Positions 1 through 64,000 of a stretch of 64,000 nt of DNA are shown piece after piece; within the stretch, counting starts at the first letter, position 1, and each line of letters opens with the position of its first letter. A program made the translations under genes and the position numbers. A model generated the notes under the pieces. The model saw only the letters and a list, made by a program, of their open reading frames with translations, did no database searches and was not told the DNA's origin. Where the stretch lies: NCBI GenBank assembly GCA_032691205.1, contig GCA_032691205.1_4541.1. One strand, given 5' to 3'. The DNA is from a phage.

Positions 1-27
1 ATTAGTTAGGCTTTTTGTGATTTTCAT
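1..27 (-). CDS. hypothetical protein (5' end only; gene runs off the left edge)
   Basis: Minus-strand ATG at 25-27 just downstream of repeat unit 1 (49-104); weak RBS. Confidence 0.25.
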
Positions 28-48
28 GATTTTTCTCTCTTCTTGTGA

Positions 49-104
49 GCGGCACCATTGCCGCCCTACAAGATACATATTACCAGACTAAGCCGACTTG
101 TCAA
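49..104 (-). promoter_or_regulatory. early promoter + 5'-UTR hairpin unit 1
   Basis: Minus strand reads TTGACA-16nt-TAATAT, then hairpin GCGGCA-CCAT-TGCCGC (49-64), then RBS and ATG. Confidence 0.6.
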
Positions 105-216
105 ACTATTTTTTCTTTTTCTTTGCTTCCAACCGTCTAAGGTTACGGCTTGACTTATTGCGCAAGGCGCTTAGATCGTCGTACCCTTTCCATGCTTGCA
201 TATCTTTCGGATTCAT
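88..216 (-). CDS. hypothetical small basic protein (42 aa)
   Basis: Hand-translated minus ORF MNPKDMQAWKGYDD...; RBS AAGGGG before ATG at 216. Confidence 0.3.
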
Positions 217-225
217 GTTATCCCC

Positions 226-387
226 TTACTTGTTAGCCGGATTATATGCCAGGACCGCGCCGCTTGCTTTCACGCTTTCCGCTTCATAGTTGCGCAGATC
301 GTTTTCTGTAAGGTTGAGCGCGATCACTTCCTCGATCTCAACGTCAGCGGCAAGGGCGATCTCTTTGATAATGTCTGTTGTTTTCAT
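226..387 (-). CDS. hypothetical protein (53 aa)
   Basis: Hand-translated minus ORF MKTTDIIKEIALAADVEIEE...; below the 60-aa cutoff of the ORF track. Confidence 0.35.
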   Translation of the reverse strand: MKTTDIIKEIALAADVEIEEVIALNLTENDLRNYEAESVKASGAVLAYNPANK

Positions 388-397
388 AGTACGCACC

Positions 398-517
398 TTA
401 TAAGATGATTGATAAGATAGTGATAACGAAAGCGATTATACTGATGGCAAATGTCATCTTTTTACCTTCGGATACTGCCGGATTCTCTACCGTGTATTCT
501 ACTGTGTACTTGCTCAT
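398..517 (-). CDS. hypothetical small hydrophobic protein (39 aa)
   Basis: Minus ATG at 517 with RBS GAGAGGA, directly downstream of unit 2; hydrophobic C-terminus. Confidence 0.35.
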   Translation of the reverse strand: MSKYTVEYTVENPAVSEGKKMTFAISIIAFVITILSIIL

Positions 518-540
518 CGTGTAATCCTCTCGTTTGCTTT

Positions 541-596
541 GGGAACTATTCCCGCCGCCCTATGAATTAAATATACACTATCTCAAAATGATTGCA
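541..596 (-). promoter_or_regulatory. early promoter + 5'-UTR hairpin unit 2
   Basis: Hairpin GGGAA-CTA-TTCCC (541-553); minus-strand -10 TATATT and -35 TTGCAA. Confidence 0.5.
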
Positions 597-613
597 AGCC
601 TTTTTCTAAATTT

Positions 614-898
614 TTATGCAGTAAACAAACCATCATTTACAACGGCGGCGATGATCTCCCGCGCCATTGATTCAGGGAAAGGGGCGCTATAGTCCTGGCT
701 TGTCTCATCGGTATCAGTGATCCAATGATAAGCTAACGAGTAAAAGCCTTTACTAACTGTTTTCAGTGAGATGACGATCACTCGGTCAAGCTTATTGGTG
801 AATGTTGCCGTTAATGTGTTACCCTCCTGCGTCATGTTGGACAAGTAAGCGGGATCATTAATCAGGGAAAACATTAGCACGGTGTTAGCTTTACTCAT
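614..898 (-). CDS. hypothetical protein
   Basis: Track ORF 614..928 trimmed to the internal ATG at 898, which has RBS GAGGA and sits downstream of hairpin 3. Confidence 0.6.
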   Translation of the reverse strand: MSKANTVLMFSLINDPAYLSNMTQEGNTLTATFTNKLDRVIVISLKTVSKGFYSLAYHWITDTDETSQDYSAPFPESMAREIIAAVVNDGLFTA

Positions 899-918
899 GA
901 TTGCATCCTCAAAGGGGC

Positions 919-973
919 GCGGCACCATTGCCGCCCTACACGATAACTATAACACAATGTAAAACAGGATCAA
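919..973 (-). promoter_or_regulatory. early promoter + 5'-UTR hairpin unit 3
   Basis: Minus strand TTGATC-16nt-TATAGT, hairpin GCGGCA-CCAT-TGCCGC (919-934). Confidence 0.6.
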
Positions 974-1176
974 CCTTTATTTTTCCACGGTGTCAGCTTG
1001 TTAATCATTGGTGATAAATAGCGTTTACCAACGTAAAACAGCACGCCAACTGATGCAACGGCGGCGATCTCATGCATAGCCGACGGGAAACGGGTATCAT
1101 AATAAGATCCAATAATAGCAATAGCGGCAACGGCTGCAACGTCGATAATGATTTTTTCTTGTTTTGCGGTGATCAT
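970..1176 (-). CDS. hypothetical small membrane protein
   Basis: Track ORF trimmed to ATG at 1176 (RBS AAAAAGG) downstream of hairpin 4; hydrophobic segment IIIDVAAVAAIAIIG. Confidence 0.55.
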   Translation of the reverse strand: MITAKQEKIIIDVAAVAAIAIIGSYYDTRFPSAMHEIAAVASVGVLFYVGKRYLSPMINKLTPWKNKG

Positions 1177-1198
1177 AATATTTACCTTTTTGTATGGT

Positions 1199-1256
1199 GG
1201 GGGAACTATTCCCCGCCTGATGTAATACAGTTTAACAGGTCCGGTTATGGTGTCAA
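1199..1256 (-). promoter_or_regulatory. early promoter + 5'-UTR hairpin unit 4
   Basis: Minus strand TTGACA-16nt-TAAACT, hairpin GGGGAA-CTA-TTCCCC. Confidence 0.6.
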
Positions 1257-1262
1257 CCACTT

Positions 1263-1448
1263 TTAAAGATATTTTATACTGATAACGTTTTCCGGTTTAA
1301 CCTTGTTGTGATGTGCATCAACATAGATCAAACCATCGTCAGAAAAGCCCAGGATCACGCCCTGCGCAATAAAACCGTATTCGTCACGGTAACGCACGGC
1401 TATTTTTAACGTTGCGTTGTAGGCTGTTTTAAGCTCGCTTAAAGTCAT
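1263..1448 (-). CDS. hypothetical protein
   Basis: ORF 61 aa with RBS GAGGATAA before ATG at 1448. Confidence 0.5.
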   Translation of the reverse strand: MTLSELKTAYNATLKIAVRYRDEYGFIAQGVILGFSDDGLIYVDAHHNKVKPENVISIKYL

Positions 1449-1465
1449 CTTTGTTTATCCTCTAC

Positions 1466-1495
1466 ATGTAAAAAGAAAGGGCGCTTGGTGCGCCC
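1466..1495 (-). terminator. rho-independent terminator
   Basis: Hairpin GGGCGC-TTGGT-GCGCCC followed on the minus strand by TTTCTTTTT, directly after the stop of 1505..1651. Confidence 0.55.
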
Positions 1496-1504
1496 CTTAT
1501 TATG

Positions 1505-1651
1505 TTAATCCTCTAAATCCATCCAATTATATTTGTCACTCTTCCCGCGCTTTGTTTTATTGCGCTTGTCGCCTTTGCGGATCACTTCCTCGTTCCAGGC
1601 CTTGCGGATCTTGGAAGATTGAATTTTTTCTGCGCGATTAGATGTATTCAT
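1505..1651 (-). CDS. hypothetical small basic protein (48 aa)
   Basis: Hand-translated MNTSNRAEKIQSSKIRKAWNEEVIRKGDKRNK...; RBS GAGGAAA; between unit 5 and the terminator. Confidence 0.45.
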   Translation of the reverse strand: MNTSNRAEKIQSSKIRKAWNEEVIRKGDKRNKTKRGKSDKYNWMDLED

Positions 1652-1671
1652 TTTGTTTCCTCTTCATATGA

Positions 1672-1724
1672 GCGGCACCATTGCCGCTATATTGTTAATT
1701 TAAGCTGTTTTGTAAAATTGTCAA
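1672..1724 (-). promoter_or_regulatory. early promoter + 5'-UTR hairpin unit 5
   Basis: Minus strand TTGACA-16nt-TAAATT, hairpin GCGGCA-CCAT-TGCCGC. Confidence 0.6.
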
Positions 1725-1730
1725 GGTTTA

Positions 1731-2084
1731 TCATTCATAAGAGCAAGCAAGGATCACGCCTGCAATATAAAGCCAATAATTTTCCCTTTCTCGTTGGATT
1801 TTATCATCGCTGCTATTCTCTTTAATGTATCCCCAGGATGTTAACAAGCGATCAATTTCCCAATATTCGAAAGCGATATTGATATCTGATGGCAAACCTT
1901 GTAACCATGATGCAAGTGCTTTAACAATACTATAATTAAAACGTGATTGGTTATCAGGGTACCAGTACTCGGAATTAAAACGGCGCATCAATTCCGCGAT
2001 CTTCTCTTTTTCGGTTGTAATACCGTAATCATTAAAATCGATAGCGGCAAGTATGTACTCTTTAATTGCATTTTGTGCTTTCAT
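1731..2084 (-). CDS. hypothetical protein
   Basis: ORF 117 aa downstream of unit 6. Confidence 0.65.
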   Translation of the reverse strand: MKAQNAIKEYILAAIDFNDYGITTEKEKIAELMRRFNSEYWYPDNQSRFNYSIVKALASWLQGLPSDINIAFEYWEIDRLLTSWGYIKENSSDDKIQRERENYWLYIAGVILACSYE

Positions 2085-2103
2085 GGTCTTTCTCTCTTTT
2101 TGA

Positions 2104-2160
2104 GCGGGAACTATTCCCGCCCTACGTGTAACAGTTTACTAAAAATTAAATCGGTGTCAA
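2104..2160 (-). promoter_or_regulatory. early promoter + 5'-UTR hairpin unit 6
   Basis: Minus strand TTGACA-16nt-TAAACT, hairpin GCGGGAA-CTA-TTCCCGC. Confidence 0.6.
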
Positions 2161-2163
2161 GCT

Positions 2164-2385
2164 TTATTTTGTTACTACCATTTGGTACCCTGTTTCAATG
2201 TTAGTAAATACTGTTATTCCGTCCTGGCGTTCACTCATTAGCATACAAGGCGCTAACATCCTTTCTACTGCCTTGCACTCATTGTAAACGGCGGTTATGT
2301 CTCCTGCGGCCTTGTCTTCTGTGGTGAATGTATCGTTTACGTAAACCTGACCAGCGACAACGGCGACAATAGCGAAAGTGATCAT
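2164..2385 (-). CDS. hypothetical protein
   Basis: ORF 73 aa (MITFAIVAVVAG...). Confidence 0.6.
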   Translation of the reverse strand: MITFAIVAVVAGQVYVNDTFTTEDKAAGDITAVYNECKAVERMLAPCMLMSERQDGITVFTNIETGYQMVVTK

Positions 2386-2418
2386 GATGTTTCCTTGTTA
2401 GTAGTGGTTTCTCTTCTC

Positions 2419-2456
2419 TATAGCGCCCATTATAAGGCGCTATAACGAAAAGTCAA
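2419..2456 (-). promoter_or_regulatory. variant promoter with a palindrome over the -10
   Basis: Minus strand TTGACT-16nt-TATAAT; the -10 lies in the loop of a 9-bp palindrome TATAGCGCC/GGCGCTATA. Confidence 0.45.
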
Positions 2457-2459
2457 CGA

Positions 2460-2627
2460 TTATTTTTTAAGGCTTAAAGTACCTAACTTGTCAGCATGAC
2501 GCAGACCAGGGAAGATCCATTTTCCTGATTCATCTTTTACAGGGGCTTTAAGCGTAGCGCCCAGGTTGGCGGCGTTAACTTTACGGGCAACGTTGCGAGC
2601 GGCTTCACGGGTAGTAAAAGTGATCAT
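2460..2627 (-). CDS. hypothetical protein (55 aa)
   Basis: Hand-translated MITFTTREAARNVARKVNAANLG...; downstream of unit 7. Confidence 0.45.
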   Translation of the reverse strand: MITFTTREAARNVARKVNAANLGATLKAPVKDESGKWIFPGLRHADKLGTLSLKK

Positions 2628-2650
2628 GATGTTTTCCTCTTCTCTTTGTT

Positions 2651-2713
2651 AGGCGGTGGACCATTCCGCCGCCTTGATGTAATACAGTTTACTTTATTTT
2701 TGCAGTATTGCAA
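2651..2713 (-). promoter_or_regulatory. early promoter + 5'-UTR hairpin unit 7
   Basis: Minus strand TTGCAA-16nt-TAAACT; 10-bp hairpin AGGCGGTGGA-CCAT-TCCGCCGCCT with one G.U pair. Confidence 0.6.
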
Positions 2714-2718
2714 GCGTT

Positions 2719-2931
2719 TTATGAAATAATCGTCAAAGTAAAATTGTAATCACCTGATTGGTACAATACTTTATCACCGAACGTTCCAACACGTTTAACA
2801 TTGCAATATATACCCATAACACTTTTTACATCTTTGATATTCTTCACGCCTGTAATATCTTTATTAAAATGATCGTGATCAGAAAATAAAACTTGACTTG
2901 CATTTTTTAACAGTGTGCGGATATTAGCCAT
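2719..2931 (-). CDS. hypothetical protein
   Basis: ORF 70 aa downstream of unit 8. Confidence 0.6.
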   Translation of the reverse strand: MANIRTLLKNASQVLFSDHDHFNKDITGVKNIKDVKSVMGIYCNVKRVGTFGDKVLYQSGDYNFTLTIIS

Positions 2932-2956
2932 CGTGATAATCTCTCTTCTGTTGTGA

Positions 2957-3012
2957 GCGGCACTATTGCCGCCCTACGTAATACAGTTTACTCTTTTTCT
3001 TTCCCGTGTCAA
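2957..3012 (-). promoter_or_regulatory. early promoter + 5'-UTR hairpin unit 8
   Basis: Minus strand TTGACA-16nt-TAAACT, hairpin GCGGCA-CTAT-TGCCGC. Confidence 0.6.
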
Positions 3013-3021
3013 CAATCTTTT

Positions 3022-3249
3022 TCAGATTAATTCATCCAGGCATAACAGGCGATCAACGTTGAGATCGGTCAGGCTGATGGTTGGCACCTGGTAGGATTCG
3101 ATGTACTCGACGCTTGCATATTCCCCAAAATTAGCAATAGCCCACTTATTCAAGATCTCACATACATCATTAATCTTTTTGTTTGTTACAACTGCAATAA
3201 CCTGGGAAGTGCCAACGGTGCCGGATACGCGAACAATATTGATAGCCAT
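3022..3249 (-). CDS. hypothetical protein
   Basis: ORF 75 aa downstream of unit 9. Confidence 0.6.
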   Translation of the reverse strand: MAINIVRVSGTVGTSQVIAVVTNKKINDVCEILNKWAIANFGEYASVEYIESYQVPTISLTDLNVDRLLCLDELI

Positions 3250-3271
3250 AATCTTTAATCTCTCTGTTGTT

Positions 3272-3331
3272 GGCGGGAAACCACTTCCCGCCCTATGTGA
3301 TACATCTTACACTAATTTTAAACGTTGTCAA
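3272..3331 (-). promoter_or_regulatory. early promoter + 5'-UTR hairpin unit 9
   Basis: Minus strand TTGACA-16nt-TAAGAT, hairpin GGCGGGAA-ACCAC-TTCCCGCC. Confidence 0.6.
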
Positions 3332-3340
3332 CTGTTTTTA

Positions 3341-3580
3341 TTACATTCCAACCATCGCGGCGCGGATCGCAGTTTTACTATACTTAAAGCCGTCTGGCGT
3401 TGTAGTGATTCCATCCTGTTTCAAACGGTAGCACATTAAATCAGCCGCCTGATCTTTATTACCGCACTCATTGATCAATCCCAATGCAAACCGATACAAT
3501 CCCTCATCGTTATTAATCCACAGGCTTACATTCCAATGAGTTTTGTTTTTGTGACCGTTGTACATTTTAGATTTAGCCAT
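3341..3580 (-). CDS. hypothetical protein
   Basis: ORF 79 aa downstream of unit 10. Confidence 0.6.
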   Translation of the reverse strand: MAKSKMYNGHKNKTHWNVSLWINNDEGLYRFALGLINECGNKDQAADLMCYRLKQDGITTTPDGFKYSKTAIRAAMVGM

Positions 3581-3603
3581 GATTTTTCTCTCTTTTTCAG
3601 TGA

Positions 3604-3662
3604 GGCGGGAAGTGTTCCCGCTCTCTATGTAATACAGTTTACTCTTTTTATTCGTGCTGTCA
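3604..3662 (-). promoter_or_regulatory. early promoter + 5'-UTR hairpin unit 10
   Basis: Minus strand TTGACA-16nt-TAAACT, hairpin GCGGGAA-GTG-TTCCCGC. Confidence 0.6.
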
Positions 3663-3669
3663 ATGCTTT

Positions 3670-4023
3670 TTATAAATCTTTTTTACGTTTTACATCGCTT
3701 GCATGACTGTATACAGCGATCCCATTATCACGACAAAAACGGGTAAGGTATGATCCGCGTGAAAACTCTTTCCCTTCCAGGTCAACAACCTTGCTAAATT
3801 CTTCCAGGGCAACGGTATCAAAATGATCACCATAACCATATTGAAACGGCACGTTAACAACTTCAATCAATTTACCGCCGATCTCAACGTCCACGCTTAA
3901 AGAAAAATATGTGTTACCGTAGGACTGTTGAAACCAGCGACGGGCGCTAATGTGAACGGCTTCAATCTCACCAATTTTAAATTGAGTGTTACCCAGGATC
4001 GCAACGTTGATATTTTTAGCCAT
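3670..4023 (-). CDS. hypothetical protein
   Basis: ORF 117 aa downstream of unit 11. Confidence 0.65.
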   Translation of the reverse strand: MAKNINVAILGNTQFKIGEIEAVHISARRWFQQSYGNTYFSLSVDVEIGGKLIEVVNVPFQYGYGDHFDTVALEEFSKVVDLEGKEFSRGSYLTRFCRDNGIAVYSHASDVKRKKDL

Positions 4024-4048
4024 GATTTTTTCTCTCTTTTTGGTTAGT

Positions 4049-4100
4049 GGGAAGTGTTCCCGATAAAAGTTATTATGCTTATACTATCGTTTTTTGTCAA
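4049..4100 (-). promoter_or_regulatory. early promoter + 5'-UTR hairpin unit 11
   Basis: Minus strand TTGACA-17nt-CATAAT, hairpin GGGAA-GTG-TTCCC. Confidence 0.55.
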
Positions 4101-4119
4101 TAGTATAAGACTAAAACTT

Positions 4120-4299
4120 TTAACGATAATCGTCGTAGGCTTTATTAACCTGGCGAATATAACATTCGAAAGCGAGATCAATAGAATCATATTCCCGCAC
4201 ATAATCCCCGTAAGAAACTACATACACACCTTTTTGATCCTCAAACGTCATGATGATAGAATCCAGGCCGATGATTTCAGTTTTAGCGATGATAGTCAT
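4120..4299 (-). CDS. hypothetical protein (about 59 aa)
   Basis: Hand-translated MTIIAKTEIIGLDSIIMTFEDQKG...; downstream of unit 12. Confidence 0.45.
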   Translation of the reverse strand: MTIIAKTEIIGLDSIIMTFEDQKGVYVVSYGDYVREYDSIDLAFECYIRQVNKAYDDYR

Positions 4300-4320
4300 A
4301 ATAATAACCTTTTTATTGTT

Positions 4321-4377
4321 GGCGGCACCATTGCCGCCCTACGTGATAAACTATACCAGAATTTTAAACAGTGTCAA
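4321..4377 (-). promoter_or_regulatory. early promoter + 5'-UTR hairpin unit 12
   Basis: Minus strand TTGACA-16nt-TATAGT, hairpin GGCGGCA-CCAT-TGCCGCC. Confidence 0.6.
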
Positions 4378-4387
4378 ACGTTTTTTC

Positions 4388-4633
4388 TTAGTTTGCGAAA
4401 TATGGCGCGGCGGCTGATGCCGTTAATCTCCAAGTGATTTGGCTATCGATCAAGTATTCTTCATTCTTGATCCGCACGGTATCAATCGAGAAGTTACTGA
4501 AAGGCTTGCTCTTGATTTTACGAACAACCGTTACACGACGGTTATTTTTCATCTCTTTTAACTGAATCCAGGCGTAACCTTTTTCATTGACAAATATTTC
4601 ATTGTGATTGGTGATAGATGATAAGTGTTTCAT
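4388..4633 (-). CDS. hypothetical protein
   Basis: ORF 81 aa downstream of unit 13. Confidence 0.6.
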   Translation of the reverse strand: MKHLSSITNHNEIFVNEKGYAWIQLKEMKNNRRVTVVRKIKSKPFSNFSIDTVRIKNEEYLIDSQITWRLTASAAAPYFAN

Positions 4634-4656
4634 GATTTGTTTCTCTTCTGTTTTGA

Positions 4657-4716
4657 GCGGTGGACCATTCCGCCGCCCTATGTGTTACATCTTACTACTT
4701 TTTTAAACATTGTCAA
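4657..4716 (-). promoter_or_regulatory. early promoter + 5'-UTR hairpin unit 13
   Basis: Minus strand TTGACA-16nt-TAAGAT, hairpin GCGGTGGA-CCAT-TCCGCCGC. Confidence 0.6.
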
Positions 4717-4724
4717 GGATATTT

Positions 4725-5006
4725 TTAACTATATGATCCACATCGTTCGCAGTAGTGATCATCGTCGTCATCTGCTACCTGGCTGATAAAATGATCTACC
4801 TTTGCTTTCAAATTATTATAATTGCTTTCTACTTCCTGTAGTCGTCGTTGGTAGTATTCCAGGGCTTGCACATAGGCCATTTGTTCGGTTTTAGCTTGCA
4901 CAGCTAAATTCATGCCGCGCGTTTCATCGTATAACCAATAACCATCATTACATTCACTAATAGATAGTGTAGGGCTTAGTTTTTCGTGACGGATAACCTT
5001 GCTCAT
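4725..5006 (-). CDS. hypothetical protein
   Basis: ORF 93 aa. Confidence 0.6.
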   Translation of the reverse strand: MSKVIRHEKLSPTLSISECNDGYWLYDETRGMNLAVQAKTEQMAYVQALEYYQRRLQEVESNYNNLKAKVDHFISQVADDDDDHYCERCGSYS

Positions 5007-5016
5007 GGTGTGCCCC

Positions 5017-5124
5017 TTACTTCAAAATGATTGTTGTGATAACTGCTACGGTGATCCAAAATGGAACGGCTAGAATGATAGCGTTAATCGTTCCAACCGT
5101 CAAACTATTTCCTTTATTAATCAT
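5017..5124 (-). CDS. hypothetical small membrane peptide (about 35 aa)
   Basis: Hand-translated MINKGNSLTVGTINAIILAVPFWITVAVITTIILK; RBS AAGAGG; downstream of unit 14. Confidence 0.35.
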   Translation of the reverse strand: MINKGNSLTVGTINAIILAVPFWITVAVITTIILK

Positions 5125-5153
5125 TGTAAGCCTCTTGCATAATTTCACTATGA

Positions 5154-5210
5154 GCGGCACCATTGCCGCCCTACGTGGTAAATATTATGCCAGTGGCGGC
5201 GATATGTCAA
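5154..5210 (-). promoter_or_regulatory. early promoter + 5'-UTR hairpin unit 14
   Basis: Minus strand TTGACA-17nt-TAATAT, hairpin GCGGCA-CCAT-TGCCGC. Confidence 0.6.
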
Positions 5211-5773
5211 AGACTATTTTCAAAGTTTTCTAGTGCGATCCTTTTTTCTTCCTCTGTCGGCTGATAATCAGGAAAAGCATCAACACACAACAACGGCGGG
5301 ATCTCTTCGTACTCTTCCTCTTCCGTTGTCTCCTCGTCTTCCTCCTGGGCTATGGCTGCAATTTTGGCTAATTTTCTTTCAGCTTGAATCAATTTACCAT
5401 CAAGTACGTTTTTTGCCATGTTGTAAGCGGTCCAGGTGATGCGCTTACTTTCCAGGGCCTGATCGAGCGCCGCTATCTTGCTGGGGTATTCATCCAGGAC
5501 ACGAAAAGCCGGATCAACTTTGTACAAAGGATTATCTTTCGCGCCGTCGCTCGCATCTTCCGCACTGGATAAATCAGCGTTACCATTTGCCAGCCAGCCA
5601 GGGCGCACATAACGCGCTTTTACGTTGCCGTTACTACGTGCTAATCTGTTACCTATTTGCTCACCGCTATATCCCGTGGATTCATCGATAAGATGATCGG
5701 GAATGATGCGCGGATCATCTGCTTCATGTTTTACCCAAGACTGGATCACATATTCGCGGCCCATATTAACCAC
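5207..5773 (-). CDS. hypothetical protein with acidic C-terminal tract
   Basis: ORF 188 aa; EEDEETTEEEEYEE tract. Confidence 0.65.
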   Translation of the reverse strand: MVNMGREYVIQSWVKHEADDPRIIPDHLIDESTGYSGEQIGNRLARSNGNVKARYVRPGWLANGNADLSSAEDASDGAKDNPLYKVDPAFRVLDEYPSKIAALDQALESKRITWTAYNMAKNVLDGKLIQAERKLAKIAAIAQEEDEETTEEEEYEEIPPLLCVDAFPDYQPTEEEKRIALENFENSL

Positions 5774-6023
5774 CTTTTTTCAACAATTGGCATACTTTAA
5801 AAAGACTTGCTGAATCCTTGCAAGGGTAGAAAGATGTACGATAATCACGTACGCCAACCTTGCGGATCTCGATGTTCTCGCATGTTGTTTGATCAAAGAT
5901 ATTTATTTCATCACGCCCCCTTATATAAACATAGTGGGGATGTATTAACGCATATTTTGCTAATCTGTAAAAAGCGTTATCTTTGAACGCGATCACGTGA
6001 CCTTTTAATTTGATGTAAAACAT
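5766..6023 (-). CDS. hypothetical protein
   Basis: ORF 85 aa downstream of unit 15. Confidence 0.6.
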   Translation of the reverse strand: MFYIKLKGHVIAFKDNAFYRLAKYALIHPHYVYIRGRDEINIFDQTTCENIEIRKVGVRDYRTSFYPCKDSASLFKVCQLLKKGG

Positions 6024-6041
6024 TCTACCACCTTACAAATA

Positions 6042-6096
6042 GCGGGAACTATTCCCGCTTTATGTAACATATTAACAAATTATTCGTTAATGTCAA
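6042..6096 (-). promoter_or_regulatory. early promoter + 5'-UTR hairpin unit 15
   Basis: Minus strand TTGACA-16nt-TAATAT, hairpin GCGGGAA-CTA-TTCCCGC. Confidence 0.6.
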
Positions 6097-6099
6097 GCC

Positions 6100-6372
6100 T
6101 TAAAGCAAAAACGCTACATCTTGCGCTTTTAGTGTAGTATCAACCATTTTCGGGCTTTTATAATCAACAAAGCGCGCGGTTTTTTCAATAGCGAAACCGA
6201 GATAATCTTGCTTGTTGAAATTACATTCTTTCTTAAATGTTTCCCGTGCAATGGCAATCGCTGCGTCCAGGGATAAACGCCCGTCAATATTGATATTAGC
6301 GAAAGATCCGCCACCGCTCATAGGTTTACCAGTTGTGCCAGCTACGATCATTGTTGCGCTATATGATGCCAT
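6100..6372 (-). CDS. hypothetical protein
   Basis: ORF 90 aa downstream of unit 16. Confidence 0.6.
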   Translation of the reverse strand: MASYSATMIVAGTTGKPMSGGGSFANINIDGRLSLDAAIAIARETFKKECNFNKQDYLGFAIEKTARFVDYKSPKMVDTTLKAQDVAFLL

Positions 6373-6397
6373 GATGATAATCTCTCTTCTGTTACGA

Positions 6398-6456
6398 GCG
6401 GGAAACCACTTCCCGCCCTATGTGATACATCTTATCAGGTTGTTGTTTGTTGTCAA
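6398..6456 (-). promoter_or_regulatory. early promoter + 5'-UTR hairpin unit 16
   Basis: Minus strand TTGACA-16nt-TAAGAT, hairpin GCGGGAA-ACCAC-TTCCCGC. Confidence 0.6.
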
Positions 6457-6462
6457 TACTTT

Positions 6463-6660
6463 TTATTCTATCCCTGCAATTTGATTAACGCGCTTGCATT
6501 TTGTAGCGTGCTGGTCTTCTGTAATGACTCCCATTTCTAACAGGGAATCAATGAAAGATAAAACCGTTTCATGATCATCCTGGGGATGACTGAACTCAGT
6601 AAAACCGTTTACTATTACGTTGATTTGTCCAGCTTTCGCCACAATGTGCAATGTTGCCAT
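6463..6660 (-). CDS. hypothetical protein
   Basis: Track ORF 6463..6750 trimmed to the ATG at 6660 downstream of hairpin 17. Confidence 0.55.
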   Translation of the reverse strand: MATLHIVAKAGQINVIVNGFTEFSHPQDDHETVLSFIDSLLEMGVITEDQHATKCKRVNQIAGIE

Positions 6661-6681
6661 GATCTTAACTCCAAATAGTGA

Positions 6682-6738
6682 GCGGCACCATTGCCGCGCT
6701 ACGTGGTAAATATTATGCCGCCACCTGGCGAACGTCAA
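6682..6738 (-). promoter_or_regulatory. early promoter + 5'-UTR hairpin unit 17
   Basis: Minus strand TTGACG-17nt-TAATAT, hairpin GCGGCA-CCAT-TGCCGC. Confidence 0.6.
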
Positions 6739-6847
6739 CCACTTTTTCAATCTTTTTTATTTTCTTTTTGCTTGCTATATATAAAGGAAAGGGTTATCAT
6801 CTTTCTACCGCGCCAACCAGGGCGCACAACAAAGAAAGGGCGACACC

Positions 6848-7114
6848 ATGACAAATACTACATTACATCTTATGCACTCATTGGGCTGGCAAGGCGGCAC
6901 GGTGCACCAGGTAGCAAGCGCAACGGGCTTAAAGGTTGAAACCGTTCTCAACCTATCAGATTATAAGGTCGAGGATAGTTATCAATTACAAAGTTACACG
7001 GGCGGTTTTACCTGGGCGCGTGAAGGTGGGAAAGAAAGCAATATACCACATTGGGGAAAAGGTGATATTCATTTTTGGCTAGGTGTCCTGACCTGGCAAG
7101 AAAACAAAAAATAA
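6848..7114 (+). CDS. hypothetical protein
   Basis: ORF 88 aa on the plus strand with RBS GAAAGGG; first rightward ORF after the leftward array. Confidence 0.4.
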   Translation: MTNTTLHLMHSLGWQGGTVHQVASATGLKVETVLNLSDYKVEDSYQLQSYTGGFTWAREGGKESNIPHWGKGDIHFWLGVLTWQENKK

Positions 7115-7116
7115 TC

Positions 7117-7145
7117 TTGACAAGCCCAGGGATAGGGCTTATACT
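7117..7145 (+). promoter_or_regulatory. sigma70-like promoter firing into the ORF-free region
   Basis: TTGACA (7117-7122), 17 nt, TATACT (7140-7145). Confidence 0.5.
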
Positions 7146-7376
7146 GTTTTACATACAGAAGAGGAAGCGCCACCCCACGGCGTAAAGGCGGGGCTAACAT
7201 ACCAGGGGCACTGGTTGGAAGGTTGATCGCCGGTAGGCTGGGCGCTATATATTTGTAAAGAAATGTAAAGATAAAATAATCGCTTGCTTTCCTGGCTGGA
7301 TCTGTTATTCTTATTACATGGCGAGGGGACACGGGAGCGCGAGACAAACACCGCCCCTGCGCGTCATTCTCTAAAT

Positions 7377-7395
7377 GAGAATGATTATCATTTAC
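7377..7395. promoter_or_regulatory. Fur-box-like palindrome
   Basis: GAGAATGATTATCATTTAC matches 15 of 19 positions of the Fur consensus GATAATGATAATCATTATC; related palindromes at 7365-7383, 7435-7453, 7463-7483. Confidence 0.3.
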
Positions 7396-7502
7396 CTTAT
7401 CAAATAAGAATAAATCTCATTTATAAACTTAAATGCGAATCATTATCATTTGCATTTCCATATGAGAACTCTTCTCATTCTCACCTGCATAAAAATTTTT
7501 GT

Positions 7503-7560
7503 AAACTTTAAATTTTGCTTTTGTACTTTCATTTTTGTAAAAGCAAAAAAACTTTAAATA
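7503..7560. repeat. direct repeat copy A (~58 bp)
   Basis: AAACTTTAAATTTTGCTTTTGTACTTTCATTTTTGTAAA...AAACTTTAAATA; second copy at 7640-7697. Confidence 0.6.
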
Positions 7561-7639
7561 CTGTGGGCGCGCAAAATTTTTAAAATTTTCCTTGACTTTT
7601 GAGTTTTGTTTTGTATCTAACATTTTAAGATAATTTTCC

Positions 7640-7697
7640 TAAACTTTAAATTTTGGTTTTCAACTTTCACTTTTGTAAATTCTTAAAAAGTTTAAAT
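7640..7697. repeat. direct repeat copy B (~58 bp)
   Basis: AAACTTTAAATTTTGGTTTTCAACTTTCACTTTTGTAAA...AAAGTTTAAATA; imperfect copy of 7503-7560. Confidence 0.6.
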
Positions 7698-7840
7698 AAT
7701 TTGAGGGATTTTTGAGATAATGGATAGTGGGAATTTGATATAACCTTTAATCTTATTAGTAGACCTTCAGGAACCCACCTAGATCGAATCCTAGTGATGC
7801 AAACTGAAAAAGATAAGTGTTTGTATAGGACAAAATAACA

Positions 7841-7874
7841 GGCTCTCTACGGTGCTGTAGGAGCCTTATTTCTG
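7841..7874. terminator. bidirectional rho-independent terminator
   Basis: Hairpin GGCTC(T)CTAC-GGTGCT-GTAGGAGCC flanked by T-runs on both strands; just downstream of the NADAR gene stop. Confidence 0.5.
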
Positions 7875-7921
7875 TGCTACAAAGTGACACCTTTGTTCTA
7901 AAAATGAAAAAAGTTAAAATA

Positions 7922-8464
7922 TCACAAATATCGTCTTTGCGGTATTTTGTCTGGGAAAAGTATTTCGATCAGTTTATTATGATATTTGCCTAAAAGATTC
8001 TGCCCTTTCCAGGTGGCAGGGTTTAGCACCCCTGGTTCATACATCCCCATTCCAATTCCGTAAACCTTATCGTAGGGGCTTGCTTCAACAAACGTTTTGT
8101 ATTGGTAAAGGTGTAAGTCTGCATACAAATCTGGATTCTGTACATATTTCAAGCATAAACCTCGCATAACAATACGCTCACGGTTCTCTTCCCATACATT
8201 GTTATCAAAATCCGACACTGCCCTACCCATACGTTTGTAATAAGCTTGGATCTTCTCATCTTTCCGTATCAAACTATGAGTCAGAATAGCCTGTGCAGTG
8301 TTGTGGTCATTAAAAAGCAAAGCTTTACGCCACATCATATATTGTTCGACACAATTAAATGTCTGATTGTAACCTGGTTCGGTTTCTGTAAAGGGTGCAA
8401 TATACCAATTACTAAAAACATCTTTATGTGAAAAGAAGAATACATAATCATCAGTTATTCGCAT
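7922..8464 (-). CDS. NADAR-domain protein (YbiA/DUF1768-like)
   Basis: 180 aa; motifs FFFSHKDVFSNWY, EQYMMWRKALLF, FDNNVWEENRERIVMRGLCLKYVQNPDL, GIGMGMYEPG read as NADAR family. Confidence 0.65.
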   Translation of the reverse strand: MRITDDYVFFFSHKDVFSNWYIAPFTETEPGYNQTFNCVEQYMMWRKALLFNDHNTAQAILTHSLIRKDEKIQAYYKRMGRAVSDFDNNVWEENRERIVMRGLCLKYVQNPDLYADLHLYQYKTFVEASPYDKVYGIGMGMYEPGVLNPATWKGQNLLGKYHNKLIEILFPDKIPQRRYL

Positions 8465-8675
8465 TTTTCATGCCTTCTAAAACTTTAGCTTGCCCGTCTT
8501 GAAAAGCTTTCATCAGAACTATCTTAAGATTGATTTCCAAACGTTCTTCATCCTCTCTATAACAATCCAACACTGCTTTAAGTTCATCATAGTGGTTCAG
8601 AATAGGTTTAAAGATTTCATGGTCTGCTAAACGTGCCATAGTTTCTCCTTTGTTAATCCATCCACCAGTAGCCAT
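8451..8675 (-). CDS. hypothetical protein
   Basis: ORF 74 aa, overlaps neighbours in operon fashion. Confidence 0.5.
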   Translation of the reverse strand: MATGGWINKGETMARLADHEIFKPILNHYDELKAVLDCYREDEERLEINLKIVLMKAFQDGQAKVLEGMKNANN

Positions 8676-9018
8676 AAACTGCGTCTGCGTCGATGAGTTT
8701 GTGTTTGTTGTTCCGCATGTAGTCTAAGATAAGTAGACGTTTATTGTATCTGGAGAGATTATGACCCTCTTTTCCGCCATAGTCAAAATATTTTGCAAGA
8801 TCTTTACACTCAAACAAAATCAGTTCGGGAGTTTCTTCACACTGGTCTGTCTGGTACACTTGACGAATGATCATGTATACATCGTCGTCTTCCGCTAAAT
8901 GCTCTACTGGTCCACATCCAGCAGGAACAAATTCATAGTCCCATCTGATCAGATGTTTCTCTACTGCTTCAAAGAAGTCCATTCTTTCGTTGCGCATAAT
9001 TTGAACGTCAACTAACAT
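8653..9018 (-). CDS. hypothetical protein
   Basis: ORF 121 aa. Confidence 0.55.
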   Translation of the reverse strand: MLVDVQIMRNERMDFFEAVEKHLIRWDYEFVPAGCGPVEHLAEDDDVYMIIRQVYQTDQCEETPELILFECKDLAKYFDYGGKEGHNLSRYNKRLLILDYMRNNKHKLIDADAVYGYWWMD

Positions 9019-10472
9019 GTTTCCTCCTCTCTCATTATTCCACCTGCTTGGTTGATAGCACTTAAGACGATAGCCAAATCCTCGCGCAGGAAGGTTTCAC
9101 TATGACCATCTTTCATGTGCAAGCGTTCTACACAGCCAATAGACGGTAGAATCTGATCAGTCTTAGACTTTAGCTTACTCTCTAACGCCCTGCAAGCTTG
9201 GTAGGACGGCAGATCGAACAATGCTATACGGCGCATAGAGTAATTGTTGTTTGCATTCTGCCCTTTGATCCTGATATCACTGTCCTTTGCAATCCCCAAC
9301 TTGTAAGCTCCCGTGTCTTCTCCGTACTCATCAAGAATAATATTGATGTAAAATTCTTGCATATTTCTGTTCTTACAGCCTGGACAACCTTTCCCATTGA
9401 GATAATCGGTAGGTGTGATCGTTTGCTCTCCATGCTCCCTACATAGATATTTAAACTTGCTGTTATTGCTTACCTTATCAATGAATCCTATAAATTGATC
9501 CCCTCGTTCCTGGCAAGCTTTGGTCATACGGTAGGCCCATTGTTCAGGAGTGTAATGATAATATTTAGAACAACGGCAAGGAAGGCCACCCCTTTTCAAA
9601 TGACTCATCTTCATCTCAAATTTATTATCGCATAAGCCTTCTTTACAATAATCATCCTCTGCACATATAGGACATTCTACAGTCCAGTAAACCTGACGAC
9701 CTAATCTATCTACTCTATCGCTACGATAATATTTACGCTCTACATTATCAGGACAAGCTTTTATAAAATCTTCAACATGTTGTTTATCCTCCATTGTATT
9801 CCTTTGTTTCGTCATTTCTCTTTGACAACTGTAGCATCCAGTCCCTTGTTTAGCACTGTTTACAGTGGTAGTGCACCATTGACCATGAACCTTACACTCA
9901 CAAATCAACTTAGTGCGGGAACCGTTCCACGGTTCCACATAGCCTCTAACAATCCAGGGTTTTTCTTTATAAGCTTCTTCTACTTCTTCTTTATGTTTCT
10001 CCCATGCAATCGATGTTCTTTCTCTGTTTGCTTCTCCCATACACTTCCTGCATCCACTCCCGTTTTTCGCAGAAGATATAGAAGTAGACCTCCACTCCCC
10101 ATGTAAAGCACAACAACAAACCAGTTTAGTATTCCATCCTTTCCATTCTCCGTGCCATCCTGTAACAGTCCAAAACTTACCTGCCTGATTGTAAGTGGTT
10201 TGCACTTCTTCTTTATATTGCTCCCAGGTTTTTGATTTGTTTATAGATACTGCTTTACTTATAATCTCCCTACCGCATTCTGGACAACCCCTCCCTAGTT
10301 TAGCGGTATTTATGCTTGTTGTTTTCCATTCTCCATGCAGAGCACAGATGCATCTAAGTTTAGTTTTATTGCCGTTCCACGGCTCAATATAATCTACAAC
10401 AGTCCAAGACTTACCTTGATAAGCTTGTTTTATATCTGTTTTATATTGTTCCCAAGTGACTATTTTTGGCAC
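9012..10472 (-). CDS. Cys-rich tandem-repeat protein with T5orf172-like (GIY-YIG-related) C-terminal domain
   Basis: 486 aa; four or five ~45-aa modules each with W..GxxTKL.C.C..HGEW...S/T..AK.G.GC..C; C-terminus EFYINIILDEYGE...YKLGIAKDSDIRIKGQ...MRRIALFDLP...HSETF. Confidence 0.6.
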   Translation of the reverse strand: MPKIVTWEQYKTDIKQAYQGKSWTVVDYIEPWNGNKTKLRCICALHGEWKTTSINTAKLGRGCPECGREIISKAVSINKSKTWEQYKEEVQTTYNQAGKFWTVTGWHGEWKGWNTKLVCCCALHGEWRSTSISSAKNGSGCRKCMGEANRERTSIAWEKHKEEVEEAYKEKPWIVRGYVEPWNGSRTKLICECKVHGQWCTTTVNSAKQGTGCYSCQREMTKQRNTMEDKQHVEDFIKACPDNVERKYYRSDRVDRLGRQVYWTVECPICAEDDYCKEGLCDNKFEMKMSHLKRGGLPCRCSKYYHYTPEQWAYRMTKACQERGDQFIGFIDKVSNNSKFKYLCREHGEQTITPTDYLNGKGCPGCKNRNMQEFYINIILDEYGEDTGAYKLGIAKDSDIRIKGQNANNNYSMRRIALFDLPSYQACRALESKLKSKTDQILPSIGCVERLHMKDGHSETFLREDLAIVLSAINQAGGIMREEETC

Positions 10473-10529
10473 ACCTCCCCCTTTAGCTATTAGTGCGAGC
10501 CTACAACAAAAGAATAACTAAAATCCCTC

Positions 10530-10560
10530 CATAACAAATGCCCCTTGCGGGGCATCTTTA
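10530..10560 (-). terminator. rho-independent terminator after the ATPase gene
   Basis: Hairpin ATGCCCC-TTGC-GGGGCAT with flanking T-rich runs. Confidence 0.45.
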
Positions 10561-11700
10561 TTAGAACACGCTACCAAGTGTAGTGGAACGTTGTGTTACA
10601 GGCTCCAGCACCACTCGCAGAGTGTTTCCTGGTGTAGTGCTCATCACCAGAATCTTACCACCTTCAATCAGATCACAAGTTAGACCATCAGCAGTTGCAC
10701 ATAGATCAATATGTGGATCGCCATCTTCGTCTAGGATAACATAACTGTTGGTTTCCATTGCTTCCACTTCATCATCTTTCAAGCTTTGCAGATAGATGTT
10801 CAGGGAACAAGCACCCGACAAAAACTTAGTAGGGGTGAAGTCGTGCCAGTTATTGATCCAATTCACCTTCAAGGTTTTGCCATTAGCTACGATAGAAGCC
10901 ACATTCCATTTAGCATCGTTGCCTAAAGAAATACCCATCATTTCAAGACATTCTTTAAAAGTCATTTTTGGATAGAAATTCAATTCTTCTACAATGCCTT
11001 GAATAACATCGAAAGACAACTCTGTGCTAACATCCCATAAACGTTGGAAGTTATCTACGTGCTTTTTATTTACCAAGTTCTTATCCAAGTAATCTAACAT
11101 GGTTTCACTAGACAGTTTATCGTAATTGAAACTGTAATAGATACGACTAGGACGGTTTACAAAATATTCCGAGATATAGCCACTATTTTTAGTGAGGATG
11201 TAAAGTTTATTCCCACTTCCTGTTCCATCCAACAAGGTCAACAGTGCTTCCTGATCTTCTTTTTTAGCGTACACTTTATCAAATTCGTCAAATAAAACAA
11301 CAGCACGATCTGTAATTTTACTCATAAATTCTAAGAATCCAGCATCTGTGTAAGGTTGTGTAACCAAAATGGTTGGAATACCTAAACCTTCTGTGGACAT
11401 TAAAGACATGCTAATCAGTTTAGCTAACATCGTCTTACCACTGCCCTTTGTCCCTGTCAGTAACACCCCAGTATTTTTACCTTCTTTACTACGACGAGCA
11501 AATGTTTTAATAACATGTGCGGCGCGGTCTTTAGTTTCCCCATAAAGAGTGTTCGGAAGAGAGAAACTTTCGCCACGCACTAAAGAGTAGTTACCGTGCG
11601 GATCGCAGTTGACAACCCAAACTCCAGCAGGAAGTTTATTAGCTTCAACGCCATATTCCTTATTTACAACAGCCACATCTCCAAAAATAGTGTATTTCAT
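10561..11700 (-). CDS. P-loop NTPase (AAA-type ATPase)
   Basis: 379 aa; Walker A GTKGSGKT, Walker B VVLFDEFDKV. Confidence 0.75.
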   Translation of the reverse strand: MKYTIFGDVAVVNKEYGVEANKLPAGVWVVNCDPHGNYSLVRGESFSLPNTLYGETKDRAAHVIKTFARRSKEGKNTGVLLTGTKGSGKTMLAKLISMSLMSTEGLGIPTILVTQPYTDAGFLEFMSKITDRAVVLFDEFDKVYAKKEDQEALLTLLDGTGSGNKLYILTKNSGYISEYFVNRPSRIYYSFNYDKLSSETMLDYLDKNLVNKKHVDNFQRLWDVSTELSFDVIQGIVEELNFYPKMTFKECLEMMGISLGNDAKWNVASIVANGKTLKVNWINNWHDFTPTKFLSGACSLNIYLQSLKDDEVEAMETNSYVILDEDGDPHIDLCATADGLTCDLIEGGKILVMSTTPGNTLRVVLEPVTQRSTTLGSVF

Positions 11701-12056
11701 TAGAACGTTTCTCCTTTTAAAATAATTACTGTAAACTTTGCAGTTTTTTCACTCTTAATATTCTTGATTAATAAGTATTCTCCTCCAGGGGCATCTTTAT
11801 ATTGTTTAATAGCTACTATTTCATTTTTGCAAGTGGCTATAATCGAATAAAAAGGACGTTCCGTGTTATCTTCTTTTCCTGTATATGCCTCAACATCTTT
11901 ACACTCTTCTAGAACACCATTTCCAGGTGTATAGTAAAATTTGTTGCCTGTGATCACAACATCTTTACCAATATCCGTTTTAACTGCTACAAATTTTTGA
12001 GCGTAAGTGGTGAAGCTTACGGTAGCCAGCAATGTGGCTAAGATTAATTTTTTCAT
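11700..12056 (-). CDS. secreted hypothetical protein
   Basis: Start set at MKKLILATLLATVSFTTYA (signal peptide) with RBS GGAGGG. Confidence 0.6.
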   Translation of the reverse strand: MKKLILATLLATVSFTTYAQKFVAVKTDIGKDVVITGNKFYYTPGNGVLEECKDVEAYTGKEDNTERPFYSIIATCKNEIVAIKQYKDAPGGEYLLIKNIKSEKTAKFTVIILKGETF

Positions 12057-12067
12057 AAACTTCCCTC

Positions 12068-12232
12068 CTATTCCCACAACATACAAATCGCAGCGACAAA
12101 CATATTAGCAATAGCCGCACCAAGAACTATAAACATCGCCAGTTCTGAACAATATTCACCAACCAGAGGGGATACTATTGCACAAAGTAGTCCCAATGTC
12201 AAACACAAATTGATGATGAAGTTTAAAATCAT
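12068..12232 (-). CDS. hypothetical small membrane protein (54 aa)
   Basis: Hand-translated MILNFIINLCLTLGLLCAIVSPLVGEY...; RBS AGGAGA. Confidence 0.35.
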   Translation of the reverse strand: MILNFIINLCLTLGLLCAIVSPLVGEYCSELAMFIVLGAAIANMFVAAICMLWE

Positions 12233-12241
12233 ATTCTCTCC

Positions 12242-12433
12242 TTACAACCAACCCTTTGCCCGGTAGCCTTTAGAAAATCCATCTTCCCATTCTTCGAATT
12301 CCTTTTTGTGTGTCTTTGGACAATATGGATTTACTTTATTAAACATACCAAACTTGAACCCTGCGGTATACCCTTTCTTAAAAGCTATTGATTCTAAAGA
12401 GATCATATTCTTTCTCCTCTTAGAACTCGACAA
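12242..12433 (-). CDS. hypothetical protein
   Basis: ORF 63 aa. Confidence 0.5.
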   Translation of the reverse strand: MSSSKRRKNMISLESIAFKKGYTAGFKFGMFNKVNPYCPKTHKKEFEEWEDGFSKGYRAKGWL

Positions 12434-12671
12434 TGATTTTGTCTAAGTGTTCTGCTTCAACTTGGGATAATGTTAACACCTGCACCAAACCTCTGTCAAT
12501 GCCTAATTTGATCACTTGCAAATAATCACCGAAAAGATCAGAGATTTCAATCTGGTGTTCAGTAACCACCACGACCTCGTTACCCTTGGTATACTCTCTC
12601 CAGATTCGTCCACACTTGTAAATGAAATCTTTCTGGTCTTCACTGATCATCTTAGGCTTAACGCTTAACAT
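12420..12671 (-). CDS. hypothetical protein
   Basis: ORF 83 aa. Confidence 0.55.
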   Translation of the reverse strand: MLSVKPKMISEDQKDFIYKCGRIWREYTKGNEVVVVTEHQIEISDLFGDYLQVIKLGIDRGLVQVLTLSQVEAEHLDKIIVEF

Positions 12672-13027
12672 TACATACTCCCGTATTCTGGTTCAATATT
12701 ATGTTTACGACAAATGGTATCCCAACGTTCATTACCAAAACTTCTTCCATGTAGAGCGTTAAATGCGAAATGCTCTGCCAACCACAATACTACATCATCA
12801 GGATCTGTGTCAAGAGGAATTCTAAACTCTCGATCATAACGCATACGCAGAATAAAATCCTTATCATCTTCAAGGAGATACATGTGACTTTTAGCCCGTG
12901 ATGCCAAATCAAAGAAAGGAGGCTCATCTTTCCAAACGTGACGCTCAACTTCAACACCATGATCAACTACCAGAGTAGCAATCACCTCTCTCATTTCTTT
13001 ACTAAACATATTACCTCCATTAACCAA
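12671..13027 (-). CDS. hypothetical protein
   Basis: ORF 118 aa. Confidence 0.6.
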   Translation of the reverse strand: MVNGGNMFSKEMREVIATLVVDHGVEVERHVWKDEPPFFDLASRAKSHMYLLEDDKDFILRMRYDREFRIPLDTDPDDVVLWLAEHFAFNALHGRSFGNERWDTICRKHNIEPEYGSM

Positions 13028-13208
13028 TTAGTTCAACCGATTTGCAAATGTAAATCCAAACTGGAGTGAGCATAAGAGCTATACCGAATACACAATTCCA
13101 CTTAATTCCCATTTCCTCTATTAGAGACATGATTAAGCCAACAGCACTAATAATCAGATAGATCCCTAAGAAAGCCATTGTGAAGAATTCAGACATATTT
13201 AGCTCCAA
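13020..13208 (-). CDS. hypothetical small membrane protein
   Basis: ORF 62 aa, two hydrophobic segments. Confidence 0.5.
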   Translation of the reverse strand: MELNMSEFFTMAFLGIYLIISAVGLIMSLIEEMGIKWNCVFGIALMLTPVWIYICKSVELIG

Positions 13209-13555
13209 AGATTATCAAAATAACTAGCGAATAAAAGACGGCCCTCTAATCGTGCCTTCCTTTGATCTTCAGCATACACGATTTCTGGATTACCACTATC
13301 AATAAAAGCATTCTCCATCTTTTCTAAAATATTTAACCACTCTCTTCTACCTGTCTCCTCTTCTTCATCTGTATACGGCGCACTTCTATTTGGATACAAA
13401 ACACGCATCAGTTTAGTGGGGATCATGACAAACGTGCTATTGTTTGCCTTCTCACGGAAGGCTTTAATTCCTGCATAGATTACCTTCCCCAAAGCTGCAT
13501 CCAAATCCATCAGGTCACTTTCTTCTATTTGAATTTCATCGTGTACAATTTTCAT
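13199..13555 (-). CDS. hypothetical protein
   Basis: ORF 118 aa. Confidence 0.6.
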   Translation of the reverse strand: MKIVHDEIQIEESDLMDLDAALGKVIYAGIKAFREKANNSTFVMIPTKLMRVLYPNRSAPYTDEEEETGRREWLNILEKMENAFIDSGNPEIVYAEDQRKARLEGRLLFASYFDNLWS

Positions 13556-13839
13556 CGTGCCTTCTCCCGATCTGCATCTAATTTCAACAAGAAAGCTGTA
13601 TACTCTTCCGAACCTTGGTGTAAAAACATGCGATAAGAGCTTACCAGTTTCTTCGTTGTCGTATAACGTTCCATTTCCCCAACAACACCTCCACCTAGTG
13701 TGTAGAGCACAATACCTTCAACTCCAACATAGGTTACTACTTCAACCAAATCTGTGTTATCCCAATAGTAGTTAGGTGACACAATAAGATCGCCCACTGC
13801 CAGTTTAATGTTTGCTACTTCATCTTGTGAATAATACAT
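13552..13839 (-). CDS. hypothetical protein
   Basis: Track ORF trimmed to ATG at 13839 with strong RBS AGAGGAGAA. Confidence 0.55.
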   Translation of the reverse strand: MYYSQDEVANIKLAVGDLIVSPNYYWDNTDLVEVVTYVGVEGIVLYTLGGGVVGEMERYTTTKKLVSSYRMFLHQGSEEYTAFLLKLDADREKAR

Positions 13840-13876
13840 TTGGTTCTCCTCTCTTAATTGATGGAAATAGTATACC

Positions 13877-14368
13877 TTACCACATAATCTCGCGCAACTC
13901 TTTTTCTTCTTTAAAATTACGCAAGTTTTCCAGTGCACGGTTTAGGTCTTCTTCCGTCTCTGCTTTCTGGACTTTTTCCATCATTTTTGCAACAATATTT
14001 TTCTTAACTTGCAAATCTGGAACAGGCATACGTTTTTCCATTTCATAAACTTCTCGTTTATGGCGTTCCTCCATCTCTGCTTTTTCTTTTACCCAATCCG
14101 CCTCGTCCATTGCACCTTTGCAGACACAAGTGTAACCTTTAATAGTATAATCACCATGTTCAATACCAGGTTGAAGAGCTAAGGCTTCATTACCACAATA
14201 CGCGCACAACGGACGACCTGGCATTTTCAAAGTTTTGGTAGCCTTAGCGCCACATTGACTATCCCAGCTTGTTTTATAACTGGAACCGTTGTCTCCGTGA
14301 GAACGACCAACCAAGAAGTTACGGAAGAAACCCATAGCACGTTCGTCAATGTAATCAGGGTAAGCCAT
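13877..14368 (-). CDS. hypothetical Cys-containing protein
   Basis: ORF 163 aa; CAYCGN...CVCKG. Confidence 0.6.
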   Translation of the reverse strand: MAYPDYIDERAMGFFRNFLVGRSHGDNGSSYKTSWDSQCGAKATKTLKMPGRPLCAYCGNEALALQPGIEHGDYTIKGYTCVCKGAMDEADWVKEKAEMEERHKREVYEMEKRMPVPDLQVKKNIVAKMMEKVQKAETEEDLNRALENLRNFKEEKELREIMW

Positions 14369-14380
14369 TATATTCTCCTT

Positions 14381-14674
14381 TCACATTAAGACACGTTTTG
14401 TGTCGATGGGTGCATTATCAAACATGTTAAGAACATTGTCAAGCAGTTTTACTAATTCGTTTGTAATTTGTTCCTTTGAACGGGAGGAAGTGAGCACTTT
14501 GCTTTCACCAACAATATGCATAACTTTTATAGGAGCGTCTAAAATGATGTTGTGCTGACGATCCTCTTCAAAAGAAGCCAACCATTTCTCATTGTTACCG
14601 TGCAAGGCTACAATCACACCAAAACCGTTAATTGTTTCAGAAATATTCTTAGTTGCTAAAGTAATGTTCATCAT
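14381..14674 (-). CDS. hypothetical protein (first gene of the leftward operon)
   Basis: ORF 97 aa; divergent from the plus promoter at 14731. Confidence 0.6.
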   Translation of the reverse strand: MMNITLATKNISETINGFGVIVALHGNNEKWLASFEEDRQHNIILDAPIKVMHIVGESKVLTSSRSKEQITNELVKLLDNVLNMFDNAPIDTKRVLM

Positions 14675-14730
14675 CTACCTCTCTTGTTAATGTTCATACA
14701 TGATACCTGAAAATAATTTCAGATCAAGTA

Positions 14731-14758
14731 TTGACATACTTTTTAATCTTGTTAAGAT
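14731..14758 (+). promoter_or_regulatory. sigma70-like promoter for the rightward block
   Basis: TTGACA (14731-14736), 16 nt, TAAGAT (14753-14758). Confidence 0.6.
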
Positions 14759-14788
14759 CAACTCCTACCAAACAAAAGGAGAAAACAA

Positions 14789-15232
14789 ATGCAAAACATC
14801 CAAAACATCAAACTGACTTGGCCCGAAGCTAAAGAAGCAATGAAGGAAGGTAGACGTGTTGAGCACCGCCATTTTTGTGGTGGCGAATGGTTTGAGATGC
14901 GAGATGGTGTTATTCTCGACGAACAAGGTTATAACATGGAAACTTGGTTCAGAGGGGAAGCTTGGCAGGAAGAGGGTTGGTCTGTAATTGAAAAAGAGGA
15001 CAGTAAGGAAGAAGGCGTGTTGTCTAATGTAGAACGCGAGGTGAGGGAAACAAAGACACCTGTTTTGGATTTTGTATACCTGGAAGAACTTGTGGCAGCA
15101 TCTTTTGTAGCAGGAAACCTTTGGAATACACCTGTTAGCCGACTGGAGAACCAAAATAACCCGTCTGCTCGTAATCACAAGCTTTATAAGGGTAAAGGTC
15201 ACAACAAATTAAAGAAAGGAAAGAAGAAATGA
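14789..15232 (+). CDS. hypothetical protein
   Basis: ORF 147 aa, RBS AAAGGAGAA. Confidence 0.65.
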   Translation: MQNIQNIKLTWPEAKEAMKEGRRVEHRHFCGGEWFEMRDGVILDEQGYNMETWFRGEAWQEEGWSVIEKEDSKEEGVLSNVEREVRETKTPVLDFVYLEELVAASFVAGNLWNTPVSRLENQNNPSARNHKLYKGKGHNKLKKGKKK

Positions 15233-15375
15233 TCTACAAAAACAAGTTCACTGGTTGTCTCCGTAAATTTATCGATAAGAAAGGGTTTGTTTCTCTTGAC
15301 AACGGGGTTACATGGACAGAGAATGGCACTTCAGAACAGTTAATCAAAGCTTTGCCTTACTACGAGGAGGTTTAA
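15229..15375 (+). CDS. hypothetical protein (48 aa)
   Basis: ATGA overlap with the upstream stop; MIYKNKFTGCLRKFIDKKGF... Confidence 0.4.
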   Translation: MIYKNKFTGCLRKFIDKKGFVSLDNGVTWTENGTSEQLIKALPYYEEV

Positions 15376-15699
15376 ATGTCAAACAGTCTGTTTAGCGTGT
15401 CAATTGCACCACGTGTCAATATCCGTTGTCAGTTTGTTACTTTACCTGGTGTAACGCATATCACATTAGAATACGATCCTCGCTCACGAGACAACCCAAT
15501 CACAGGGAAAATTGATTGTGCTTATGGTGATTTTGTTATGGATCACCAAACCATCTTATGCTGTGTGCAACGCTTACAGGCAGGATCTTTATACATCTTT
15601 AAGAAAACTGTGTTCCAAGAGATTGCTCAAGCAGTTGAAAGTGGTATGGAGACTCTTAACGCTATGATTGAAGCAGCCAACAAGAAGGAGGTTTTATGA
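15376..15699 (+). CDS. hypothetical protein
   Basis: ORF 107 aa, RBS GAGGAGG. Confidence 0.65.
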   Translation: MSNSLFSVSIAPRVNIRCQFVTLPGVTHITLEYDPRSRDNPITGKIDCAYGDFVMDHQTILCCVQRLQAGSLYIFKKTVFQEIAQAVESGMETLNAMIEAANKKEVL

Positions 15700-15956
15700 C
15701 ACTTTATCACGTAACTACAGAAGGCGACTGTGAAGGCCGCACTACAAAAGATTTGGGGTATGTTGAAGCAGATTCACCTGAACATGCTATCAAATACCTG
15801 CATTCCATCGGGAAGTATGCGGGTTATGAGTATACTATCTACGAGGTTGAAATTATTAACCTTATACAAGTGGCAACTCCTATGGCAGAGTTGAAACATC
15901 TTAAGGCAAAAGTAAGACCTGGTATAGTGTCCGATTACAAAGGGGAAGTAAAGTGA
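15696..15956 (+). CDS. hypothetical protein
   Basis: ORF 86 aa, overlapping stop/start. Confidence 0.6.
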   Translation: MTLYHVTTEGDCEGRTTKDLGYVEADSPEHAIKYLHSIGKYAGYEYTIYEVEIINLIQVATPMAELKHLKAKVRPGIVSDYKGEVK

Positions 15957-16165
15957 GTGGATGGATTAAAGTATCTGGTACTGAGGATGTTCCTATCGGA
16001 GAGTGGCTTGTAATCATGGCAAACGGCAAGAAGGGATTCTGTGAAGTTAACAAAACACGCAATGGCACGATAGCTGTTATCAATGGTCATTTTTATTTTG
16101 ACTTGGCACCTGTGATCGCATACCATGAACTACCAACATATGAAGAGGAGATTAACAATGGCTAA
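15953..16165 (+). CDS. hypothetical protein
   Basis: ORF 70 aa. Confidence 0.55.
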   Translation: MSGWIKVSGTEDVPIGEWLVIMANGKKGFCEVNKTRNGTIAVINGHFYFDLAPVIAYHELPTYEEEINNG

Positions 16166-16475
16166 CAAAGAACCACATGTATATACTGCACTGGTAAAAC
16201 ATTTGAACAAAGAACGTAACAGGATCATTGCAGATTATCGTAAATTTAAACGTAGTAGTCTAAATCGTAAATACATGCCACATGCAGCTTTTGACGCTAC
16301 ACGTGCAGTGTTTCGTGCAAAGATTGCGGAAATGGATAATCTGCTTAAGCTTGCACGATTATCTATTCAGGCATCCAAAGTAACAGGGGTCACTCACTTC
16401 TTTGACTTCGATACTAAAGCACTATATGCACCAGAAGCAGGTGAACAATTGATTTATCTACTTACCAAAAAATAA
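16158..16475 (+). CDS. hypothetical protein
   Basis: Start set at MANKEPHVY with RBS GAGGAG. Confidence 0.55.
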   Translation: MANKEPHVYTALVKHLNKERNRIIADYRKFKRSSLNRKYMPHAAFDATRAVFRAKIAEMDNLLKLARLSIQASKVTGVTHFFDFDTKALYAPEAGEQLIYLLTKK

Positions 16476-16651
16476 GTGTTGACTTTTTTCAAAAAATATG
16501 CTACCCTAACCCCGAAGGGTCGAGCGATAGCGAGTATAGATTATGTAATAGATTAATCTCTATCGTTAGATGTTCGAAGAACAGAGATTTAAGTACTTGT
16601 TCTTATCGGTAGATGATCGTAAGATCAAGAACAATAATAGGAGAGTGTGTT

Positions 16652-16849
16652 ATGTTAGTCAGTGAAATACTACCTGACTCTAATGGTAATCAGATCACTA
16701 TTGATTGGTTTCCTGGTACTGGTACGCTAGATCTAACTGCTGAATGGTCTGGTGATATTTATGGAGAAGGTGTATTATCATTGTCTACAGAACAAATGAT
16801 CATCCTTCGTGACTTCTTAATTAGTTTAGATCTAGGAGAAAACAAATGA
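16652..16849 (+). CDS. hypothetical protein
   Basis: Start set at MLVSEILPD with RBS AGGAGAG. Confidence 0.5.
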   Translation: MLVSEILPDSNGNQITIDWFPGTGTLDLTAEWSGDIYGEGVLSLSTEQMIILRDFLISLDLGENK

Positions 16850-17115
16850 GTAAAACTTCTGTTGAGTTTATCGAGAAATCCCCTGTTCCAAAGTTATACC
16901 GTTTATCTGAAATTGAACCTATGTCTGTTTTCTACTATTACATTGCAGAAGTAGATGAACAAGAACGGGAATACTATTTGGCTACAGATACAGGTGCAGT
17001 GTGCTTAACAGGTTCTCGTGCAGGAGAATACATTGTGAATAGTCGTTTTAATGAAGCAGACTCCTGTTGGGCTAAGGTTGAAACTAAGATTGTCATCAAC
17101 ATCACCAATCATTAA
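16846..17115 (+). CDS. hypothetical protein
   Basis: ORF 89 aa. Confidence 0.55.
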   Translation: MSKTSVEFIEKSPVPKLYRLSEIEPMSVFYYYIAEVDEQEREYYLATDTGAVCLTGSRAGEYIVNSRFNEADSCWAKVETKIVINITNH

Positions 17116-17137
17116 GACTAATCTGACAAAGAGTTAC

Positions 17138-17167
17138 TTGACATGTGCAAAGCTCTTTGTGTAGAAT
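17138..17167 (+). promoter_or_regulatory. sigma70-like promoter
   Basis: TTGACA, 18 nt, TAGAAT upstream of 17198. Confidence 0.45.
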
Positions 17168-17197
17168 AAAGATTCACTTACTAAGGAGATTTTATAA

Positions 17198-17395
17198 ATG
17201 GCTACAAAGAAACAGAAAATGAAATGTCTTACTCTCACTGAACTGGGTCAAGCTTCCAACTGCGTTACTGTTGGTAAGATTTATTCTACAGTTCTTGATA
17301 AAGACAACAACAGTTTTACTTTCAAAGATGATAACGGAAACCCTCAAGTTGGAATCTACCCTTCCTGTGCTTTTGGTACTTGGGAAAAAGTTTAA
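17198..17395 (+). CDS. hypothetical protein
   Basis: ORF 65 aa, RBS AAGGAGA. Confidence 0.55.
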   Translation: MATKKQKMKCLTLTELGQASNCVTVGKIYSTVLDKDNNSFTFKDDNGNPQVGIYPSCAFGTWEKV

Positions 17396-17587
17396 TTAAC
17401 TGATCGGAGGGAGTATGCAAGACAAGAAAAACAATGTTCGTTATGCTTTGTACGGACGTATGGGCGTAGATTGTGAATGGAGACTTCTGTTACAGCGTAT
17501 TCCCTCTTATCAAGAAGCTATGACGAAGCGAGAACATTATAAGAAGACGTGGAGACACGTTGTTTGCAAACATTACGAGGAGGCATA

Positions 17588-17896
17588 ATGAGCACATTAT
17601 CAACAGCAGTCAAGTTCCACCAAGATTATGAAGAAGCTGTCAAAGATGCTGACAATCCTTCCTCATTAGTGTTTGAGGATCGTACAGGTTTGAAGTGGGT
17701 TAAATCTTTCGATGAGATCTATTTCTGGTATCCGCAGGGAGCCACAAGCGATAGTTCTCTGTATAGCTACGAACTGGAATACCGTGGCCCTGTAGACGAA
17801 GATGAAAACTTTATCATGTATTTCGTAAATAATGGTTGCGGTGAAACGTTTAATGTTGTATTCTCTAAAGCAGATGAGTCTGACGAGGAGGTGTAA
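17588..17896 (+). CDS. hypothetical protein (paralog A of tandem pair)
   Basis: Start at MSTLSTAVKF (RBS GAGGAGG); shares DEIY...FIMYFVNNGCGETFNVVF pattern with the next ORF. Confidence 0.6.
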   Translation: MSTLSTAVKFHQDYEEAVKDADNPSSLVFEDRTGLKWVKSFDEIYFWYPQGATSDSSLYSYELEYRGPVDEDENFIMYFVNNGCGETFNVVFSKADESDEEV

Positions 17897-18201
17897 TGTT
17901 GTATAACCCGACTTTAAGCTTGGCAGTTGCAGCCCACATGCTGTACAATGATTCTGTGAAGGATGAGTTGTCGCCTGTGAGTTTAGCTTTCTATCTGATA
18001 GACAGGGATTGGATGTTCTCTGGCGAGGATGAAATCTACTACGTAAATTCACGCGGTTTTATTGAAAGTTTTGAACTTGAACATCGCGCACCAACAGCAG
18101 AAGATGATCGTTTTATTATGTTCTGTGTAAATGATGGTTACGGAGAGGTATATGACGTAGTATTCTTCAAAAACCGACAGAAGACTGAAGAGGAATTCTA
18201 A
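17896..18201 (+). CDS. hypothetical protein (paralog B of tandem pair)
   Basis: EDEIYYVNSRGF...FIMFCVNDGYGEVYDVVFF resembles the upstream ORF. Confidence 0.6.
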   Translation: MLYNPTLSLAVAAHMLYNDSVKDELSPVSLAFYLIDRDWMFSGEDEIYYVNSRGFIESFELEHRAPTAEDDRFIMFCVNDGYGEVYDVVFFKNRQKTEEEF

Positions 18202-18564
18202 ATGAAAAGGCTACTTTGTGTCCTGATGTTGATGATTGCCACCAATGCTACAGCCGCCCGTGATGGTTTCAAGATTGGGGTGGAAGGTAGCCAATTCTTC
18301 ACTTGGTATGGTGGGGAGGCTGTCTACCAAGTGGATGATAAAAAGTATAACTGCAAGTTTGATCGTATAGATCGTGGAGTGGATAATTGGGGTGACGCTT
18401 ACAAAGCCACAGGTTTCTATTGCACAAAAGATTTATATATTACAGTCAAAGAACCACAAGACAACAGAAAGGTGTTGTTCATTGTGGTAAACCCTGCTAA
18501 ATTTGAAGAACGTAAAGCTTACTATGCAGATATGTTCATTGAATACAAAAAGGAGGAAAAATGA
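18202..18564 (+). CDS. secreted hypothetical protein
   Basis: Signal peptide MKRLLCVLMLMIATNATAA. Confidence 0.6.
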   Translation: MKRLLCVLMLMIATNATAARDGFKIGVEGSQFFTWYGGEAVYQVDDKKYNCKFDRIDRGVDNWGDAYKATGFYCTKDLYITVKEPQDNRKVLFIVVNPAKFEERKAYYADMFIEYKKEEK

Positions 18565-18923
18565 GAGAAACAATCGTAGATGTTGTTATTAATGGTCAAC
18601 GTTATGTGCCTGTTGTAGAGAAAGCTGAACCAGATGCTTTAGATGTTGTTTTTGAAGACGATGATCTTGGCACTGTTACTGTGCGTGAATATTTCAGACG
18701 ACTGCTCTCTACGCTTTGGGAAGAAGAAGATAGTTTCAGTGGAAAACGCCCTTTCGGTAACTCTTGCTGGCAGTTCGATTTGATTATTGGTTTGATCGAT
18801 GCTGGGTACCTGGAAGGTAAAGTTTATCGTGACGAAGATGGTGGTATAGAAGATACCGACTATGATCGTGAAGAAGCAGATAAACTCATCCAGGGTCTGA
18901 TCGCACGTATGTGTTTAGGTTAA
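18561..18923 (+). CDS. hypothetical acidic protein
   Basis: ORF 120 aa. Confidence 0.55.
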   Translation: MRETIVDVVINGQRYVPVVEKAEPDALDVVFEDDDLGTVTVREYFRRLLSTLWEEEDSFSGKRPFGNSCWQFDLIIGLIDAGYLEGKVYRDEDGGIEDTDYDREEADKLIQGLIARMCLG

Positions 18924-18924
18924 T

Positions 18925-19293
18925 ATGAAGGTATTAAACTTTTACCATTTAGGCAAAACAATCCCAGAAGGTGCTGTTTATATTGGTAGAGCAATGCCAC
19001 ACATGGGGCTAAAAGCCTCCAAGTTTGCAAACCCTTTTAAGTTAAAAGATGATGAACCACGAGGATCAACTATACAAAGGTATAAAGAGTGGTTGTGGGA
19101 GCAAATTCGTTGTGGTAAGATCACTCTTGAAGATTTATTAGGGTTAGAAGGGAAAGATTTAGTTTGTTTCTGCTCACCTCAACCTTGTCATGGAGATGTA
19201 TTGGTAGCAGCCGTAGCTTGGGCTAGAAAAGAGTGGGACAAAAGGCATCCTACTTATGTAGACAATTATTGGATTTGGGAGGAGAATTTTTGA
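18925..19293 (+). CDS. DUF4326-like protein
   Basis: FANPFKL ... LVCFCSPQPCHGDVL resembles the DUF4326 signature. Confidence 0.45.
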   Translation: MKVLNFYHLGKTIPEGAVYIGRAMPHMGLKASKFANPFKLKDDEPRGSTIQRYKEWLWEQIRCGKITLEDLLGLEGKDLVCFCSPQPCHGDVLVAAVAWARKEWDKRHPTYVDNYWIWEENF

Positions 19294-19643
19294 AAAATAT
19301 TATTGATGTGGATGTGTTTGGTATCACAACACTACAAGACAAACAAGCAACATTGTATTATCATAAAAAAGAGGACCAAGCTTACATCTACATCGGGGCA
19401 GAAAAGTTTGGTGTCGGAGATATGGTTTTAAATGTTGAAGGAGATCTTCCTTTAGAACAAAAGTTGAAAGTTTTTCGTTTCACAGGAGATGTTAAACTAG
19501 ATGGCGTTATCGCAATCCTACAAGAAGACCATTATTATATGGTAACTTTCGTTACTCCTGCTTTCTCTGGCCTTAATGGAGAAGAAGCTCTTAATGATGT
19601 TATTATCTTAAAGATTGGTAATGCTCTAAACGATGTAAACTAA
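19291..19643 (+). CDS. hypothetical protein (start uncertain, possibly TTG)
   Basis: RBS GGAGGAG precedes TTG at 19291; the track ORF begins earlier at 19233. Confidence 0.35.
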
Positions 19644-19656
19644 AGGGGGAGTGAGT

Positions 19657-20166
19657 ATGTTCTTTGATGCAAATTCTCTTTTTGTATCTACAGCAGGGCA
19701 GTCTGCTGTTAATGCAGAATTTGAGGAAAGAGAAGAATGGATTGATAATCACAACTACGATCCAAGTAATTTAAACTGGTGCAGTTTGGATGTTGGTAAT
19801 CTTAGTAGAGATAATGCACTTAGAGCATACTACTCTGTATATACTGTTGACAATCTTTATCAATACTACGTGTTTCGTAGTCTTATTGTTAATCTTAATT
19901 TAGCTGGACGTTTAAAGAACAATAAGGCATTCACATTGGGACATTATATTCCCTTCCGTAAAGGTGGTGTGCATTTTCCATGCAATTGGATTATTCAAAC
20001 ACGAAAAGAAAACAGTTTAGCAGGAGACACCATGCCAAGATTTAAAGATAAGTGGACATGGGAAAAACAAATGGGGTACATTAATGCACATTTGCCACCT
20101 AATCTAAAAGAACCTTACGCCAGCAGAGCTAAGGAAATGATGAGGATTGTCAAGAGTTTTTATTAA
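19657..20166 (+). CDS. hypothetical protein
   Basis: ATG at 19657 with RBS AAGGGGGAG. Confidence 0.55.
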   Translation: MFFDANSLFVSTAGQSAVNAEFEEREEWIDNHNYDPSNLNWCSLDVGNLSRDNALRAYYSVYTVDNLYQYYVFRSLIVNLNLAGRLKNNKAFTLGHYIPFRKGGVHFPCNWIIQTRKENSLAGDTMPRFKDKWTWEKQMGYINAHLPPNLKEPYASRAKEMMRIVKSFY

Positions 20167-20180
20167 GAGAGGAGAAATAC

Positions 20181-22811
20181 GTGTCTACACAATTGAGTTT
20201 TACACCTACTGATGAACAATACGCTATTGAAAGCGGGTATAAAGAAAATCGTTTCGTTACAATTCAAGCTAAATCTGGATCAGGTAAAACGTCAACACTG
20301 TATATGTTGGCTAATGGCACAAATGATAGTATTCTATATTTGGCATTTAACAAAAGTATGGCAGAGGAAGCTCGACGTAAAATGCCGCCCAATGTTATGT
20401 GCCGAACGCTACATTCAATCTGTTACCAACGTCTTCCACAAAACCTTCGACACAAATTGTCTCGTCCAGAAGGTCAATATGTTAACGTAGCTGGAACTGG
20501 TAGTGAGATTGCCAAAAAATTCAAGATTCAGAATTTGATTGATAAGAATGGTAAAGTGCTACTGACTCGTGCAATGATCGGGTTAATGGTAAAACAAACT
20601 TTAGCTAAATATGAGTTTTCTGACGATGAACATATTGGACATAAACATTTTCCTAAAGTGCATATGTCAGATCTTAAACGTAAGAACATCAACGAACAAA
20701 AACTTATTAACGAAGTTGTTAAATATGCGAAGCAACTTTGGCGTGAGCGTATTGATCCTAAATCAGAAACCATTATGACTCATGACACCTATGTGAAACT
20801 CTTTGAATTGAGTAAAGAAGATTTAGGATACGATATTATTTTTGGAGATGAATTCCAGGATGTTAACCCTGCATTCCTGTCTATCCTTCGCAATGCTAAA
20901 TCGGCTAAACGTATTGTTGTTGTGGGTGATGAGTTTCAGTGTGTGTCTGAGAACACTTTGCTTAACACTGAACAAGGGAAAGTTTTAATGAAAGATCTTC
21001 AGGTCGGGGATAAAGTAGAGTCTTACTTAAACGGTAAAGTGGTGTTTAAAACAGTCACAAACAAAACTTTATCTACTCGAACAGAAGGCAGAAACATTAT
21101 TACATCCAAAGGGAATACGTTAGACATGACTCACAATCATCGCATATGGGCTTCTTCTTACACTTTAAAAGAAGACCAAATGATTGTTTACCTTATGTGG
21201 AGAAAAGATTTAGGCTTTCGTGTAGGAATTACTAACAAATTCGATGATAAAGAAGGTTTTTCTAAACTGGGGCAACGTACACGTTCTGAAAAAGCACAGA
21301 AATTGTGGGTGTTGGATATTGTTGAAAACCGTGAAGCTGCTATGGAAAAAGAAATGGCATACAGTTTACAATATGGCATTCCTACTTGTGTATTTGAAGC
21401 AAGTTCACGCAGTATTAATCAAGAAAGGGTCAATAACATTTTTGAACAATTCGGACAAAACGGTTTTAAACTTTTAGAGGATAAAGATTATCATTTTGAC
21501 TATCCTCATTGGCACAGTATTAACTCTTCAACAGAGAATCGCAAAATGCTTACTGTCTCACTGCGTGCTCAAGGTAAGAAAGGGACTGAGGTGCACTTTG
21601 AATGGACAGAAGAAGAGATGCAGATTTTCGATACTTTGGTAGAGGCAGGTGTTAAGATAAGTAATGCTAAAAATGCAGGTCGTTTCCGTGTTCGTAAGTA
21701 TTTTGCATCTTATAGTGAAGCTTTAACTTTCGCAGAAGAAATTTTAACTATTATTCCTTTCGCCTCTTTGAAAGAGTCTATGGCATCTGTAGATGGTGTA
21801 AAGTATAACTTAATACCTGCCGCAGGATTGTTTAAAGGAATGTCTGTGCTTGTTAAAAACGGGGATACTGTTGTTGCTGAAGAGATTGTAGAGATTGAAG
21901 ATACTCAAGGTTTCTACTATGATGTAGAGATTGAAGATACTGCAAACTTCTTTGGGAATAACATTTTAAGTCATAATTGTATCTACCAGTTCCGAGGTAG
22001 TTCTAATATGATGGTTGAGACTGCCACATATGGGGTTGAGTTGCCTCTGACAGCTTGTTTTCGCTTTGGTCCTAAAGTTGCGGACATTGCTAATGCGATC
22101 CTTTCTGATCGCTCACCTCTGAAGCATCCGCTGGTAGGGAAAGGTTATGATACTGTCACTGGAAGTTTTCATTCTGATGTGGTAGATTATAGTAAACCTT
22201 ACACCATTATTTTCCGTAAGAATTTGACCCTGTTGCTCGAAGCTATGGATCGAATCGCTAACGGAGAAGAGATTATTATTAACGTAGATACCAAAGATTT
22301 CATTTCTATGGTTGATAGTGTTAATGCTTTACGTAGAGGTGATTTGGACAAAGTTAAGCATGAGACAGTTCTACCTTACACTTCTTGGGAAGAATTTGTA
22401 GAGTGTGCAGAATCAGATCCTGATGCAAAACGACTTTTAAACATCGTTGTTTCTGGTAAAGCTAATAATATTGCATACACTTTACGTATGCACCGTAACT
22501 CTCCAACGGCTAAAGTTACTTTAACTACAGCCCACAAATCAAAAGGTTTGGAATGGGATCAGGTTATTGTTGCAAATGACTTCCCTTCTAATTATGATAA
22601 GAAGGGTGAGTGGGTAGGTCTTGAAGAATCAGAACGAAATCTTCTGTATGTTGCACATACACGTTGTATTAAATGTCTGCAATGGAACCGAACTGTTCAA
22701 GAGATTTTAGACATGCATCGTTTAGGTAAGAGCACGGCTCCTGTATCTGAAGAAGATAAGCTTATAGCTGCCCTTGCTCGTAAGATTAATCAAATCAGAG
22801 AGGATCGTTAA
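20181..22811 (+). CDS. UvrD/PcrA-like superfamily 1 DNA helicase, interrupted by an intein
   Basis: GTG start with RBS; Walker A AKSGSGKTST, motif II FGDEFQDVNP, motif III rebuilt as GDEFQ|CIYQFRGS after removing 20940-21977. Confidence 0.8.
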   Translation: MSTQLSFTPTDEQYAIESGYKENRFVTIQAKSGSGKTSTLYMLANGTNDSILYLAFNKSMAEEARRKMPPNVMCRTLHSICYQRLPQNLRHKLSRPEGQYVNVAGTGSEIAKKFKIQNLIDKNGKVLLTRAMIGLMVKQTLAKYEFSDDEHIGHKHFPKVHMSDLKRKNINEQKLINEVVKYAKQLWRERIDPKSETIMTHDTYVKLFELSKEDLGYDIIFGDEFQDVNPAFLSILRNAKSAKRIVVVGDEFQCVSENTLLNTEQGKVLMKDLQVGDKVESYLNGKVVFKTVTNKTLSTRTEGRNIITSKGNTLDMTHNHRIWASSYTLKEDQMIVYLMWRKDLGFRVGITNKFDDKEGFSKLGQRTRSEKAQKLWVLDIVENREAAMEKEMAYSLQYGIPTCVFEASSRSINQERVNNIFEQFGQNGFKLLEDKDYHFDYPHWHSINSSTENRKMLTVSLRAQGKKGTEVHFEWTEEEMQIFDTLVEAGVKISNAKNAGRFRVRKYFASYSEALTFAEEILTIIPFASLKESMASVDGVKYNLIPAAGLFKGMSVLVKNGDTVVAEEIVEIEDTQGFYYDVEIEDTANFFGNNILSHNCIYQFRGSSNMMVETATYGVELPLTACFRFGPKVADIANAILSDRSPLKHPLVGKGYDTVTGSFHSDVVDYSKPYTIIFRKNLTLLLEAMDRIANGEEIIINVDTKDFISMVDSVNALRRGDLDKVKHETVLPYTSWEEFVECAESDPDAKRLLNIVVSGKANNIAYTLRMHRNSPTAKVTLTTAHKSKGLEWDQVIVANDFPSNYDKKGEWVGLEESERNLLYVAHTRCIKCLQWNRTVQEILDMHRLGKSTAPVSEEDKLIAALARKINQIREDR
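20940..21977 (+). mobile_element. intein in the helicase (346 aa)
   Basis: Begins CVSENTLLNTEQGKVLMKDLQVGDKV (block A), TxxH at LDMTHNH, ends FYYDVEIEDTANFFGNNILSHN followed by +1 Cys. Confidence 0.75.
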
Positions 22812-23063
22812 ATGGCAGGGTATCACATAACAGACATTAAGAAACAATCTTACGGAAGCATAGAAAAGATTAAAGAGGAAGTGGAAGAACTTTTCGATGC
22901 TGTTGAACAGGATTGCAAAATAATGCAACTTGTTGAACTATCTGATATTATAGGTGCTGTCGAGGGAGTGTTAGAACAACAGTTCCCAGGTACGACTTTA
23001 CAAGATTTGATCATTATGTCAAACATTACTAAACGTGCGTTTCGCACAGGAGGAAGGTCATGA
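22812..23063 (+). CDS. hypothetical protein (possibly MazG-like)
   Basis: 83 aa helical; EEVEELFDAVEQ...LSDIIGAVEGVLEQ is only loosely MazG-like. Confidence 0.3.
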   Translation: MAGYHITDIKKQSYGSIEKIKEEVEELFDAVEQDCKIMQLVELSDIIGAVEGVLEQQFPGTTLQDLIIMSNITKRAFRTGGRS

Positions 23064-23617
23064 ACACAGGTGTGATTGCCGAAGCCATCCAGAGTTATGG
23101 ACGCTTTGCTGAAATGTTAGATGTTCCTTATTTAGTGGATGCAGATATTTTGGCATTCACACTGCCACCTGGCAAAGAAGATGCTCCTTTGGGGCATCCT
23201 AATGGGAAGTTTTATGTTGCCAGTGCCGAGCAATCATTCTTGCAAATGGAAAAGGATGGCTACGAGTTTATCGCTGGTCATCCCTACATGGCCCTGACAC
23301 CATGTTACCGCACAGAGGAAGTGTTGGATGATTCTCACTTCAACATCTTCTTGAAGCTGGAGTTGATTGAGTTCTATCCCAGCTTTGGTGAAGTGAAAGA
23401 GTATGCCGAAGAAATGCGATACTTCTTCTGGACCTACTACAAAGTCCAAACAAGAATTGTAGAAACAGAAATAGGGCTTGACGTGGAAGACATGAATGGT
23501 TTAGAATTAGGGTCATTCGGAACAAGATTGTCCCCACAAGGTCATCCATATATTTATGCAACAGCCATAGCCGAACCTCGTGCATCTATGGCAATTAACA
23601 GGAGGAATCATGATTAA
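23060..23617 (+). CDS. hypothetical protein
   Basis: ORF 185 aa, RBS AGGAGGAAGG. Confidence 0.6.
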   Translation: MNTGVIAEAIQSYGRFAEMLDVPYLVDADILAFTLPPGKEDAPLGHPNGKFYVASAEQSFLQMEKDGYEFIAGHPYMALTPCYRTEEVLDDSHFNIFLKLELIEFYPSFGEVKEYAEEMRYFFWTYYKVQTRIVETEIGLDVEDMNGLELGSFGTRLSPQGHPYIYATAIAEPRASMAINRRNHD

Positions 23618-24995
23618 TAAATTTGCCCGTAAACAGGAAGTTGCTGAAGCAGCACGTCGCGCTGGTGTGTATGACAAATTGTGTGAAGGTATTGTGAAGG
23701 TGTATGGCTGGGAGGGAGAAGATGATCCAACCTGTTCAGGTGATTTTGCAATGAACGATATGACCTTCCCATATATTTCCTACAATGCCTCCACTGGTGA
23801 AATAAACGGTGTAACCAGCACCAGTGTTGATCGTTATCCAGACGCAGAACAAACCACAGGAGGTTACATGTTAGATCTGATTCTTAAGAAATCAGGGTTA
23901 TTGGGAATCGAAGACGTTTTCGTAGATGCAGATAGTTTATCATTAGGAGATGTTGTTAAACTACTGGTAGACTTTAGATTTGCAACAGGTAAAAGCTTCT
24001 GGAAGCCAGAAGATGCTGAACGTTTGAAGACAATCGATCCAAGTATGTATGAACTGCCACAATATAAAGATAAACAATTCCGCAAGGTTATCTTCTTTGA
24101 TCGTCAAGCAGGCTTAGATGCAATGCATATTGAAGTTGGGGATTTACCACGCCCACACTCTGCTGCTACTGGTGATCGCGGCCTTGTAGAAGTCACGGCT
24201 CAAGAATTTAAAAATATGTTTGCTGCGAAATACGATGAAGCTGCGCCTGTGCCAAGTATTGAAGAGCAAGAGGAAGAACAGTTTGTAGCGGAAGATACTG
24301 CATTTGAATATCTGCCGAACACAGGTGTTATGCCTTCAGAAGATTTCGTGCAGGTTCGCTTCAACAATGGTCAAACAGATGTTGCTAAGGGAACAGTATT
24401 CACTTGGAATATCGACAATCTGGAAGAGTGGGCGATTAAAGAATACTTCATTCTCCCGCGCACGGCAAAATACAACTATAATAATGGTGGACACCGCCCT
24501 TGTGGTGGTCACGTAGAAGTTCTCTTTCGTGACGGAACTACGGATAGTGGATCGGCTACGCATTTCACTTGGGGTCATGTTGGATATGATCGGGATATTG
24601 TTGGTTGGCTTCCAACTAACAACCCTAAACCACGTTACCGTAAGCCTCGTAAGAAGCCTCCGGTAGGTAAGAAGAGTGTCGTTCGTGTCCTCTACACTAC
24701 GCAACAGACCTACACATTTAAAAATGTGGTAGACGTGCAAGTAACCGAGGAGCGAGTTTATATCCAATATGATCGTGAAGTTACAGAGGGTATCAAAGAA
24801 TCGGTTACTACCGAAATTGAAAATAAGCTTGTTATGGCAATCATTGTGGAAGAAAGTAAAGTAGAGAACGGTAAAGCCTATACTGTTCGTGATAGCTTCT
24901 TGCGTAATATCGATGGAACCTGGGATTACAATGGACACGATGGGACCGCTGTGAAGAACGGTAAGATCATGGGAAGACAATTCCTCTCCAAATGA
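23610..24995 (+). CDS. hypothetical protein
   Basis: Start at MINKFARK with RBS CAGGAGGAA; 461 aa. Confidence 0.65.
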   Translation: MINKFARKQEVAEAARRAGVYDKLCEGIVKVYGWEGEDDPTCSGDFAMNDMTFPYISYNASTGEINGVTSTSVDRYPDAEQTTGGYMLDLILKKSGLLGIEDVFVDADSLSLGDVVKLLVDFRFATGKSFWKPEDAERLKTIDPSMYELPQYKDKQFRKVIFFDRQAGLDAMHIEVGDLPRPHSAATGDRGLVEVTAQEFKNMFAAKYDEAAPVPSIEEQEEEQFVAEDTAFEYLPNTGVMPSEDFVQVRFNNGQTDVAKGTVFTWNIDNLEEWAIKEYFILPRTAKYNYNNGGHRPCGGHVEVLFRDGTTDSGSATHFTWGHVGYDRDIVGWLPTNNPKPRYRKPRKKPPVGKKSVVRVLYTTQQTYTFKNVVDVQVTEERVYIQYDREVTEGIKESVTTEIENKLVMAIIVEESKVENGKAYTVRDSFLRNIDGTWDYNGHDGTAVKNGKIMGRQFLSK

Positions 24996-25004
24996 TAAAA
25001 CTTA

Positions 25005-25027
25005 AAGGCGCACTTTGCGCCTTTTTT
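25005..25027 (+). terminator. rho-independent terminator
   Basis: AAGGCGC-ACTTT-GCGCCTT then TTTT. Confidence 0.6.
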
Positions 25028-25098
25028 GATTTCCCTCAAAGCTTTTTTCGGTTGAAAGAGGTAGAATAATAGTTCTACTCACAAAATAAGGATTAATA

Positions 25099-25971
25099 AT
25101 GAAAGATTTGTACCAAGATGTTTTTTCTTTTTTAGATCGCACTTCAGAAACATACACTAGAGAGAATGCAAACAAACCTTCCCACCTTGTTAACACGCAC
25201 AGGGATCTCTTGGCGGGGATTTTAAGCAAACATATGGCAATGACACAGATACTGCCAAAAAACTTGTCAGAGTGGCATACAGAAGGTTTTGGACATATTC
25301 ACGACTTGGATTATCTGCTCTCTCCTCTTACAAACTGTTGTCTTGTTAATTATCAAGATATGTTAGAGAATGGTTTTAAGATCGGTGCTGCACAGATAGA
25401 AAAACCAAAATCTATTGGAGTAGCTACTACAGTGCTAACTCAAATCATCCAAGCTGTTGCCTCCAGTCAGTATGGAGGTCAGACGTGTGCTCACATTGAT
25501 AAAGGTCTTAGTCCTTATGTTGAAGCCAGTTTCCTTAAAAACATGGAGATAACCAAACGTCGCTACGGTTGTTATGCAAGGAAAGAAGCCCTAGAAATGA
25601 CCGAACAAGATGTATATGACGCTATGCAAACTCTCTTGTATCAGGTTAACACTTTAATGAGTGTTAATGGACAATCTCCTTTTATTACAATCAGTATGGG
25701 TCTGGATACCTCTGTTTTTGGCAGAATGATCACAGCTAACTATCTTAAAGTGCATAGTAACGGTCTAGGCAAAGATCATGTAACGCCTGTATTCCCTAAA
25801 GTTATTTTCTTTTTACAAGAAGGTGTTAACATGAAACCTAGTGATCCTAACTACGACCTTAAGCAACAAGCTTTGGCATGTTGTGCTGATCGTATTTATC
25901 CAGATTTTATTTCTGTTCCTTTGAACAAAGAAGTTACGGGATCAGCAGATGGTACCGTTACGAGTATGGGT
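25099..25971 (+). CDS. nrdD: anaerobic ribonucleoside-triphosphate reductase NrdD, exon 1
   Basis: NrdD-like N-terminus (ENANKPSHLVNTHRDLLAGILSKH, NCCLVNYQDMLENGFKIGAAQIEKPKSIGVAT); exon ends ...VTSMG at 25971. Confidence 0.75.
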
Positions 25972-26740
25972 AAACTATAACTGCTCATGTAAAATCTGCC
26001 TAAACGGGGGAACTCTCAACGAGACAATCCCGTGCTAAACGTAACAGAACTCCCAACACAGAAGAAGGGGGTACTGATATGAGAAAACAAATTCGTGATT
26101 TTGAAGGGTATGAAATTGACGAGCTTGGAAATGTTTATTGTACCAGGTATAAGGATGAAAGAATCCTTCGCTCGTGGGAAGAAATAAACACAGGATACCA
26201 ACTTGTCAGAATACGTAAAAACAAGAAAACTGTTTGCTTTCGGGTGCACAGACTTGTAGCTGAAGCGTTTTTACCCAATCCAGACAATTTACCTTATGTG
26301 AAGCATAAAGGTGACAATAGGAAAGACAACAGTGTATACAATCTTGAGTGGGGATCTTGTCCAGACAACACGCAAGAGGGTTACGATAATAACTGTTATG
26401 CTTTCTATACAAGGTGTCACAGTGTAAAAGCTACTCATAAGGCTACTGGTGAAGTTTTTTACTTTAAAAGTCTGAGATGTTGTGCTGACGCTTTAGGGTT
26501 GGACAGAAAAAGAATATCTGCAATCTTAAAGCGAGGAGCACCAAATAATTATGATTATGAGTTCTGTTACGAAATGCCTAACGACTAGCTGTGATGAATG
26601 TAGCAGCGTAGGGTGTAAGCCTATGACACCCCAAATGGTAGACATGCTTTAAGCATGAAGATATAGTCTGATCTGCATGGTGACATGCAGCAGCACGTAA
26701 TGGTGCGGGAGCGGCCTTGCGAGCCACTTTGAACATAATG
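25972..26740 (+). mobile_element. group I intron in nrdD carrying an HNH gene
   Basis: Exon 1 ends in U, intron ends in G (..CATAATG|TGT); joined exons read ..VTSMG|CRSFLSYY.. as one 604-aa NrdD. Confidence 0.65.
26079..26588 (+). CDS. HNH homing endonuclease (intron-encoded)
   Basis: 169 aa; VHRLVAEAFLPNPDNLPYVKHKGDNRKDNSVYNLEW; own RBS GAAGGGGG. Confidence 0.65.
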   Translation: MRKQIRDFEGYEIDELGNVYCTRYKDERILRSWEEINTGYQLVRIRKNKKTVCFRVHRLVAEAFLPNPDNLPYVKHKGDNRKDNSVYNLEWGSCPDNTQEGYDNNCYAFYTRCHSVKATHKATGEVFYFKSLRCCADALGLDRKRISAILKRGAPNNYDYEFCYEMPND

Positions 26741-27682
26741 TGTAGAAGTTTCTTGTCGTACTATGCCACCGAACAAGGAGAAAAATATGATGGACGATTC
26801 AACCTTGGAGTAGTTTCTATCAACTTGCCTCTGATTGCTGCGGAAGCGAGAAGTAAAGGAGAATCTTTCACCGATCTTCTTAATAAACATATGGAGATAG
26901 CCTACGATGCTCACATGTTACGTGTAAACCGTATCAGACATACCAAAGCATCGGAAAACCCTATTCTTTTCATGGAAGGGGCTTTAGCGCGTTTAAATGC
27001 CAACGATGAAATTGGTGCTTTGTTTGAAGGTGGTTATGCTTCTATTAGTATTGGTTATGTAGGTCTTGCCGAAGCTTTGGAAATCCTTTATCCAGAGGAA
27101 AAAGATAAAAAGGAACTAGGTAAAAACATTCTGCAACATATGAAAGATGTGTGTGCTGTGTTTAAAGAACGATCTAAGTTGGCATTTAGTCTTTATGGAA
27201 CTCCAGCAGAATCCTTGTGCTATAAATTTGCAACAGCTTTAAATGAAAAATATCCAGGTCTGGTAGAAAGAGACTATCTTACTAATTCTTTTCATCAACC
27301 TGTAGGGTTGGTAACAAATCCTTTTGAAAAATGGGATTATGAAGCAGGTTTTGCACAGATTAGCAATGGTGGTAACATAAGTTATGTCGAAACACCAAAC
27401 TTAAAGAATAACTTAGAAGCTTTGGAGACTTTAGTAGACTACGCTTATGAACATATTCACTATTTTGGTATTAATCAGCCCGTGGATCAATGCTTTAAGT
27501 GTGGTTTTCATGGAGAATTTAAGGCAACGGCTAAAGGGTTTGAGTGTCCTGATTGTGGCAACCATGAAGAAGAAACTATTTCTGTAGTTAGACGTGTATC
27601 AGGGTATCTTTCTGCCCCTAATTCACGGCCTTATAACAAAGGTAAAATGCAGGAAGTTTTGCAAAGGGAGAAACATCTTTGA
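26741..27682 (+). CDS. nrdD: anaerobic ribonucleoside-triphosphate reductase NrdD, exon 2
   Basis: C-terminal Zn ribbon CFKCGFHGEF...CPDCG and glycyl-radical motif RRVSGYLS. Confidence 0.75.
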   Translation, partial: CRSFLSYYATEQGEKYDGRFNLGVVSINLPLIAAEARSKGESFTDLLNKHMEIAYDAHMLRVNRIRHTKASENPILFMEGALARLNANDEIGALFEGGYASISIGYVGLAEALEILYPEEKDKKELGKNILQHMKDVCAVFKERSKLAFSLYGTPAESLCYKFATALNEKYPGLVERDYLTNSFHQPVGLVTNPFEKWDYEAGFAQISNGGNISYVETPNLKNNLEALETLVDYAYEHIHYFGINQPVDQCFKCGFHGEFKATAKGFECPDCGNHEEETISVVRRVSGYLSAPNSRPYNKGKMQEVLQREKHL

Positions 27683-28149
27683 ATTTTGCAGGATATGAAC
27701 CTGTAGATCTTATTAATGGTGAGGGAGTTAGGTGCTCCCTCTGGGTTAGTGGTTGTAGCCACGGTTGTCGTGGCTGTTTTAACCAGAAAGCCTGGTCTTA
27801 TTCTTATGGGAAACCGTTCACTAACGAAAATGTAGAGCAAGTTTTAAAAGATTTGTCAAGACCATTTGTAAAAGGTTTAACAATTTTAGGAGGAGAACCA
27901 TTAGATCCGCAGAATATTTACAATGTTAAAAACCTTATAGAAAAGGTTAGAGACGTTTATGGGTCAAGCAAAGATATAATGGTGTATACAGGATATACTT
28001 TTGAGGAAGTGCCTTTGTATATTAAAAATCTTGTTGACATTATTGTAGACGGAAAGTATGAAATAAACAATCCAACCACAAAACCTTTCAGAGGGTCAGA
28101 TAATCAAAGATTATGGACCAAAACGGCAAGTGGTTGGCAATCAGATTAA
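27679..28149 (+). CDS. nrdG: anaerobic ribonucleotide reductase activating protein NrdG
   Basis: GVRCSLWVSGCSHGCRGCFNQ radical-SAM motif; TTG start overlapping the nrdD stop. Confidence 0.8.
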   Translation: MNFAGYEPVDLINGEGVRCSLWVSGCSHGCRGCFNQKAWSYSYGKPFTNENVEQVLKDLSRPFVKGLTILGGEPLDPQNIYNVKNLIEKVRDVYGSSKDIMVYTGYTFEEVPLYIKNLVDIIVDGKYEINNPTTKPFRGSDNQRLWTKTASGWQSD

Positions 28150-28162
28150 CTTAGGAGGTTTC

Positions 28163-28354
28163 ATGGTTACATATTTTGCTGTAGGAGATAGAGTAGGGAC
28201 GGCAGGAGAACTTTTGAAGAACAGTGATCGGGACGTTAAGGACATTCTTGCAACCCTTGCGGATATTTTACAAAGAAAAGAGTTGCTTTCTGATCGAGAT
28301 GTTGCTAAATTACTTGATATCGGAGGAGATGAACTTCAAAGACTTCCATTTTAA
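28163..28354 (+). CDS. hypothetical protein
   Basis: Start at MVTYFAVGD with RBS AGGAGG. Confidence 0.5.
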   Translation: MVTYFAVGDRVGTAGELLKNSDRDVKDILATLADILQRKELLSDRDVAKLLDIGGDELQRLPF

Positions 28355-28369
28355 GTGAGGAGATAAGTA

Positions 28370-28975
28370 ATGCAACATAGTGTAGTAGTCAATATGCCGA
28401 ATAGTGGGGATAAATCTTTTGGTGTCCCTGCTAAAAAAGTGTGGAAAGCCCATTTTCATCTTACTTTATCTAACGTTAGTTCTGAAGAGTTGATGAAAGC
28501 AGCTAAGATTATTGGTGCCAAATGCACAACAATTGATTTACATCGGGATACAAAGTCTCAACGTGATCGTATGTTAACAAAGTATCAAAGCGATCTCGAC
28601 ACTACTTTAATGTTGCAGTGTGTAGAAAAACTTGAGAATGCAGGTTTCAATGTTGTTCGTTACAAACTGGAACGAATGTTTAAACATGTTGCCTGTGTTC
28701 TTTTCATGGATCTAAGTAAAGAAAATTATGGAGAAGTTCACATTAAGACTTCAGCAAGTGATCCCGAAGTAGAAACAAACTTCTTCCGTATTTCTTCTAA
28801 TGCTGAAGAAATTGATTACCGATTTTATAATGCTCGCTTATATTCCGCAGAAGATAAGTTGCGTTTCAATGAAGCGTATGATATGCTCTTGAACAGTGGG
28901 ATACAGATAAAAGGCTACCACATAGAACAAGTTGTGGTAGACAGTAACTTAAATCTTGATGCGTGGTGGGCCTAG
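28370..28975 (+). CDS. hypothetical protein
   Basis: ORF 201 aa, RBS GAGGAGATAAG; first gene of the Ter-like block. Confidence 0.65.
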   Translation: MQHSVVVNMPNSGDKSFGVPAKKVWKAHFHLTLSNVSSEELMKAAKIIGAKCTTIDLHRDTKSQRDRMLTKYQSDLDTTLMLQCVEKLENAGFNVVRYKLERMFKHVACVLFMDLSKENYGEVHIKTSASDPEVETNFFRISSNAEEIDYRFYNARLYSAEDKLRFNEAYDMLLNSGIQIKGYHIEQVVVDSNLNLDAWWA

Positions 28976-28976
28976 T

Positions 28977-29633
28977 ATGACAATAAAACATATTTCTTTT
29001 GATGTATGGAATACTCTTATTTCTGCCAATCAAAACTATGCAGATGCACGTACGCACACTATTGCTACATATGGTAGAATGTCTGAACGTGCGGCAAAAG
29101 AAGCATATAAAGATGCCAAAGAAATTATGGATAATGCTGCACTAAATGGGTGTGCAGAAGGTGTAGCATATGCATGGAATATGTTGGGAAGAAAGATAGG
29201 TTTAACCCCTGTAGAATCTGCACAAATGCGTTTTGAGTGTGAGCAATGGTTTCTTAAATTTCCTCCACATATCGCTTTAGATTTGCCAGTTTGTTTGCTA
29301 TACTTGTCTGGTAAATATGATCTTAGTATTAAAAGCAATACTAATTTTATATCTGGGGATATTTTGCGTCGTGCTTGTATGTTCGACAGTTGGAATTGTT
29401 TTGAATTTATGCATTTTTCAGACGAACATCTGTTATGTAAACCAGATCCTAGATTCTTTGTTAGGACCGCCACATATTCAAGCATTCCTTTGAAGGCTGA
29501 AGAGATTTTACATGTTGGGGACAGCGAAGAATTTGATGGTAAATGTGTTGACATAGGGATTAACTTCTGTCATATTAAGAACCCTAACGATTTACTAGAG
29601 AAACTTAAAAGAGGAGAAATTGTAAATGCGTAA
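28977..29633 (+). CDS. HAD-superfamily-like hydrolase (divergent)
   Basis: ISFDVWNTL (motif I with the second Asp replaced) and LHVGDSEEFDGK (motif IV-like). Confidence 0.4.
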   Translation: MTIKHISFDVWNTLISANQNYADARTHTIATYGRMSERAAKEAYKDAKEIMDNAALNGCAEGVAYAWNMLGRKIGLTPVESAQMRFECEQWFLKFPPHIALDLPVCLLYLSGKYDLSIKSNTNFISGDILRRACMFDSWNCFEFMHFSDEHLLCKPDPRFFVRTATYSSIPLKAEEILHVGDSEEFDGKCVDIGINFCHIKNPNDLLEKLKRGEIVNA

Positions 29634-30453
29634 TCAAACTCAAATTTTTGCAAATAAATTTGATGACCTGGAAACTGCTACTTTTGATATCAAAGACTAT
29701 TCAAAATTGAAATTTGGTTGTAACCAAGCTGCGCGTCGTATGGGTAAAGAATTGGCACTTCAGTTTTTTGCTCAAGTGGCAATGAAACATATTGGGGAAC
29801 AATTTGTTATCATCCCTTCTCCTTATAACCATGTGCACAATGCTGCAACAATGATGACAGATCATTTTATTAATTACTTTAATATGTTGCAAGCACAATA
29901 TGATCAAGGTCGTTCAGCAGAACTGGATATTATTCATCGTAAAGTTAGCTATATCAACGATTATGGTTTCTTGGATAAAGCTAGTCGTAAGAAACTTATT
30001 GATGGGGATACATTCTACTGCAACAAAGAATTCTGGGGTGATAAGAAGCTTGTGTTCATTGATGATGTAAATATCACCGGAACTCATGAAGACAAACTGA
30101 TTGAGATTCTTGATGAAAATCAAGTTAAAAATGATGTTTACTTCTTGTATTTTGCAAAATATGAAGGTAATCAAGCAGATACTGAAGCTAAACTGAATTT
30201 TAACTACATCAATACACCAGAAGCGTTTGTTAAAATGATTAATGAAGAACGTGATGCACAGTGTCTTGTTCGTCCTATTAAGTATCTTATGGGCCAAAAT
30301 CACGAAGACTTCAAAATCATTCTTAGCCAATTGCCACACTACTATGTAGAGCAACTTTTCTTCGGATGTTTGGGAGAAGGTTACAACCGAATTTCAAAGT
30401 ATGCTGAAAACTTTGAATTCTTGGATCGTTACACAAAACAACACATTCTGTAA
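29626..30453 (+). CDS. phosphoribosyltransferase-like protein
   Basis: PRPP-binding signature KKLVFIDDVNITGTHEDKL. Confidence 0.55.
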   Translation: MRNQTQIFANKFDDLETATFDIKDYSKLKFGCNQAARRMGKELALQFFAQVAMKHIGEQFVIIPSPYNHVHNAATMMTDHFINYFNMLQAQYDQGRSAELDIIHRKVSYINDYGFLDKASRKKLIDGDTFYCNKEFWGDKKLVFIDDVNITGTHEDKLIEILDENQVKNDVYFLYFAKYEGNQADTEAKLNFNYINTPEAFVKMINEERDAQCLVRPIKYLMGQNHEDFKIILSQLPHYYVEQLFFGCLGEGYNRISKYAENFEFLDRYTKQHIL

Positions 30454-30466
30454 TAAGGAGCTAAAA

Positions 30467-30940
30467 ATGCTTAAAATGAAAACAGGTAATCTTATTGATG
30501 CCGCTAAAGCAGGTGAAGTAACTGTTATTGCTCATTGTTGCAATTGTATGTGTAATATGGGAGCAGGAATTGCTCCGCAAATTAAACGAGCATTCCCTTA
30601 TGCATATGCGGCAGATTTAGACACAATGGCTGGTGATCAAAGTAAGTTAGGTTCTTTTAGTTTAGGGGTGCCAGACGAACAATCAGACCCTTTGGTATAT
30701 AATCTATACGGGCAATACCGTTACGGATACAATGCTAAAGGTCGTCAGTTGGACTATGATGCACTTTACGATGCACTAATAGCTATGGCTAATGATTTGC
30801 TTCTCCGTGACCAAAAATGTAAGATAGGTTTACCTATGATTGGAGCGGGACATGCCGGAGGTAATTGGGCTATCATCCAAGTGATGATTGAAGAAACTTT
30901 AGTAAAAACAGGTCACGATGTGACTATTTATAAACTTTAA
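30467..30940 (+). CDS. macro-domain protein (ADP-ribose binding/hydrolase)
   Basis: Start MLKMKTGN with RBS TAAGGAG; EVTVIAHCCNCMCNMGAGIAPQIKRAFP and IGLPMIGAGHAGG. Confidence 0.65.
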   Translation: MLKMKTGNLIDAAKAGEVTVIAHCCNCMCNMGAGIAPQIKRAFPYAYAADLDTMAGDQSKLGSFSLGVPDEQSDPLVYNLYGQYRYGYNAKGRQLDYDALYDALIAMANDLLLRDQKCKIGLPMIGAGHAGGNWAIIQVMIEETLVKTGHDVTIYKL

Positions 30941-30952
30941 GAGGAGATTAGT

Positions 30953-31174
30953 ATGGGTGTTTTTGCAGGTATTGTTGCAGTGGTAAGCTTTTTTGTTATT
31001 GCTTTTATGCTTAGTTTGATTCCAGCTTGGTTACTGTTGCTGGCTTACAACTATGTTGCTGAAGTTATGGGTCATGCAGATATCACTGTCCCAGTAACCT
31101 TCTGGACCGTGGTTTGTGTTTCGTTTATTTTGGCGGTATTACGAGGAATCTTTTCCTCTCATTCAACAAAATAA
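30953..31174 (+). CDS. hypothetical small membrane protein
   Basis: 73 aa, two predicted TM helices. Confidence 0.55.
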   Translation: MGVFAGIVAVVSFFVIAFMLSLIPAWLLLLAYNYVAEVMGHADITVPVTFWTVVCVSFILAVLRGIFSSHSTK

Positions 31175-31177
31175 GTG

Positions 31178-31236
31178 TTGACATAGTTCTTAAAAAGAGT
31201 AAGATATATCACATGAAGCGGGGAATAGTTCCCCGC
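31178..31236 (+). promoter_or_regulatory. early-type promoter + 5'-UTR hairpin unit (only plus-strand copy), upstream of terC
   Basis: TTGACA-16nt-TAAGAT then hairpin GCGGGGAA-TAG-TTCCCCGC (31218-31236), RBS AGAGGAGAA. Confidence 0.6.
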
Positions 31237-31253
31237 AAAGAGAGGAGAAAAGA

Positions 31254-32228
31254 ATGCAACTCGGTTTCCCAATTATTGATGTAGTTGTTTTAGTTGGTAT
31301 TTTAGCATTGTCTATTGGTATCGATTTCTTTGGTCATAAAGAGAATAAAGAAATTGGAATTAAATCTGCTTTGCTTTGGTCTGTTTTTTGGATTGCTTTA
31401 GCTTTAGGGTATTACGCATTCATTTGGGTAGAACATGGTAAAGAGTTTGCCGCGCTTTTCCTAAGTGGCTATGTGTTGGAAAAGAGTCTTTCTGTAGATA
31501 ACCTAATGGTGTTCATGGCAATTTTTGCAAGCTTTGGAATTAAGAGCACACATCTCCAACATAAGATTCTACTTTGGGGGATTGCAGGAGCCATTGTCTT
31601 CCGAGGTATTTTTGTTGCAGCAGGGACCGCTTTGTTTAACCTTCATTGGTCGGTCCAAGTGTTGTTCGGTTTGATTGTAGCTTGGTCTGCCGTGGCTATC
31701 ATCAAAGGTGGTGACGAAGAAGAGGATATTGATTACTCTAAACATTGGGCTGTTCGTTTAGTAGGTAAAGTTCTGCCTGTGCACAATGCACTGGATGGTG
31801 AAAAGTTCATCACCATTAAGAATGGTATTAAATATGCAACTCCTGCTCTTCTTTGTGTGTTTGTTATTGAGCTTACAGATATTGTCTTCTCTTTTGATTC
31901 AGTTCCGGCTGTGATCGGTGTGACACAAGAACCTCTGCTAGTTTATTCTGCAATGCTGATGGCTGTTCTTGGTTTACGTGCACTTTTCTTTGTGTTAAGT
32001 GTAGCTGTGAAATATCTGGTTCACTTAGAGAAAGCTGTTGCTGTGGTTCTGGTGTTTGTTGGTGCTAAACTTATGTATCACCCGTTCGGTGAAACACTTC
32101 ATGCCAAGTGGTCATTCCTCCCGCATGATATTTCCCCTAACGTAAGTCTGATGATTGTTCTAGGCACATTATCTCTTGGTGTTATTGCAAGCTTTATCTT
32201 CCCTGAAAAAGAAGAAGCTACTGTTTAA
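31254..32228 (+). CDS. terC: TerC-family integral membrane protein
   Basis: 324 aa multi-pass; conserved LEKSLSVDNLMVF and ELTDIVFSFDSVPAVIGV. Confidence 0.65.
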   Translation: MQLGFPIIDVVVLVGILALSIGIDFFGHKENKEIGIKSALLWSVFWIALALGYYAFIWVEHGKEFAALFLSGYVLEKSLSVDNLMVFMAIFASFGIKSTHLQHKILLWGIAGAIVFRGIFVAAGTALFNLHWSVQVLFGLIVAWSAVAIIKGGDEEEDIDYSKHWAVRLVGKVLPVHNALDGEKFITIKNGIKYATPALLCVFVIELTDIVFSFDSVPAVIGVTQEPLLVYSAMLMAVLGLRALFFVLSVAVKYLVHLEKAVAVVLVFVGAKLMYHPFGETLHAKWSFLPHDISPNVSLMIVLGTLSLGVIASFIFPEKEEATV

Positions 32229-32234
32229 TAAATG

Positions 32235-32258
32235 AGCCTCCTTCGGGAGGCTATTTTA
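32235..32258 (+). terminator. rho-independent terminator
   Basis: AGCCTCC-TTCG-GGAGGCT then ATTTTAT. Confidence 0.6.
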
Positions 32259-32270
32259 TAGGAGAGACTT

Positions 32271-32621
32271 ATGAGTAATTTTGATGAAATTCAAGAACTT
32301 GTTTGGGATTTATCTGGTGATGTGGATTACGTTTTAGATTATCTTTCAAAAGTTTACCCTGGGGTAAGCGTTATGATCGTGACCAAAGATCCAATTAATT
32401 TGCCTCCTAATGTGGTAGCTTGTTGTGGGAGTGGTTCAGGGGAAGTGGAGCCTGTATCCCGTTGGGAATTAACTAAAGCTGTTTCAAAACGAAACGGTGA
32501 AGTTTTGAATATTGATATCGAGCAAATATGGACTTCTCCAGCAGCTAAATGGAATGATCCGAATGGTTGGGACTTGTTCTTCTGGGATAATGAAACTGAT
32601 GATGAGGTATTTTTAAAATGA
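32271..32621 (+). CDS. hypothetical protein
   Basis: ORF 116 aa. Confidence 0.55.
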   Translation: MSNFDEIQELVWDLSGDVDYVLDYLSKVYPGVSVMIVTKDPINLPPNVVACCGSGSGEVEPVSRWELTKAVSKRNGEVLNIDIEQIWTSPAAKWNDPNGWDLFFWDNETDDEVFLK

Positions 32622-32804
32622 AATACTTGTTGGTTGTGTTTGAAAATATTTGTTTTGCAATAGGGTTGTTTGTTGTAATTTTTGTATTGACAAGCGTAAT
32701 CAACGGCAGTAAAGTGAGTTTATACCGAGATGGAGAGCAACTTTATTGCTTCTCTGGAGATTTCAAACACAGATGTATTAATAGCCAAAACGAGGAAAGC
32801 AAAT

Positions 32805-33242
32805 ATGAAAAAACTAGCCCTGATTTTAATTGGTTGTATCTTTTTAACAGCTTGCGAGGATGAAACAAATCCTGCACAATACCAACAACCTCCTCAACAA
32901 TACGCTCAACAAGGATCTGACGGAGATACAACTATTATCAACAATGGTGGCGGTTCTAGTAGTAGCGGTGTTGGTGAGTTTGCTACAGGTATGTTGTTAG
33001 GGCATATGATGAGTGGCGGTAGTAATCGTAGCAGTGGGGATTATAACGATAACAGAACGATTATTAATAAGCATTATAATACACCTAAACCGAAAACTAA
33101 TTTTTATAGTAAGCCTAAACAAGAGATAAAAACTTATGAAAAGCCGAGACAAACTTTTAAAACAAATAGTAGCTATACAACTCGTAAATCTTACAATAGC
33201 CCTTTAAGTAAAAAGAGTTCATCTCGTAGCAAGCGACGTTAA
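32805..33242 (+). CDS. lipoprotein with Gly-rich segment
   Basis: MKKLALILIGCIFLTAC lipobox; GGGSSSSGVGEFATGMLLGHMMSGG; RBS GAGGAAAG. Confidence 0.55.
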   Translation: MKKLALILIGCIFLTACEDETNPAQYQQPPQQYAQQGSDGDTTIINNGGGSSSSGVGEFATGMLLGHMMSGGSNRSSGDYNDNRTIINKHYNTPKPKTNFYSKPKQEIKTYEKPRQTFKTNSSYTTRKSYNSPLSKKSSSRSKRR

Positions 33243-33256
33243 TAAGGAGAAAAACA

Positions 33257-33850
33257 ATGACAATTTCTATTCGTACTTCCATCGTAGGTGTTAAAAGGTT
33301 GCCTAATGCTTTGCAAATCACACGCGCTTTGAGGGATACATTCTCTGCTGTGGACGAGCATAAGATGCTTGATAATCTTTCAAATTGGCCCTATTTCCAT
33401 TATTTTAAAAATGAAGATGACGAGTTTATAGACGCTGTTTCTTATGGTTATGATTTCGGTAAGGAGGTTTCTGCTGAAGAATTTGTAGCTATGGTGTTCC
33501 CAAACGGTTTGCCTACTCGCAGTAAACGTAAAAAAGGACCAAAAAACAAGAAACGTGCTACTAATAAAGCTACCATTTTCTTTACTGATGGCACACAATA
33601 TACGATTAAAGATTTTGAAGAGGTATCTTATACAGCAGGTGGGAATCTTTCTTTCTACACCATCAAAAAACAAAACTCTACGTTCAGCCATGTTTCTAAC
33701 ATGATTGAAATGTTAGTAGAAGATATTGAAAGCGTAGCTGTGTTAGGTATGCATAAAAGCTTTTTAATTACAAATATTTCAGATTTCAGTGCACGTTTAT
33801 CTGGTCCTGATTTTGAAACCACGACCACGCATTTCACTTTTAAGGTGTAA
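33257..33850 (+). CDS. hypothetical protein
   Basis: ORF 197 aa, RBS AAGGAGAA. Confidence 0.6.
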   Translation: MTISIRTSIVGVKRLPNALQITRALRDTFSAVDEHKMLDNLSNWPYFHYFKNEDDEFIDAVSYGYDFGKEVSAEEFVAMVFPNGLPTRSKRKKGPKNKKRATNKATIFFTDGTQYTIKDFEEVSYTAGGNLSFYTIKKQNSTFSHVSNMIEMLVEDIESVAVLGMHKSFLITNISDFSARLSGPDFETTTTHFTFKV

Positions 33851-33853
33851 GTT

Positions 33854-34444
33854 ATGTATACCGAGAGAGACTTGCAACTCTTGTGGTGGGAAGTGATGCA
33901 GGAAATAAAAGAAGATTTTCCTGTTTACTACAACATGTTACGTGAAGCAGGATATAAAGCTTGTGTTAGAAACAAAGTGAATAACTCTTTCGGTTGGTGC
34001 AACTACCGAGATAAAATTGTTGTTGTAAATTGGCACTTGCATAAGAACTCTACAAGAGATATGATCGTGGATACAATGAAGCACGAAATTGCTCATGCTA
34101 TTGATGGTTGTATGGGTAAGTTTAGTAGACACGGTGCTCATTGGCAAAAACTGGCAGCAGAGTTAGGGGCTAATCCTAAAGCCACTTCCAAAGAGCCGTT
34201 GAACCACGAATATAAATATGTTCTTGTTCTGGTAGATAGGTTTGCGACAAGATGTGTTAGAGGTTATAATCGTAAACCTAATCGCATGTACCCAGGTAAG
34301 CAACCTAATATGTGGTTGAAATCAGATAAAGAAGGGACCGAAGGAAAATTATGGTTGTATAAATGGGACGATTGGGTTAAAGTAGCTAAAGAGTACGGTG
34401 TTTCACCATATATAAGAGATGCAGAAGAGGAGAATGAAGAATGA
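33854..34444 (+). CDS. SprT-like zinc metallopeptidase
   Basis: HExxH motif MKHEIAHAIDGCMGKFSRHGAHWQ. Confidence 0.5.
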   Translation: MYTERDLQLLWWEVMQEIKEDFPVYYNMLREAGYKACVRNKVNNSFGWCNYRDKIVVVNWHLHKNSTRDMIVDTMKHEIAHAIDGCMGKFSRHGAHWQKLAAELGANPKATSKEPLNHEYKYVLVLVDRFATRCVRGYNRKPNRMYPGKQPNMWLKSDKEGTEGKLWLYKWDDWVKVAKEYGVSPYIRDAEEENEE

Positions 34445-35553
34445 CAAGTCCATTTTTAAAAGCAGCTACTGGCGGTCAGAAGAAGCCTGAAATGAGCGTA
34501 TTTGCTGCAACAACAGATGCAAGTAAATCTGTATTCGCTCCAAGCGTGTTAGATGCCAGTCCTGTTTATGCACCAGCGGCACCGCAAGAAGTTCCAGTTT
34601 TGCCTTCTATGACCCGACAAGAGATCGAAGAGATTGGGGCAGAGGCAGGAACAACCTTGCGTTCCTTGAATGCCGAGGTATTAAAACATCAACGTAGTAA
34701 TCAAGGCGATCAGATGAGTGAACGACTCACAGCTTTGATTAAACAGGCAAAACAACTTGATCCAAACTCTATTAAACAAAGCAAGGGTATTACTAAACTC
34801 ATTAAAAAAGTTATGGGTATGAAAGAAGATCTGTTTGGGGAGTTTGATAATGTTAATAACCGTATTGAAGAGTTGGTAAAAAACCTTCAAATGGATATTC
34901 GCAAAGAAGAAGATTCCTTGGTATATCTTGAAAAGCTACATCAAGCTATTGGACAATATGCTGCAAGTTTGAACCGAGATATGCAGCTTCTAACAGCAAC
35001 CTATGAAAAAGAAGAACAAGCTTTGGCTGCTCTTCCAGAAGATGCAGTAGAACAGCGACAAGTGATCCGAGATACTTTGGATCTTCTGGAGATTCGTATT
35101 GCAGATTTAAAAGCATTGCGCCTACTGTGTGTCCAAATGGGACCGCGTGTACAAGGTATGCAAAAAGTTTCTGCAAGCTTAATGCGATCTGCGCGTAACA
35201 TAGTAAATAATGTTATTCCTGCTTACTCTGCTAACTTCTCAATGTATATCGAGAGCTTACGTCAAATGAAAGCAGCAGAGACGCAGAATAACGTTCTTGA
35301 TGAATTTAACCTGGCAATTAAACTGGGTAGCGATCTTGCCACACAGAATCAGATCGAAGCAGCAGCCCTGGCTAACCGCCAAGTGCTCGATATTGAAACT
35401 CTGCGTCACGATCAGGAAAACTTGGTTAAAATGTTGGAAGAAACTAACCGCATCAATACGGAAGCCCGTGCTGCTCGTGTTGATTATATTAATGAAGTTC
35501 AATCTCTGGAAGACGGGATGGTAGCTGCTGTGAAACGAGGGCTTGGTAAATGA
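34441..35553 (+). CDS. TelA-like (toxic anion resistance family) protein
   Basis: 370 aa, almost entirely helical/coiled-coil; size and composition fit the TelA/KlaA family. Confidence 0.4.
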   Translation: MTSPFLKAATGGQKKPEMSVFAATTDASKSVFAPSVLDASPVYAPAAPQEVPVLPSMTRQEIEEIGAEAGTTLRSLNAEVLKHQRSNQGDQMSERLTALIKQAKQLDPNSIKQSKGITKLIKKVMGMKEDLFGEFDNVNNRIEELVKNLQMDIRKEEDSLVYLEKLHQAIGQYAASLNRDMQLLTATYEKEEQALAALPEDAVEQRQVIRDTLDLLEIRIADLKALRLLCVQMGPRVQGMQKVSASLMRSARNIVNNVIPAYSANFSMYIESLRQMKAAETQNNVLDEFNLAIKLGSDLATQNQIEAAALANRQVLDIETLRHDQENLVKMLEETNRINTEARAARVDYINEVQSLEDGMVAAVKRGLGK

Positions 35554-35747
35554 GAATCCGTATCTATATAATTGATGAAGACATTGGTGTCCGTTATGAT
35601 GACGAAAAACGATTCGCGCCGATGGGAGGCATATATCCCCCAAGTGTTCTAGCAGTTTGTCGTGATTGTTATATTTATGAAGGTTGTCGTAACTTCCGTA
35701 AATTCGAACTCCTTGCAGATATTGACTTCAATGAGGAGGAGGAGTAA
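35550..35747 (+). CDS. hypothetical protein
   Basis: ORF 65 aa, acidic C-terminus. Confidence 0.45.
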   Translation: MRIRIYIIDEDIGVRYDDEKRFAPMGGIYPPSVLAVCRDCYIYEGCRNFRKFELLADIDFNEEEE

Positions 35748-35920
35748 TGAAAATATTACGAGTGAATATTGAAACTGCTTGGTGTGGATGCAATGAGGTT
35801 GTGGATATCGAAATTGAAGATGATATGTCTCAAGAGGATATAGAAGATCTTGCGCACGAAACCTTTCAGGACTATTGTAATTACGGGTTTCATATTTTAG
35901 AGGAGGAAGAAGATGTTTAA
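35747..35920 (+). CDS. hypothetical protein (57 aa)
   Basis: ATG at 35747 with RBS GAGGAGGAGGAG. Confidence 0.4.
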   Translation: MKILRVNIETAWCGCNEVVDIEIEDDMSQEDIEDLAHETFQDYCNYGFHILEEEEDV

Positions 35921-36116
35921 CTACGATAACGACCCTAATATTATCCAGTTAACCCGACAAGAACTGATCACAATCATTGAAGATGCTTTTATTGATGGTT
36001 GGAATACACAAGATAATGACTGGGGTGGACCCGAAGCTTTTCTGGAACATCATAAAGCTTATGGAGAATTTTGTGAAACCACTGTAGCTCTTGATAATCT
36101 GAAGGAGGGTTTGTAA
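35913..36116 (+). CDS. hypothetical protein
   Basis: ORF 67 aa, RBS GAGGAGGAAGAAG. Confidence 0.5.
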   Translation: MFNYDNDPNIIQLTRQELITIIEDAFIDGWNTQDNDWGGPEAFLEHHKAYGEFCETTVALDNLKEGL

Positions 36117-36679
36117 TGGGTTGTTTTAGTTTTTTGTGCAAAGAATCGGGCAAAGCTGCCCTTTCTACTTCTTTCGACGGATCACCTTGCTACCTCTTTC
36201 TTTTGAAAGACGGTGTTGTTATTGAAGAGATGTATGGCAACTATGATAGTTATGGTTGTGTTTTCTCTGGAAAAGAGGATGAAAATGGCGTTCGTGAACG
36301 GTTCGAATGGGCTATGGATTGGAGTAAGGTTTGTGATTTGATGCATTCCTCAAATCCAAGGGACGGTATCGCTATGGTGCTGGAAGAGTACTTTACAGGT
36401 GAAATCCCTACAGAACAATCTGACGGAGATCCTAACCAAGGTTGGGGTGATGGTGAAGAAGATCCAGATTGTTTTTTCAGCACAGAAAAGAATAAGTTTA
36501 AACGTGTTGACAACCCTTATCACAAAGTGCATAATACTCTCATTGAAACAGAAGATGACAAGATGGAAATTGAAGAAGATGATCCTCTTGTAACACTTCC
36601 TATAAGTGAGTTACAAAAGATCACTAAGGAAGCTTACGATTTGGGCTTCAAAATTGGTAGAGGAGGTATGCGTGTTTAG
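36116..36679 (+). CDS. hypothetical acidic protein
   Basis: ORF 187 aa, RBS GAAGGAGG. Confidence 0.6.
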   Translation: MGCFSFLCKESGKAALSTSFDGSPCYLFLLKDGVVIEEMYGNYDSYGCVFSGKEDENGVRERFEWAMDWSKVCDLMHSSNPRDGIAMVLEEYFTGEIPTEQSDGDPNQGWGDGEEDPDCFFSTEKNKFKRVDNPYHKVHNTLIETEDDKMEIEEDDPLVTLPISELQKITKEAYDLGFKIGRGGMRV

Positions 36680-36950
36680 ATTCAATATTCAAGAAGAAAA
36701 AAGTCAGGATTTACCTATTGCTTTCGAAGATCTTGACGTAGGGGCCACATTCATGTATTATGATGCCTATGAAGACGCAGGGTTGGATACCTACCGCAAC
36801 TTGGTGTTCATTAAAAATTCCACAAACAGTGCGATCTGTATTAATGGATCACTAGCACAACGAGGCTATACTCATTGCATCCCACCAGATACAAATATGG
36901 TGGAAGTAGATTTAGAAGTTACCAATATTACACTTAAGAAGGAGAAATAA
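36673..36950 (+). CDS. hypothetical protein (cassette copy A, small partner)
   Basis: GTG start with RBS GGAGG; ...FEDLDVGATFMYYDAYEDAGLD...LEVTNITLKKEK is paralogous to 37972..38241. Confidence 0.55.
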
Positions 36951-36951
36951 T

Positions 36952-37746
36952 ATGTCCGAGAAAATCAGCCTGAAAAAACGTCAAGAAAACCTTGCTTTCT
37001 CTCTGAAAAAGAATAAGAACCTGAATGAAGGTAAGATTGTTCTTCGTGTAGCATGTGCTCTAGATATTTCTGGTAGTATGCATGGTCTATATTCTAGTGG
37101 AGTAGTGAGTGATTTTGTAGGTAAACTGCTTCCTTTTGGTATGCTGTTCGACGATAATCAACAAATTGATATGTGGGCCTTCAATACGAGTTCCCAAGAG
37201 CTTACTCCAGCAACAGCAGACGTTTACGATGACTATGTTGGTAAATGTATGCGTAATGTTCGTATTGGAGGTGGAACAAATTACGCCCCTGTAATGGCAG
37301 ATATCTACGATGAGTATTTTGGCACTGTTACCAAATATATTACCACTAAACAAGTGGTACAAGAGGAGGCTCCAAAGAAAGGCTTCTTTAATCGTCTGCT
37401 TGGTAAAACTGAAACAGTATCTGTAGAGCGTGAAAAGGTTGTAGCTGTGTCTGAACCAGGTGCTGACGTTACCCCTGGTGTTGTATTCTTCCAGACGGAT
37501 GGTGAGAATGGTGATCCTAGTGCTGTTCGTCGTCTTATTGAAGAGAATAAGAATAAACCTATTTATTGGTTCATGGTTGGCGTTGGTAATGAGAAGTTTG
37601 GCTTCCTGAAAGAACTGGCAAATGCTTATGATAATGTTGGTTTTATTGGCATTAAAGATTTAGACTTGACAGATTCAGAGCTTTATGACAAACTCTTATC
37701 TGAAGAGTTCGGAGAGTGGGTTGTTAAAGTAGGTGCTAAAAAATGA
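36952..37746 (+). CDS. vWA-domain protein (TerY-like)
   Basis: N-terminus MSEKISLKK; MIDAS motif ALDISGSM. Confidence 0.6.
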   Translation: MSEKISLKKRQENLAFSLKKNKNLNEGKIVLRVACALDISGSMHGLYSSGVVSDFVGKLLPFGMLFDDNQQIDMWAFNTSSQELTPATADVYDDYVGKCMRNVRIGGGTNYAPVMADIYDEYFGTVTKYITTKQVVQEEAPKKGFFNRLLGKTETVSVEREKVVAVSEPGADVTPGVVFFQTDGENGDPSAVRRLIEENKNKPIYWFMVGVGNEKFGFLKELANAYDNVGFIGIKDLDLTDSELYDKLLSEEFGEWVVKVGAKK

Positions 37747-37991
37747 TCGACGAGCTTGCCTCTCAAGTCATAGAAAATTATTGGCGTGAGAGAGAAGCTT
37801 TCATTATGCGCAGTCTCAAAGAGTATTTCATTGGGACTGTGCGAATGGAAGATATTGTAAGTAGAGTAGAGATTCATGTATGGCCTGATTATGAAGAATG
37901 GGTTGACAAAGAAAATGAAAATGCTATAATTCTTCGTATATACAAACCGGAGATAACATTAGGAGGAAGAAGTGTTAAACTTCGAAATTGA
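37743..37991 (+). CDS. hypothetical protein
   Basis: ORF 82 aa. Confidence 0.5.
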   Translation: MIDELASQVIENYWREREAFIMRSLKEYFIGTVRMEDIVSRVEIHVWPDYEEWVDKENENAIILRIYKPEITLGGRSVKLRN

Positions 37992-38241
37992 TGAGCAAAA
38001 AGTAAATAAACGATGCCTTACCATTAAAGATTTGGATGTAGGAGATACTTTCGTCTATGAAAATGCATTTGACGAAAATGGTTTAGACCTTAGTGAAATC
38101 ATTGTTTATTTAAAAGTAGATGATGGGGAAAATGATTATTCTGCTGTAGAACTAAACCATCATGCACAATTAGTATCAATCCAAAACACATCTAAGCTTT
38201 TGGAAGTAGAATTGACTGTAACTGGTATTACACTTAAATAA
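37972..38241 (+). CDS. hypothetical protein (cassette copy B, small partner)
   Basis: GTG start with RBS AGGAGGAAGAA; ...IKDLDVGDTFVYENAFDENGLD...LTVTGITLK is paralogous to 36673..36950. Confidence 0.55.
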   Translation: MLNFEIDEQKVNKRCLTIKDLDVGDTFVYENAFDENGLDLSEIIVYLKVDDGENDYSAVELNHHAQLVSIQNTSKLLEVELTVTGITLK

Positions 38242-38256
38242 TAGAGGAGACAAAAG

Positions 38257-38859
38257 ATGACTGATAAAATTTCCCTGAAAAAAGGCTCTAGCGAAAAAAT
38301 TTCCCTGAAGAAAGTTGCTCCGGCTCTGAAAGAACTGCGCCTGGAATTCTCTTGGAAATCTGATTCTAAACTGGATCTGGATGTAAGTGCACTGGTTTGT
38401 CGTCATAATGCCGCTGGCAATCCTGAAATGCTGTCCGCACGTCATCTGGTTTGCTATGCTAACAAGTTTGATCCTGAACGTTCTACCTTCGCTGGTGACG
38501 ATGTTCGTGATGGGACTGGCAGCATGGAGCAGATTGATATTACTCTGGCTAAAATCTCTCCTGATGCACAAGAGATTGCCTTTGTTCTGACCATTGATGA
38601 TGATACAGGTCTGAAACGTTTTGGTCATGCTTCTGAAGGTATGCTTAAAATCTTCGACTCCGAGCGTAATGTGGAAATTCTGGATTTTGACTTCCTGGCT
38701 CCTGAAGTAGCTGGCAACACAATCTGCCACGTGGCTTCCCTGGTTCGTGAAGATGGAGAATGGAAGCTGAAAGCATATGGTGTAGGTAAAGCTGGTCTGG
38801 ATATTTGCGATGTGGTGATGGCCTTCGGTGGTAAAAAAGAATGGTATGAATGTCCATAA
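38257..38859 (+). CDS. terD: TerD-family protein
   Basis: MTDKISLKKGSSEKISLKK N-terminus, DLDVSALV, GDDVRDGTG, IAFVLTIDDD, REDGEWKLKAYGVG fit TerD along its length. Confidence 0.75.
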   Translation: MTDKISLKKGSSEKISLKKVAPALKELRLEFSWKSDSKLDLDVSALVCRHNAAGNPEMLSARHLVCYANKFDPERSTFAGDDVRDGTGSMEQIDITLAKISPDAQEIAFVLTIDDDTGLKRFGHASEGMLKIFDSERNVEILDFDFLAPEVAGNTICHVASLVREDGEWKLKAYGVGKAGLDICDVVMAFGGKKEWYECP

Positions 38860-38877
38860 TAATTAACAAATGATTTT

Positions 38878-38900
38878 GAGGGGGAGAAATCCCCCTCTTG
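38878..38900 (+). terminator. terminator-like hairpin after terD
   Basis: GAGGGGGA-GAAA-TCCCCCTC; short T-run. Confidence 0.4.
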
Positions 38901-38926
38901 CAATAAAGCCTCTATCGTGTTATACT
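38898..38926 (+). promoter_or_regulatory. sigma70-like promoter
   Basis: TTGCAA, 17 nt, TATACT. Confidence 0.5.
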
Positions 38927-38958
38927 AGAAGTTCGTTAACTTAAAAAGGAGGCAAAAT

Positions 38959-39480
38959 TTGCTGATAAAAAACTTTGTAACAGTTGCGTTACTATCCTTA
39001 ACTGCTTTTACATTTACACCTGTTGTGGCGAAAGCCGAAGCTGCAAACGTAAAAACCGCTAAAGTAGTTCACAAATGTACAAAGCAATATAATGATAAAA
39101 TTCTATTAGCTTGTGCAATTTACGCAGAAGGTCGCGGTCTGGGTAAAAAAGGAATGAATGCCGTTGGGAATGTGGTAATCAACAGAAGAAATGATGCCTA
39201 CTTCCCTAACACAGTCAAGGGAGTCTTGTTCCAGAAAGGGCAATTCTCATATGCGAAAACTTTTAACGTGACAGAGAAAGATAAGTGGCAGGAAGCAAAA
39301 GCAATAGCGGAGCGTTTACTTTATTTAGAGAAACATTTTCCTGAATTGCGGTCTGTTTTAGATGTTACTAAAGGTGCTCTATACTTCAAGAAACGGAATA
39401 TAAGGACACACTGGGAGCGTGATATGCGTCTTGTTTATCGAGATAAAGTGCATGGTTTCTATCTACCAAAGGGGAGTTAA
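38959..39480 (+). CDS. secreted cell-wall hydrolase (SleB/CwlJ-like)
   Basis: TTG start with RBS AAGGAGG; signal peptide; LACAIYAEGRGLGKKGMNAVGNVVINRR...VLFQKGQFSY. Confidence 0.55.
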   Translation: MLIKNFVTVALLSLTAFTFTPVVAKAEAANVKTAKVVHKCTKQYNDKILLACAIYAEGRGLGKKGMNAVGNVVINRRNDAYFPNTVKGVLFQKGQFSYAKTFNVTEKDKWQEAKAIAERLLYLEKHFPELRSVLDVTKGALYFKKRNIRTHWERDMRLVYRDKVHGFYLPKGS

Positions 39481-39481
39481 A

Positions 39482-39766
39482 ATGCAAGAAGATAATACTG
39501 TTGTTGTAGCAAGTTACCTGGTTGTCGGTCTTACCGAAGAGGACGTATACTACACCCGTAAACATTTGGAAGCATACGCTACTTTGTTTATGGAAGATGA
39601 AAAAGATGTAGATAAATATAGCATTGATATGATCAACGACAGTATTTATCCTTGTATGGTTCTTAAAGTAGATGCTGTGCTGTGGGAGCGTTTTGCAAGG
39701 ACTCATGATGCTGTAGAATGCTCCGCAGTAATGTCTCAAAACAACATTTTAGGGGAGATTCACTGA
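39482..39766 (+). CDS. hypothetical protein
   Basis: ATG 39482 with RBS AAGGGGAG. Confidence 0.55.
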   Translation: MQEDNTVVVASYLVVGLTEEDVYYTRKHLEAYATLFMEDEKDVDKYSIDMINDSIYPCMVLKVDAVLWERFARTHDAVECSAVMSQNNILGEIH

Positions 39767-39996
39767 TGGGAGAAGTCATTGAAGTAAATTTTCGCACTAA
39801 ACAAAAAGTGCAAAAATATGTTGTTATTAAAAACATTTGCGTTGTCTGCTTCAATACTGTAATATATGATTCACGACGCGGAGAAAACGAAAATGAACCT
39901 TACATTGAAATTTCTAAGAACAAAGGTCAATGTATTTGTAAGAACTGTGCAGTAGCTATTAAGGAGGTTGTAAATGAAAACGCTTGGGACCAATGA
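39766..39996 (+). CDS. hypothetical Cys-containing small protein
   Basis: ATGA-coupled start; CVVCFNTV...CICKNC. Confidence 0.5.
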   Translation: MGEVIEVNFRTKQKVQKYVVIKNICVVCFNTVIYDSRRGENENEPYIEISKNKGQCICKNCAVAIKEVVNENAWDQ

Positions 39997-40165
39997 AACT
40001 GGCGAGATCTCTCTTCAAGAAGTGACAAACGACAAGCTGATTAAACTACGGGATGTAGCTCGTGACCATCTCCAAGAATCTTTTAAAGAATATATGGAAG
40101 CACGAGATCGTGTCATCCAAATCCAACAAGAAATGATTAAACGTGGGATTGTAGCTGACAGTTAA
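39974..40165 (+). CDS. hypothetical protein
   Basis: ORF 63 aa. Confidence 0.5.
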   Translation: MKTLGTNETGEISLQEVTNDKLIKLRDVARDHLQESFKEYMEARDRVIQIQQEMIKRGIVADS

Positions 40166-40181
40166 TATAACGGAGGGGAGA

Positions 40182-40745
40182 ATGATTTATTATATTACTC
40201 CCTATCTGACAGGAAATATCGGCAAGGCTATCAATGAAGCTATTGCCGTTCTTCCAGATGATAGTTGGGTGTGCTTAAGAGATACCGATACAATGTTCCT
40301 CCTGCCTGATCAACCATCTATGCTTGAAGAGCTTGTTATGTCAAACCCGCCTTTTGATGTAATAGGTGCAACTTGTAACAGGTTAGGTAGTGGTTATCAG
40401 CTTTTCTCTAACCAAATTAACGATGATCCAAATATTCTAAACCATATAGAATATGCTAAGATTGCAAGAGAATATCATAAAGTGAGTGTTGAAGAAGTTC
40501 CTTTCGGAACACCTCTGGCAGGTTTCTTTTTGCTTTTTAGAAAATCATTGTGGAATGAAGTTCCTTTCGAAGAAAAATCTATCCAATTCGACCTAATTTT
40601 CTCTCGCACTTTACATGAAAAAGGAAAGAGGTTAGGATTGATGCGGGGAATGTATCTGTTTCACATTTACAGATTAGGTCAAACAAATCCTCAACGGTCT
40701 ATACATCATTTATTACACTGTCACGATCACAGTAAAACTATCTAG
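40182..40745 (+). CDS. putative glycosyltransferase (GT-A-like)
   Basis: 187 aa; CLRDTDTMF as a possible DxD motif. Confidence 0.35.
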   Translation: MIYYITPYLTGNIGKAINEAIAVLPDDSWVCLRDTDTMFLLPDQPSMLEELVMSNPPFDVIGATCNRLGSGYQLFSNQINDDPNILNHIEYAKIAREYHKVSVEEVPFGTPLAGFFLLFRKSLWNEVPFEEKSIQFDLIFSRTLHEKGKRLGLMRGMYLFHIYRLGQTNPQRSIHHLLHCHDHSKTI

Positions 40746-40753
40746 GAGAGAAA

Positions 40754-41437
40754 ATGGAAAATATTAAAATCGGAGTGGGTGTTATCACTGTAGGTGTCCG
40801 TCCACTTAAAGACTATCTTGTAACAGATCCACATGCAGATTTTCGAGTATTCAACGATCCAGATCGTAAAGGTGTAGCTTACGCCAGGAATGAACTTATG
40901 CACCAGTTTTATGAAGAAGGTTATGATTATTGGTTTATTTTTGACGACGATTGCTACCCAATCATGGAGGGATGGGAAACATATTTTGTAGATCAAGCTG
41001 TCTCTGGAGGATGGGATTTCTTTGGTATGCCGGAGTATTTCAAAGATAAAGTTGTTGGGAGTAAAGGAGAAGTTATTCTCTGGGAACTTGCAATGTGTCA
41101 ATTTGCAATGTATTCTCGTGCCGTTGTTGAGAAGATGGGTTATTTCCGCCCTTACACTCACGGCTATGGTTTTGAAGATGCTGAATGGGTACACCGTTTG
41201 AAAGCTGCTGGTTTGAATCAGGGTATTCAGGCAATACCTTGTCCACTTCGTATCATGGCTTATATCCACCCAGACGATGTTTTTGGAAACAATCCTATGC
41301 CTTTTGCTAATCTGACAAAAGAAGAGAAAGAAGCTGCTATTGGCATTAACTGGGAAGAATATAAAGCGTCTTTAGAAGATATTAAAAATGGGAAAATCCG
41401 AATTTCTTATGAGGAGGCACTGGCACATGTCAAATAA
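40754..41437 (+). CDS. glycosyltransferase (GT-A fold, DxD type)
   Basis: GVAYARNELMHQFYEEGYDYWFIFDDDCYP. Confidence 0.5.
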   Translation: MENIKIGVGVITVGVRPLKDYLVTDPHADFRVFNDPDRKGVAYARNELMHQFYEEGYDYWFIFDDDCYPIMEGWETYFVDQAVSGGWDFFGMPEYFKDKVVGSKGEVILWELAMCQFAMYSRAVVEKMGYFRPYTHGYGFEDAEWVHRLKAAGLNQGIQAIPCPLRIMAYIHPDDVFGNNPMPFANLTKEEKEAAIGINWEEYKASLEDIKNGKIRISYEEALAHVK

Positions 41438-42374
41438 AAAATGGACTAAACTGAAAATTGATGCAAAACCTCACAGTGGTTGTGATTATCATCGTATTGT
41501 TATGCCATTTAACAACAATAATCTTCAACCTAAGAAAGATGTTGTTGTGTTTAACCGTATTCACTCTAAAGGTGCAGAATATGTTTTGTCCCTGAAACGT
41601 CAAGGTGTTAAGATTGTTGTAGATTTAGATGATTTCTACCAACTTAATCCAGAACATTATTTAGCAAGTCTATACGAGTCAAACACCCATTCTATTGTAG
41701 CTATGGTTAAGCTTGCTGATGTGGTCATTGTGACTACGGAATACTTGGCATATAAGATCCGTCACTTAAATAGGAATGTTGTTGTGATCCGAAATGCACT
41801 TCCTTTTGATAGCGGACAATTCACTTTGTCAAATGATCGTTCATCCGGTACCCCTGTCGTATGGGCTGGCGGTGCTAGTCACGAACCCGACTTACGACTA
41901 GTCTCTAATACTTTCGACGATGAACTTCTTACTATTGCGGGATATGAGGCATCACAGAGCATCACGGGACAAGAGTGGATTAAGATTCGCAGAAATTTAC
42001 CAAATGCCAAATATAAAGCCGCTGTAAAAGATTTAGATAATTACATGAGTGTTTACGAGGGTCATGCTATTGCTATAGCTCCTCTGGTAGATAACGATTT
42101 TAATAATTGTAAAAGTAATCTCAAAATCTTGGAAGCTGGGGCAAAAGGTATTCCAATTGTTTGTTCTAAGGTATTACCTTATTTTAACCCTGTAGATGCT
42201 CGCGCTGTTGCTTACGCAGAGAATAAAGCAGAATGGCATTACGAAATTGTTAAGCTTCTTCGCAATCCGAACTATCGGGAAGATCGTGGCTTGTTCTTAG
42301 CGGAACATGTTCGAACACATTATAATCTGGCAGATGCAAACGAATTGCGACGCCAGGTTATTGAAAGTTTGTAG
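41427..42374 (+). CDS. glycosyltransferase (GT-B-like), paralog 1
   Basis: Start MSNKKW; C-terminal KSNLKILEAGAKGIPIVCS; N-terminus CDYHRIVMPF. Confidence 0.5.
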   Translation: MSNKKWTKLKIDAKPHSGCDYHRIVMPFNNNNLQPKKDVVVFNRIHSKGAEYVLSLKRQGVKIVVDLDDFYQLNPEHYLASLYESNTHSIVAMVKLADVVIVTTEYLAYKIRHLNRNVVVIRNALPFDSGQFTLSNDRSSGTPVVWAGGASHEPDLRLVSNTFDDELLTIAGYEASQSITGQEWIKIRRNLPNAKYKAAVKDLDNYMSVYEGHAIAIAPLVDNDFNNCKSNLKILEAGAKGIPIVCSKVLPYFNPVDARAVAYAENKAEWHYEIVKLLRNPNYREDRGLFLAEHVRTHYNLADANELRRQVIESL

Positions 42375-42381
42375 GTGAAGT

Positions 42382-43326
42382 ATGGGACAAATAATTCTTG
42401 ACAATCGTAACGGAATCAATTATAGTGTCTGCGATTTCCATAGGGTAGTGCTGCCTTACTCAAGGCAGTTCTCTTCACAACCTAAACACAACGTTTTCGT
42501 TTTTAACGGAGTGCCAACAAAAGGTAAAGAGGGCTTTTTAGCCCTTAAAAACCTGGGCTTTAAAATGGTTATGGATTTGGATGACTCTTTAGTTATTCCA
42601 AAAGGACACATGTTAGAAGGTATTTTTGAATCAGGTATTCGTGAACATTTAAAATGGTTTTTAGAGCACAGTGATCTTGTTACAACTACGACACCTGCCT
42701 TGCAAGTTGAACTTTCACAATACAATGATAATGTGCACATAATCCCTAATGGACTTCCTTACGATGAAGGTCAATTTGTGTTGACCCGTGATCGCTACTC
42801 CAAAACTCCATTAGTCTGGGCTGGAAGTGAAACACATAAACAAGATTTGGCTATCTTGCCCGATTTTGGTAAAGATCTTACAATATGTGGTTTTCGTAGG
42901 GATTCTGAAGTTTTAAGTAGTCGTGAATGGTCTTTAATCAGGGAAAATGTAGCACCAACTTGTGTTTATGAAGGTGTAAGACCATATGCCAACTACATGG
43001 AATCTTACGATGGTCATCAAATCAGTCTTGCACCATTGATCGATAACGTGTTTAATAATGCAAAAAGCAATCTTAAAATTCTTGAGGCAGGTGCTAAGGG
43101 TTTACCTTTAATCTGCTCTCCTCGTGAGAATTATCATACACAAGAGTTTAAAGATTTGTTATTCTTTGCTGAAACACCTTCCGAGTGGAAAGATATTACG
43201 GAATACTTATTAAGTGCTCCCGATGTTTGCATGGAGAAAGGATTAGCATTAGCTAAGTATGTCAGGACTCATTATCACATTGATGTGTTGAATGAGCGTC
43301 GTAGACTTTTATTTGAGGAGCTATAA
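42382..43326 (+). CDS. glycosyltransferase (GT-B-like), paralog 2
   Basis: CDFHRVVLPY and KSNLKILEAGAKGLPLICS, collinear with 41427..42374. Confidence 0.5.
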   Translation: MGQIILDNRNGINYSVCDFHRVVLPYSRQFSSQPKHNVFVFNGVPTKGKEGFLALKNLGFKMVMDLDDSLVIPKGHMLEGIFESGIREHLKWFLEHSDLVTTTTPALQVELSQYNDNVHIIPNGLPYDEGQFVLTRDRYSKTPLVWAGSETHKQDLAILPDFGKDLTICGFRRDSEVLSSREWSLIRENVAPTCVYEGVRPYANYMESYDGHQISLAPLIDNVFNNAKSNLKILEAGAKGLPLICSPRENYHTQEFKDLLFFAETPSEWKDITEYLLSAPDVCMEKGLALAKYVRTHYHIDVLNERRRLLFEEL

Positions 43327-43604
43327 TGATTAACACTTTCGATTTTGAATACACCACTCGTAACGGGAAAGCCTTGGTCGTGGAGGTGGATTACTATTAT
43401 GAAGAACCTAATCCACTTTCTCGTGAAAGCGATTGGGATTACCACGGAGGGCTTTTAATTGACGGTATTCGTTTTTATGAAGGATCTACAGAAGTTTTTG
43501 AAAAAGATTTAAATGTAACTGTAGCAGAAATTGCTTTCCAATTTAGAAAGCACATGGAAGAACTTGAAGCAGAATATATGATGGAGACTAACGAACCATT
43601 TTAA
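43326..43604 (+). CDS. hypothetical protein
   Basis: ORF 92 aa. Confidence 0.55.
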   Translation: MINTFDFEYTTRNGKALVVEVDYYYEEPNPLSRESDWDYHGGLLIDGIRFYEGSTEVFEKDLNVTVAEIAFQFRKHMEELEAEYMMETNEPF

Positions 43605-43616
43605 CAGGAGAACAAA

Positions 43617-45395
43617 GTGTCGCACATTATAACTAAATATGGATTTGATGTTGATCTTAGCAAGGAAGGGCATACAGGTTGTCCGCGCTGCATGAAAAAT
43701 GGCAAGGATCGCTCTCGTAATAACCTGATGGTTTATGGATTAGATTCTAATGGAGAGCATAAAGGTGCTAAGTGCTTTGCGTGTGAATACACTATTCCTA
43801 GCGTAGAATGGTTACGAGAAAATGGTGAAGTTTTAGAAGAAGAGGAGGAGATTGTGGGTTCGGAATTTAATAAACAGATTCATCGTAAAATTGTTCAAGA
43901 AACATCAACCAACCCACGTGGTTATCGAGGCATTAAAGAAAAAGTTTCATCTTTCTATGGTGTTCGTTATGAATACCGTCAGGAAGGGGATCAGATGGTA
44001 GTAGAAAGTTGTTTATATCCAACTACTATCGGTAAAGAATTGGTTGGTTTTAAGCGTCGTATTCATCCTAAAGATTTCAGTAAACCTATTGGTCAAGTAG
44101 GTAAAGATGTAGATCTTTTTGGACAAATTCGTTTTGCAGACCGTTCTCATACTGTGGTAATTACAGGTGGTGAACACGATGCTCTGGCAGCTTATCAAAT
44201 GCTGTCTGAAAACTTGGACAACAAATATGAACTTCCAGCAGTAGTTAGTGGCACAACTGGTGAAACCAGTATGTATAAACAAGTTCAGGCACAATACCCT
44301 TTCTTTGAAAAATTTAAGAAGATTATTGTTTGCATGGATAATGACAAAGCAGGTAATGAGGCATTTGAAAATATTGTTAAGGTGCTGCCTCGTAACAAAG
44401 TCTACCGTATGCAGATGGATCTTAAGGATGCCAATCAGTATCTGGAAGAAGGTCGTGCAAAAGATTTCGTAAAAGCTTTTTGGAGTGCTCGTCTATACAC
44501 CCCAGCAGGTGTTTATGCTTCTAATGTCTTGTATGAAGCTGCATTAGAATGCTTGGAATCCAAGATGATTACCTTGCCTCCTTTTATGCGTGTTGCTGCA
44601 AATATGCTGGGTGGTGGTTTAGTAGAGGAAGAGATTACAGTCATCCTGGCAAAGACCAGTATCGGTAAAACTTTGATGGTGAACGAGATCACCAAACATA
44701 TTATTGTTGCGCACCCAGAACATACCCTAGGTATTCTGTCCTTGGAAGCAACTTATAAGAAATATTCTCGTAACCTGTTGTCCTCGTTCCTACATATTCC
44801 TCTACACAGGAAAACACCGGAAGAGAAATTTCAAATCTTGGAAGAGAATAAAGAAAAAATCCTAGATTTTTACGAAAGAGAAGATGGATCACCACGTTTT
44901 TATGTGTGTGATGATCGTGGAGCAGATGTGGAGTCTATCAAAGAAAAAGTTTTGGAGATGATCATCTATTTTGGAGTAACAATTCTTGTTATCGACCCTT
45001 ATTCTGATTTGCTTTCTGGTATGGATGTTCAAGCCCAGGAAGAGTTAGCAACATGGTTGAAGCGCATCATGAAAGAGTATGCTATAACTATTATCGTCAT
45101 CTCACACGTTAAGAAATCGGCTAATGGTGGCAATGAACACTTAACAGAGGACGATGCAATGGGTAGTAGTTTCTTGGCTAAAGGTGCTGGTATTACCTTG
45201 GCTTTGGAACGAGATAAAGCCGCTGAAGACCCTGTAGAACGCAATACGACTCATTGCTTTATCCTAAAAAACCGTGAGTTCTCGGAAACTGGTCCGGCAG
45301 GGCAGTTTTACTATGACATTAGAACTGCAACTCTGCATGACAAAGAGCAGTATTTCAACAATCCTGCTAATTTGCCTACGGATAGCAATTATTAA
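43617..45395 (+). CDS. DNA primase-helicase (T7 gp4-like)
   Basis: N-terminal Zn ribbon HTGCPRCMKNG...KCFACEY; C-terminal Walker A ILAKTSIGKTLM and Walker B ILVIDPYSD. Confidence 0.7.
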   Translation: MSHIITKYGFDVDLSKEGHTGCPRCMKNGKDRSRNNLMVYGLDSNGEHKGAKCFACEYTIPSVEWLRENGEVLEEEEEIVGSEFNKQIHRKIVQETSTNPRGYRGIKEKVSSFYGVRYEYRQEGDQMVVESCLYPTTIGKELVGFKRRIHPKDFSKPIGQVGKDVDLFGQIRFADRSHTVVITGGEHDALAAYQMLSENLDNKYELPAVVSGTTGETSMYKQVQAQYPFFEKFKKIIVCMDNDKAGNEAFENIVKVLPRNKVYRMQMDLKDANQYLEEGRAKDFVKAFWSARLYTPAGVYASNVLYEAALECLESKMITLPPFMRVAANMLGGGLVEEEITVILAKTSIGKTLMVNEITKHIIVAHPEHTLGILSLEATYKKYSRNLLSSFLHIPLHRKTPEEKFQILEENKEKILDFYEREDGSPRFYVCDDRGADVESIKEKVLEMIIYFGVTILVIDPYSDLLSGMDVQAQEELATWLKRIMKEYAITIIVISHVKKSANGGNEHLTEDDAMGSSFLAKGAGITLALERDKAAEDPVERNTTHCFILKNREFSETGPAGQFYYDIRTATLHDKEQYFNNPANLPTDSNY

Positions 45396-45414
45396 GGGCT
45401 TCGGCCCTTTTATT
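45394..45414 (+). terminator. rho-independent terminator
   Basis: AAGGGC-TTCG-GCCCTT then TTATT. Confidence 0.6.
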
Positions 45415-45425
45415 AAAAATACCTG

Positions 45426-45454
45426 TTGACAACTTTACGGAAGGGACTTATACT
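45426..45454 (+). promoter_or_regulatory. sigma70-like promoter
   Basis: TTGACA, 17 nt, TATACT upstream of 45488. Confidence 0.55.
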
Positions 45455-45487
45455 TGTCTCATCAACCAAACAAGAGGAGAAGTAAAA

Positions 45488-45919
45488 ATGCGTATGACAA
45501 TCGATCTGAATGCAAAAGTTAAAGCTGCTGGTGCTCTGGGTGCTGGTGTTATTAAACACAAACAAGCGTTGGCATTTGCCATCCCACATATGATTGTTGA
45601 GGATCATCCTGAAGAGTTTGCTGTAAAAGTTGTTGAGAACAATGTCTCTGTTATTGAACATCTTCCAACTGGACGTTCTTACCGTGTTGTTTCTTCTAAA
45701 GGTTTCCGTTTCGATGTAAGCCCTTCTTTCACAAAAGGTGCTGGTCGTAGTAAAGTGGGTATTCTTTCTTACAAATATTATATCGATAAAGTTGCAGATG
45801 GTGTTGCATTCTGTCGTGTAAGTGAAGGTAAAGTAGATATCATCTTTAAAAATACCAAAAACATGGTTATTTCTGACGATGGTAAAGTTGACCTCACTAT
45901 TGAGTTCGCTAACAACTAA
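45488..45919 (+). CDS. hypothetical protein
   Basis: 143 aa with own promoter and RBS AAGAGGAGAAG. Confidence 0.65.
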   Translation: MRMTIDLNAKVKAAGALGAGVIKHKQALAFAIPHMIVEDHPEEFAVKVVENNVSVIEHLPTGRSYRVVSSKGFRFDVSPSFTKGAGRSKVGILSYKYYIDKVADGVAFCRVSEGKVDIIFKNTKNMVISDDGKVDLTIEFANN

Positions 45920-45928
45920 GGAGGACTA

Positions 45929-46723
45929 TTGAGCAAGTTGAACACACTTGATCAATATTACACTAACCCCGCTTATGCGGGGTTCTTATGTGATAAGATC
46001 AAAGAAATTTTTGGAGAGGAAGCTAACTACGTAGAACCATCTGCGGGAGAAGGAGCTTTCTCTTCTTGTTTTAAAAACATAACTTCTTTTGATATTGACC
46101 CTAAGTTTGAAGATTGTATTGAGGCAGATTTTTTAGCTCAATCTGTTGAGTCTGTTGGTAGTGTAACTGCTTTTGTCGGTAATCCTCCGTTTGGAAAAAA
46201 TGCTAGTCTTGCCATTAAGTTCTTTAACCATTGTGCTGAAATGTTGGATAACGAAGGTGGTATTTGTTTTATCTTGCCTCGCACATTTCAAAAAATCTTT
46301 TTTGCACACAAACTAAATCCCCACATGCATCTTCTTTACGAAGAAGAATGTCCAAAAGGATCTTTTATTCTTCATGGAGAACCTTGGGATGTTCCTTGTG
46401 TATTCCAGATATGGATTAAACGCAACGAGAAGCGTTCTCCCGTTGTTTTAGGAGAGAATCGACTATTCGTATTAGGTAACAGTAAAGACTACGATATAGC
46501 CGTTAGGAGAGCGGGAGCAAGTGCAGGTAAAGTGTTATCAGAAGAAGATTCTTTATCTGAAGCATCTACCTATTTTTTAAAAGCCTTGACTTCTAATCTT
46601 AAAACGCGTATCATTGAGGCTTACCCGTTACTTAAAGCTGAAGCTAGTAAAACTGCGGGAGTAAGAAGTTTAAGTTTAAAAGAACTTCAGTGGGTTCTGG
46701 AGAACATTAGAAAGGAGGAATAG
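45929..46723 (+). CDS. DNA N6-adenine methyltransferase
   Basis: TTG start with RBS AAGGAGG; motif I VEPSAGEGAF, motif IV FVGNPPFG. Confidence 0.65.
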   Translation: MSKLNTLDQYYTNPAYAGFLCDKIKEIFGEEANYVEPSAGEGAFSSCFKNITSFDIDPKFEDCIEADFLAQSVESVGSVTAFVGNPPFGKNASLAIKFFNHCAEMLDNEGGICFILPRTFQKIFFAHKLNPHMHLLYEEECPKGSFILHGEPWDVPCVFQIWIKRNEKRSPVVLGENRLFVLGNSKDYDIAVRRAGASAGKVLSEEDSLSEASTYFLKALTSNLKTRIIEAYPLLKAEASKTAGVRSLSLKELQWVLENIRKEE

Positions 46724-49700
46724 TGAGTAAGTTTACATGGGATATTGAAGCAAACGGATTGTTGAATAATGACACTATTGATTATTTAGCTAGTCCTTAT
46801 CGTCTCAAAGACACATTTCAAATGCACTGTATTGTCTTAGAGAACCATGAAACAGGAGAAATAGTAGCTTTCCACGATGGCCCTAAATACATCTTTGATG
46901 GGCGTCCTTATGAAGAGTCAGATGGTAAATACACATATGTTCTTAAAGAGTATGTGGCGCAAGATTACACGCATTTTCAACTAAAAGATTTCCCAGACTT
47001 TATTAATCATGAAGGTTATTTTAAAGACAAGCCTGAATATCTGGTTGAAATGGCTGTGGCTCACAACGGTATCAACTACGACTGGTTGGCTACAAAACTG
47101 TTTTATGGATTAGATTACAGTGTTAAATATAATACGTGGGGCAAAAATAAGGTAAAACTTATTGACTCCTTGATTTTGAGTAAAGTGTTAAACCCAGATC
47201 GAAAGATTGAGGGCAAATCAGGACATAGCTTGGCAGCACTTTCTCGAAAGGCAGGGGGTGATGTAAAAATAGATTTCCGTAAAGAGATTCCAGAAGAAGA
47301 TCGATTTAAGACTTTTGCTGCTGATATGCTTTATTACTGTATCTATGACAACAAAGCCAATACGAGCGTATATAATTACCTTATGGAAGAGTGGGGTGAT
47401 TATGATAAATGGGAAGGTCCATTTGAACTTGAACAACGTGTAGCAGACATTATTACACGCCAGGAACACCGTGGGTTTGCTTTTAACATGAAGCAAGCAG
47501 AAGAGAACCTTGCTTTTTTGGATGCAGAAATGGAGCGTCTTCGTTTACTCGTTGAGCCTATTTTGCCACCTAAACCAGCAACAAAAGGTTATCTTAAGGC
47601 TTTTATTCCACCTAAGTTGCAAATTAAAAAGAACTTAGAGCCAACTAACCATATGATCAATTTTGCTAAGAAACATGATGGTCATTTGGAAGAGAGGGAT
47701 GGAGATTGGTGGTTAGTGATGTTGGGGAAAGAGTGGAAACTGCCAGTTGCAGCAGATGAGCCTTTGTGTGATCCTAATATCCCTGCAACATTGAACGATA
47801 CTACCCATATTAAAAACTGGCTTGTAGGATTAGGTTGGGTACCGTCTGAATATAAAGATAAAGACTTGACTCTTAAATCTGGCACCAAGATTAAAAAGAG
47901 CGAGGAAGAACTTCAGAAAGGTATTCGAGCTTACGTTGAGCAAACTCTATCTTCTAATTTTTGTCAGGATCGTTGTGATCATCTGGAGTGCACACCGGAA
48001 ACCTTGGAAAGGAAGATTCAAGAGCGTATAGCAAAAGGTAAAGGTCGCGGTCTTAAAGTATTGACTAACCCATGTTTTACCAAAGGTCAGGAAAAAGAAA
48101 TTTGTCCTAACCTGCAAGCTTTGGGTGAGAAATTTCCTTATGCTACACAGATTGTAGAATACTTAACGTATAAGCATCGTAGGAACTCTATTTTAGGCGG
48201 TGGTGCTGATTGGGAAGAAGACGAAGAAGATCAAGAATACAACAAAGGTTTCTTGGCAGCAGTTCGTGCAGATGGACGTATACCTACGCCAGCGGCTACA
48301 TGCGATGCAGCAACCTCTCGTATGAAGCATAGGTCTGTAGCTAATATTCCTCGTGTCACATCTTTGTTTGGATGGCAGATGCGTAACCTGTTTGGTGTAG
48401 AGGTTCCTAAATACTTCCAGATTGGTTATGACTTTGATTCATTAGAGGCGAAGATTGAGTCGCATTATACGTGGAGATATGATAATCCTGATCATGCTTA
48501 CTGTAATGCACTTCTGTTAGAAAAACCAAACGATGTGCATACTATGATGGCAAAACATATTACTGATATTATTGGACGTAAGTTTGAACGTGGTCCTGCT
48601 AAGAGCGTTAAATACGGTTGTGTACCTGTAGATAATACGGAAGTGTTAACAAGAACGGGTTGGAAGAAACGTAAAGATCTTTTTGTAGGGGATGAAGTTT
48701 TATCTTATAATACTCACACCGCTCTTTACGAATATACCCCTATTCTTAAGCTGTGGGACTATAACGATGCAGAAGTTGTCTCTCTCGGTAACAAGTGGTT
48801 CAAAGTAGAAGTTACTAACGATCATATGTGGATTAACGCACAGAGAAAAACTATGCGATCAGATGGTAACAATGTTAAGTATATGCAAGTGGAGCGTAGA
48901 TCTACAGAGGATTTAAACTCGGAGTCAAACATAATTGCAGCAGGGCGATCTGGTGTGGTGTCTACTCTAACAGTGGAAGAAGGTCGTTTCTTAGGCTGGC
49001 TTCTTTCGGATGGCTACTATAAGTGGTCTGGCAAAGCCAGAAATAAAGTAATGGGTATTACAGTCACGGTAGATCAAGATGAGAAAAAATTCTTAGAAGA
49101 AGCACGTGAGGCTGTGGGAGATATCTTCACATTTGACGAGTATGTATCTGGAACGATGCATTCATTACGTCCTAATAAGAGTCAGTTTAGGGAATTTTTG
49201 ACTAAATGTGGCGTTGAAGTGGGTCAAAATAAGCACGAAGTGGACTGGTCTACATTAATTGCTAATCAAGGTCAAGCTGTGTTGGAAGCATTCTTAGAGG
49301 CATTCTGGATGGCAGATGGTCATAAGCGTCCAAACGGCAGTTTTGTTATCCGTCAAAAGAAAGGTAAGATTAGCGACGCTGTTTCTTTGGCTATCAATAT
49401 GACAGGTAATATTGCGTATGGTTCTGTTCAAAAAGATGGCATGTTAACGTTGGCAATCAATAACGGACAAACTATTTCAGGACAGAGGTTGACAAAAGCT
49501 TTTTCACGAGTAACAGATGTATTCTGTATCTCAACCAAGAATGAATCTTTTGTTATGCGTCAGAATGGTTTTATCACGTTGACAGGTAACTGCACGTACG
49601 GCGCTCAAGCAGACAAGGTTGCTAAAACAATTGGTAGCGATAAATACACAGGTCAATTAGTGTTCGATGCTTTCTGGGAAGCTGCATTCCCACTGGCGCG

Positions 49701-50292
49701 TCTTAAAGAACGTTTAAACGATTTCTGGGTTAAGACTGGTAAACAGTATGTTTTGGGTATTGACGGTCGTAAGGTTCCTACTCGTTCTGCTCACGCGATT
49801 CTTAACTCTCTGTTCCAAAGTGGTGGGGTTATCTGTGCTAAACGTGCAATGGTTATTTATGACGATATGATCGAAGAAGAAGGACTAAGTGTTGACTTCT
49901 TTAAAGATGACTGGAAGAATAAAGACTTCGTGCAACAAATGATTGCATATCACGATGAAGCCCAGCTTGAAGTTTCTCGTAACCTTGTAGAATTTAAATG
50001 GTTTTCACCTGAATCATTAGGTTGGAAGAAAGTAGACGATCCTGAAGAACAAAAGAAAATTGATAAAGAATGCCTTGCTAAAGTCGAAGAATGGAAGCAT
50101 AATAAGGAAAAAGAGACAGGGCAAATTTGGGCTAACATTCATGAATCTCCCAAAGGTGGATGGTTTACAGCCTATAGTCGGGCAGGTGAACTTGCTGCCT
50201 TAGCTGTTACTAAGGCTGGAGAATTTTACAATCTTAATGTTCAGCTTACTGCCGGATATGATGTGGGTAATTCCTGGGCATCCTGTCATTGA
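46723..50292 (+). CDS. family A DNA polymerase with 3'-5' exonuclease, interrupted by an intein
   Basis: GTG start; N-terminus FTWDIEANGLL...HCIV resembles T7 gp5; motif B rebuilt as PAKSVKYG|CTYGAQADKVAKTIG after removing 48619-49590. Confidence 0.85.
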   Translation: MSKFTWDIEANGLLNNDTIDYLASPYRLKDTFQMHCIVLENHETGEIVAFHDGPKYIFDGRPYEESDGKYTYVLKEYVAQDYTHFQLKDFPDFINHEGYFKDKPEYLVEMAVAHNGINYDWLATKLFYGLDYSVKYNTWGKNKVKLIDSLILSKVLNPDRKIEGKSGHSLAALSRKAGGDVKIDFRKEIPEEDRFKTFAADMLYYCIYDNKANTSVYNYLMEEWGDYDKWEGPFELEQRVADIITRQEHRGFAFNMKQAEENLAFLDAEMERLRLLVEPILPPKPATKGYLKAFIPPKLQIKKNLEPTNHMINFAKKHDGHLEERDGDWWLVMLGKEWKLPVAADEPLCDPNIPATLNDTTHIKNWLVGLGWVPSEYKDKDLTLKSGTKIKKSEEELQKGIRAYVEQTLSSNFCQDRCDHLECTPETLERKIQERIAKGKGRGLKVLTNPCFTKGQEKEICPNLQALGEKFPYATQIVEYLTYKHRRNSILGGGADWEEDEEDQEYNKGFLAAVRADGRIPTPAATCDAATSRMKHRSVANIPRVTSLFGWQMRNLFGVEVPKYFQIGYDFDSLEAKIESHYTWRYDNPDHAYCNALLLEKPNDVHTMMAKHITDIIGRKFERGPAKSVKYGCVPVDNTEVLTRTGWKKRKDLFVGDEVLSYNTHTALYEYTPILKLWDYNDAEVVSLGNKWFKVEVTNDHMWINAQRKTMRSDGNNVKYMQVERRSTEDLNSESNIIAAGRSGVVSTLTVEEGRFLGWLLSDGYYKWSGKARNKVMGITVTVDQDEKKFLEEAREAVGDIFTFDEYVSGTMHSLRPNKSQFREFLTKCGVEVGQNKHEVDWSTLIANQGQAVLEAFLEAFWMADGHKRPNGSFVIRQKKGKISDAVSLAINMTGNIAYGSVQKDGMLTLAINNGQTISGQRLTKAFSRVTDVFCISTKNESFVMRQNGFITLTGNCTYGAQADKVAKTIGSDKYTGQLVFDAFWEAAFPLARLKERLNDFWVKTGKQYVLGIDGRKVPTRSAHAILNSLFQSGGVICAKRAMVIYDDMIEEEGLSVDFFKDDWKNKDFVQQMIAYHDEAQLEVSRNLVEFKWFSPESLGWKKVDDPEEQKKIDKECLAKVEEWKHNKEKETGQIWANIHESPKGGWFTAYSRAGELAALAVTKAGEFYNLNVQLTAGYDVGNSWASCH
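48619..49590 (+). mobile_element. intein with LAGLIDADG homing endonuclease, in the polymerase
   Basis: Starts CVPVDNTEVLTRTGWKK; LAGLIDADG motifs FLGWLLSDGYY and LEAFWMADGH; ends VMRQNGFITLTGN followed by +1 Cys. Confidence 0.75.
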
Positions 50293-50310
50293 TCTAACGT
50301 ATTGTTTTAT

Positions 50311-50332
50311 AAGGGGCTTCTGCCCCTTTATA
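50311..50332 (+). terminator. terminator-like hairpin
   Basis: AAGGGGC-TTCT-GCCCCTT then TATA. Confidence 0.4.
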
Positions 50333-50341
50333 GGAGAAGAT

Positions 50342-50533
50342 ATGAGTTACGATTTAGATTATTTTGGTATGCCTTACCTACCAGATGAATTTGAAGGTGA
50401 AGAAGAACGTGAATGGGACGATGGGGATATCCGTTGTTGGTCTTGTGGTAAAGATATGTCCTATGAACAACATATGCACAATGATGGTTTCTGCATACAT
50501 TGTTATAATGAAATTGATCTGGAGGAAGATTAA
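50342..50533 (+). CDS. hypothetical Cys-rich small protein
   Basis: Start MSYDLDY with RBS AGGAGAAG; CWSCG...CIHC. Confidence 0.5.
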   Translation: MSYDLDYFGMPYLPDEFEGEEEREWDDGDIRCWSCGKDMSYEQHMHNDGFCIHCYNEIDLEED

Positions 50534-50700
50534 TGGGAAATGGTATCATGATTTGCTATAAAATTGTGCGTATTGTCGGAGACGAAGTTATCACTCGGTA
50601 TTTTATGATAGAGTCTCAAGCCGATGAGGTTTACAATGACTGGCTTGAAAAAGGTGGATACGATTTTGTATCTAAAGAAACTTTCCGTTTAGAAGTATAA
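50533..50700 (+). CDS. hypothetical protein (55 aa)
   Basis: ATG 50533 with RBS GGAGGAAG. Confidence 0.4.
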   Translation: MGNGIMICYKIVRIVGDEVITRYFMIESQADEVYNDWLEKGGYDFVSKETFRLEV

Positions 50701-50710
50701 GGAGAAAACA

Positions 50711-50929
50711 ATGCGTAAATTAGTGAGCTTTAATGTTTCAATTCTTGTTGATGAACAAAATGAAGATGTTATTAAAGGTCTTGCAAATAAGATTGCAGGT
50801 GGAATGACGGAAGCTGAAGTGTGGGAAGAATGTGCTCGACTTTATGAGGAAGGTGTTATTGAGGTCTTGGGGGATGAGATTAATATGGACGATGTTGTAA
50901 AAGTAACTGTGGAGCGTATCCATGACTAA
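50711..50929 (+). CDS. hypothetical protein
   Basis: ORF 72 aa, RBS AAGGAGAAAA. Confidence 0.55.
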   Translation: MRKLVSFNVSILVDEQNEDVIKGLANKIAGGMTEAEVWEECARLYEEGVIEVLGDEINMDDVVKVTVERIHD

Positions 50930-51515
50930 ATCAAAACAAATCAATATTGCCAAAGAAATTCTTACCGTATTAAAGATTGCTGATCCTAATTCTGTCTTGG
51001 CTGGCGGCGCTGTTCGTGATTGGTGTATTCTTGATATTGCTGGACGTGATCTGGATTTTTACACGTCTCTTCCTGCACATCGATCAGAAGAGCAAATACA
51101 AGAATTGATTGCATCTGCTTTGATGGGAACTAATGTTCGTAAATTAGGAAACAAAGAAGCTTCGGATAACTACGAGGGTGTTACTGGTCTTAAACACGTT
51201 TTTGAGTTTGAACGTGATGGTCAGCTTTGCAACCTTATGATTATGGAACCAAGCGTAATGACAACCTTTCTAAATGAGTTTGATCTGTCCATCTGCCAGG
51301 CTGCATTTGATGGGAAGGATTGTTATTACTCTAAAGATTTTGAAACAACTTTGGAAACAGGGATCTGCTTCTTGCACAAAGATGTTAGAGAAGATGCCAA
51401 ACACGTTATTAAAATTGCTACACGTTTCCCATATCTTCGTTTTGTGAAAGAGGTTAAGGTTCCACGTCCACCTCAAGTAGATACCAGATTGGAAGAAGAT
51501 GATATTCCTTGGTAA
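50922..51515 (+). CDS. minimal nucleotidyltransferase (CCA-adding/poly(A) polymerase head-domain type)
   Basis: 197 aa; LAGGAVRDWCILDIAGRDLDFYT matches the GGxxRD...DxD signature. Confidence 0.5.
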   Translation: MTKSKQINIAKEILTVLKIADPNSVLAGGAVRDWCILDIAGRDLDFYTSLPAHRSEEQIQELIASALMGTNVRKLGNKEASDNYEGVTGLKHVFEFERDGQLCNLMIMEPSVMTTFLNEFDLSICQAAFDGKDCYYSKDFETTLETGICFLHKDVREDAKHVIKIATRFPYLRFVKEVKVPRPPQVDTRLEEDDIPW

Positions 51516-51522
51516 TTAAAGC

Positions 51523-51552
51523 TTGACAATATTAAACATTTTATGATAGGAT
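51523..51552 (+). promoter_or_regulatory. sigma70-like promoter
   Basis: TTGACA, 18 nt, TAGGAT upstream of 51561. Confidence 0.4.
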
Positions 51553-51560
51553 AGCATTCA

Positions 51561-51953
51561 ATGACTGAACGTTCTAAGATAGCTGTTGAAACTGTTTATG
51601 GAAATTATACCAGTTTAACACTAGTTGAGAAAAATGTTGTAGGTCTTGACAACTCTTTTTATTTTCAAATTTTGGTTATTCAAGGTGGAAACAAGAAGCT
51701 AACTGCTCGTGTTGAAACATCTGAAATAATTGAAACCACTGTTACAAACAAAGAATTCATTTCACTGCAAGATACAATCCGAAACGTTATAGACGAAGAA
51801 GGCAAAGCTGCCACAATTAAACTCGGAGGTTTCCCAGTGCAAATAGTTCATTTCCCTAATGGTGAAATTGGAGTTGGAATAGGTAAAGGTAAATACCTGT
51901 TAGAGCAAGATGATATGGAAAGACTCCGCTCTTTCTGTGCAAAATTAATGTAA
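51561..51953 (+). CDS. hypothetical protein
   Basis: ORF 130 aa. Confidence 0.6.
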   Translation: MTERSKIAVETVYGNYTSLTLVEKNVVGLDNSFYFQILVIQGGNKKLTARVETSEIIETTVTNKEFISLQDTIRNVIDEEGKAATIKLGGFPVQIVHFPNGEIGVGIGKGKYLLEQDDMERLRSFCAKLM

Positions 51954-51969
51954 TGTAGAGGAGATAATA

Positions 51970-52857
51970 ATGTCCGTAATTAATACTGAAACTGATCGTA
52001 AAGGCAAAACCGTAACTTATGCAACTGGTATCGTAGACTACGTTAAACTGGATAAATTCGCTGAACCTAAAACTTTTCATTGGGAAGGAAAAACGATTGT
52101 TTCAACTCACCGGGCTTCTCTTGTTCTGAAAGAGAAAGGTGCTAAACCAGATGAGAAAGGTGTTTGGATTTCTCTTGGTGATATTGAACTGAAAGAAGGT
52201 TATGAAAACCTGCAAGTTAAAGAAGGTGATAACTGGATCACTATTGAAAAAGGTGTAGAAGTAAGTATTGATATTGATCGCGTTGACAATAAAGGCGGTA
52301 AAACTTACTACAATACTAAAAAATCTCGTATTACAGTATTGTCTACCGATGGTGTTCAGAAGTCTAACAAATCTTCTGGCAATAAAGGTTCCAACGATGC
52401 TGCTCCTAAGCAACCCTATAAAAAACGTGATACTGTAGGTCTGGAAACTGGTCACGCAGTAAATGGTGCACTGGAACTGATTCGTAATGGTGTTAAAGGT
52501 GATGCTTTCGATATCGCTGGGGTTGTTCAATCTGCAACTGTCACGCTGAAATCGGAAATTGCTGAATCTCGTGGCGTTGATATTAATGACTATGATCTTG
52601 GGGCATCTGTTGGTCACGCTATCCTAAATGCTTGTAAAGACCATACCATTAAGACTGTATCTGTAGAAGATCTGATTGATTCTGCTCGTAAAGTTCTGGC
52701 TCTGTCTGATAAAGTTGCTGCTGCCATTCGTGGTTCCGCAGAACAACCTAAGAAAGAAGAGAAGAAAGAAGTTAAGAAGCCTGAACCACAACCAGAACCA
52801 ACTCCAAGTAATCAAGAAGAACCTCCAATGGACTTCGACGAAGATATTCCTTTTTGA
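51970..52857 (+). CDS. ssb: single-stranded DNA-binding protein
   Basis: 295 aa; Gly/Ser-rich linker and acidic tail PMDFDEDIPF, near-identical to the E. coli SSB tip MDFDDDIPF. Confidence 0.6.
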   Translation: MSVINTETDRKGKTVTYATGIVDYVKLDKFAEPKTFHWEGKTIVSTHRASLVLKEKGAKPDEKGVWISLGDIELKEGYENLQVKEGDNWITIEKGVEVSIDIDRVDNKGGKTYYNTKKSRITVLSTDGVQKSNKSSGNKGSNDAAPKQPYKKRDTVGLETGHAVNGALELIRNGVKGDAFDIAGVVQSATVTLKSEIAESRGVDINDYDLGASVGHAILNACKDHTIKTVSVEDLIDSARKVLALSDKVAAAIRGSAEQPKKEEKKEVKKPEPQPEPTPSNQEEPPMDFDEDIPF

Positions 52858-53285
52858 TCAGTAAGTTATGCTCGTGTTGTGGGGCTGAAAAGCCCCTCAA
52901 CATGTTCCAAGTAAGGAAGGCTTCTAAAGATGGCTATACGGCATCCTGTAAAGCTTGCTTAAAAGAACGTGACCGTATACGAGATCAAGACCCTAATCGT
53001 AAAGCAGCAAAAGAAAAGTATGTAAAGGGAAAAGGAAAGGATAAAGCAGACGCGGCTAAAAAACGTTGGCAAGAAAAGAATCCCAAGAAGCGTAGTGTTC
53101 ACGTTTTAGTTGGTAACGCACTCCGAGATGGAAAGTTAGTGAAACAACCTTGCCAAGTGTGTGGGTCTGTTGATGTTCATGCTCATCATTGTGATTATGA
53201 TAAACCACTAGATGTTCTATGGCTGTGTCCTCTGCACCATGAGGCTTGGCATCAAGAACATGGTGAAGGGTTGAACGCTGAATAA
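52854..53285 (+). CDS. HNH endonuclease
   Basis: CSCCG...CKAC Zn ribbon; CQVCGSVDVHAHHCDYDKPLDVLWLCPLHHEAWH. Confidence 0.6.
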   Translation: MISKLCSCCGAEKPLNMFQVRKASKDGYTASCKACLKERDRIRDQDPNRKAAKEKYVKGKGKDKADAAKKRWQEKNPKKRSVHVLVGNALRDGKLVKQPCQVCGSVDVHAHHCDYDKPLDVLWLCPLHHEAWHQEHGEGLNAE

Positions 53286-53290
53286 AAGAA

Positions 53291-53318
53291 AGGAGCCAAA
53301 TGGCTCCTTTTCTTATTT
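53291..53318. terminator. bidirectional terminator between convergent blocks
   Basis: AGGAGCC-AAAT-GGCTCCT with T-runs on both sides. Confidence 0.6.
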
Positions 53319-55985
53319 ATAACCCGAAGGGATGCTGTTGTAATCAGAAAGTTTTGTGCAATACCTGAAGAGGTAACTATTAGCTACTCCACCTAATGTG
53401 TTTGTTAATGTTGTTCCTGTTCCTGTAAGATTTGTGCATCCACTAAAGAAAGAAGATAATGCTCCACGTTTACCACAAACAGTTAACCCTGGGTTGTCAT
53501 TAAAGATCTTATTAAAATCTGTAAGTCCTAAACAACCTTGGAATGTAGCTGTTAAAGAGGTCACTTTCGTTGGAATATTATCAAACATTCCTGCTGGAAC
53601 TTCTGCAAGAGAGGTGCAATCTTTAAAGGTGTAAGAATATCTTGTAACTTTTGACAGATTCTTAAATAAATCTGAAGGAATAGATGTTAAAGATGTACAA
53701 CCTTCAAACGTGCTTGACATTGTTGTCATTGAAGGAAATAAAGCATCACTGAATAATCCTTCAGGGATAGCTGTCAAACTTGTGCAGCCAGAGAAGATAC
53801 CGCTTATAGATGTTCCGGTGTAAGATGTGTTACTAAAACAATCAGAAGTTATTCGTCTTAAGTTAGCACAACCTTTTAAGAATTGTGAGGCTGGGCTTGT
53901 AGAATAACTGATTCTATTACCGCCCCAAAGTTCTAAAAGACTTGGGTTTGCTTCCATAGACACTTCCACACTATTAACTACTGAAGCACTTGCAAATTCA
54001 ATAGCCAGTCTATATTCTCCTGCTGGATAACTATCCACTGTAGAGAAAGCTTTGTTTCTAAATATTACTTTACTTGAAGGAACTACAACGTCATCCACCT
54101 TAACTACAAAGTTAGCTGGTGTAACAGTACCCGATAAAGTTGGGAACGTAATTGCCCCATCTGCCGAGTGGTTGAAATATCCGTTTAGAACCGTTAAATT
54201 ACTACTCGGAGATGGAGCTAACTCCTTTCCCGCAACAGCATTCACTGTGAGATAAGAACTATCTTCGGCAGTTACCACACCTTGATAAGTTGCTCTACAA
54301 CCGATACGACAACCTCCATCAGCAACCGCTGTAATAACGCCTGTAACAGGGTCAACTGTTGCTACCGTAGGGTCATTAGAGAAATACTCAACAACCATAC
54401 CAGGTAAGCTTGCTGCTCCTGTTGGCGTTATTTCTGCTACCATTGTTTGTGTTGTTCCTACATCCATCGCAGATAAGCTAGGGGTGTAAACACTCAATGT
54501 TGAAGCATATCCTCCAGAGGTATCTGATAAAGTTGTTCCTTCAGCGTTTAAGGCTGTCATACCTGCATCAAAACCACCTTCTGCATGGAAAGTCATTAAA
54601 CCAGTAGATGATATTGTCATGTTTGCAGGGGCAGAAGAAGTGTATTTAATATTGAAAAGTTTACCTCCTCCTGGGCTAACAGAATGTGTCAACTGTTTAG
54701 TTCCACCTACAATACAAATTCCTAAAGAATCTGTAGTTAAGCCAGTTGCCAGAATATCACCCGTAATCACGGAGCTTGCTATTGGTGTGAATTTATTATA
54801 GTTTAGACCGCTATTGAACAGATACGAGGCTTTCCCATCTTTCCAAATACCGGAATAATACATATCTCCATTATAAACGAAAAAGGTTCCTTGATAACCT
54901 AATTGGTTAGTAACATCCATATTCAGCGTATGAACGCTTGTGAGCTTGTTTATATCCCAAGAACCCACTCCTTCAGGTTTAACTGGTTTTCCCACTTGGA
55001 GTGGATCTCCGCTCGCAGAATCATACCCCAAACCTAAGTTTGCAGTGTAGTTCTTACCAATAGCCCACAAGGAATTATTGATCCCAACGAAAAAAGAGTG
55101 GCGGCTTGGTGGAAACTTCCATGTTGAGAAACCTGCTGCAAAGGTATCCAGTTTAGTGTAGGTTGTTTCTGTATTAGACCTAACATATAAGTAGTTTACT
55201 GTACCCGTGCCACCGGAGGTATCTCCTACAACTATTGTCTGGGAAACTGTATTGATGTAATCTTTGACATACACTGTTTCAGTAGCGGATATCTTAGCAT
55301 TGACAAAAGCTGTTGTTGTGTTATTATTACCTGCTAAACCTTTACTAGCTCCACAAACACGCAAGGTTCCCACATTGTTGACATAAGAGCATTGGTTGTA
55401 ACCTGCATCAAAAGCAACTGCTGCACTTGTTATCTGACGAGGAGTAGAAACTTCGTTAGTAGTACTTGCACCTAAACTGCCTACTGTGTTTTGACCTGAT
55501 CCATAAAGAACACCACTATTCATTAACCAGAGAGTGTTGTTATATCCTCCCTTAACCTCTTTAAGATTAGCTAAAGAGATAGTCCCTGTTATTACAGATG
55601 GAAAGCTGGTCCAAGTAGTTACACATGCGTCCGTACCACCTGCTGCTATAGATCCTACCAACCCTGCTGTCAATCCTGAATATTGCCATCCCCCACTGTT
55701 AGTTTTAATAACAAAACAACGATCTGCGGTAAACACATCCGCTACTACAGTAGAAGCTAAATGGAAATTATTGAATCGTGCACTACGAGTTCCATCTGCA
55801 ATCTCACCAAAAAGGTTTGCGCCTTGAGTAAACAATCTACCATCATTAAGCAAAATTGCTAAACTACTGTTAGAATTACCAGCGTTATCTGGGTAATCTA
55901 AAGTAATTACTTTTTTAACAATACCTGCTGGCAGAGGAACGACACCAGTGCTGGTCATAATAGTAAATATTGGAATTGGAAACAT
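53313..55985 (-). CDS. tail fibre protein with RCC1-like repeats, Big_2 domain and BspA-type leucine-rich repeats
   Basis: 890 aa; GxNxxGxLG-like repeats (YGSGQNTVGSLG, LWAIGKNYTANLGLG), Ig-like segment VATVDPVTGVITAVADGG, C-terminal FxGCxxLxxIP repeats. Confidence 0.6.
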   Translation of the reverse strand: MFPIPIFTIMTSTGVVPLPAGIVKKVITLDYPDNAGNSNSSLAILLNDGRLFTQGANLFGEIADGTRSARFNNFHLASTVVADVFTADRCFVIKTNSGGWQYSGLTAGLVGSIAAGGTDACVTTWTSFPSVITGTISLANLKEVKGGYNNTLWLMNSGVLYGSGQNTVGSLGASTTNEVSTPRQITSAAVAFDAGYNQCSYVNNVGTLRVCGASKGLAGNNNTTTAFVNAKISATETVYVKDYINTVSQTIVVGDTSGGTGTVNYLYVRSNTETTYTKLDTFAAGFSTWKFPPSRHSFFVGINNSLWAIGKNYTANLGLGYDSASGDPLQVGKPVKPEGVGSWDINKLTSVHTLNMDVTNQLGYQGTFFVYNGDMYYSGIWKDGKASYLFNSGLNYNKFTPIASSVITGDILATGLTTDSLGICIVGGTKQLTHSVSPGGGKLFNIKYTSSAPANMTISSTGLMTFHAEGGFDAGMTALNAEGTTLSDTSGGYASTLSVYTPSLSAMDVGTTQTMVAEITPTGAASLPGMVVEYFSNDPTVATVDPVTGVITAVADGGCRIGCRATYQGVVTAEDSSYLTVNAVAGKELAPSPSSNLTVLNGYFNHSADGAITFPTLSGTVTPANFVVKVDDVVVPSSKVIFRNKAFSTVDSYPAGEYRLAIEFASASVVNSVEVSMEANPSLLELWGGNRISYSTSPASQFLKGCANLRRITSDCFSNTSYTGTSISGIFSGCTSLTAIPEGLFSDALFPSMTTMSSTFEGCTSLTSIPSDLFKNLSKVTRYSYTFKDCTSLAEVPAGMFDNIPTKVTSLTATFQGCLGLTDFNKIFNDNPGLTVCGKRGALSSFFSGCTNLTGTGTTLTNTLGGVANSYLFRYCTKLSDYNSIPSGYK

Positions 55986-55995
55986 TTAAACCCTC

Positions 55996-56023
55996 CATAA
56001 AAAGAAAGCCCCTTTCGGGGCTT
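55996..56023 (-). terminator. rho-independent terminator
   Basis: AAGCCCC-TTTC-GGGGCTT followed on the minus strand by TTTCTTTT. Confidence 0.55.
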
Positions 56024-56026
56024 CTG

Positions 56027-58051
56027 TTATCGTGTTACAACAACCATGTCCACGATATCACCCACACCAGGATACGTTAATTGCAAAATTGTTACTGCGT
56101 TAGCAGTAGTTGCTATTTCTGTATCATTTAGTGCTCCATAAGACGCATCTAGTGTAACCGTGTGCCCCGTTGTATCTTGAATCAAATAAATCATTGCTGA
56201 AAACGCTTTAGGTTTTGTAGAGCCAGTGACACCAGGCCATGCTCCAACTGTCAGAGCGTCAGTTACTGTAACAACATACATATTGGAAGTTCCAGAAGGA
56301 GTCCAAGATGCTCCAGAGTTGGCAGTAGTTGTTTCAAGTTCCATGAAACCTGCTGTAACTCTAGTTGGTGTTATAGCTTCCGTAGGATCTGATCCTGATA
56401 GTTCGATCCAGTTTCCATCAGAACGACCATACGTCAAGCCGTCTTGAGGGGCTTCTGGTATACTAGGAAGAGTTCCTATAAGTGTCCATGTAGAAGAATC
56501 TGTTTTCTTAAACACTGCTCCAGTGTTAGTATTGAAGGCGTAATCATTGATAACACCGTCTCCTGCGACTGGATTAGTTGTTGCTACAAACCACTGTGCG
56601 CCGTCCTTACCGTTGGTCCCATCAGTACCGTTGGTTCCGTTTGTTCCAGGATCACCCTTATCACCTTTGTCACCCTTCTCACCTTTGTCACCTTTAATAC
56701 TTCCCATGTCAACAAAAGATGCGGAATTGGTGTCTTGATCGTAAGTATAGATGTAAAGATTACTAGTGTCTTCAGTTAAGTAAGCATCACCATAGTTATT
56801 GTAAACAGGGAGAGCTTCACTGTTCGGAACATGACCTTTAGCTGTAATTGATGTTCCTCCAAGACTGCCAACATTCATCCATTCCGTAGCATCTTGAACC
56901 CAAACATACAAATCATTATTAATTTTATATGCATCGCCTACTTCTCCAGTAGGAGGAAGTTCAGCTTCACTGTTCAGAACCCCGATAATCTCTAAGCCTG
57001 ATCCTGTTGCACCCACTGGTCCTTGTGGACCTAGTTCACCTTGTGGACCTCGCTCTCCTTGATCACCCTTGTCCCCTTTTGGACCTTTAAGTGAGGCAAT
57101 AAAATCTACTTCTGTCCCTTCATTACCAGCATCCAGCCAACTTTGATATGCAGATTTCCCTTCATCTCCATCTGTTCCATCAAGACCGTCTTTACCTGCC
57201 TCACCTTGTGGACCTTGAGGACCAACAATATTACCCATGTTGACCCAAGCTGTCCCGTTAGAGACATAAAGATTACCATTGATAGAATAAGCTTGGCTTA
57301 CGTTTTCAGAGTTAGGTTGTGGTAAGTTACTTGTAGAAGGCAAATCCCCACGATAATCAAAACCGTTGGCGTTAACACCAGGTGCTCCCTGTGGCCCTGT
57401 AGGACCAACATCACCTTTATCACCTTTTATAGAGGTAAGAAAATCATAAACAGATCCTGTATTACCATCTGCCAACCATACCTCATAAGCTGATTTCCCT
57501 TCTGGTCCAAGAGAAGAAATAAGTTTCCAAACAGAACCATCCCAAGCGTAGATTACATCACCTACGATATAACCATCCCCTGCAACGTTACCTGTGGATG
57601 GTAGTTCACTAGTGCTTGCTAATGATCCTTTAATATTAAGTTGAGCACCAGTATCCCCTTTCAAAGAAGCAAGCCATTGTGCTTCTGTTCCAACAAAACC
57701 ATTATCAAGTGCGATCTGATAAGCCGATTTACCAGCTTCAGGTATTGTTTCCGACAGATCATCAATCTGTTGCTGCATTGCCGTAAACTTGGCATTGATA
57801 ATTGCTATATCATCAGCGGTCCCAACACTTTGCCATGCAAGGGAAGAAATACCACCTGTGGTGGCTGGCGTAGAGTTTGCTGGAACTACTTTAGGAAAAG
57901 TTCCTTTCCATTGGTAATAATTCCCTTCTGCTGCTAACAGCAAAACTTCACGGGAATTACGTAATGTAAAACCTGCCTCAAAGCTGCGACGTTTTCGATA
58001 AGTAGCTTCTACCAGATCGGCTATCGCACTATTAGGTCTTGTTAAATTCAT
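56027..58051 (-). CDS. collagen-like repeat tail fibre protein
   Basis: 674 aa; Gly-X-Y tracts (GPQGPQGEAGKDGLDGTDGDEG, GPKGDKGDQGERGPQGELGPQGPVG, GDKGEKGDKGDKGDPGTNGTNG) between KSAYQ..WL modules. Confidence 0.65.
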   Translation of the reverse strand: MNLTRPNSAIADLVEATYRKRRSFEAGFTLRNSREVLLLAAEGNYYQWKGTFPKVVPANSTPATTGGISSLAWQSVGTADDIAIINAKFTAMQQQIDDLSETIPEAGKSAYQIALDNGFVGTEAQWLASLKGDTGAQLNIKGSLASTSELPSTGNVAGDGYIVGDVIYAWDGSVWKLISSLGPEGKSAYEVWLADGNTGSVYDFLTSIKGDKGDVGPTGPQGAPGVNANGFDYRGDLPSTSNLPQPNSENVSQAYSINGNLYVSNGTAWVNMGNIVGPQGPQGEAGKDGLDGTDGDEGKSAYQSWLDAGNEGTEVDFIASLKGPKGDKGDQGERGPQGELGPQGPVGATGSGLEIIGVLNSEAELPPTGEVGDAYKINNDLYVWVQDATEWMNVGSLGGTSITAKGHVPNSEALPVYNNYGDAYLTEDTSNLYIYTYDQDTNSASFVDMGSIKGDKGEKGDKGDKGDPGTNGTNGTDGTNGKDGAQWFVATTNPVAGDGVINDYAFNTNTGAVFKKTDSSTWTLIGTLPSIPEAPQDGLTYGRSDGNWIELSGSDPTEAITPTRVTAGFMELETTTANSGASWTPSGTSNMYVVTVTDALTVGAWPGVTGSTKPKAFSAMIYLIQDTTGHTVTLDASYGALNDTEIATTANAVTILQLTYPGVGDIVDMVVVTR

Positions 58052-58077
58052 TTATCTCTCCTATCATTAGACCATTC

Positions 58078-58107
58078 TATTGGAAGAAGAGGGGGATTCC
58101 CCCCTCT
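58078..58107 (-). terminator. terminator-like hairpin
   Basis: GAGGGGGGA-TTC-CCCCCTC palindrome after the stop of 58114..61167. Confidence 0.35.
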
Positions 58108-58113
58108 ATTCCA

Positions 58114-61100
58114 TTAGGTTGTTGGCACATCTACTACTGGCGTTGGGCGAATAACCGCAGTATTACCTACAGAAACATTACTGGAATCATTAGGTATGGT
58201 TTTAATTCTAACTCCAGCACTTGTAGGCGTTACAATTGGATCTGCAATGTCTATTTTAACTGGGTTAGTCCACGTATCATTATCTTGATAAGGTGCACGA
58301 GTAATAACTGTGTCCAAATCTGCTCCACCTACGCCAGCACCAGGAATACGGATACGTGTCCCTGCTGACAGAGGATAATGATACAACCAAGAAGCATTTG
58401 TTGCTGTCCCGTTAGGAGTCAAGTTCTGTGTCAGGAAGGTATCTCCTGCCTGTGTAGCTCGAATACCGAAAGCTGGGATATCTGGAATATATGCCCCACT
58501 TGTTGTTACAAGGAAGAACGTATTATCCGCCTTGACTATCATATCACCTTTGTCAAACTCTTTCCCTGTTGGGAAATGCATTCCATCAATGTTTCGACTA
58601 GGATTAGGCTCTAAGTAATAAACTTTGCCCGTTGTCCCTACAATAGCTCCAATACCACCTGCGATATTGGTATACATATTAGCTTCAACATTACAGTTGA
58701 CACGATGAATATCCGAGTAACGGCAACGGCTCCACTGTGGACGACCAGTAACCATCGTCTTGCCATCTGGGTAACAGTTTACGTTAACCATTTCAAGAAC
58801 AGATTTTTCTCTACGGAAGAATCCATCATAAAATGTTCCTGGACCAGATTCAGGTTGACCAACACAATCGAAGATATTACAGGTGATGTTAGACATTGAA
58901 AGCCAAGAAGCTATACCGAACAACTGCAATGCAGCGCAACGAATATTTTCAAAGCTAACTCTGTTTTCATAACCTGGCCCAGCGGAAACTCCCGCAAAAA
59001 CACGCCCAGTTTTGGTGTGAATGTTACGAACAGAATAGTTAAAGCATGGGTTTGAAGGTCTACCCTGTGCCGGAACTACCGGATTACCCTCTTCGTCCAG
59101 AACTGCGTTAGTTCCCCACTCCAAATAAATCATACGGATATTACTTGCAAGTGTGCTACCGTCTGTTTTAGGCTCTCCATAAACACCGTCAATCGTAAAA
59201 TCTTTACTTCCATACATTACAACTGCGCCAGTTGCCAAACCTGTCCCAACAGATACGGTTTGATCTGGATCGCCATGAATGTTTTCGATAGAAATATTAC
59301 GACCAACTTCTACGTGGACAATCTGACGGCAACGTTTTGCAAAAACGTTACGAATTGTAATATTCTTGCAATATTGATCATCAGGGATTCCGTAACCATA
59401 TGGTCCTTTACCAGCTACACCGATACCGATACCCCAGTTGGACAGAGGAATAGGAGCGTTAGTCCCATCGATATTAGACAGGTAAATATTCTCAATCACA
59501 CAACCATCATCATAATGTTTATTGATGACGTTCAGTTCTATCGCATCACCTTGCATGTCCATGAAGGTAAGGTTACGGAAGACACCGCGTGTTACTGGTT
59601 CTCCTGTCCCTTGTTGAAGGATGCCATATAACCCGTTTTTAAAAGTACAATTATCAATTTCAAAAGTACCTGATATTGGGTTGCCTTGGAATACCAAGCT
59701 ACCAACTTGACCTGCGCGAGGAGCACCGTCCCACAAACAATCGAACATGCGCACAGCACCACCCCAATACATAACACGAGAGTTACGGAAAGTTGTGCCT
59801 TCTACTGTAGCATTCTGCACACGATAGTCGCGTTGACCACGGAACACACCACCACGCAAAGTGATACCTTGAATATCAAAAGAGCTTGTCGTGAAAGTCA
59901 TATCGCAACCGTAAGCATCGAGAATCTTACTTTTCGAAGCTTTTGCTGCTAACAGTGCCGCCTGGAAAGCTGCTTCTGGTGTGGTATAGGTAGTTGTATT
60001 GTTAGCAAATTCTGACAAGTAGACAACATCGAATAAATCGTTGTATGTTCCACCACGAGGGGTTAACAGTCCTTCCGTATTAGTTAGAACCCATGCGTTT
60101 GGACCTAATCCACCGCTTGTCTCTAATGTGTCAGAGGCCAAAATACTTTTTGGTAAACTTCCAGCCCAACGATAACGACCAGCACCACGTCCAATCGTCT
60201 GATTTTTAGCTGTCAGAGTTACATTATTACCAAAGCTTGTAGGCAAATGAACAAACTGTCCACGTTCAACAGCTAATGCAGAAAGATCTACAGATCCGCC
60301 AGAATAAGTCATTACTCCAGAAACAGACAAAGATGTTAAAGTCCCTGTGATGTTAGGAGGCAATGTGTAGGAAGATTGTGCTACTGGATCATACAGAGCT
60401 TTAATCCCTGTTAATGATTGACCCGCTGTTGCGTAAGCTACTTCATCATCCAACAAACCGTATTTACGAGCAATAGTTTGTAAAGGTACTTTATCCATGC
60501 TTTCTGTCAGTTCTTCAGTTTTTGTTTCTAAACTGACAAGACGGTTTTCTAAGTTAGGATCTGTATCTGCGGAAGCTACGATTTTACCAATATAGGCAAA
60601 AAGCTTGTTTGGCAGTCCTGTTGCAGGATCATGTCCCAAAGGTTCAGATAAAATGATTTTACTATCTTCTATGCGGAAAGCTTCTCCCAGAACCTGAATA
60701 ACACCATTGATTGTAACAATAGCACTATCAAAGATGTAGGGAGGACTGATTACTGTTTCATAACCAGTTGCACCAGAATATACCCAAGGGGTGACTTCTG
60801 TTGCTAGTTGTTCTGTCTTCAGTCCCCACAATACCCAGTTGTTATCTCCTACTGGAGTCCCTTGCATAGGAATTGGGTTTACCAGTGTAGCATTAGGCGC
60901 ATAGTAATAACCACTCAACACTCCATTCTGGAAATAACGAAGTTGGTTAAAAACTGTTTCGTTTGTGCCTTGCGCCCAATCCAATGGGCTTTTAAAGAAA
61001 AAGTTGTCAACAAGGGCTTTTCTCAGGGTTGGTATCAACCCTGATTCTGTTTCAATACTCTCTGTAGCACTTCCATTAATAACATCATGGAGTTGGTTAG

Positions 61101-61167
61101 ATGAGAAAATAACCAGGTCTACGCCCTGTTCGAGAGACGTTGCTGGATATGTTGGGAATGTTGCCAT
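58114..61167 (-). CDS. tailspike/tail fibre with predicted right-handed beta-helix (possible depolymerase)
   Basis: 1017 aa; periodic N/G/V/I rungs (NCTFKNGLYGILQ, NITIRNVFAKRC, NISIENIHGD). Confidence 0.55.
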   Translation of the reverse strand: MATFPTYPATSLEQGVDLVIFSSNQLHDVINGSATESIETESGLIPTLRKALVDNFFFKSPLDWAQGTNETVFNQLRYFQNGVLSGYYYAPNATLVNPIPMQGTPVGDNNWVLWGLKTEQLATEVTPWVYSGATGYETVISPPYIFDSAIVTINGVIQVLGEAFRIEDSKIILSEPLGHDPATGLPNKLFAYIGKIVASADTDPNLENRLVSLETKTEELTESMDKVPLQTIARKYGLLDDEVAYATAGQSLTGIKALYDPVAQSSYTLPPNITGTLTSLSVSGVMTYSGGSVDLSALAVERGQFVHLPTSFGNNVTLTAKNQTIGRGAGRYRWAGSLPKSILASDTLETSGGLGPNAWVLTNTEGLLTPRGGTYNDLFDVVYLSEFANNTTTYTTPEAAFQAALLAAKASKSKILDAYGCDMTFTTSSFDIQGITLRGGVFRGQRDYRVQNATVEGTTFRNSRVMYWGGAVRMFDCLWDGAPRAGQVGSLVFQGNPISGTFEIDNCTFKNGLYGILQQGTGEPVTRGVFRNLTFMDMQGDAIELNVINKHYDDGCVIENIYLSNIDGTNAPIPLSNWGIGIGVAGKGPYGYGIPDDQYCKNITIRNVFAKRCRQIVHVEVGRNISIENIHGDPDQTVSVGTGLATGAVVMYGSKDFTIDGVYGEPKTDGSTLASNIRMIYLEWGTNAVLDEEGNPVVPAQGRPSNPCFNYSVRNIHTKTGRVFAGVSAGPGYENRVSFENIRCAALQLFGIASWLSMSNITCNIFDCVGQPESGPGTFYDGFFRREKSVLEMVNVNCYPDGKTMVTGRPQWSRCRYSDIHRVNCNVEANMYTNIAGGIGAIVGTTGKVYYLEPNPSRNIDGMHFPTGKEFDKGDMIVKADNTFFLVTTSGAYIPDIPAFGIRATQAGDTFLTQNLTPNGTATNASWLYHYPLSAGTRIRIPGAGVGGADLDTVITRAPYQDNDTWTNPVKIDIADPIVTPTSAGVRIKTIPNDSSNVSVGNTAVIRPTPVVDVPTT

Positions 61168-61170
61168 TAA

Positions 61171-61506
61171 TTACCCCTTATTCTGTGTACGTTTAACTAT
61201 GTCATCTAGCATCATTTGGATAGTCGCATTCTTGAGGTCCATAATCTTTTCAATTTTTTGCTCAAGGGTGTTATTATTTGCCATTAATGTAGAGTTAATT
61301 TGATTTAGCATCTGGGTAAGTTCGGCTTTAGTTGCATAAGTTGATTCAACAAAGACCAACTTCTTCTCTAGCTCTCGACTTTTCTCCTCCATTTCCTCAA
61401 GATCAGAGCCGAATTTATCCATTTTTTGTTTGAAAAAGAACCAGATGACTCCGATTAAAGGGATTATTGCATCCTTTGCAAGTCCCCATGCTTCTTGAAA
61501 TTCCAT
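61171..61506 (-). CDS. hypothetical coiled-coil protein
   Basis: ORF 111 aa. Confidence 0.55.
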   Translation of the reverse strand: MEFQEAWGLAKDAIIPLIGVIWFFFKQKMDKFGSDLEEMEEKSRELEKKLVFVESTYATKAELTQMLNQINSTLMANNNTLEQKIEKIMDLKNATIQMMLDDIVKRTQNKG

Positions 61507-61515
61507 AGTGATCCC

Positions 61516-62061
61516 TTATTCTGTCGGTAATGTAGGCCAATCTATAGCGTAAGGATAGTCTTTTTGAAGCGGAACACGATTTAGTTTAACTACATAAACT
61601 TGAAGATTTTTAAGATAAGCTAATTCGTCTTCAGTAGCCATTTCTAAATCTTTAGCATACTGTAGAGGTGTTATAAGTGCTACCGCTGTTTCTTGTAAAG
61701 AGCGAATTTTTGCACTAGCTTGTGTCATCAACTCTTCACGGGAATACTCTTTATTCTTAAGAGTTAAGGTTTCTAAATCCAGAACCTTGTTCCTAATATC
61801 CTCAAAAGTATCTATGTTAAAGTCTACTTGTGCTATAGAAAGATCTTCAGGGCAAAGTAGTGTAGGATCAGTATTCCAAAACACAATACGTTTTTGATCA
61901 TCAAAAACGACTTTCATTTTATCGTTATTGAATTCTGTGCTACGTAAATCATACCAATCGTAACCTTGATCGCAACGAAGAAAAAGAATGTTCTCTGCTT
62001 CTACCAATTCTTTTAGTTCAGGGTCTTCAGGAATATATTTTTTAAAGTTTGTAAATATCAT
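61516..62061 (-). CDS. hypothetical protein
   Basis: ORF 181 aa. Confidence 0.6.
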   Translation of the reverse strand: MIFTNFKKYIPEDPELKELVEAENILFLRCDQGYDWYDLRSTEFNNDKMKVVFDDQKRIVFWNTDPTLLCPEDLSIAQVDFNIDTFEDIRNKVLDLETLTLKNKEYSREELMTQASAKIRSLQETAVALITPLQYAKDLEMATEDELAYLKNLQVYVVKLNRVPLQKDYPYAIDWPTLPTE

Positions 62062-63123
62062 TTAGCCTCCAATATCGTACCAGTTTCCGTTAACGTTGCG
62101 CTGGAGGCGTTTGAAGTAAACCCCACCGATGTTATCCGCAGAGCTACGTCCTGTTTCCTGTACGATAATACCAGAAAGAACATAACCAGAAGAACAGATA
62201 TAAGTCCAAGAAACCTCGTTCCCTGGTGGATAATACACACCTTGGCTAGTATAACGAATATCTCTTACAAAGGTTCCGTTAGCATAGTTGTAGTTATTTG
62301 TAATCTGACTTTGATGATTACTTTCTACATTGTTTATACGAGAAGAGAGGTTGTTGTTAACATTATTCAAGTTGTTTTGAACAGTGTTAATATTCGTCTG
62401 CAATGTGTTCTGAAGGGAAGTCAAACGAGAGTTCAGATAATCTAAACGAACTAAAGCATTCCCGTTAGAAGTGTCTTGTCCACTGTTTGATCTTGGATTA
62501 TCTATTAGAACATAACCTGCATCATATAAACGAACACCTGCCGATACACTACCTGTGCTAGGATTTCTACGATAGATGTAAAGCTGACCTCCGCTTTGAT
62601 ACTCGGCAGAAATCTCGCCATTCGTTTGTCCTGCAAAGTTTTTGAAGAACAGTGTTGCAGGATCTGTTGTGGAAGTACCGTTAACATAAACATCACCACC
62701 ATAAATAGCACCACCCGCATCACGTTTTACCAACACGTTTGGTGTTACTGTTGAACTAGTGGCATCCGTAATGTTTGCCGACAAGTGATTATGACTGTTA
62801 TCTTGAACCTGGATAGATAAAGTAACTTCTTTGTTACCGTTCCAAGTAGCTTCACCAGTAGCATCACCTGCCATTGTAATCTTAGTTCCCACTAAAGGCA
62901 AGTAGGTATTAGGTAAAGTTGGAAGAAAGTCATCCACCAAATAGCGAATCCATAAACCGATATTATTAAGAATCCAGTTCATTTCTTCGCAAGTCATGAT
63001 TTGACCATAATCCATACCAACTGTGCGGATGGTTTCTTTAGGTCTAATTTTGTTTGTGTTTAAAGTTCCTGGGAGCGTTACAGTTTGTGTAGCCCAGTCA
63101 GGATAATATATTGGCTTCGCCAT
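62062..63123 (-). CDS. tail fibre/baseplate-associated protein
   Basis: 353 aa; Asn/Thr-rich coiled segment NTLQTNINTVQNNLNNVNNNLSSRINNVESN. Confidence 0.5.
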   Translation of the reverse strand: MAKPIYYPDWATQTVTLPGTLNTNKIRPKETIRTVGMDYGQIMTCEEMNWILNNIGLWIRYLVDDFLPTLPNTYLPLVGTKITMAGDATGEATWNGNKEVTLSIQVQDNSHNHLSANITDATSSTVTPNVLVKRDAGGAIYGGDVYVNGTSTTDPATLFFKNFAGQTNGEISAEYQSGGQLYIYRRNPSTGSVSAGVRLYDAGYVLIDNPRSNSGQDTSNGNALVRLDYLNSRLTSLQNTLQTNINTVQNNLNNVNNNLSSRINNVESNHQSQITNNYNYANGTFVRDIRYTSQGVYYPPGNEVSWTYICSSGYVLSGIIVQETGRSSADNIGGVYFKRLQRNVNGNWYDIGG

Positions 63124-63132
63124 TTAAACTCC

Positions 63133-63762
63133 TTAATCTATTTGCTTGAGAAGCGTACACATGCGTCCTGTTTCATCCCCAGTAGATTCCATGTACAGGG
63201 AACCTAAACCACCAATACCATGAGGCGGTTTGGTAGCATAATAAGAACTAAAACCAAAAGCTGATCCTGCTTTTGCTCCAAGACGGTAGCTACTAATAAT
63301 AGGGAAAACACTTAGCAACTGCTCTAAAGCTTGATCAGATTGAAGACACAGGTTGTAGAAAAACACATCAAAGGTTTTATTCAAACCTACGTAAGTATTA
63401 AGCGTTTCACGCTCTGTTCCTGTGAAACGGGCGAAGATATCAATTATGTCACCACGAGTCCCCGATGAGGCTACGCGGTAAGCCCTGATTTTTAATATTG
63501 TTCTATACTCTTCATCATCAGAGCCATTACGTTCGATCCCCATTTCTTCCCCTAGAATATCTAGGTATTTGCCTGTGGCTGTAGAGATCAAGCGGTGTTT
63601 AGCAAGATAGATCATTGCCTGATCTATCTTTTGCTTTTCACTGGATACGATGTAGAGGAGCTTGACAATGTTAGGAGAAGATTTAAAATCTTCAATCAGA
63701 AGGTTTTTAACATCTTCATTGATACTGGCCCAAGTTGTTACATGGTCAACACTCACTGCCAT
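63133..63762 (-). CDS. hypothetical structural protein
   Basis: ORF 209 aa in the structural block. Confidence 0.55.
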   Translation of the reverse strand: MAVSVDHVTTWASINEDVKNLLIEDFKSSPNIVKLLYIVSSEKQKIDQAMIYLAKHRLISTATGKYLDILGEEMGIERNGSDDEEYRTILKIRAYRVASSGTRGDIIDIFARFTGTERETLNTYVGLNKTFDVFFYNLCLQSDQALEQLLSVFPIISSYRLGAKAGSAFGFSSYYATKPPHGIGGLGSLYMESTGDETGRMCTLLKQID

Positions 63763-63764
63763 TT

Positions 63765-64000
63765 TTACACTCCATACTCGTAAGAAATGTTATCAAGGTC
63801 AAAAGAAGGGACAACATTATAAGCAGGAACTATATTATTCTCTGTATATTTACTGTCATCCTCAGTATTAAGTTTAACATAAACACGAAGAGAAGTCAAG
63901 CGTCCAAAAGCAAGTGCTGCATAAATAACACCTTTGATTTGATCGTTCGTTACTGAAGAACCTAACTCAAAGTAAGCTTGCAGGTTTTGTAAAGCTTCTA
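63765..64000 (-). CDS. hypothetical protein (3' end only; gene continues beyond the window)
   Basis: Minus-strand frame open from stop at 63765-63767 to the window edge, checked codon by codon. Confidence 0.45.
   Translation of the reverse strand, partial: EALQNLQAYFELGSSVTNDQIKGVIYAALAFGRLTSLRVYVKLNTEDDSKYTENNIVPAYNVVPSFDLDNISYEYGV

Follow-up and report, generated by a model that had tools for sequence, protein, structure and literature searches.

In the 64,000-nt sequence analyzed here (the window), the same layout occurs twice within about 2 kb: a GTG-initiated gene for a protein of about 90 residues, followed immediately by a gene whose product begins with M[ST][ED]KISLKK. The first-pass annotation interpreted this as an ancestral two-gene module that had been duplicated and had then exchanged its downstream partner, the small protein possibly being a specificity or chaperone subunit for interchangeable effectors. 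We asked whether the two pairs descend from such a cassette, and what the small proteins may do. All features described below are on the + strand.

Small paralogs in a phage Ter-type cluster

The first small gene, sA (36672..36950), encodes a protein of 92 aa with a pI of 4.4, and the second, sB (37972..38241), one of 89 aa with a pI of 4.3. Both begin with GTG. The start of sA had been placed at 36673, but the frame from that position contains stops; we moved it to 36672, in agreement with the ESCO13 annotation and with the N-termini of homologs. BLASTP alignment of the two proteins (36672-36947 vs 37972-38238) gave 32 identities over 93 positions (34%, E=2e-14), which establishes them as full-length paralogs, and the motifs quoted in the first-pass annotation are present in the alignment (DLDVG.TF.Y..A[YF].. 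GLD ... EV.L.VT.ITLK). Each also matches phrog_11278 end to end (sA, 4.2e-51, residues 1-92 on profile positions 1-92 of 92; sB, 7e-45, residues 1-89 on positions 1-89 of 92), so that their paralogy was already implicit in the PHROG clustering. That cluster carries no annotation, and its link to vWA-TerF-like and TerD genes, as well as a fold prediction, are added here.

The small family, sA included, is predicted to adopt a small beta-barrel fold, with SH3-like matches at low Z. Among SH3-like small barrels, the closest at these low Z values are the ribosomal L2 barrel, the KOW domain of EF-P/eIF5A, FeoA, the C-terminal domain of DtxR/IdeR, Tudor and HspQ. A first AF2 model, built from 8 close sequences, reached a pLDDT of 42.7 and was discarded. 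Sequence and fold are kept down to approximately 25% identity, and few polar surface residues are conserved. Both proteins are strongly acidic, with 15-18 D+E against 7-8 K+R. No relationship was detected by hhalign between the small family and TerD, TerF or the product of an 82-aa ORF located between the two pairs, and neither Pfam nor NCBIfam gave a significant match for sA, sB, the 82-aa ORF or a 187-aa protein encoded upstream of sA. The family does not extend beyond one phage lineage: when 1.84 billion representatives were searched with its profile, 37 matches were obtained, and just about 15 of these are genuine small proteins. Also among the matches were huge repeat proteins (He_PIG/Big_9, DUF11, ankyrin). 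Because these families are heterogeneous and their scores sum many short stretches, we set them aside as spurious, and they lend no support to an Ig-like fold.

The window comes from a Phapecoctavirus, a phAPEC8/ESCO13-like coliphage, and is 99-99.9% identical in DNA to Phapecoctavirus genomes. We considered a Ter-type stress response/exclusion system (Anantharaman, Iyer and Aravind 2012; Iyer et al., 2021) to be a cluster of TerC, TelA, TerD and TerF-type vWA genes, with PRTase and HAD genes as optional members. All six types are clustered on one strand at 28956-38859. Besides the vWA and TerD genes discussed below, these comprise genes for a HAD-type hydrolase (28956-29633; TIGR02252, 1.5e-8), a ComF-like PRTase (29626-30453; PF15610 PRTase_3, 8.9e-42), the integral membrane protein TerC (31254..32228; PF03741, 3e-40) and a homolog of the toxic anion resistance protein TelA (34441..35553; PF05816, 3.2e-33; phrog_5890). 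A macro domain protein is encoded next to the PRTase (30401-30940; Macro, 9.6e-5), and the HAD, PRTase and macro genes (28956..30940) correspond to the "nucleoside-like metabolite" arm of Ter systems. Searches of PADLOC, which includes TerY-P and other catalogued anti-phage systems, gave no match at E<=0.01 for sA, sB, the vWA protein, the 82-aa ORF, TerD, TelA, TerC or the 187-aa protein.

Phage Ter systems with TerC, TelA, TerF-type vWA and TerD, with or without PRTase and HAD, have been described (Iyer et al., 2021; PMC7824862), and one was noted in Klebsiella phage phiKp34 (bioRxiv 10.1101/2021.03.02.433402). Superinfection exclusion has been proposed as their function in both sources, and published proposals for such modules also include stress protection early in infection. 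These systems resemble the present one in their Pfam set (TerC, TelA, vWA-TerF-like, TerD, PRTase_3, HAD) and in forming a co-oriented cluster, with neighboring vWA and TerD genes, in a large virulent myophage. They differ in that one to three genes for small barrel proteins are inserted here beside vWA and TerD, a family not mentioned in the passages of the two sources that we consulted.

Partner proteins and transcription units

The gene downstream of sA (36952..37746) encodes a vWA-TerF-like protein of 264 aa (PF10138, 130.1 bits against a cut-off of 29.4, E=1.6e-37). Its MIDAS-type DxSxS motif (ALDISGSM, residues 35-42), at the end of the first strand of the vWA fold, aligns with LDASGSM of TerF and may bind metal. 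The gene downstream of sB (38257..38859) encodes a TerD-domain protein of 200 aa (PF02342, 98.9 bits against a cut-off of 25.3), which matches solved TerD structures over residues 5-183 (2KXT, E=1.5e-15; 3IBZ, E=2.9e-14). In the work on 2KXT, the Klebsiella TerD reportedly binds Ca2+ through acidic loops. The two proteins begin, as had been noted, with MSEKISLKK and MTDKISLKK, respectively. They belong to different Pfam families and are unrelated past the first ~29 residues, the only stretch that they share (E=0.013), which is not what a segmental duplication of two genes would leave.

The N-terminal motif had been taken as the signature of the cassette, but it is found without any small gene upstream. 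In the phage vWA protein it forms part of a 30-aa extension (KISLKK...FSLKK) outside the Pfam model, which begins at residue 31. This extension aligns with TerF from residue 177 onward and with the N-terminus of a stand-alone Caballeronia vWA protein. Bacterial TerF has RISLEKK...VSLAKK in the linker preceding its vWA domain, the Caballeronia protein begins with MITLEKR, and bacterial TerD/E/Z begin with VSLSKGGNVSLSK; in none of these cases does a small gene lie upstream. These sequences show that the ISLKK N-terminus has long characterized the vWA-TerF-like as well as the TerD family.

Bacterial TerF, encoded in the terZABCDEF operon of IncHI2/O157, combines a TerD domain, a linker and a vWA-TerF-like domain in a single chain. 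The phage vWA protein aligns with TerF residues 177-404, including the RISLEKK... segment ahead of the vWA domain, and the phage TerD protein is a standard TerD domain, as in TerF. In the phage, however, the domains are separate genes, vWA first and TerD second, and a small gene stands between them, ahead of them or in both places, whereas bacterial TerF and the stand-alone Caballeronia vWA have no accompanying small gene. Since vWA-TerF-like and TerD genes occur together in every phage context that is long enough and are fused in TerF, they are co-components and not alternatives, and they plausibly act together. This argues against the proposed replacement of one effector by another.

Within each pair the genes are closely spaced, with 1 nt between sA and vWA and 15 nt between sB and TerD, and the Shine-Dalgarno sequence (SD) of the vWA gene falls within the last codons of sA. 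Across all lineages, the small gene and its partner either overlap by start and stop codons or are separated by 1-32 nt. Between the pairs lies the 82-aa ORF (37743..37991; phrog_22387), which the first-pass annotation did not mention. It overlaps the stop codon of vWA (ATGA) as well as the start of sB. phiWec179, L014 and L017/L019 (L numbers denote sequences in our comparison) encode orthologs 80-81 aa long, and it is absent in phi92, 05F01 and the outgroup phages.

Each pair has its own sigma-70-like promoter. The one for sA and vWA (36507..36535; TTGACA-17-CATAAT, 11/12) is located 137 nt upstream of sA, within the 3′ part of the gene for the 187-aa protein. The site is also present in phi92 (L002 4836-4864) and L014 (5836-5864), and phiWec179 has TTGACA-17-GATAAT 32 nt ahead of its vWA-proximal small gene. 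The promoter for sB and TerD (37903..37930; TTGACA-16-(TGc)TATAAT) lies inside the 82-aa ORF, 42 nt before sB. It is a perfect consensus (12/12), the sole such site within the 64-kb window, and both of its hexamers are invariant across four diverged lineages in which spacer and flanks vary. With a conserved promoter ahead of each pair, two "small + partner" units are a fair description of the locus. Just 3′ of the TerD stop codon, an 8-bp G+C-rich hairpin (GAGGGGGA gaaa UCCCCCUC; 38878..38897; -17.2 kcal/mol, z = -2.8) probably marks where transcription of the sB-TerD unit ends; its T-run is weak, and for that reason it was missed by the terminator scan.

Synteny and history of the small gene

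Every family member with a readable context is located directly upstream of a vWA-TerF-like or a TerD gene. The small gene precedes vWA (position A) in phi92, 05F01, L010/L011 and L019/L020, and TerD (position B) in L007, L008, L009, L012, L013, L017/L018 and L021/L022, although the "B only" status of L008 is uncertain because that contig is truncated upstream. Both positions are occupied in the window, phiWec179 and L019, and L014 has three copies, so that copy number ranges from 1 to 3. More distant outgroup phages carry only one small gene, placed between vWA and TerD. Using an outgroup small protein as the tblastn query, we did not find the B-only arrangement in isolated phages, and it is known from metagenomic contigs only. 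Other neighbors (the 187-aa gene, the 82-aa ORF, Band_7) differ by lineage, while the small gene keeps adjoining vWA or TerD. All members come from one broad phage lineage, with vWA proteins at least 50% identical to that of the window, so common ancestry, and not function, could explain part of the conserved synteny. In Klebsiella phage FBKp34 and in bacterial Ter clusters, vWA-TerF-like and TerD genes occur with no recognizable small gene, indicating that the small protein is not essential to the pair. Two FBKp34 proteins encoded upstream of vWA, gp129 and gp130, were considered as divergent family members and not accepted (probability 3.9% and 0.3%).

In trees of vWA and TerD rooted on a bacterial homolog, B-only phages fall outside the phAPEC8/phi92 group, and the small-protein tree separates the A copies from the B copies of that group, each set forming a clade; these are neighbor-joining trees without support values, the small-protein one built on ~90-aa sequences. 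Given the copy number of 1-3, the variable position and the single copy in distant phages, the simplest history is that the small gene alone was duplicated inside a vWA-small-TerD operon, and not a two-gene unit as had been proposed. The ancestral order would have been vWA, small gene, TerD. The ancestor of the phAPEC8/phi92 group would have gained a second copy of the small gene, and of no other gene, at a site just upstream of vWA. Phapecoctaviruses would then have retained both copies and one metagenomic lineage three, with phi92-like and 05F01-like phages keeping only the upstream one. Even lineages with orthologs at only ~50% identity keep both copies, which suggests that sA and sB are not redundant.

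Possible roles of the small proteins

Duplication of a whole small-plus-effector cassette, followed by effector replacement, would account for two pairs that each have a promoter, for the M[ST][ED]KISLKK start of both partners, and for the ~78% DNA identity between the pairs over ~80 nt covering the 3′ end of the small gene, the SD and the 5′ end of the partner. We rejected this junction similarity as evidence for either cassette duplication or gene conversion. It falls on the last strand of the small protein and the N-terminus of the partner, both of them conserved, and on the SD; moreover, the Ser codons at the junction differ (AGC vs TCC), and synonymous sites there agree no better than those of the central motif. 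Partners that diverge completely after ~29 residues yet co-occur and are fused in TerF, a double ISL[KE]K motif in TerF, stand-alone vWA and TerD/E/Z that have no small gene, and the lone small gene of the outgroup phages make this history very unlikely. What stands of the first-pass interpretation is that the small genes are true paralogs tightly coupled to their downstream genes.

The small genes might instead be lineage-specific ORFs with a function unrelated to vWA and TerD, for example host-takeover or anti-defence binders, whose position was merely inherited. Small acidic phage proteins often inhibit host proteins, and the restriction of the family to one lineage, the Ter clusters that lack it and the scarcity of conserved polar surface residues would fit such a role. 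We consider it doubtful, as adjacency to vWA or TerD has outlasted shifts in position, changes in copy number and the turnover of all other neighbors, with overlaps or short gaps in all lineages. It is also quite improbable that, instead of being complex subunits, the small proteins control how the downstream gene is expressed, for example by translational coupling or as mRNA-binding autoregulators. The placement of the vWA SD inside sA and the weaker GTG start codons of both small genes could be so explained, but the strong acidity of sA and sB is unfavorable for nucleic-acid binding, and conservation of sequence and fold to ~25% identity exceeds what a mere coupling ORF would need.

We therefore lean, by a small degree, toward a combined reading in which a phage-restricted small family belongs to the vWA-TerF-like and TerD arm, its gene alone was duplicated, and its products are accessory or adaptor subunits. 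Each copy would share with the gene downstream a single unit, headed by a promoter and with its genes closely spaced or overlapping, and would be co-produced as an accessory or adaptor of that gene's product. The comparisons above establish the paralogy, the synteny, the predicted fold, the promoters and the old age of the ISLKK motif, and from them physical binding to the partners and the biological role are inferred. The most likely role of the small proteins is thus that of accessory or adaptor subunits of the phage Ter module (TerC, TelA, vWA, TerD), as suggested by gene context. The idea of a partner or adaptor subunit was already part of the first-pass annotation, and it is still our best guess. 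Near the membrane, the small proteins may promote the assembly or the regulation of vWA and TerD, which together amount to a "split TerF". A more specific version, which we regard as rather unlikely, would make the barrels dedicated adaptors that assemble the split TerF. They would either recognize the double SLKK N-terminal hairpin (K[IV]SLKK ... [IV]SLKK) common to phage vWA-TerF-like and TerD proteins, or offer the invariant G-L-D loop as an acidic ligand to the vWA MIDAS site, and after duplication one copy would have specialized for each partner.

What the two small genes add to a known Ter system is real, but modest and lineage-specific; it does not amount to an effector swap, and the current understanding of phage biology is unchanged. 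The practical gain is likewise modest, consisting of a context-based annotation for two products labeled "hypothetical" in more than 100 coliphage genomes and of an sB-TerD unit that a conserved consensus promoter delimits at one end and a hairpin at the other. Ter clusters occur widely among pathogens, plasmids and large phages. A small protein that constantly travels with vWA and TerD genes provides a concrete handle on physical contacts in Ter systems, and the conserved N-terminal double SLxK segment in two otherwise unrelated Ter proteins provides a second. If the more specific adaptor reading is true, these would be a previously unrecognized Ter subunit and a recognition motif.

Two small genes at the end of a phage Ter cluster

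The ORF listing and the sequence gave two small genes with GTG starts, sA (36672-36950, preceded by GAGGAGG) and sB (37972-38241, preceded by AGGAGG). sA lies before the gene for a vWA-TerF-like protein (36952-37746; PF10138, 1.6e-37) and sB before a TerD gene (38257-38859; PF02342, 3.2e-28), while an 82-aa ORF (37743-37991; phrog_22387), found only in lineages with both small copies, overlaps the vWA stop and the sB start. The first-pass annotation had started sA at 36673, one base off and in a frame containing stops. Its view of the two products as paralogs was borne out, as they align over their full length (34% identity, E=2e-14), share the motifs it had quoted and both match phrog_11278 end to end. 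The duplication of sA and sB is real, far beyond chance. Directly upstream of sA, positions 36116-36679 encode an acidic 187-aa protein with six Cys (phrog_14928), for which no match was found in Pfam, NCBIfam or PADLOC; its gene also precedes the small gene in phi92 and in L014, a metagenomic contig.

The sA-vWA and sB-TerD pairs form the end of a co-oriented cluster that includes genes for a HAD hydrolase, a ComF-like PRTase, a macro domain protein, TerC, an SprT-like protein and TelA, and which is a phage copy of a Ter-type system. Earlier reports of such systems in phages propose a role in superinfection exclusion or stress protection (PMC7824862; bioRxiv 10.1101/2021.03.02.433402). Positions 28956-32228, encoding the HAD hydrolase, the PRTase (PF15610), the macro domain protein (weakly similar to DarG), a 73-aa membrane-like ORF and TerC, make up the "metabolite" arm; the Ter system as a whole is near-complete, and the phage is a non-jumbo one of ~150 kb. 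Further downstream, four successive genes (40182-43326) match ESCO13 genes annotated as glycosyltransferases, the last two of which (41388-42374 and 42382-43326) look like mutual paralogs by their common sequence motifs.

Many Phapecoctavirus genomes (phAPEC8, ESCO13, nieznany and others), which belong to virulent E. coli myophages of ~150 kb in the subfamily Stephanstirmvirinae, match positions 36000-39500 at 99-99.9% identity. The ESCO13 counterparts of the sA-to-TerD genes, gp221-gp225, are annotated as "hypothetical" except for the last, a "tellurium resistance protein". Records of Campylobacter phage A150/A110a, Acinetobacter phage vB_AbaM_ABPW7 and Klebsiella phage ZCKP1 are also close to coliphages in this region: ABPW7 has 99% DNA identity to the window, the vWA protein of ZCKP1 shares 99.6% of its residues with the one studied here, and the A110a vWA score equals that of phi92. 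These records may carry wrong host labels or derive from mixed samples.

Distribution and history of the small family

Only about 15 clusters of this family, with proteins of 87-93 aa, came out of word-indexed searches and a full HMMER scan covering 1.84 billion representatives, and every contig or record examined that carries a member has phage-type gene content. Large repeat proteins matched in the scan were judged spurious. Gene order varies: the small gene precedes vWA and TerD in phi92, Klebsiella phage 05F01 and contigs L010/L011 (A copy), it lies between them in contigs L007, L008, L012, L013 and L021/L022 (B copy), and both positions are occupied, together with an 80-82-aa ORF, in the window, phiWec179 and the L017/L019 lineage. 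Contig L009 has the small gene followed by TerD and ends upstream. L014 (Logan SRR12532581, Phapecoctavirus-like) has three copies, two in tandem before vWA (6001-6552) and one before TerD. The first copy of this tandem is orthologous to the one adjoining vWA in phiWec179, which indicates that the A site itself turns over. The outgroup contig L007 has a Band_7/SPFH domain gene 3′ of TerD (2095-2574), consistent with a membrane-proximal role of the module.

In neighbor-joining trees of vWA and TerD, rooted on Caballeronia proteins and built without support values from short sequences, the B-only metagenomic phages (L007, L013, L021 and L009) fall outside a phAPEC8/phi92-type group comprising Phapecoctavirus (A and B), phi92 (A), 05F01/L010 (A) and L008 (B, with the upstream sequence beyond the contig). 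A small-protein tree with the same limits separates A copies, the group's B copies and outgroup copies into three clades. Judging from these sequences, the probable order of events is that the ancestral small gene stood between vWA and TerD, that a duplication of this gene by itself, at the base of the group, gave rise to the copy in front of vWA, and that the B copy was later lost in some lineages. Lineages just ~50% identical still carry both the A and the B ortholog, a point in favor of distinct roles.

Promoters and the segment preceding the vWA domain

The sB promoter (37903-37930, + strand; TTGACA-16-TATAAT with a TGn extension, TGcTATAAT) lies within the 82-aa ORF, 42 nt before sB, and is the sole 12/12 sigma-70 consensus site in the 64-kb window, where 8 sites scoring 11/12 or better fall on the + strand and 1.7 per strand would be expected. 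Four diverged phage lineages have exactly the same two hexamers but differ in spacer and flanks; in outgroup phages, TTGACT-17-TATGAT is placed 58 nt before the small gene, within the last part of the vWA gene. Upstream of sA, an 11/12 site (36507-36535, + strand), contained in the 3′ part of the 187-aa gene, is shared with phi92 and L014; its equivalent in phiWec179 stands 32 nt upstream of the A copy. A stable G+C-rich hairpin follows TerD within 38878-38926; a promoter-like TTGCAA-17-TATACT with TG comes directly after it, with some overlap, and precedes a SleB-type cell wall hydrolase gene (38959-39480).

The ISLKK N-terminus had been taken as a mark of the cassette, a use that did not hold up, since the motif also occurs in bacterial TerF, a stand-alone vWA protein and TerD/TerE without a small gene upstream. 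By BLASTP, the phage vWA protein aligns from residue 4 onward with IncHI2 TerF from residue 177 onward, where TerF reads RISLEKKLETRSPRLVSLAKKASVSLTK before LDASGSM, and its N-terminus also aligns with MITLEKRAAKVSIVLEKR, the N-terminus of a stand-alone vWA protein of a Caballeronia plasmid; no small gene was found upstream in either bacterial cluster. Pfam places TerD at 1-161 and vWA at 212-412 of TerF, and its PF10138 model starts only at residue 31 of the phage protein. Taken with the conserved alignment, this placement defines the "ISLxK ... hSLxK" segment as an unmodelled but conserved pre-vWA extension (36952-37041, vWA residues 1-30; 8001-8105 in L006, the locus carrying bacterial TerF, TerF residues 177-211). 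The same double motif opens the TerD domain, reading VSLSKGGNVSLSK in TerD/TerE; the alignment to the solved structure 2KXT starts at residue 5. The extension resembles the first TerD hairpin, suggestively but with weak statistics (one comparison, E=0.013); the double "hSLxK" segment of vWA could be a remnant or else an interaction element common to both.

Possible roles of the small proteins

An AF2 model built from 23 diverse sequences is confident (pLDDT 85.5, pTM 0.73) and consists mostly of strands with one short helix. Foldseek returned nothing significant against PDB. Of its significant matches in the viral set, those with names were limited to the phAPEC8 paralog and a protein of the related Phapecoctavirus Ro121lw, the others being uncharacterized small phage proteins. 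The small proteins are acidic (pI 4.3-4.4), and the conserved positions F4, G24, T26, F27, G37-L38-D39, K48 and A54 fall mostly in the core or in turns. We found no enzyme signs and little hint of nucleic-acid binding. The most economical explanation is an accessory role in which the small proteins bind other proteins. We lean toward a reading in which the small proteins would be co-produced accessory or adaptor subunits of a split TerF pair (vWA-TerF-like plus TerD), itself part of a Ter module transcribed from sigma-70-type promoters, with duplication having let each copy specialize for one partner. The evolutionary and anatomical parts of this reading are well supported, whereas physical interaction with the partners is a more tentative proposition, rated somewhat short of even. 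That the small proteins instead regulate expression seems improbable.

The first-pass annotation had proposed that a two-gene cassette was duplicated and its effector then replaced. The layout of promoter, small gene and partner does fit both pairs, but partner replacement does not; likeness between the vWA and TerD proteins is confined to the first ~29 residues, and we regard this model as quite unlikely. Alternatively, the small genes may be hitch-hikers with functions unrelated to vWA and TerD. A vWA-TerF-like protein is encoded in 210 phage records, and only 127 have a small-protein match; those listed are all genomes of the Stephanstirmvirinae type, some few of them recorded with a different host in the name. 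Klebsiella phage FBKp34 has a vWA-TerF-like protein and no convincing copy of the small one. In all contexts examined, however, the family members adjoin a vWA-TerF-like or TerD gene. We consider hitch-hiking unlikely, if less so than effector replacement or regulation, and favor the accessory-subunit reading.

Phage Ter clusters, TerD and TerF-type vWA proteins are already known, and sA and sB are already grouped in one unannotated PHROG. What this analysis adds is the strict association of vWA/TerD with the small family, how the family varies in copy number and how it probably evolved, its predicted fold, the conserved promoters, and the "ISLKK" segment as an ancient vWA-TerF-like extension, outside the Pfam model, that mirrors the TerD N-terminus. 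The finding would gain interest if the predicted small barrel recognizes the shared N-terminal hairpin or the MIDAS site.

Follow-up and report, generated by a model that had tools for sequence, protein, structure and literature searches.

Inteins ending in Gly-Asn and the class 3 signature

The penultimate residue of an intein (position G:6) is commonly, although not obligatorily, a histidine, which normally assists cyclisation of the adjoining asparagine (PMC2807308, PMC4031507). Two characterized inteins end instead in Thr-Gly-Asn. The Bethlehem gp51 intein of a mycobacteriophage, treated as class 1 by Kelley et al. (PMC5050341), splices to completion and is dramatically slowed by the substitution G316H (Kelley et al. 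2016, PMC5050341). The naturally split AceL NrdHF intein (PDB 6ZGQ), which terminates in Thr144-Gly145-Asn146, takes only minutes to splice and loses its activity on G145H substitution; an arginine at B:11 (Arg69) compensates for the absent histidine and its replacement, R69A, slowed splicing (PMC7891396). AceL NrdHF is a proven class 3 intein. Members of this class, including the prototype MP-Be 'DnaB' (in fact a TerL intein) and the Msm and Mch DnaB-1 inteins, are associated with phages and share a Trp (B:12)-Cys (F:4)-Thr (G:5) triplet. They lack Cys1 and, in general, Thr B:7 (PMC2807308, PMC6195587), the first residue being non-nucleophilic, and normally retain the penultimate histidine (THN). 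In MP-Be (C320/N341), Msm DnaB-1 (C118/N139) and Mle DnaB (C124/N145), the F:4 cysteine and the terminal asparagine are 21 residues apart (PMC2807308, PMC5222942). 'Class 1 inteins with Cys at F:4' have been placed outside the class 3 clade (PMC3196547), and inteins combining the WCT triplet with an N-terminal nucleophile are the subject of the key paper by Tori and Perler (2011), as cited through PMC3196547 and PMC4031507.

The intein described here is carried by a Phapecoctavirus of Escherichia coli, in a 64,000-nucleotide stretch of phage DNA (contig GCA_032691205.1_4541.1, hereafter the window). It interrupts a family-A DNA polymerase gene that shares 99% nucleotide identity with the gene annotated 'DNA polymerase I' in Escherichia phage ukendt. 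A search of the literature on this intein in Phapecoctavirus, rV5-like phages or family-A polymerases found no description of it. The polymerases of ukendt, nieznany, nepoznato, AV126, phiWec187 and the window have been deposited as 'DNA polymerase I' or 'hypothetical protein'; these proteins are intein precursors, whose exact junctions are now defined.

Insertion into polymerase motif B

The locus is most plausibly read, with a probability of roughly three in four, as encoding a functional, bifunctional intein that would splice efficiently and constitutively, most likely by the class 1 pathway, and home by means of a LAGLIDADG endonuclease. Its boundaries, originally predicted from the DNA letters and open reading frames, hold to the base when set against an intein-less allele. 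The phAPEC8 orthologue is 2598 nt long, 972 nt shorter than the 3570-nt gene of the window, and alignment of the two proteins leaves a single in-frame gap that spans exactly Cys633 to Asn956 of the window protein, the segment listed as the intein in Table 1. With a slash marking the junction, the sequence is KSVKYG/ITYGAQADKVAKTIG in the empty allele; in the occupied one, KSVKYG is followed by the intein and then by CTYGAQADKVAKTIG, so the sole host change at the junction is Ile to Cys at +1, and excision restores KSVKYG in its native context, as had been anticipated. The putative target in phAPEC8 is AAATCTGTTAAGTATGGT/ATTACCTATGGTGCACAAGCC. An in-frame insertion at a conserved host site, absent from an orthologue, is the pattern by which an intein is recognised.

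The assignment of the site to motif B is likewise upheld. The spliced product matches T7 gp5 with E=1.5e-20, pairing AKSVKYG/CTYGA with AKTFIYG/FLYGA (in the phmmer alignment, ERGPAKSVKYG/CTYGA with TRDNAKTFIYG/FLYGA), so that the insertion falls between the residues equivalent to T7 gp5 G527 and F528 in the O-helix. The O-helix motif R-x-x-x-K-x-x-x-Y-G-x-x-Y-G is present and aligned to R518, K522, Y526 and Y530 of T7 gp5, and the 324 intein residues break this helix between the Y526 and Y530 equivalents. In the empty allele, the Pfam DNA_pol_A domain (PF00476) runs unbroken over the insertion site (51 bits, profile 90-345), and it is contiguous after excision, whereas in the precursor the match ends where the intein begins and, at 30.9 bits, is sub-threshold. 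Other boundaries, shifted by one residue or with Thr as +1, were rejected as they do not reproduce the KSVKYGITYG of the empty allele. The unbroken reading frame and the HINT fold of the insert likewise ruled out a group I intron and a gene fusion.

Table 1. Positions in the window of the polymerase gene, the intein and its conserved blocks, and the features related to its mobility
Feature	Position	Strand	Support or comparison
Family-A (T7-like) DNA polymerase precursor gene, 1189 aa including intein	46723..50292	+	ORF
N-extein, 632 aa, ending ...RGPAKSVKYG: exonuclease domain, motif A, first half of motif B	46723..48618	+	
Transferred cassette: intein with 228-bp upstream and ~20-bp downstream co-converted extein flank	48391..49610	+	
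Empty insertion site of sibling intein, between 48468 and 48469, ..ESHY/TWRY..	48463..48474	+	Occupied in phi92-type polymerases
Intein, 324 aa, Cys1...Thr322-Gly323-Asn324; modelled HINT splicing domain split by LAGLIDADG homing endonuclease domain	48619..49590	+	Segment absent from phAPEC8
Block A, CVPVDNTEVLTRTGW; Cys1 at 48619-48621	48619..48663	+	Cys1 in 150/150 ungapped family members
Block B, FKVEVTNDHMWINA: Thr66 (B:7), His69 (B:10), Met70 (B:11), Trp71 (B:12)	48799..48840	+	Family counts T 152, H 152, W 154 of 157
First LAGLIDADG motif, GRFLGWLLSDGYYKW (also GRFLGWLLSDGYY); predicted catalytic Asp131 at 49009-49011	48982..49026	+	Aligned to PI-PkoII
Second LAGLIDADG motif, VLEAFLEAFWMADGHK (also LEAFLEAFWMADGHK); predicted catalytic Asp233 at 49315-49317	49279..49326	+	Aligned to PI-PkoII; weak Pfam LAGLIDADG_3
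Block F, TDVFCISTKNESFVMRQ; Cys303 = F:4 (49525-49527); Ser310, no block-F His	49513..49563	+	F:4 Cys in 154/157
Block G, NGFITLTGN/C: Thr322 (G:5), Gly323 (G:6), Asn324 (G:7), Cys+1 (49591-49593)	49564..49593	+	Family counts T 151, G 153, N 153 of 157
C-extein, 233 aa and stop, starting CTYGAQADKVAKTIG: second half of motif B, motif C	49591..50292	+	

Splicing and endonuclease domains

The hallmarks of an intein are all present (Cys1, Thr66-x-x-His69, Asn324 and Cys+1), each in more than 95% of 157 relatives. The C-terminus reads T322-G323-N324 followed by Cys+1; Gly323 occupies the place of the penultimate histidine, as foreseen, and no histidine lies at or adjoining the C-terminal boundary of the window intein. 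A position-1 nucleophile, together with the block-B pair Thr66/His69, is the mark of class 1 and is conserved family-wide. The residues that usually assist class 1 splicing, Asp F:4, a block-F His and the G:6 His, which are typical of the class rather than defining, are replaced by Cys303, Ser310 and Gly323, respectively. Block alignment and the 21-residue spacing from Cys303 to Asn324 identify Trp71, Cys303 and Thr322 as a complete class 3 triplet; the non-nucleophilic first residue of class 3 is not found, Cys1 being invariant among the ungapped members.

In common with its two closest relatives, the window intein lacks all three features known to help Asn cyclisation, namely the G:6 His, the block-F His and Arg or Lys at B:11, the last position being Met70 here and Asn and Glu in those relatives. 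As all three are absent, C-terminal cleavage could be somewhat slower than in typical members of the family.

An AlphaFold2 model of the intein (pLDDT 82, pTM 0.83) predicts a HINT splicing domain with a two-motif LAGLIDADG endonuclease. Foldseek comparison of this model recovered TliVMA (E=6e-15), PI-SceI and I-DmoI, the last with a probability of 1.0 and a TM score of about 0.55-0.59 normalised to the target, and the best matches were intein structures. The archaeal and yeast LAGLIDADG inteins PI-SceI, TliVMA and PI-PfuI share this modelled two-domain architecture and fold (E 6e-15 to 1e-9, TM 0.55-0.65), but are only 9-15% identical to the window intein, end in a canonical His-Asn and have Asp at F:4. 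Both LAGLIDADG motifs of the original prediction are confirmed by alignment to PI-PkoII, whose endonuclease was also the sole match in a single-sequence search of the PDB. Of 129 ungapped family members, 128 have Asp or Glu at the acidic position of the first motif, as do 156 of 158 sequences at that of the second; the Pfam LAGLIDADG_3 match to the second motif is below threshold (E=0.0026). Standard models barely detect the intein (Pfam Hint, E=0.09; NCBIfam intein_Cterm, 12.4 bits against a cut-off of 15.6 bits). The splicing-domain profile matches mini-inteins and hedgehog Hint domains, and a word-indexed homologue search with an alignment of the splicing domain only gave no matches.

A large family of Gly-Asn inteins

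An exhaustive search of representatives uncovered 1888 cluster representatives with E<=1e-3, 646 of them at E<=1e-10, and residues were counted in 157 representatives that are pairwise no more than 50% identical. Near-invariant among these are Cys1, Thr B:7, His B:10, Trp B:12, Cys F:4, the Thr-Gly-Asn terminus and a nucleophilic +1 residue (75 Cys, 41 Thr and 39 Ser), such that the family combines class 1 hallmarks with the class 3 triplet. Most members are inserted in PolA motif B. The B:11 residue is Arg in 135 of the 157 and Lys in 12, Met occurring only in the window intein and one other member; G:6 Gly and B:11 Arg are both almost invariant, and the sole member with a G:6 His (P0137) keeps its B:11 Arg. 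Four free-standing homologues have lost Cys1, the block-B Thr and His, Cys F:4 and Gly-Asn, whilst keeping Trp B:12, and this joint loss marks the missing residues as the splicing set. Judged by this conservation, the Gly-Asn end is no lesion, but typifies a very large family that is borne mostly by phages and has its centre in PolA motif B. The finding is thus real but largely ordinary: the odd terminus is normal for its family and no general principle is changed.

Bethlehem gp51 has the same terminal arrangement (VWCLRV...IHLTGN/S) and scores 56.8 bits against the family splicing-domain profile, although it was not found by tblastn with the window intein, their full-length similarity being too low. 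Both inteins are borne by phages and have a LAGLIDADG domain, Cys1, an F:4 Cys, a Thr-Gly-Asn end and a block-B TxxH motif, which in Bethlehem gp51 is followed by Arg. The Bethlehem intein differs in its host protein (RDF / metallophosphoesterase) and insertion site, and in having Val at B:12 (Trp in the window intein), Ser at +1 and Arg rather than Met at B:11. AceL NrdHF resembles the window intein in its F:4 Cys, its Thr-Gly-Asn end and the absence of both block-F and penultimate His. In contrast, it is split, has no endonuclease and no N-terminal nucleophile (Ala1), and carries Ser at B:7, Met at B:12 and Arg69 where the window intein has Met70. Class 3 inteins as a group share the triplet, the 21-residue spacing and the phage association, but not the Cys1 and Thr66 equivalent of the window family. 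Searching the PDB with the family profile did not discriminate between the classes: Spl DnaX (E=1.4e-7) and NrdJ-1 (1.2e-6) represent class 1, whilst AceL NrdHF (1.9e-7, one of the two best matches), Msm DnaB-1 (0.064) and Mch DnaB1 (0.46) represent class 3. Against the family splicing-domain profile, the class 3 prototype MP-Be scores 23 bits, compared with 55-75 bits for relatives that bear Cys1.

Probable splicing pathway

Translation would give a 1189-aa precursor of 135 kDa in which the O-helix is broken by the 324 intein residues. Cys1, held by Thr66 and His69 of block B, would then undergo an N-S acyl shift, and the resulting thioester would be attacked by Cys+1 to form a branched intermediate. 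Cyclisation of Asn324 would release the 37-kDa intein, and an S-N shift would yield an 865-aa, 98-kDa polymerase, distinguished from intein-less alleles only by Ile to Cys at the junction. The active site is a family-specific variant, with Cys303 standing in place of the usual Asp at F:4, and Thr322 probably hydrogen-bonds His69, as in class 3 inteins. Gly323 is the normal penultimate residue, a His being unneeded here and harmful in the two characterized inteins with the same ending; the inactivation of AceL NrdHF by G145H offers an explanation for the retention of Gly. Splicing by this route is expected to be efficient and constitutive in ordinary infection. The class 1 pathway is preferred because Cys1 is invariant and Thr B:7 nearly so, both being relaxed or absent in class 3.

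The presence of Trp B:12, Cys F:4 and Thr G:5, the signature of class 3, makes a nucleophilic role for Cys303 conceivable. Cys303 could attack the N-terminal junction itself, or accept the acyl group from Cys1, to give a block-F branched thioester ahead of transfer to Cys+1, and the family would then be an intermediate between classes 1 and 3. Retention of the full triplet in more than 95% of the family, the Cys-to-Asn spacing shared with proven class 3 inteins (PMC2807308, PMC5222942), structures that put F:4 between both junctions (PMC6195587) and the disappearance of Cys F:4 along with other catalytic residues from the free-standing derivatives are all consistent with this. Nevertheless, such a pathway is unlikely: Cys1 (150/150) and Thr B:7 are maintained where true class 3 inteins have relaxed both (PMC2807308, PMC6195587), the family profile shows no greater affinity for class 3 than for class 1 structures, MP-Be scores far below the Cys1-bearing relatives, and the related Bethlehem gp51 intein was classed as class 1 by Kelley et al. 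(PMC5050341). A further proposal, to be regarded as decidedly doubtful, is that inteins combining Cys1, the Trp-Cys-Thr triplet and Thr-Gly-Asn depend on Cys F:4 (Cys303 here) as an obligatory second carrier, which would take over the acyl group from Cys1 and hand it on to the +1 residue, making them a living intermediate from which class 3 arose by loss of Cys1. If correct, this would settle whether class 3 had a divergent phage origin (Tori and Perler 2011, as cited elsewhere) or a convergent one (Beyer et al. 2020, PMC7664689). The family, with signatures of both classes, provides a convenient natural system in which to study the role of an F:4 Cys beside Cys1.

It had also been proposed that the penultimate Gly slows or alters C-terminal cleavage, so that splicing may be conditional; on this reading, Gly323 would weaken cyclisation of Asn324, and slow or conditional splicing would act as a brake or switch on maturation of the polymerase. 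The part normally played by the penultimate His (PMC2807308, PMC4031507) is compatible with such an effect, as is the further loss of the block-F His (Ser310) and of Arg or Lys at B:11 (Met70), given that R69A slowed AceL NrdHF (PMC7891396). However, this part of the original prediction finds no support, and a switch of this kind is distinctly unlikely, because Gly is conserved in 153 of 157 family members and exchanging it for His is deleterious in both characterized Thr-Gly-Asn inteins (PMC5050341, PMC7891396). Furthermore, nine viable, lytic phages rely on the precursor for replication, and the same intein has recently spread into two genera. A window copy that is devoid of every known helper of Asn cyclisation and yet supports a lytic phage could reveal a further compensating mechanism.

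The convergence of Cys1, Cys303 and Cys+1 on one active site in the window intein raises the idea that these residues form a disulfide or bind zinc, pausing polymerase maturation under oxidative stress. The catalytic F:4 Cys of Msm DnaB-1 makes a reversible, inhibitory disulfide (PMC6195587) and disulfide-bonded precursor conformers occurred in the G316H construct of Bethlehem gp51 (PMC5050341). This reading, which is purely by analogy, is nonetheless highly improbable: the sequence has no redox-specific feature, the E. coli cytoplasm is reducing, and half of the family has Ser or Thr at +1, which means that pairing of Cys303 with Cys+1 is not a conserved trait. Finally, a decayed, non-splicing insert, tolerated by the polymerase or bypassed via another polymerase, would be in keeping with the poor recognition of the intein by profile libraries, but deserves almost no credence, as the catalytic positions are all intact and fit the family consensus, the 324 residues break the O-helix between the T7 Y526 and Y530 equivalents, the carrier phages are viable, and the near-identity of the copies in two genera has left no time for decay.

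Mobility and the neighbouring sibling intein

Nine sequenced phages carry the intein in their only replicative polymerase; the carriers grow lytically on E. coli K-12, and several were obtained from plaques on strain MG1655. Its distribution is patchy, extending to 12 of 128 matching polymerase records. Throughout the cassette (Table 1), the window is identical to the Justusliebigvirus phiWec187 except at 49342 and 49496, both of which lie inside the intein. Beyond the cassette, identity is 95-100% between the window and phAPEC8, except for a mosaic patch at 48241-48309, and likewise 95-100% between phiWec187 and phi92, whilst the polymerase genes of the two carrier genera are otherwise 55-85% identical. 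Full (100%) identity over the upstream flank is confined to the 12 intein-bearing records, after which the best match drops to 80%, and linkage of flank and intein is perfect (12/12 records). The cassette has therefore moved recently between two phage genera, with co-conversion of flanking extein DNA along a strongly asymmetric tract. Such asymmetry would fit either a cleavage position displaced from the point of insertion or resection that is biased to one side. During co-infection, the LAGLIDADG domain, in which neither catalytic Asp has been lost, would cut an intein-less polymerase allele, and repair from the intein-bearing copy would install the intein and the flanking extein DNA, including the obligatory Cys+1 codon. 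The limits of the cassette, its asymmetric tract and the apparent displacement of a sibling intein make this locus an unusually clean natural record of homing.

This sibling belongs to the same family and lies in the same gene, 150 bp upstream. In phi92 gp159, a 246-aa intein is inserted at ESHY^CWRY, and phi92-type inteins, found in Justusliebigvirus and some Phapecoctavirus, share with the window intein 33% identity, C1 and comparable blocks (TADHRW, VWCPQT, ITITGN/C). They differ in their position after motif A and in having a different, smaller endonuclease region. Among the 60 records listed, the sibling and the motif-B intein never occur together. In the window, the sibling site is empty and has Thr (ACG) where the intein-less phAPEC8 has Cys (TGT). 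In phage SD2, the polymerase with the sibling intein is annotated 'intein-containing DNA polymerase precursor'.

An intein in motif B of the polymerase

At nucleotide level the window's polymerase gene and the gene annotated 'DNA polymerase I' in Escherichia phage ukendt share 99% identity; the counterparts in nieznany, nepoznato and AV126 (Phapecoctavirus, Stephanstirmvirinae) follow with 98-99%. For the majority of relatives, among them the type phage phAPEC8, the match falls into two pieces with a total span of 2594-2598 nt; the complete phAPEC8 gene is 2598 nt long, that is, 3570 minus 972. The alignment gap against the phAPEC8 protein covers Cys633-Asn956 of the window protein, exactly nt 48619-49590, and therefore the coordinates and junctions of the original prediction, a LAGLIDADG intein in polymerase motif B, are exact. 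The sequence across the site is KSVKYG^ITYGAQADKVAKTIG in the empty allele and KSVKYG-[324 aa]-CTYGAQADKVAKTIG in the occupied one (^ marks a junction), with Ile to Cys at +1 as the sole host difference. After excision the sequence can be aligned to T7 gp5 (E=1.5e-20), and the pairing of ERGPAKSVKYG^CTYGA with TRDNAKTFIYG^FLYGA places the insertion between the residues equivalent to G527 and F528 of T7, within the O-helix and between Tyr526 and Tyr530. In the empty allele, Pfam DNA_pol_A is unbroken over profile positions 90-345 and scores 51 bits; the match in the precursor ends at the insertion with 30.9 bits, below threshold.

Library profiles barely detect the insert (Pfam Hint, E=0.09; LAGLIDADG_3, E=0.0026; NCBIfam intein_Cterm, below cut-off). 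Using phmmer, residues 122-281 match the PI-PkoII endonuclease, including both predicted LAGLIDADG motifs. Modelled in AlphaFold2 together with short exteins (pLDDT 82, pTM 0.83), the intein matches the inteins TliVMA, PhoVMA, PI-SceI, PI-PfuI and PI-PkoII (E 6e-15 to 4e-8), its central domain matching I-DmoI. The empty allele, the T7 gp5 alignment and these model matches bear out the identity of the element, and at the exact boundary the penultimate residue is indeed Gly rather than His. The element is a new mobile intein of a known kind, so far unannotated; literature searches on Phapecoctavirus and rV5-like phages and on family-A polymerases gave no description of it. Its codon at 49342-49344 encodes Phe, with Leu in all nine database copies (99.7% identity), and 37 positions differ between the polymerase genes of the window and ukendt, which indicates that this phage is distinct from every record in the collection.

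Features of the polymerase gene and intein, with residue counts in the family alignment
Feature	Position	Description	Family conservation
Polymerase precursor ORF	46723-50292 (+)	3570 nt, 1189 aa	
Cassette	48391-49610	Intein, 228 bp upstream and ~20 bp downstream extein, Cys+1 codon included	
Empty sibling site	48463-48474, between 48468/48469	Inside co-conversion tract of motif-B intein	
Block A	Cys1	Position 1	Cys 150/150 ungapped
Block B	Thr66-Asn-Asp-His69-Met70-Trp71	B:7, B:10, B:12	Thr 152/157, His 152/157, Trp 154/157
LAGLIDADG	Asp131, Asp233	Catalytic residues	
Block F	Cys303	F:4	Cys 154/157
Block G	Thr322-Gly323-Asn324	G:5, G:6, G:7	Thr 151/157, Gly 153/157, Asn 153/157
C-extein, first position	Cys+1	+1	Cys 75, Thr 41, Ser 39 (of 157 aligned)

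Conservation of the Gly-Asn terminus

An exhaustive search over 1.84 billion cluster representatives identified 1888 relatives at E<=1e-3, of which 646 at E<=1e-10. The family alignment comprises 157 proteins (150 listed among the 1888 and seven from a word-indexed search), mostly 25-56% identical to the query, the closest being P0001 (72%). Judged by this conservation, the Gly-Asn terminus is a hallmark of the family. Motif B of PolA holds most members, at the window's site or 1-3 residues upstream; the few at conserved sites of other large proteins indicate that the family has moved among several host genes. Examples of the latter are, among others, P0089, P0092, P0105 and P0110, and also P0070, P0083, P0095 and P0131; junctions at such sites include PFY^C...TGN^T[FW]xRKN[IL]P and SGGGYQ^C...TGN^CYWxLDD. 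In Pseudomonas phage vB_PsyM_KIL1 (L005 737-3844), a 33%-identical family intein (CLPVD...VTITGN^C) is located in motif B, three residues before the window's site; although its frame is continuous, the polymerase CDS was annotated as a join of two pieces, the annotators having apparently handled the intein like an intron.

Splicing class

Class-3 inteins are defined by the WCT triplet (Trp B:12, Cys F:4, Thr G:5), with Cys F:4 as the nucleophile that initiates splicing (PMC2807308). In favour of such a role for Cys303 are the complete triplet (Trp71, Cys303, Thr322) and the Cys303-Asn324 spacing of 21, shared with the class-3 inteins MP-Be (C320/N341), Msm DnaB-1 (C118/N139) and Mle DnaB (C124/N145) (PMC2807308, PMC5222942). 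However, class-3 inteins are without Cys1 and generally without Thr B:7 (PMC6195587), both invariant or nearly so in this family; the family profile is no closer to class-3 than to class-1 structures, and the class-3 prototype, extracted from Bethlehem TerL, matches it weakly (23 bits, blocks A-B only). A nucleophilic Cys303 is thus unlikely, and the intein is filed, on sequence grounds, as a class-1 type with a class-3-like accessory constellation. Slightly less likely still is a dual-cysteine relay in a family intermediate between the two classes. The stable coexistence of both signatures is of some interest, given that Beyer et al. hold a conversion of class 1 to class 3 to be improbable (PMC7664689).

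Four free-standing homologues keep Trp B:12 but no longer have Cys1, Thr and His of block B, Cys F:4 or Gly-Asn; this joint loss singles out the missing residues as the catalytic ones. In Vibrio phage VnaP (ON212104, L012 205-4544; also P0005, P0006, P0087 and P0139), the family-A polymerase is split into several ORFs, and one of the breaks, in motif B, coincides with the insertion point of the window intein (KGITYG YCIA-stop / MYGAAAPKIA). A free-standing 356-aa homologue of the intein (HINT and LAGLIDADG) directly downstream, without Cys1, Thr and His of block B, Cys F:4 and terminal Asn, seems to be a homing endonuclease of intein origin, comparable to yeast HO. The VnaP polymerase breaks may be introns.

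The penultimate glycine

The Gly-Asn end had been read as a sign of slow or conditional splicing, a reading that the near-uniform family Gly and two precedents leave unsupported. The Bethlehem gp51 (RDF) intein (VWCLRV...IHLTGN^S; 56.8 bits against the family splicing-domain profile) shares the Thr-Gly-Asn ending and block-F Cys of the window intein and has Ser at +1; it splices completely, and slowly with G316H (Kelley et al., PMC5050341). The AceL NrdHF intein, with Cys124 at F:4, a Thr144-Gly145-Asn146 terminus and neither a block-F nor a penultimate His, splices in minutes and is inactivated by G145H; a His introduced there would collide with Arg69 (B:11), the residue in contact with the C-scissile carbonyl (PMC7891396). 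As B:11 is Arg (135/157) or Lys (12/157) in most of the family, the same clash logic probably accounts for the kept Gly, and, together with lytic growth of carrier phages on E. coli K-12, argues against reading Gly as a sign of impaired or conditional splicing.

The AceL NrdHF Arg at B:11 also stands in for the absent penultimate His (PMC7891396). This position, Arg or Lys in 147/157, is Met70 (48826-48828) in the window intein, Asn in P0001 and Glu in P0002, and the block-F His position of class-1 inteins is Ser or Thr in the window intein and its two nearest relatives, so that this sub-lineage is without all three known Asn-cyclisation helpers. Candidate replacements are the near-invariant Arg314 and Gln315 (VMRQ motif), or Arg76. 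The missing helpers favour slow C-terminal cleavage, which is nevertheless improbable because Gly is the family norm and its change to His is harmful in both characterized inteins with this ending.

Recent mobility and the sibling intein

Identity along the gene was computed in 60-nt windows. Outside the cassette, the window's polymerase gene is 95-100% identical to that of intein-less phAPEC8, except at 48241-48309, and phiWec187 (Justusliebigvirus) is 95-100% identical to phi92, whereas the window and phiWec187 share a mere 55-85%. Within the cassette these two differ at 49342 and 49496 only, and both depart from their own genus (window against phAPEC8, 55-83%). The upstream flank is 100% identical in 12 intein-bearing records only (nine phage isolates), the next best being 80%, and both LAGLIDADG acidic residues are intact. 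The cassette has the footprint expected of endonuclease-initiated gene conversion, the putative donor lineage being unsampled. The upstream patch at 48241-48309 (~80-83% identity to phAPEC8; rest of the gene 97-100%) is a separate small mosaic or recombination tract, unrelated to the cassette.

A sibling intein of 246 aa, 33% identical and from this same family (TADHRW, VWCPQT, ITITGN^C), occupies the site ESHY^CWRY, 150 bp upstream, in phi92 (L004 3001-3738) and about 30 other Stephanstirmvirinae. Because the co-conversion tract spans this site, homing of one intein probably erases the other; phiWec187, otherwise near-identical to phi92, has the intein of motif B but not that of motif A, and none of the 60 records listed carries both. 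The sibling site codon is Thr (ACG) in the window against Cys (TGT) in phAPEC8, and substitutions are dense nearby. Four unannotated 'Campylobacter phage' records with host C. jejuni (MG065639, MG065645, MG065656, MG065689; hits H8-H11, H36-H38) are essentially identical to E. coli phage phiWec187 over the locus, intein included, and their names or hosts seem questionable.

Follow-up and report, generated by a model that had tools for sequence, protein, structure and literature searches.

Several described systems bear on the small phage nucleotidyltransferase considered here. The class II tRNA nucleotidyltransferases and poly(A) polymerase I, which have the PF01743 head, are twice its size, and the body domain, the tail domain and the RRD and EDxxR motifs are theirs alone. 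Full-length CCA-adding enzymes of jumbo phages have been interpreted as serving tRNA-end repair (PMC7824862). There is also a bacterial stand-alone 'CCA-adding enzyme head domain' protein of 191 aa in Streptococcus pneumoniae (NP_344798.1, PDB 2la3), which is 14% identical to the phage protein. It was not recovered by a sequence-profile search with the phage family and is not known to have an SSB-like tip, and our literature search found no paper on it.

Gabija anti-defence 2 (Gad2, PF26128), encoded by phage SPbetaL7 and, as a homologue, by a Brevibacillus laterosporus prophage, has been verified as an anti-Gabija gene and is predicted to encode a nucleotidyltransferase domain (Yirmiya et al.). 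Shorter homologues of 224-285 aa appear in the table of that study, and we found no solved Gad2 structure in the PDB. The MNT-like nucleotidyltransferases are also small phage enzymes of the Pol-beta superfamily with an anti-defence role; they inhibit TIR-STING and synthesize 3'3'-cGAMP and c-di-AMP (Ho et al. 2022 preprint, bioRxiv 10.1101/2022.06.09.495361). Finally, the DDDIPF hexapeptide at the C-terminus of bacterial SSB (SSB-Ct) is an established docking motif (PMC5872125). We found no paper on proteins other than SSB that carry a mimic of this tip.

A nucleotidyltransferase gene of Phapecoctavirus

The 64,000-nucleotide stretch of DNA analyzed here (the window) comes from a Phapecoctavirus, a phAPEC8-like phage of E. 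coli. It encodes a 197-aa nucleotidyltransferase (NTase, Table 1) that is 97-99.5% identical to annotated Phapecoctavirus proteins and matches PHROG 10174 (E 1.4e-62). The annotated copies are named either 'putative tRNA nucleotidyl transferase / poly(A) polymerase' or 'nucleotidyltransferase', and the gene is present in more than 60 deposited Phapecoctavirus genomes under one tentative name. A preliminary description of the window had recognized a nucleotidyltransferase with the head-domain signature of CCA-adding enzymes, and the open reading frame, the conserved motif A and the modelled fold all agree with it. Because the GenBank name dates from phAPEC8, this observation was already known. 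In that form the finding is ordinary, given that the tentative name is deposited and that small stand-alone nucleotidyltransferases with a class II head-type fold are common in phages. Of more consequence could be the homology of the family to the catalytic domain of Gad2, and the presence of an SSB-tip-like peptide on the enzyme in the phAPEC8-like lineage and in several distant ones, together with a gene position between the DNA polymerase and the SSB-like protein. The database name 'tRNA nucleotidyl transferase / poly(A) polymerase' rests on one motif and would also be corrected if the tip does dock on SSB partners. Our literature search found no paper that characterizes this protein or any family member of about 200 aa.

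Table 1 Features of the nucleotidyltransferase gene and its neighbours (positions in the window)
Feature	Coordinates	Strand	Remarks
Family A DNA polymerase (PolA)	46723..50292	+	Directly upstream in the same gene string; 324-aa intein-like insert
197-aa nucleotidyltransferase (NTase) CDS	50922..51515	+	Stop codon included; from the ORF list and the sequence
Motif A, residues 27-47, AGGAVRDW-x8-DLDFY	51000..51062	+	Nucleotide-binding turn and catalytic aspartates D43 and D45
E95, on strand 90-98 (VFEFE)	51204..51206	+	Conservation of at least 90% across 76 sequences; lies in a beta strand modelled with confidence
Residues 120-131, FDLSICQAAFDG	51279..51314	+	F120 at least 90% conserved; place of class II motif B
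Neck helix, residues 160-170 (KHVIKIATRFP)	51399..51431	+	Helix 160-168 in the model
Flexible linker, residues 178-190, VKVPRPPQVDTRL	51453..51491	+	No secondary structure; sequence and length vary
C-terminal tip, residues 191-197, EEDDIPW	51492..51512	+	Resembles the SSB C-terminal tip
Conserved 130-aa neighbour, PHROG 16560	51561..51953	+	Between the NTase and SSB-like genes
295-aa SSB-like protein	51970..52857	+	Ends in a 17-residue copy of the host SSB C-terminus, PSNQEEPPMDFDEDIPF

A word-indexed homologue search with the protein and its close relatives recovered 10 close homologues only, and the family was widened to distant members after distant phage homologues derived from tblastn had been added. 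Conservation is given below either for the resulting 76-sequence family alignment or for an alignment of relatives that are 59-99% identical to the NTase. A look for domain fusions among the longer members of the family (273-416 aa) gave no informative Pfam domain. A scan for promoters and terminators found sites no commoner than in shuffled sequence.

Catalytic motifs and predicted fold

Motif A is well conserved in the family. D43, L44 and D45 are invariant in the 76 sequences, and conservation is at least 90% for A27, G28, G29, A30, R32, W34 and Y47; GGAVRD (residues 28-33) and DLD (residues 43-45), the pattern of class II motif A, are kept family-wide. E95 is probably the third metal-binding carboxylate, a role assigned by the general pattern of the Pol-beta superfamily. 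In the neck helix K164 is invariant, P170 is at least 90% conserved and H161 is also conserved.

The predicted structure is confident (pLDDT 90.5). Of its 197 residues, those up to about 176 are folded and the remainder form a low-confidence tail, with pLDDT 55-66 for residues 178-197. The modelled fold corresponds to the head and the beginning of the helical neck in class II CCA-adding enzymes and in poly(A) polymerase. Poly(A) polymerase is among its best structural matches, together with enzymes that add CCA, CC or A. The matched chains are 344-517 aa long (TM-scores of 0.23-0.31 when normalized to the target), in keeping with the earlier remark that the protein has about half the usual class II length. 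A PDB search with the single NTase sequence gave nothing relevant, and a search with the 76-sequence profile reached CCA enzymes at no better than E 0.28-1.2, with matches over motif A. Taken together, the sequence and the model make the 197-aa protein a plausible catalyst of the Pol-beta superfamily.

Comparison with class II enzymes and the tRNA-repair reading

The preliminary description proposed that the protein may repair host tRNA 3' ends or tail other RNAs. In its broader form, this explanation holds that the NTase is a minimal tRNA or RNA 3'-end nucleotidyltransferase, which restores nuclease-damaged CCA ends of host or phage tRNAs or tails other RNAs. The structural matches listed above favor it, as does GGAVRD...DLD, which is class II motif A. 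The jumbo-phage CCA-adding enzymes offer a parallel, although they are full-length. The sequence comparisons speak against it. The Pfam PolyA_pol model matches residues 26-74 only, scoring 15.8 bits where the cut-off is 23 (E 0.019), close relatives of the NTase score 13-15 bits with the same model, and the NCBIfam CCA equivalog TIGR02692 gives 14.2 bits against a cut-off of 438.8. When the family is compared with class II enzymes by hhalign, the probability is 35-39% and motif A alone is covered (26 columns at 35%). This motif aligns with the E. coli, B. stearothermophilus and A. aeolicus enzymes, and forced alignments to class II carry no confidence past it.

The rest of the class II apparatus is also missing. 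The tRNA-anchoring body and tail domains are absent from the 197 aa, with the fold stopping near residue 176. Motif B (RRD) is absent from the whole protein; the matching position reads EFD, and its D is not conserved in the family. In place of motif D (EDxxR) there is EDAKH (residues 157-161), which lacks the R, and the family consensus at this point is K-x-x-H. An alignment by eye of 'REDAKH' to EDxxR was considered and dropped: the ED varies among family members, and an alignment bridged by Gad2 sets H161 and K164 opposite later basic residues. The low pI of the NTase was likewise discarded as an argument against RNA binding (pI 5.1, compared with 5.4 for the head and neck of E. coli Cca and 5-9 across the family).

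The preliminary description had also noted that the window holds no phage tRNA genes. As a premise this is not supported: the near-identical phage nepoznato (97.7% nucleotide identity to the window phage) has nine, all outside the region corresponding to the window. Together with a cluster of RNA ligase, phosphoesterase and kinase-like genes in nepoznato, these tRNA genes suggest that such phages attend to tRNA upkeep, and an RNA ligase gene lies less than 6 kb away at two of nine surveyed family loci. Against a need for CCA addition, all nine phage tRNA genes encode their 3' CCA and E. coli has its own cca gene. Moreover, some 100 kb separate the RNA-repair cluster from the NTase gene, which sits in a replication gene string, and the SSB-like tip would have no evident use in tRNA repair. 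The tRNA-repair reading is therefore weakly supported, and we regard a minimal tRNA or RNA 3'-end enzyme as unlikely. The kinship with Gad2, the replication-gene neighborhood and the SSB-like tip make a role at replicating DNA likelier than tRNA repair.

Kinship with Gad2

A closer relationship is found with Gad2. The hhalign comparison of the 76-sequence family alignment with an alignment of 10 Gad2 homologues from Yirmiya et al. gives a probability of 93.7% (E 2e-7) over 116 columns, and 94.2% (E 1.2e-7) over 166 columns with a lower MAC threshold. This alignment reaches Gad2 residues 1 to about 190 only. The family compared with a single Gad2 sequence by hhalign gives 63% (E 7e-5), and pairwise BLASTP to Gad2 gives E 0.033. 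With a home-made Gad2 HMM, 49 members of the family are recovered at E<1e-3, as against no hit among 170 decoy frames; the HMM does not match the window NTase or its relatives of at least 59% identity. Precomputed PF26128 hits exist for the family clusters P0047, P0086 and P0090 (unmarked), P0009 (61% identical to the window protein) and P0124 (faint), and there is no such hit on record for the window protein's own cluster, P0001. P0086 has the same synteny of PolA and NTase. Since the family profile matches and the window protein itself has no direct hit, the homology holds at the level of the family. We therefore describe the family as a putative small-protein branch of the phage Gad2-like nucleotidyltransferases, by a link in sequence that is remote and indirect.

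The phage-borne nucleotidyltransferase domain is what the two proteins have in common. The blocks found in both are AGGA...(N)D-x-D-x-Y(F), a beta strand containing Q/N, and FD(F/L)(T/S)(V/I)C. Residues 120-131 of the NTase align confidently with the Gad2 block FDFTVCMG, the class II counterpart of which is RRDFTINA. A basic pair of the neck helix is also common to both, H161 and K164 of the NTase standing opposite R152 and K155 of the Gad2 family. There are several differences. Gad2 has about 400 aa and a long C-terminal region that is absent from the 197-aa protein, and this C-terminal half may be essential for the anti-Gabija action. It reads GGAITS where the window protein has GGAVRD. In SPbeta-like phages Gad2 lies in an anti-defence locus, whereas the window NTase lies in a replication gene string. 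In the part of the published supplement that we searched, no Gad2 homologue has an SSB-like tip.

A different link to immunity would be an enzyme that makes an oligonucleotide, cyclic or linear, as a signal or decoy to disturb host signalling immunity. The precedent is that small phage nucleotidyltransferases of another family make competitor cyclic dinucleotides, and the window protein is similarly small and has no acceptor domain. The likeness to these MNT-like enzymes is limited to size and superfamily; they form a different branch (minimal NTases), with no sequence similarity or preferential structural similarity to the window protein. Their signature, GS-x-AY[GAN]T-x4-SDxD, contrasts with GGAVRDW...DLDFY and the class II-like fold found here, and both it and NP-x-h2[DE] are absent from the 197-aa sequence. 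We rejected an identity as an MNT-like cyclic-dinucleotide synthase because the catalytic signature differs. The protein also has no PADLOC match, and we consider a signal or decoy synthase very improbable.

Gene neighborhood

The NTase gene is embedded among replication genes. The polymerase encoded upstream is 98-99% identical to the phAPEC8 PolA outside its insert and scores 30.9 bits with Pfam DNA_pol_A, under the cut-off of 34.3. The 130-aa neighbour has no Pfam, NCBIfam or PDB match, and it always lies between the NTase and SSB-like genes (loci L001, L002, L006, L010, where it has 129 aa, and L012, where it has 148 aa). The 295-aa protein that follows is called SSB in several GenBank records. 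Its last residues can be compared with the end of E. coli SSB, PSNEPPMDFDDDIPF, and its PDB, PHROG and NCBIfam matches to SSB cover this tail only. A single-sequence AlphaFold model of it has a pLDDT of 37.7. We thus call this protein SSB-like, by its tail and the depositors' annotation only.

The order primase/helicase, PolA, NTase, a protein of about 130 aa and the SSB-like protein is kept in Phapecoctavirus, two Justusliebigvirus genomes and two metagenomic contigs. Other members of the family adjoin genes for DNA ligase, an RNase H-like protein, RdgC and nucleotide metabolism. The nucleotidyltransferase of phage Emajogi, homologues of which are annotated as Gad2 family in some phages, adjoins a primase/helicase gene, judging by gene numbering.

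An SSB-like tip at the C-terminus

The C-terminus of the NTase resembles that of bacterial SSB: an acidic run is followed by I-P-aromatic at the free C-terminus, behind a disordered linker. The ends compared are DFDDDIPF in E. coli SSB, DFDEDIPF in the phage SSB-like protein and EEDDIPW in the NTase. SSB-Ct ends in F and the NTase tip in W, and the carrier here is an enzyme without an OB-fold. A precedent is offered by the phage T7 replisome proteins gp2.5 and gp4, which both have acidic, aromatic-ended C-termini that dock on the polymerase.

We weighed this resemblance against the alternative that the protein is a generic soluble Gad2-like nucleotidyltransferase in which ...DDIPW is no docking motif. 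Such an enzyme would act elsewhere, for instance by nucleotidylating a defence protein of the host or a small molecule in the cytoplasm, and its gene position would reflect co-expression only. The pattern of conservation argues otherwise. Among the relatives that are 59-99% identical, D193, P196 and W197 never change and conservation is at least 90% for D194 and I195, while the linker in front of them varies freely in sequence and length. A conserved tip behind a varying linker is characteristic of functional short linear motifs. Among 1502 frames of a genome equivalent, acidic-IP[FW] ends are found in two proteins, the NTase and the SSB-like protein encoded two genes downstream. The ending also recurs in distant members: [ILVMF]P[FWY] ends 6 of 150 family representatives (at 50% identity) compared with 4 of the 1502 background frames, and the divergent members that carry it are P0124, P0181, P0203, P0118, P0237 and P0135.

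Other observations favor the generic enzyme. The tip is missing from most family members, including the Justusliebigvirus orthologues, which have the same synteny and end in ...EEFKI and ...DDDKI; it is thus not essential to the core function of the family. In Vibrio phages the family gene lies among small early genes and not among replication genes, and at one locus two paralogues lie on either side of a Dam-like methyltransferase gene, a typical anti-defence neighborhood. On balance, a generic soluble enzyme with a tip of no consequence seems unlikely to us.

A possible role at SSB-coated DNA

The explanation that we tentatively favor is that the NTase is a Gad2-like enzyme docked at the SSB hub of replicating phage DNA, with the docking, the substrate and the purpose proposed from the features described above. 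The enzyme would be expressed together with the replication genes, in the series DNA polymerase A, NTase, 130-aa protein and SSB-like protein. Its EEDDIPW tip could dock in the SSB-tip pockets of SSB-interacting proteins, whether of the host or of the phage, or else on SSB. This would enrich the enzyme where the phage genome is replicating, at SSB-coated ssDNA and at DNA ends. Catalysis at these sites would depend on D43, D45, E95 and two metal ions and would move a nucleotide from an NTP or dNTP onto an acceptor hydroxyl, which might belong to the 3' end of a DNA or primer or to a protein at the SSB-coated site. By analogy with Gad2, the purpose would most likely be to blunt host nuclease or helicase immunity that senses DNA ends or replication intermediates.

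It is possible, with a good deal less assurance, that the scheme extends to Gad2-like nucleotidyltransferases of about 200 aa in general. The mimic of the SSB tip would bring the catalytic domain to SSB-coated DNA ends or to those proteins of the host or its defences that recognize SSB tips. Nucleotidylation of a protein or of a DNA 3' end at such sites would then disarm immunity, Gabija for example, that senses DNA ends or replication intermediates. If true, this would give a first mechanistic handle on Gad2-type enzymes and would be the first example found of an enzyme that borrows the SSB tip as an address label. If the tip does dock on the partners of SSB, the substrates of Gad2-like enzymes should be sought at SSB-coated DNA and DNA ends, and not among tRNAs.

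The nearest alternative to an anti-defence purpose is a purely housekeeping role in phage replication. The gene has a fixed place in the replication gene string in every Stephanstirmvirinae locus examined, and in this respect is less like a typical accessory anti-defence gene.

A conserved family of small phage nucleotidyltransferases

The 197-aa nucleotidyltransferase (NTase) is encoded by a Phapecoctavirus, a phAPEC8-like E. coli myovirus of ~150 kb in the subfamily Stephanstirmvirinae. Over the 3 kb surrounding the gene, more than 60 deposited genomes match the phage at 97-98.6% identity, and their orthologues share 95-99.5% protein identity with the NTase. As phAPEC8 (JX561091) and many other records already name the gene 'putative tRNA nucleotidyl transferase / poly(A) polymerase' (RefSeq, 'nucleotidyltransferase'), the preliminary description of a GGAVRD...DLD nucleotidyltransferase here is correct and is the same as the existing GenBank annotation. 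Both gene and tentative name are thus public already, and small phage NTases of this fold are common. Four GenBank matches carry other host labels (MG065650.1, MG065645.1, OP562383.1 and MH252123.1). At the NTase locus, three of them, deposited as phages of Campylobacter (B15), Acinetobacter and Klebsiella, share 97-98.5% identity with the E. coli phage; the fourth, Campylobacter phage A145, has a Justusliebigvirus-type homologue (35.8% protein identity). A broad host range, contamination or mislabelling may explain these labels.

When 1.84 billion representatives were scanned exhaustively with HMMER, 452 clusters were recovered at E<=1e-3, nearly all of them stand-alone proteins of 170-240 aa. 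In an alignment of 76 diverse homologues (A3), D43, L44, D45, Y84 and K164 are invariant, and A27, G28, G29, A30, R32, W34, Y47, E95, M106, M108, F120 and P170 are at least 90% conserved. The earlier functional guess was based on one motif; that motif is more than chance, considering this conservation, the family size and a confident fold. The AlphaFold2 model built on A3 (mean pLDDT 90.5, pTM 0.83) predicts a class II-like head-neck fold for residues 1-176, with low confidence for residues 178-197, and the same fold is common among phage proteins of 165-215 aa in a viral structure library. The NTase is conserved and probably active. Other branches of the Pol-beta superfamily (including Pol X, TUTases, MenT, CD-NTases and OAS) score clearly lower. 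Synthesis of a nucleotide signal seems very improbable, because the known phage competitor cyclic-dinucleotide enzymes belong to a separate, MNT-like branch whose signature differs. Vibrio phage ICP1 encodes a 137-aa version (ORF223, L003 4956-5369) that ends within the motif-B-equivalent block (...ASVCMAW*), and the homologue in the related phage vB_CoeS_P1 runs on to 208 aa; the ICP1 copy may be truncated or split.

Features of the NTase region and of the near-identical phage nepoznato (L007)
Feature	Position	Strand	Details
Family A DNA polymerase ORF	46723..50292		carries a 324-aa insert
NTase ORF	50922..51515	+	ATG to TAA, 197 residues
Motif A in NTase	residues 28-33; 43-45		GGAVRD; DLD
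Promoter-like site	51523-51552	+	TTGACA-18-TAGGAT with upstream TG; in the 45-nt gap from NTase stop to next ORF
SSB-like ORF	51970..52857	+	295 aa
HNH or endonuclease VII-like ORF	52854-53285	+	143 aa (PHROG 2340); overlaps stop of SSB-like gene
Bidirectional terminator-like hairpin	53288-53311		just after the 143-aa ORF
tRNA cluster (nepoznato)	L007 8101-10544		Met, Ile, Pro, Gly, Thr, Asn, Ser, Arg, Met; CCA encoded genomically in 9/9
RNA ligase / phosphoesterase / kinase-like cluster (nepoznato)	L007 14306-16920 (14.3-16.9 kb)		~100 kb from NTase gene

Likeness to CCA-adding enzymes

The resemblance to CCA-adding enzymes is limited to the fold and motif A. The NTase scores 15.8 bits against Pfam PolyA_pol (cut-off 23, covering residues 26-74) and 14.2 against the NCBIfam CCA model (cut-off 438.8), and the family profile reaches CCA enzymes of the PDB at no better than E 0.28. 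Profile-profile comparison with a class II head-neck alignment (E. coli, B. stearothermophilus and A. aeolicus enzymes) aligns 26 columns at 35% probability, and forcing a longer alignment gave no reliable gain past these columns. Motif B (RRD) is absent from the NTase sequence, its 'EDAKH' lacks the arginine of the class II EDxxR (family consensus K-x-x-H), and the tRNA-holding body and tail domains are missing. Because these defining features of class II enzymes were looked for and are lacking, we do not file the NTase as a CCA-adding enzyme; the kinship with class II tRNA nucleotidyltransferases and poly(A) polymerases proposed earlier holds for fold and motif A but not beyond. The NTase may work like a template-independent 3'-end transferase.

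The preliminary description had also drawn on the lack of phage tRNA genes in the window to propose that the NTase may repair host tRNA 3' ends or tail other RNAs. ARAGORN likewise detects none there, but nepoznato carries nine outside it, at 8.1-10.5 kb of its genome. All end in an encoded CCA, and therefore the phage's own tRNAs need no de novo CCA synthesis; the argument from missing tRNA genes falls. The host itself has a cca gene. An RNA ligase gene lies within 6 kb of the NTase at two family loci, and the RNA ligase / phosphoesterase / kinase-like cluster of nepoznato is likely a tRNA repair module, located far from the NTase gene. On balance, a tRNA or RNA 3'-end enzyme seems unlikely.

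Homology to Gad2

Many family members are flagged with Pfam PF26128 in a large-database search, and contig look-ups name this model 'Gad2'. Bacillus phage SPbetaL7 encodes Gad2 (Gabija anti-defence 2, 400 aa) and becomes sensitive to Gabija when this gene is deleted; a co-expressed homologue from a Brevibacillus prophage blocks Gabija, and AlphaFold predicts a nucleotidyltransferase domain in Gad2 (bioRxiv 10.1101/2023.05.01.538930). A 2026 review still gives its mechanism as not elucidated (PMC12904381).

We aligned ten Gad2 homologues from the supplementary table of these authors (A4). With hhalign, A3 and A4 match over 116 columns (93.7% probability, E 2e-7), and at a lower MAC threshold over 166 columns (94.2%, E 1.2e-7), which extends to the neck helix and places NTase H161/K164 opposite the conserved Gad2 R152/K155. 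An HMM built from A4 matches 49 family members at E<1e-3, including two with the PolA-NTase synteny (P0086 and P0124), and none of 170 decoy frames from the window. At family level, these profiles establish homology to the catalytic domain of Gad2. The window protein and its relatives of at least 59% identity are not matched by this HMM, pairwise BLASTP against Gad2 gives E 0.033, and no PF26128 is on record for the protein's own cluster; the link is therefore one of homology at family level, to the N-terminal half of Gad2, rather than direct membership. In contrast to Gad2, the NTase has no counterpart of the C-terminal half.

A C-terminal tip resembling that of SSB

NTase relatives of 59-99% identity end in ...DDIPW (...EEDDIPW in the window protein). 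Among them D193, P196 and W197 are invariant and D194 and I195 at least 90% conserved, while the 15 preceding residues vary freely in sequence and length and are predicted to be disordered. The NTase thus bears an SSB-tip-like peptide on a flexible linker. E. coli SSB ends in ...PSNEPPMDFDDDIPF, and its hexapeptide DDDIPF is the established docking motif by which SSB recruits many partners (PMC5872125). The SSB-like protein encoded two genes downstream of the NTase ends in ...PSNQEEPPMDFDEDIPF. Its last 17 residues (52807-52857) are a near copy of the last 15 of E. coli SSB, and outside this tail it matches no SSB model; therefore it appears to borrow the docking tail of host SSB. Among all stop-terminated frames of at least 40 codons in the window and the three nepoznato segments completing the genome (n=1502), four end in [ILVMF]P[FWY], and only two of these have an acidic context, the SSB-like protein and the NTase. 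In Escherichia phage BME3 (Justusliebigvirus), the SSB-like protein (L002 7026-7973) runs 15 residues past DFDDDIPF (...DFDDDIPFAPIGLQYGRNFLHCF), which would make the tip internal; a genuine variant, a frameshift or a sequencing error may account for this.

The ending recurs behind unrelated linkers in divergent family members: P0124 (...PDDIPW), P0181 (...SNDIPW), P0203 (...DDGIPF), P0118 (...NDFPW), P0237 (...KPIPF) and P0135 (...ESIPY). It is found in 16 of 252 sequences, or 6 of 150 representatives at 50% identity. Justusliebigvirus orthologues end without it (...EEFKI and ...DDDKI), and most members have no obvious C-terminal motif. Because of this distribution, we regard the tip as a lineage-specific but recurrent add-on, and its conservation pattern is that of a putative functional short linear motif. 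A Gad2-like enzyme with a tip that does not serve for docking is, in our estimate, unlikely. No SSB-like tip occurs among the Gad2 homologues in the scanned part of the authors' table. A Vibrio podovirus group has another aromatic tail (...LPFWFGW). The peptide ...(V/S)xPF(W/F/Y)(F/L/I)G(W/Y) is conserved in a subgroup of the family from Zobellviridae Vibrio podoviruses and metagenomic relatives (L005 4983-5669, P0016, P0019, P0021-P0023, P0031 and P0034) and may be another docking motif.

Genomic neighbourhood and possible role

phAPEC8, two Justusliebigvirus genomes (BME3 and FKP3) and two metagenomic contigs share the order primase/helicase, a few small or mobile genes, family A DNA polymerase, NTase, a ~130-148-aa ORF without assigned function, and a ~290-aa protein that several depositors call SSB. 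The NTase is thus encoded within a replication gene string. Elsewhere neighbours vary and include DNA ligase, RNase H-like, RdgC and nucleotide-metabolism genes; Vibrio phage members lie among runs of small early genes. The family mainly associates with genes of DNA replication and repair rather than with tRNA genes. A Pseudomonas phage Emajogi nucleotidyltransferase, adjacent by numbering to a primase/helicase gene, is reported to be toxic on over-expression, and some other phages have homologues of it that carry a Gad2-family annotation (2026 preprint). At one family locus, on an 84-kb metagenomic phage contig (L014), two paralogous Gad2-like NTases (4636-5400, 254 aa; 7001-7615, 204 aa) flank a Dam-like (MethyltransfD12) methyltransferase gene.

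We tentatively favour a docked, Gad2-like enzyme acting on the DNA side. The tip would dock the NTase on SSB or on proteins that read the SSB tip, bringing it to SSB-coated single-stranded DNA and to DNA ends; there D43, D45 and E95 would catalyse the transfer of a nucleotidyl group onto a protein or onto the 3' end of a DNA or primer. The purpose may be to shield replicating phage DNA from Gabija-kind nuclease/helicase immunity; listed Gabija triggers are RecBCD inhibition and DNA-end sensing (PMC12904381). A housekeeping role in phage replication fits the same data as this anti-immunity purpose. Within the searchable literature, neither the family-level Gad2 homology nor the SSB-tip-like ending beside an SSB-like gene with a host-copying tail appears to have been described. 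Both are computational leads, not results, and make the mechanism of Gad2-type enzymes somewhat more testable.

Promoter-like sites across the region, including that behind the NTase gene, are no more frequent than in shuffled sequence. The polymerase insert (48619-49590, residues 633-956) is missing from the otherwise 98-99% identical phAPEC8 polymerase. It begins with Cys and ends with Asn followed by Cys, an intein pattern, and has no Pfam intein or endonuclease domain at E<0.01. The alignment of most near-identical phages ends at about 52855-52859, nepoznato and AV125 align through the 143-aa endonuclease-like ORF, and in phAPEC8 the terminator directly follows the SSB-like gene; this ORF looks like a mobile endonuclease insertion.
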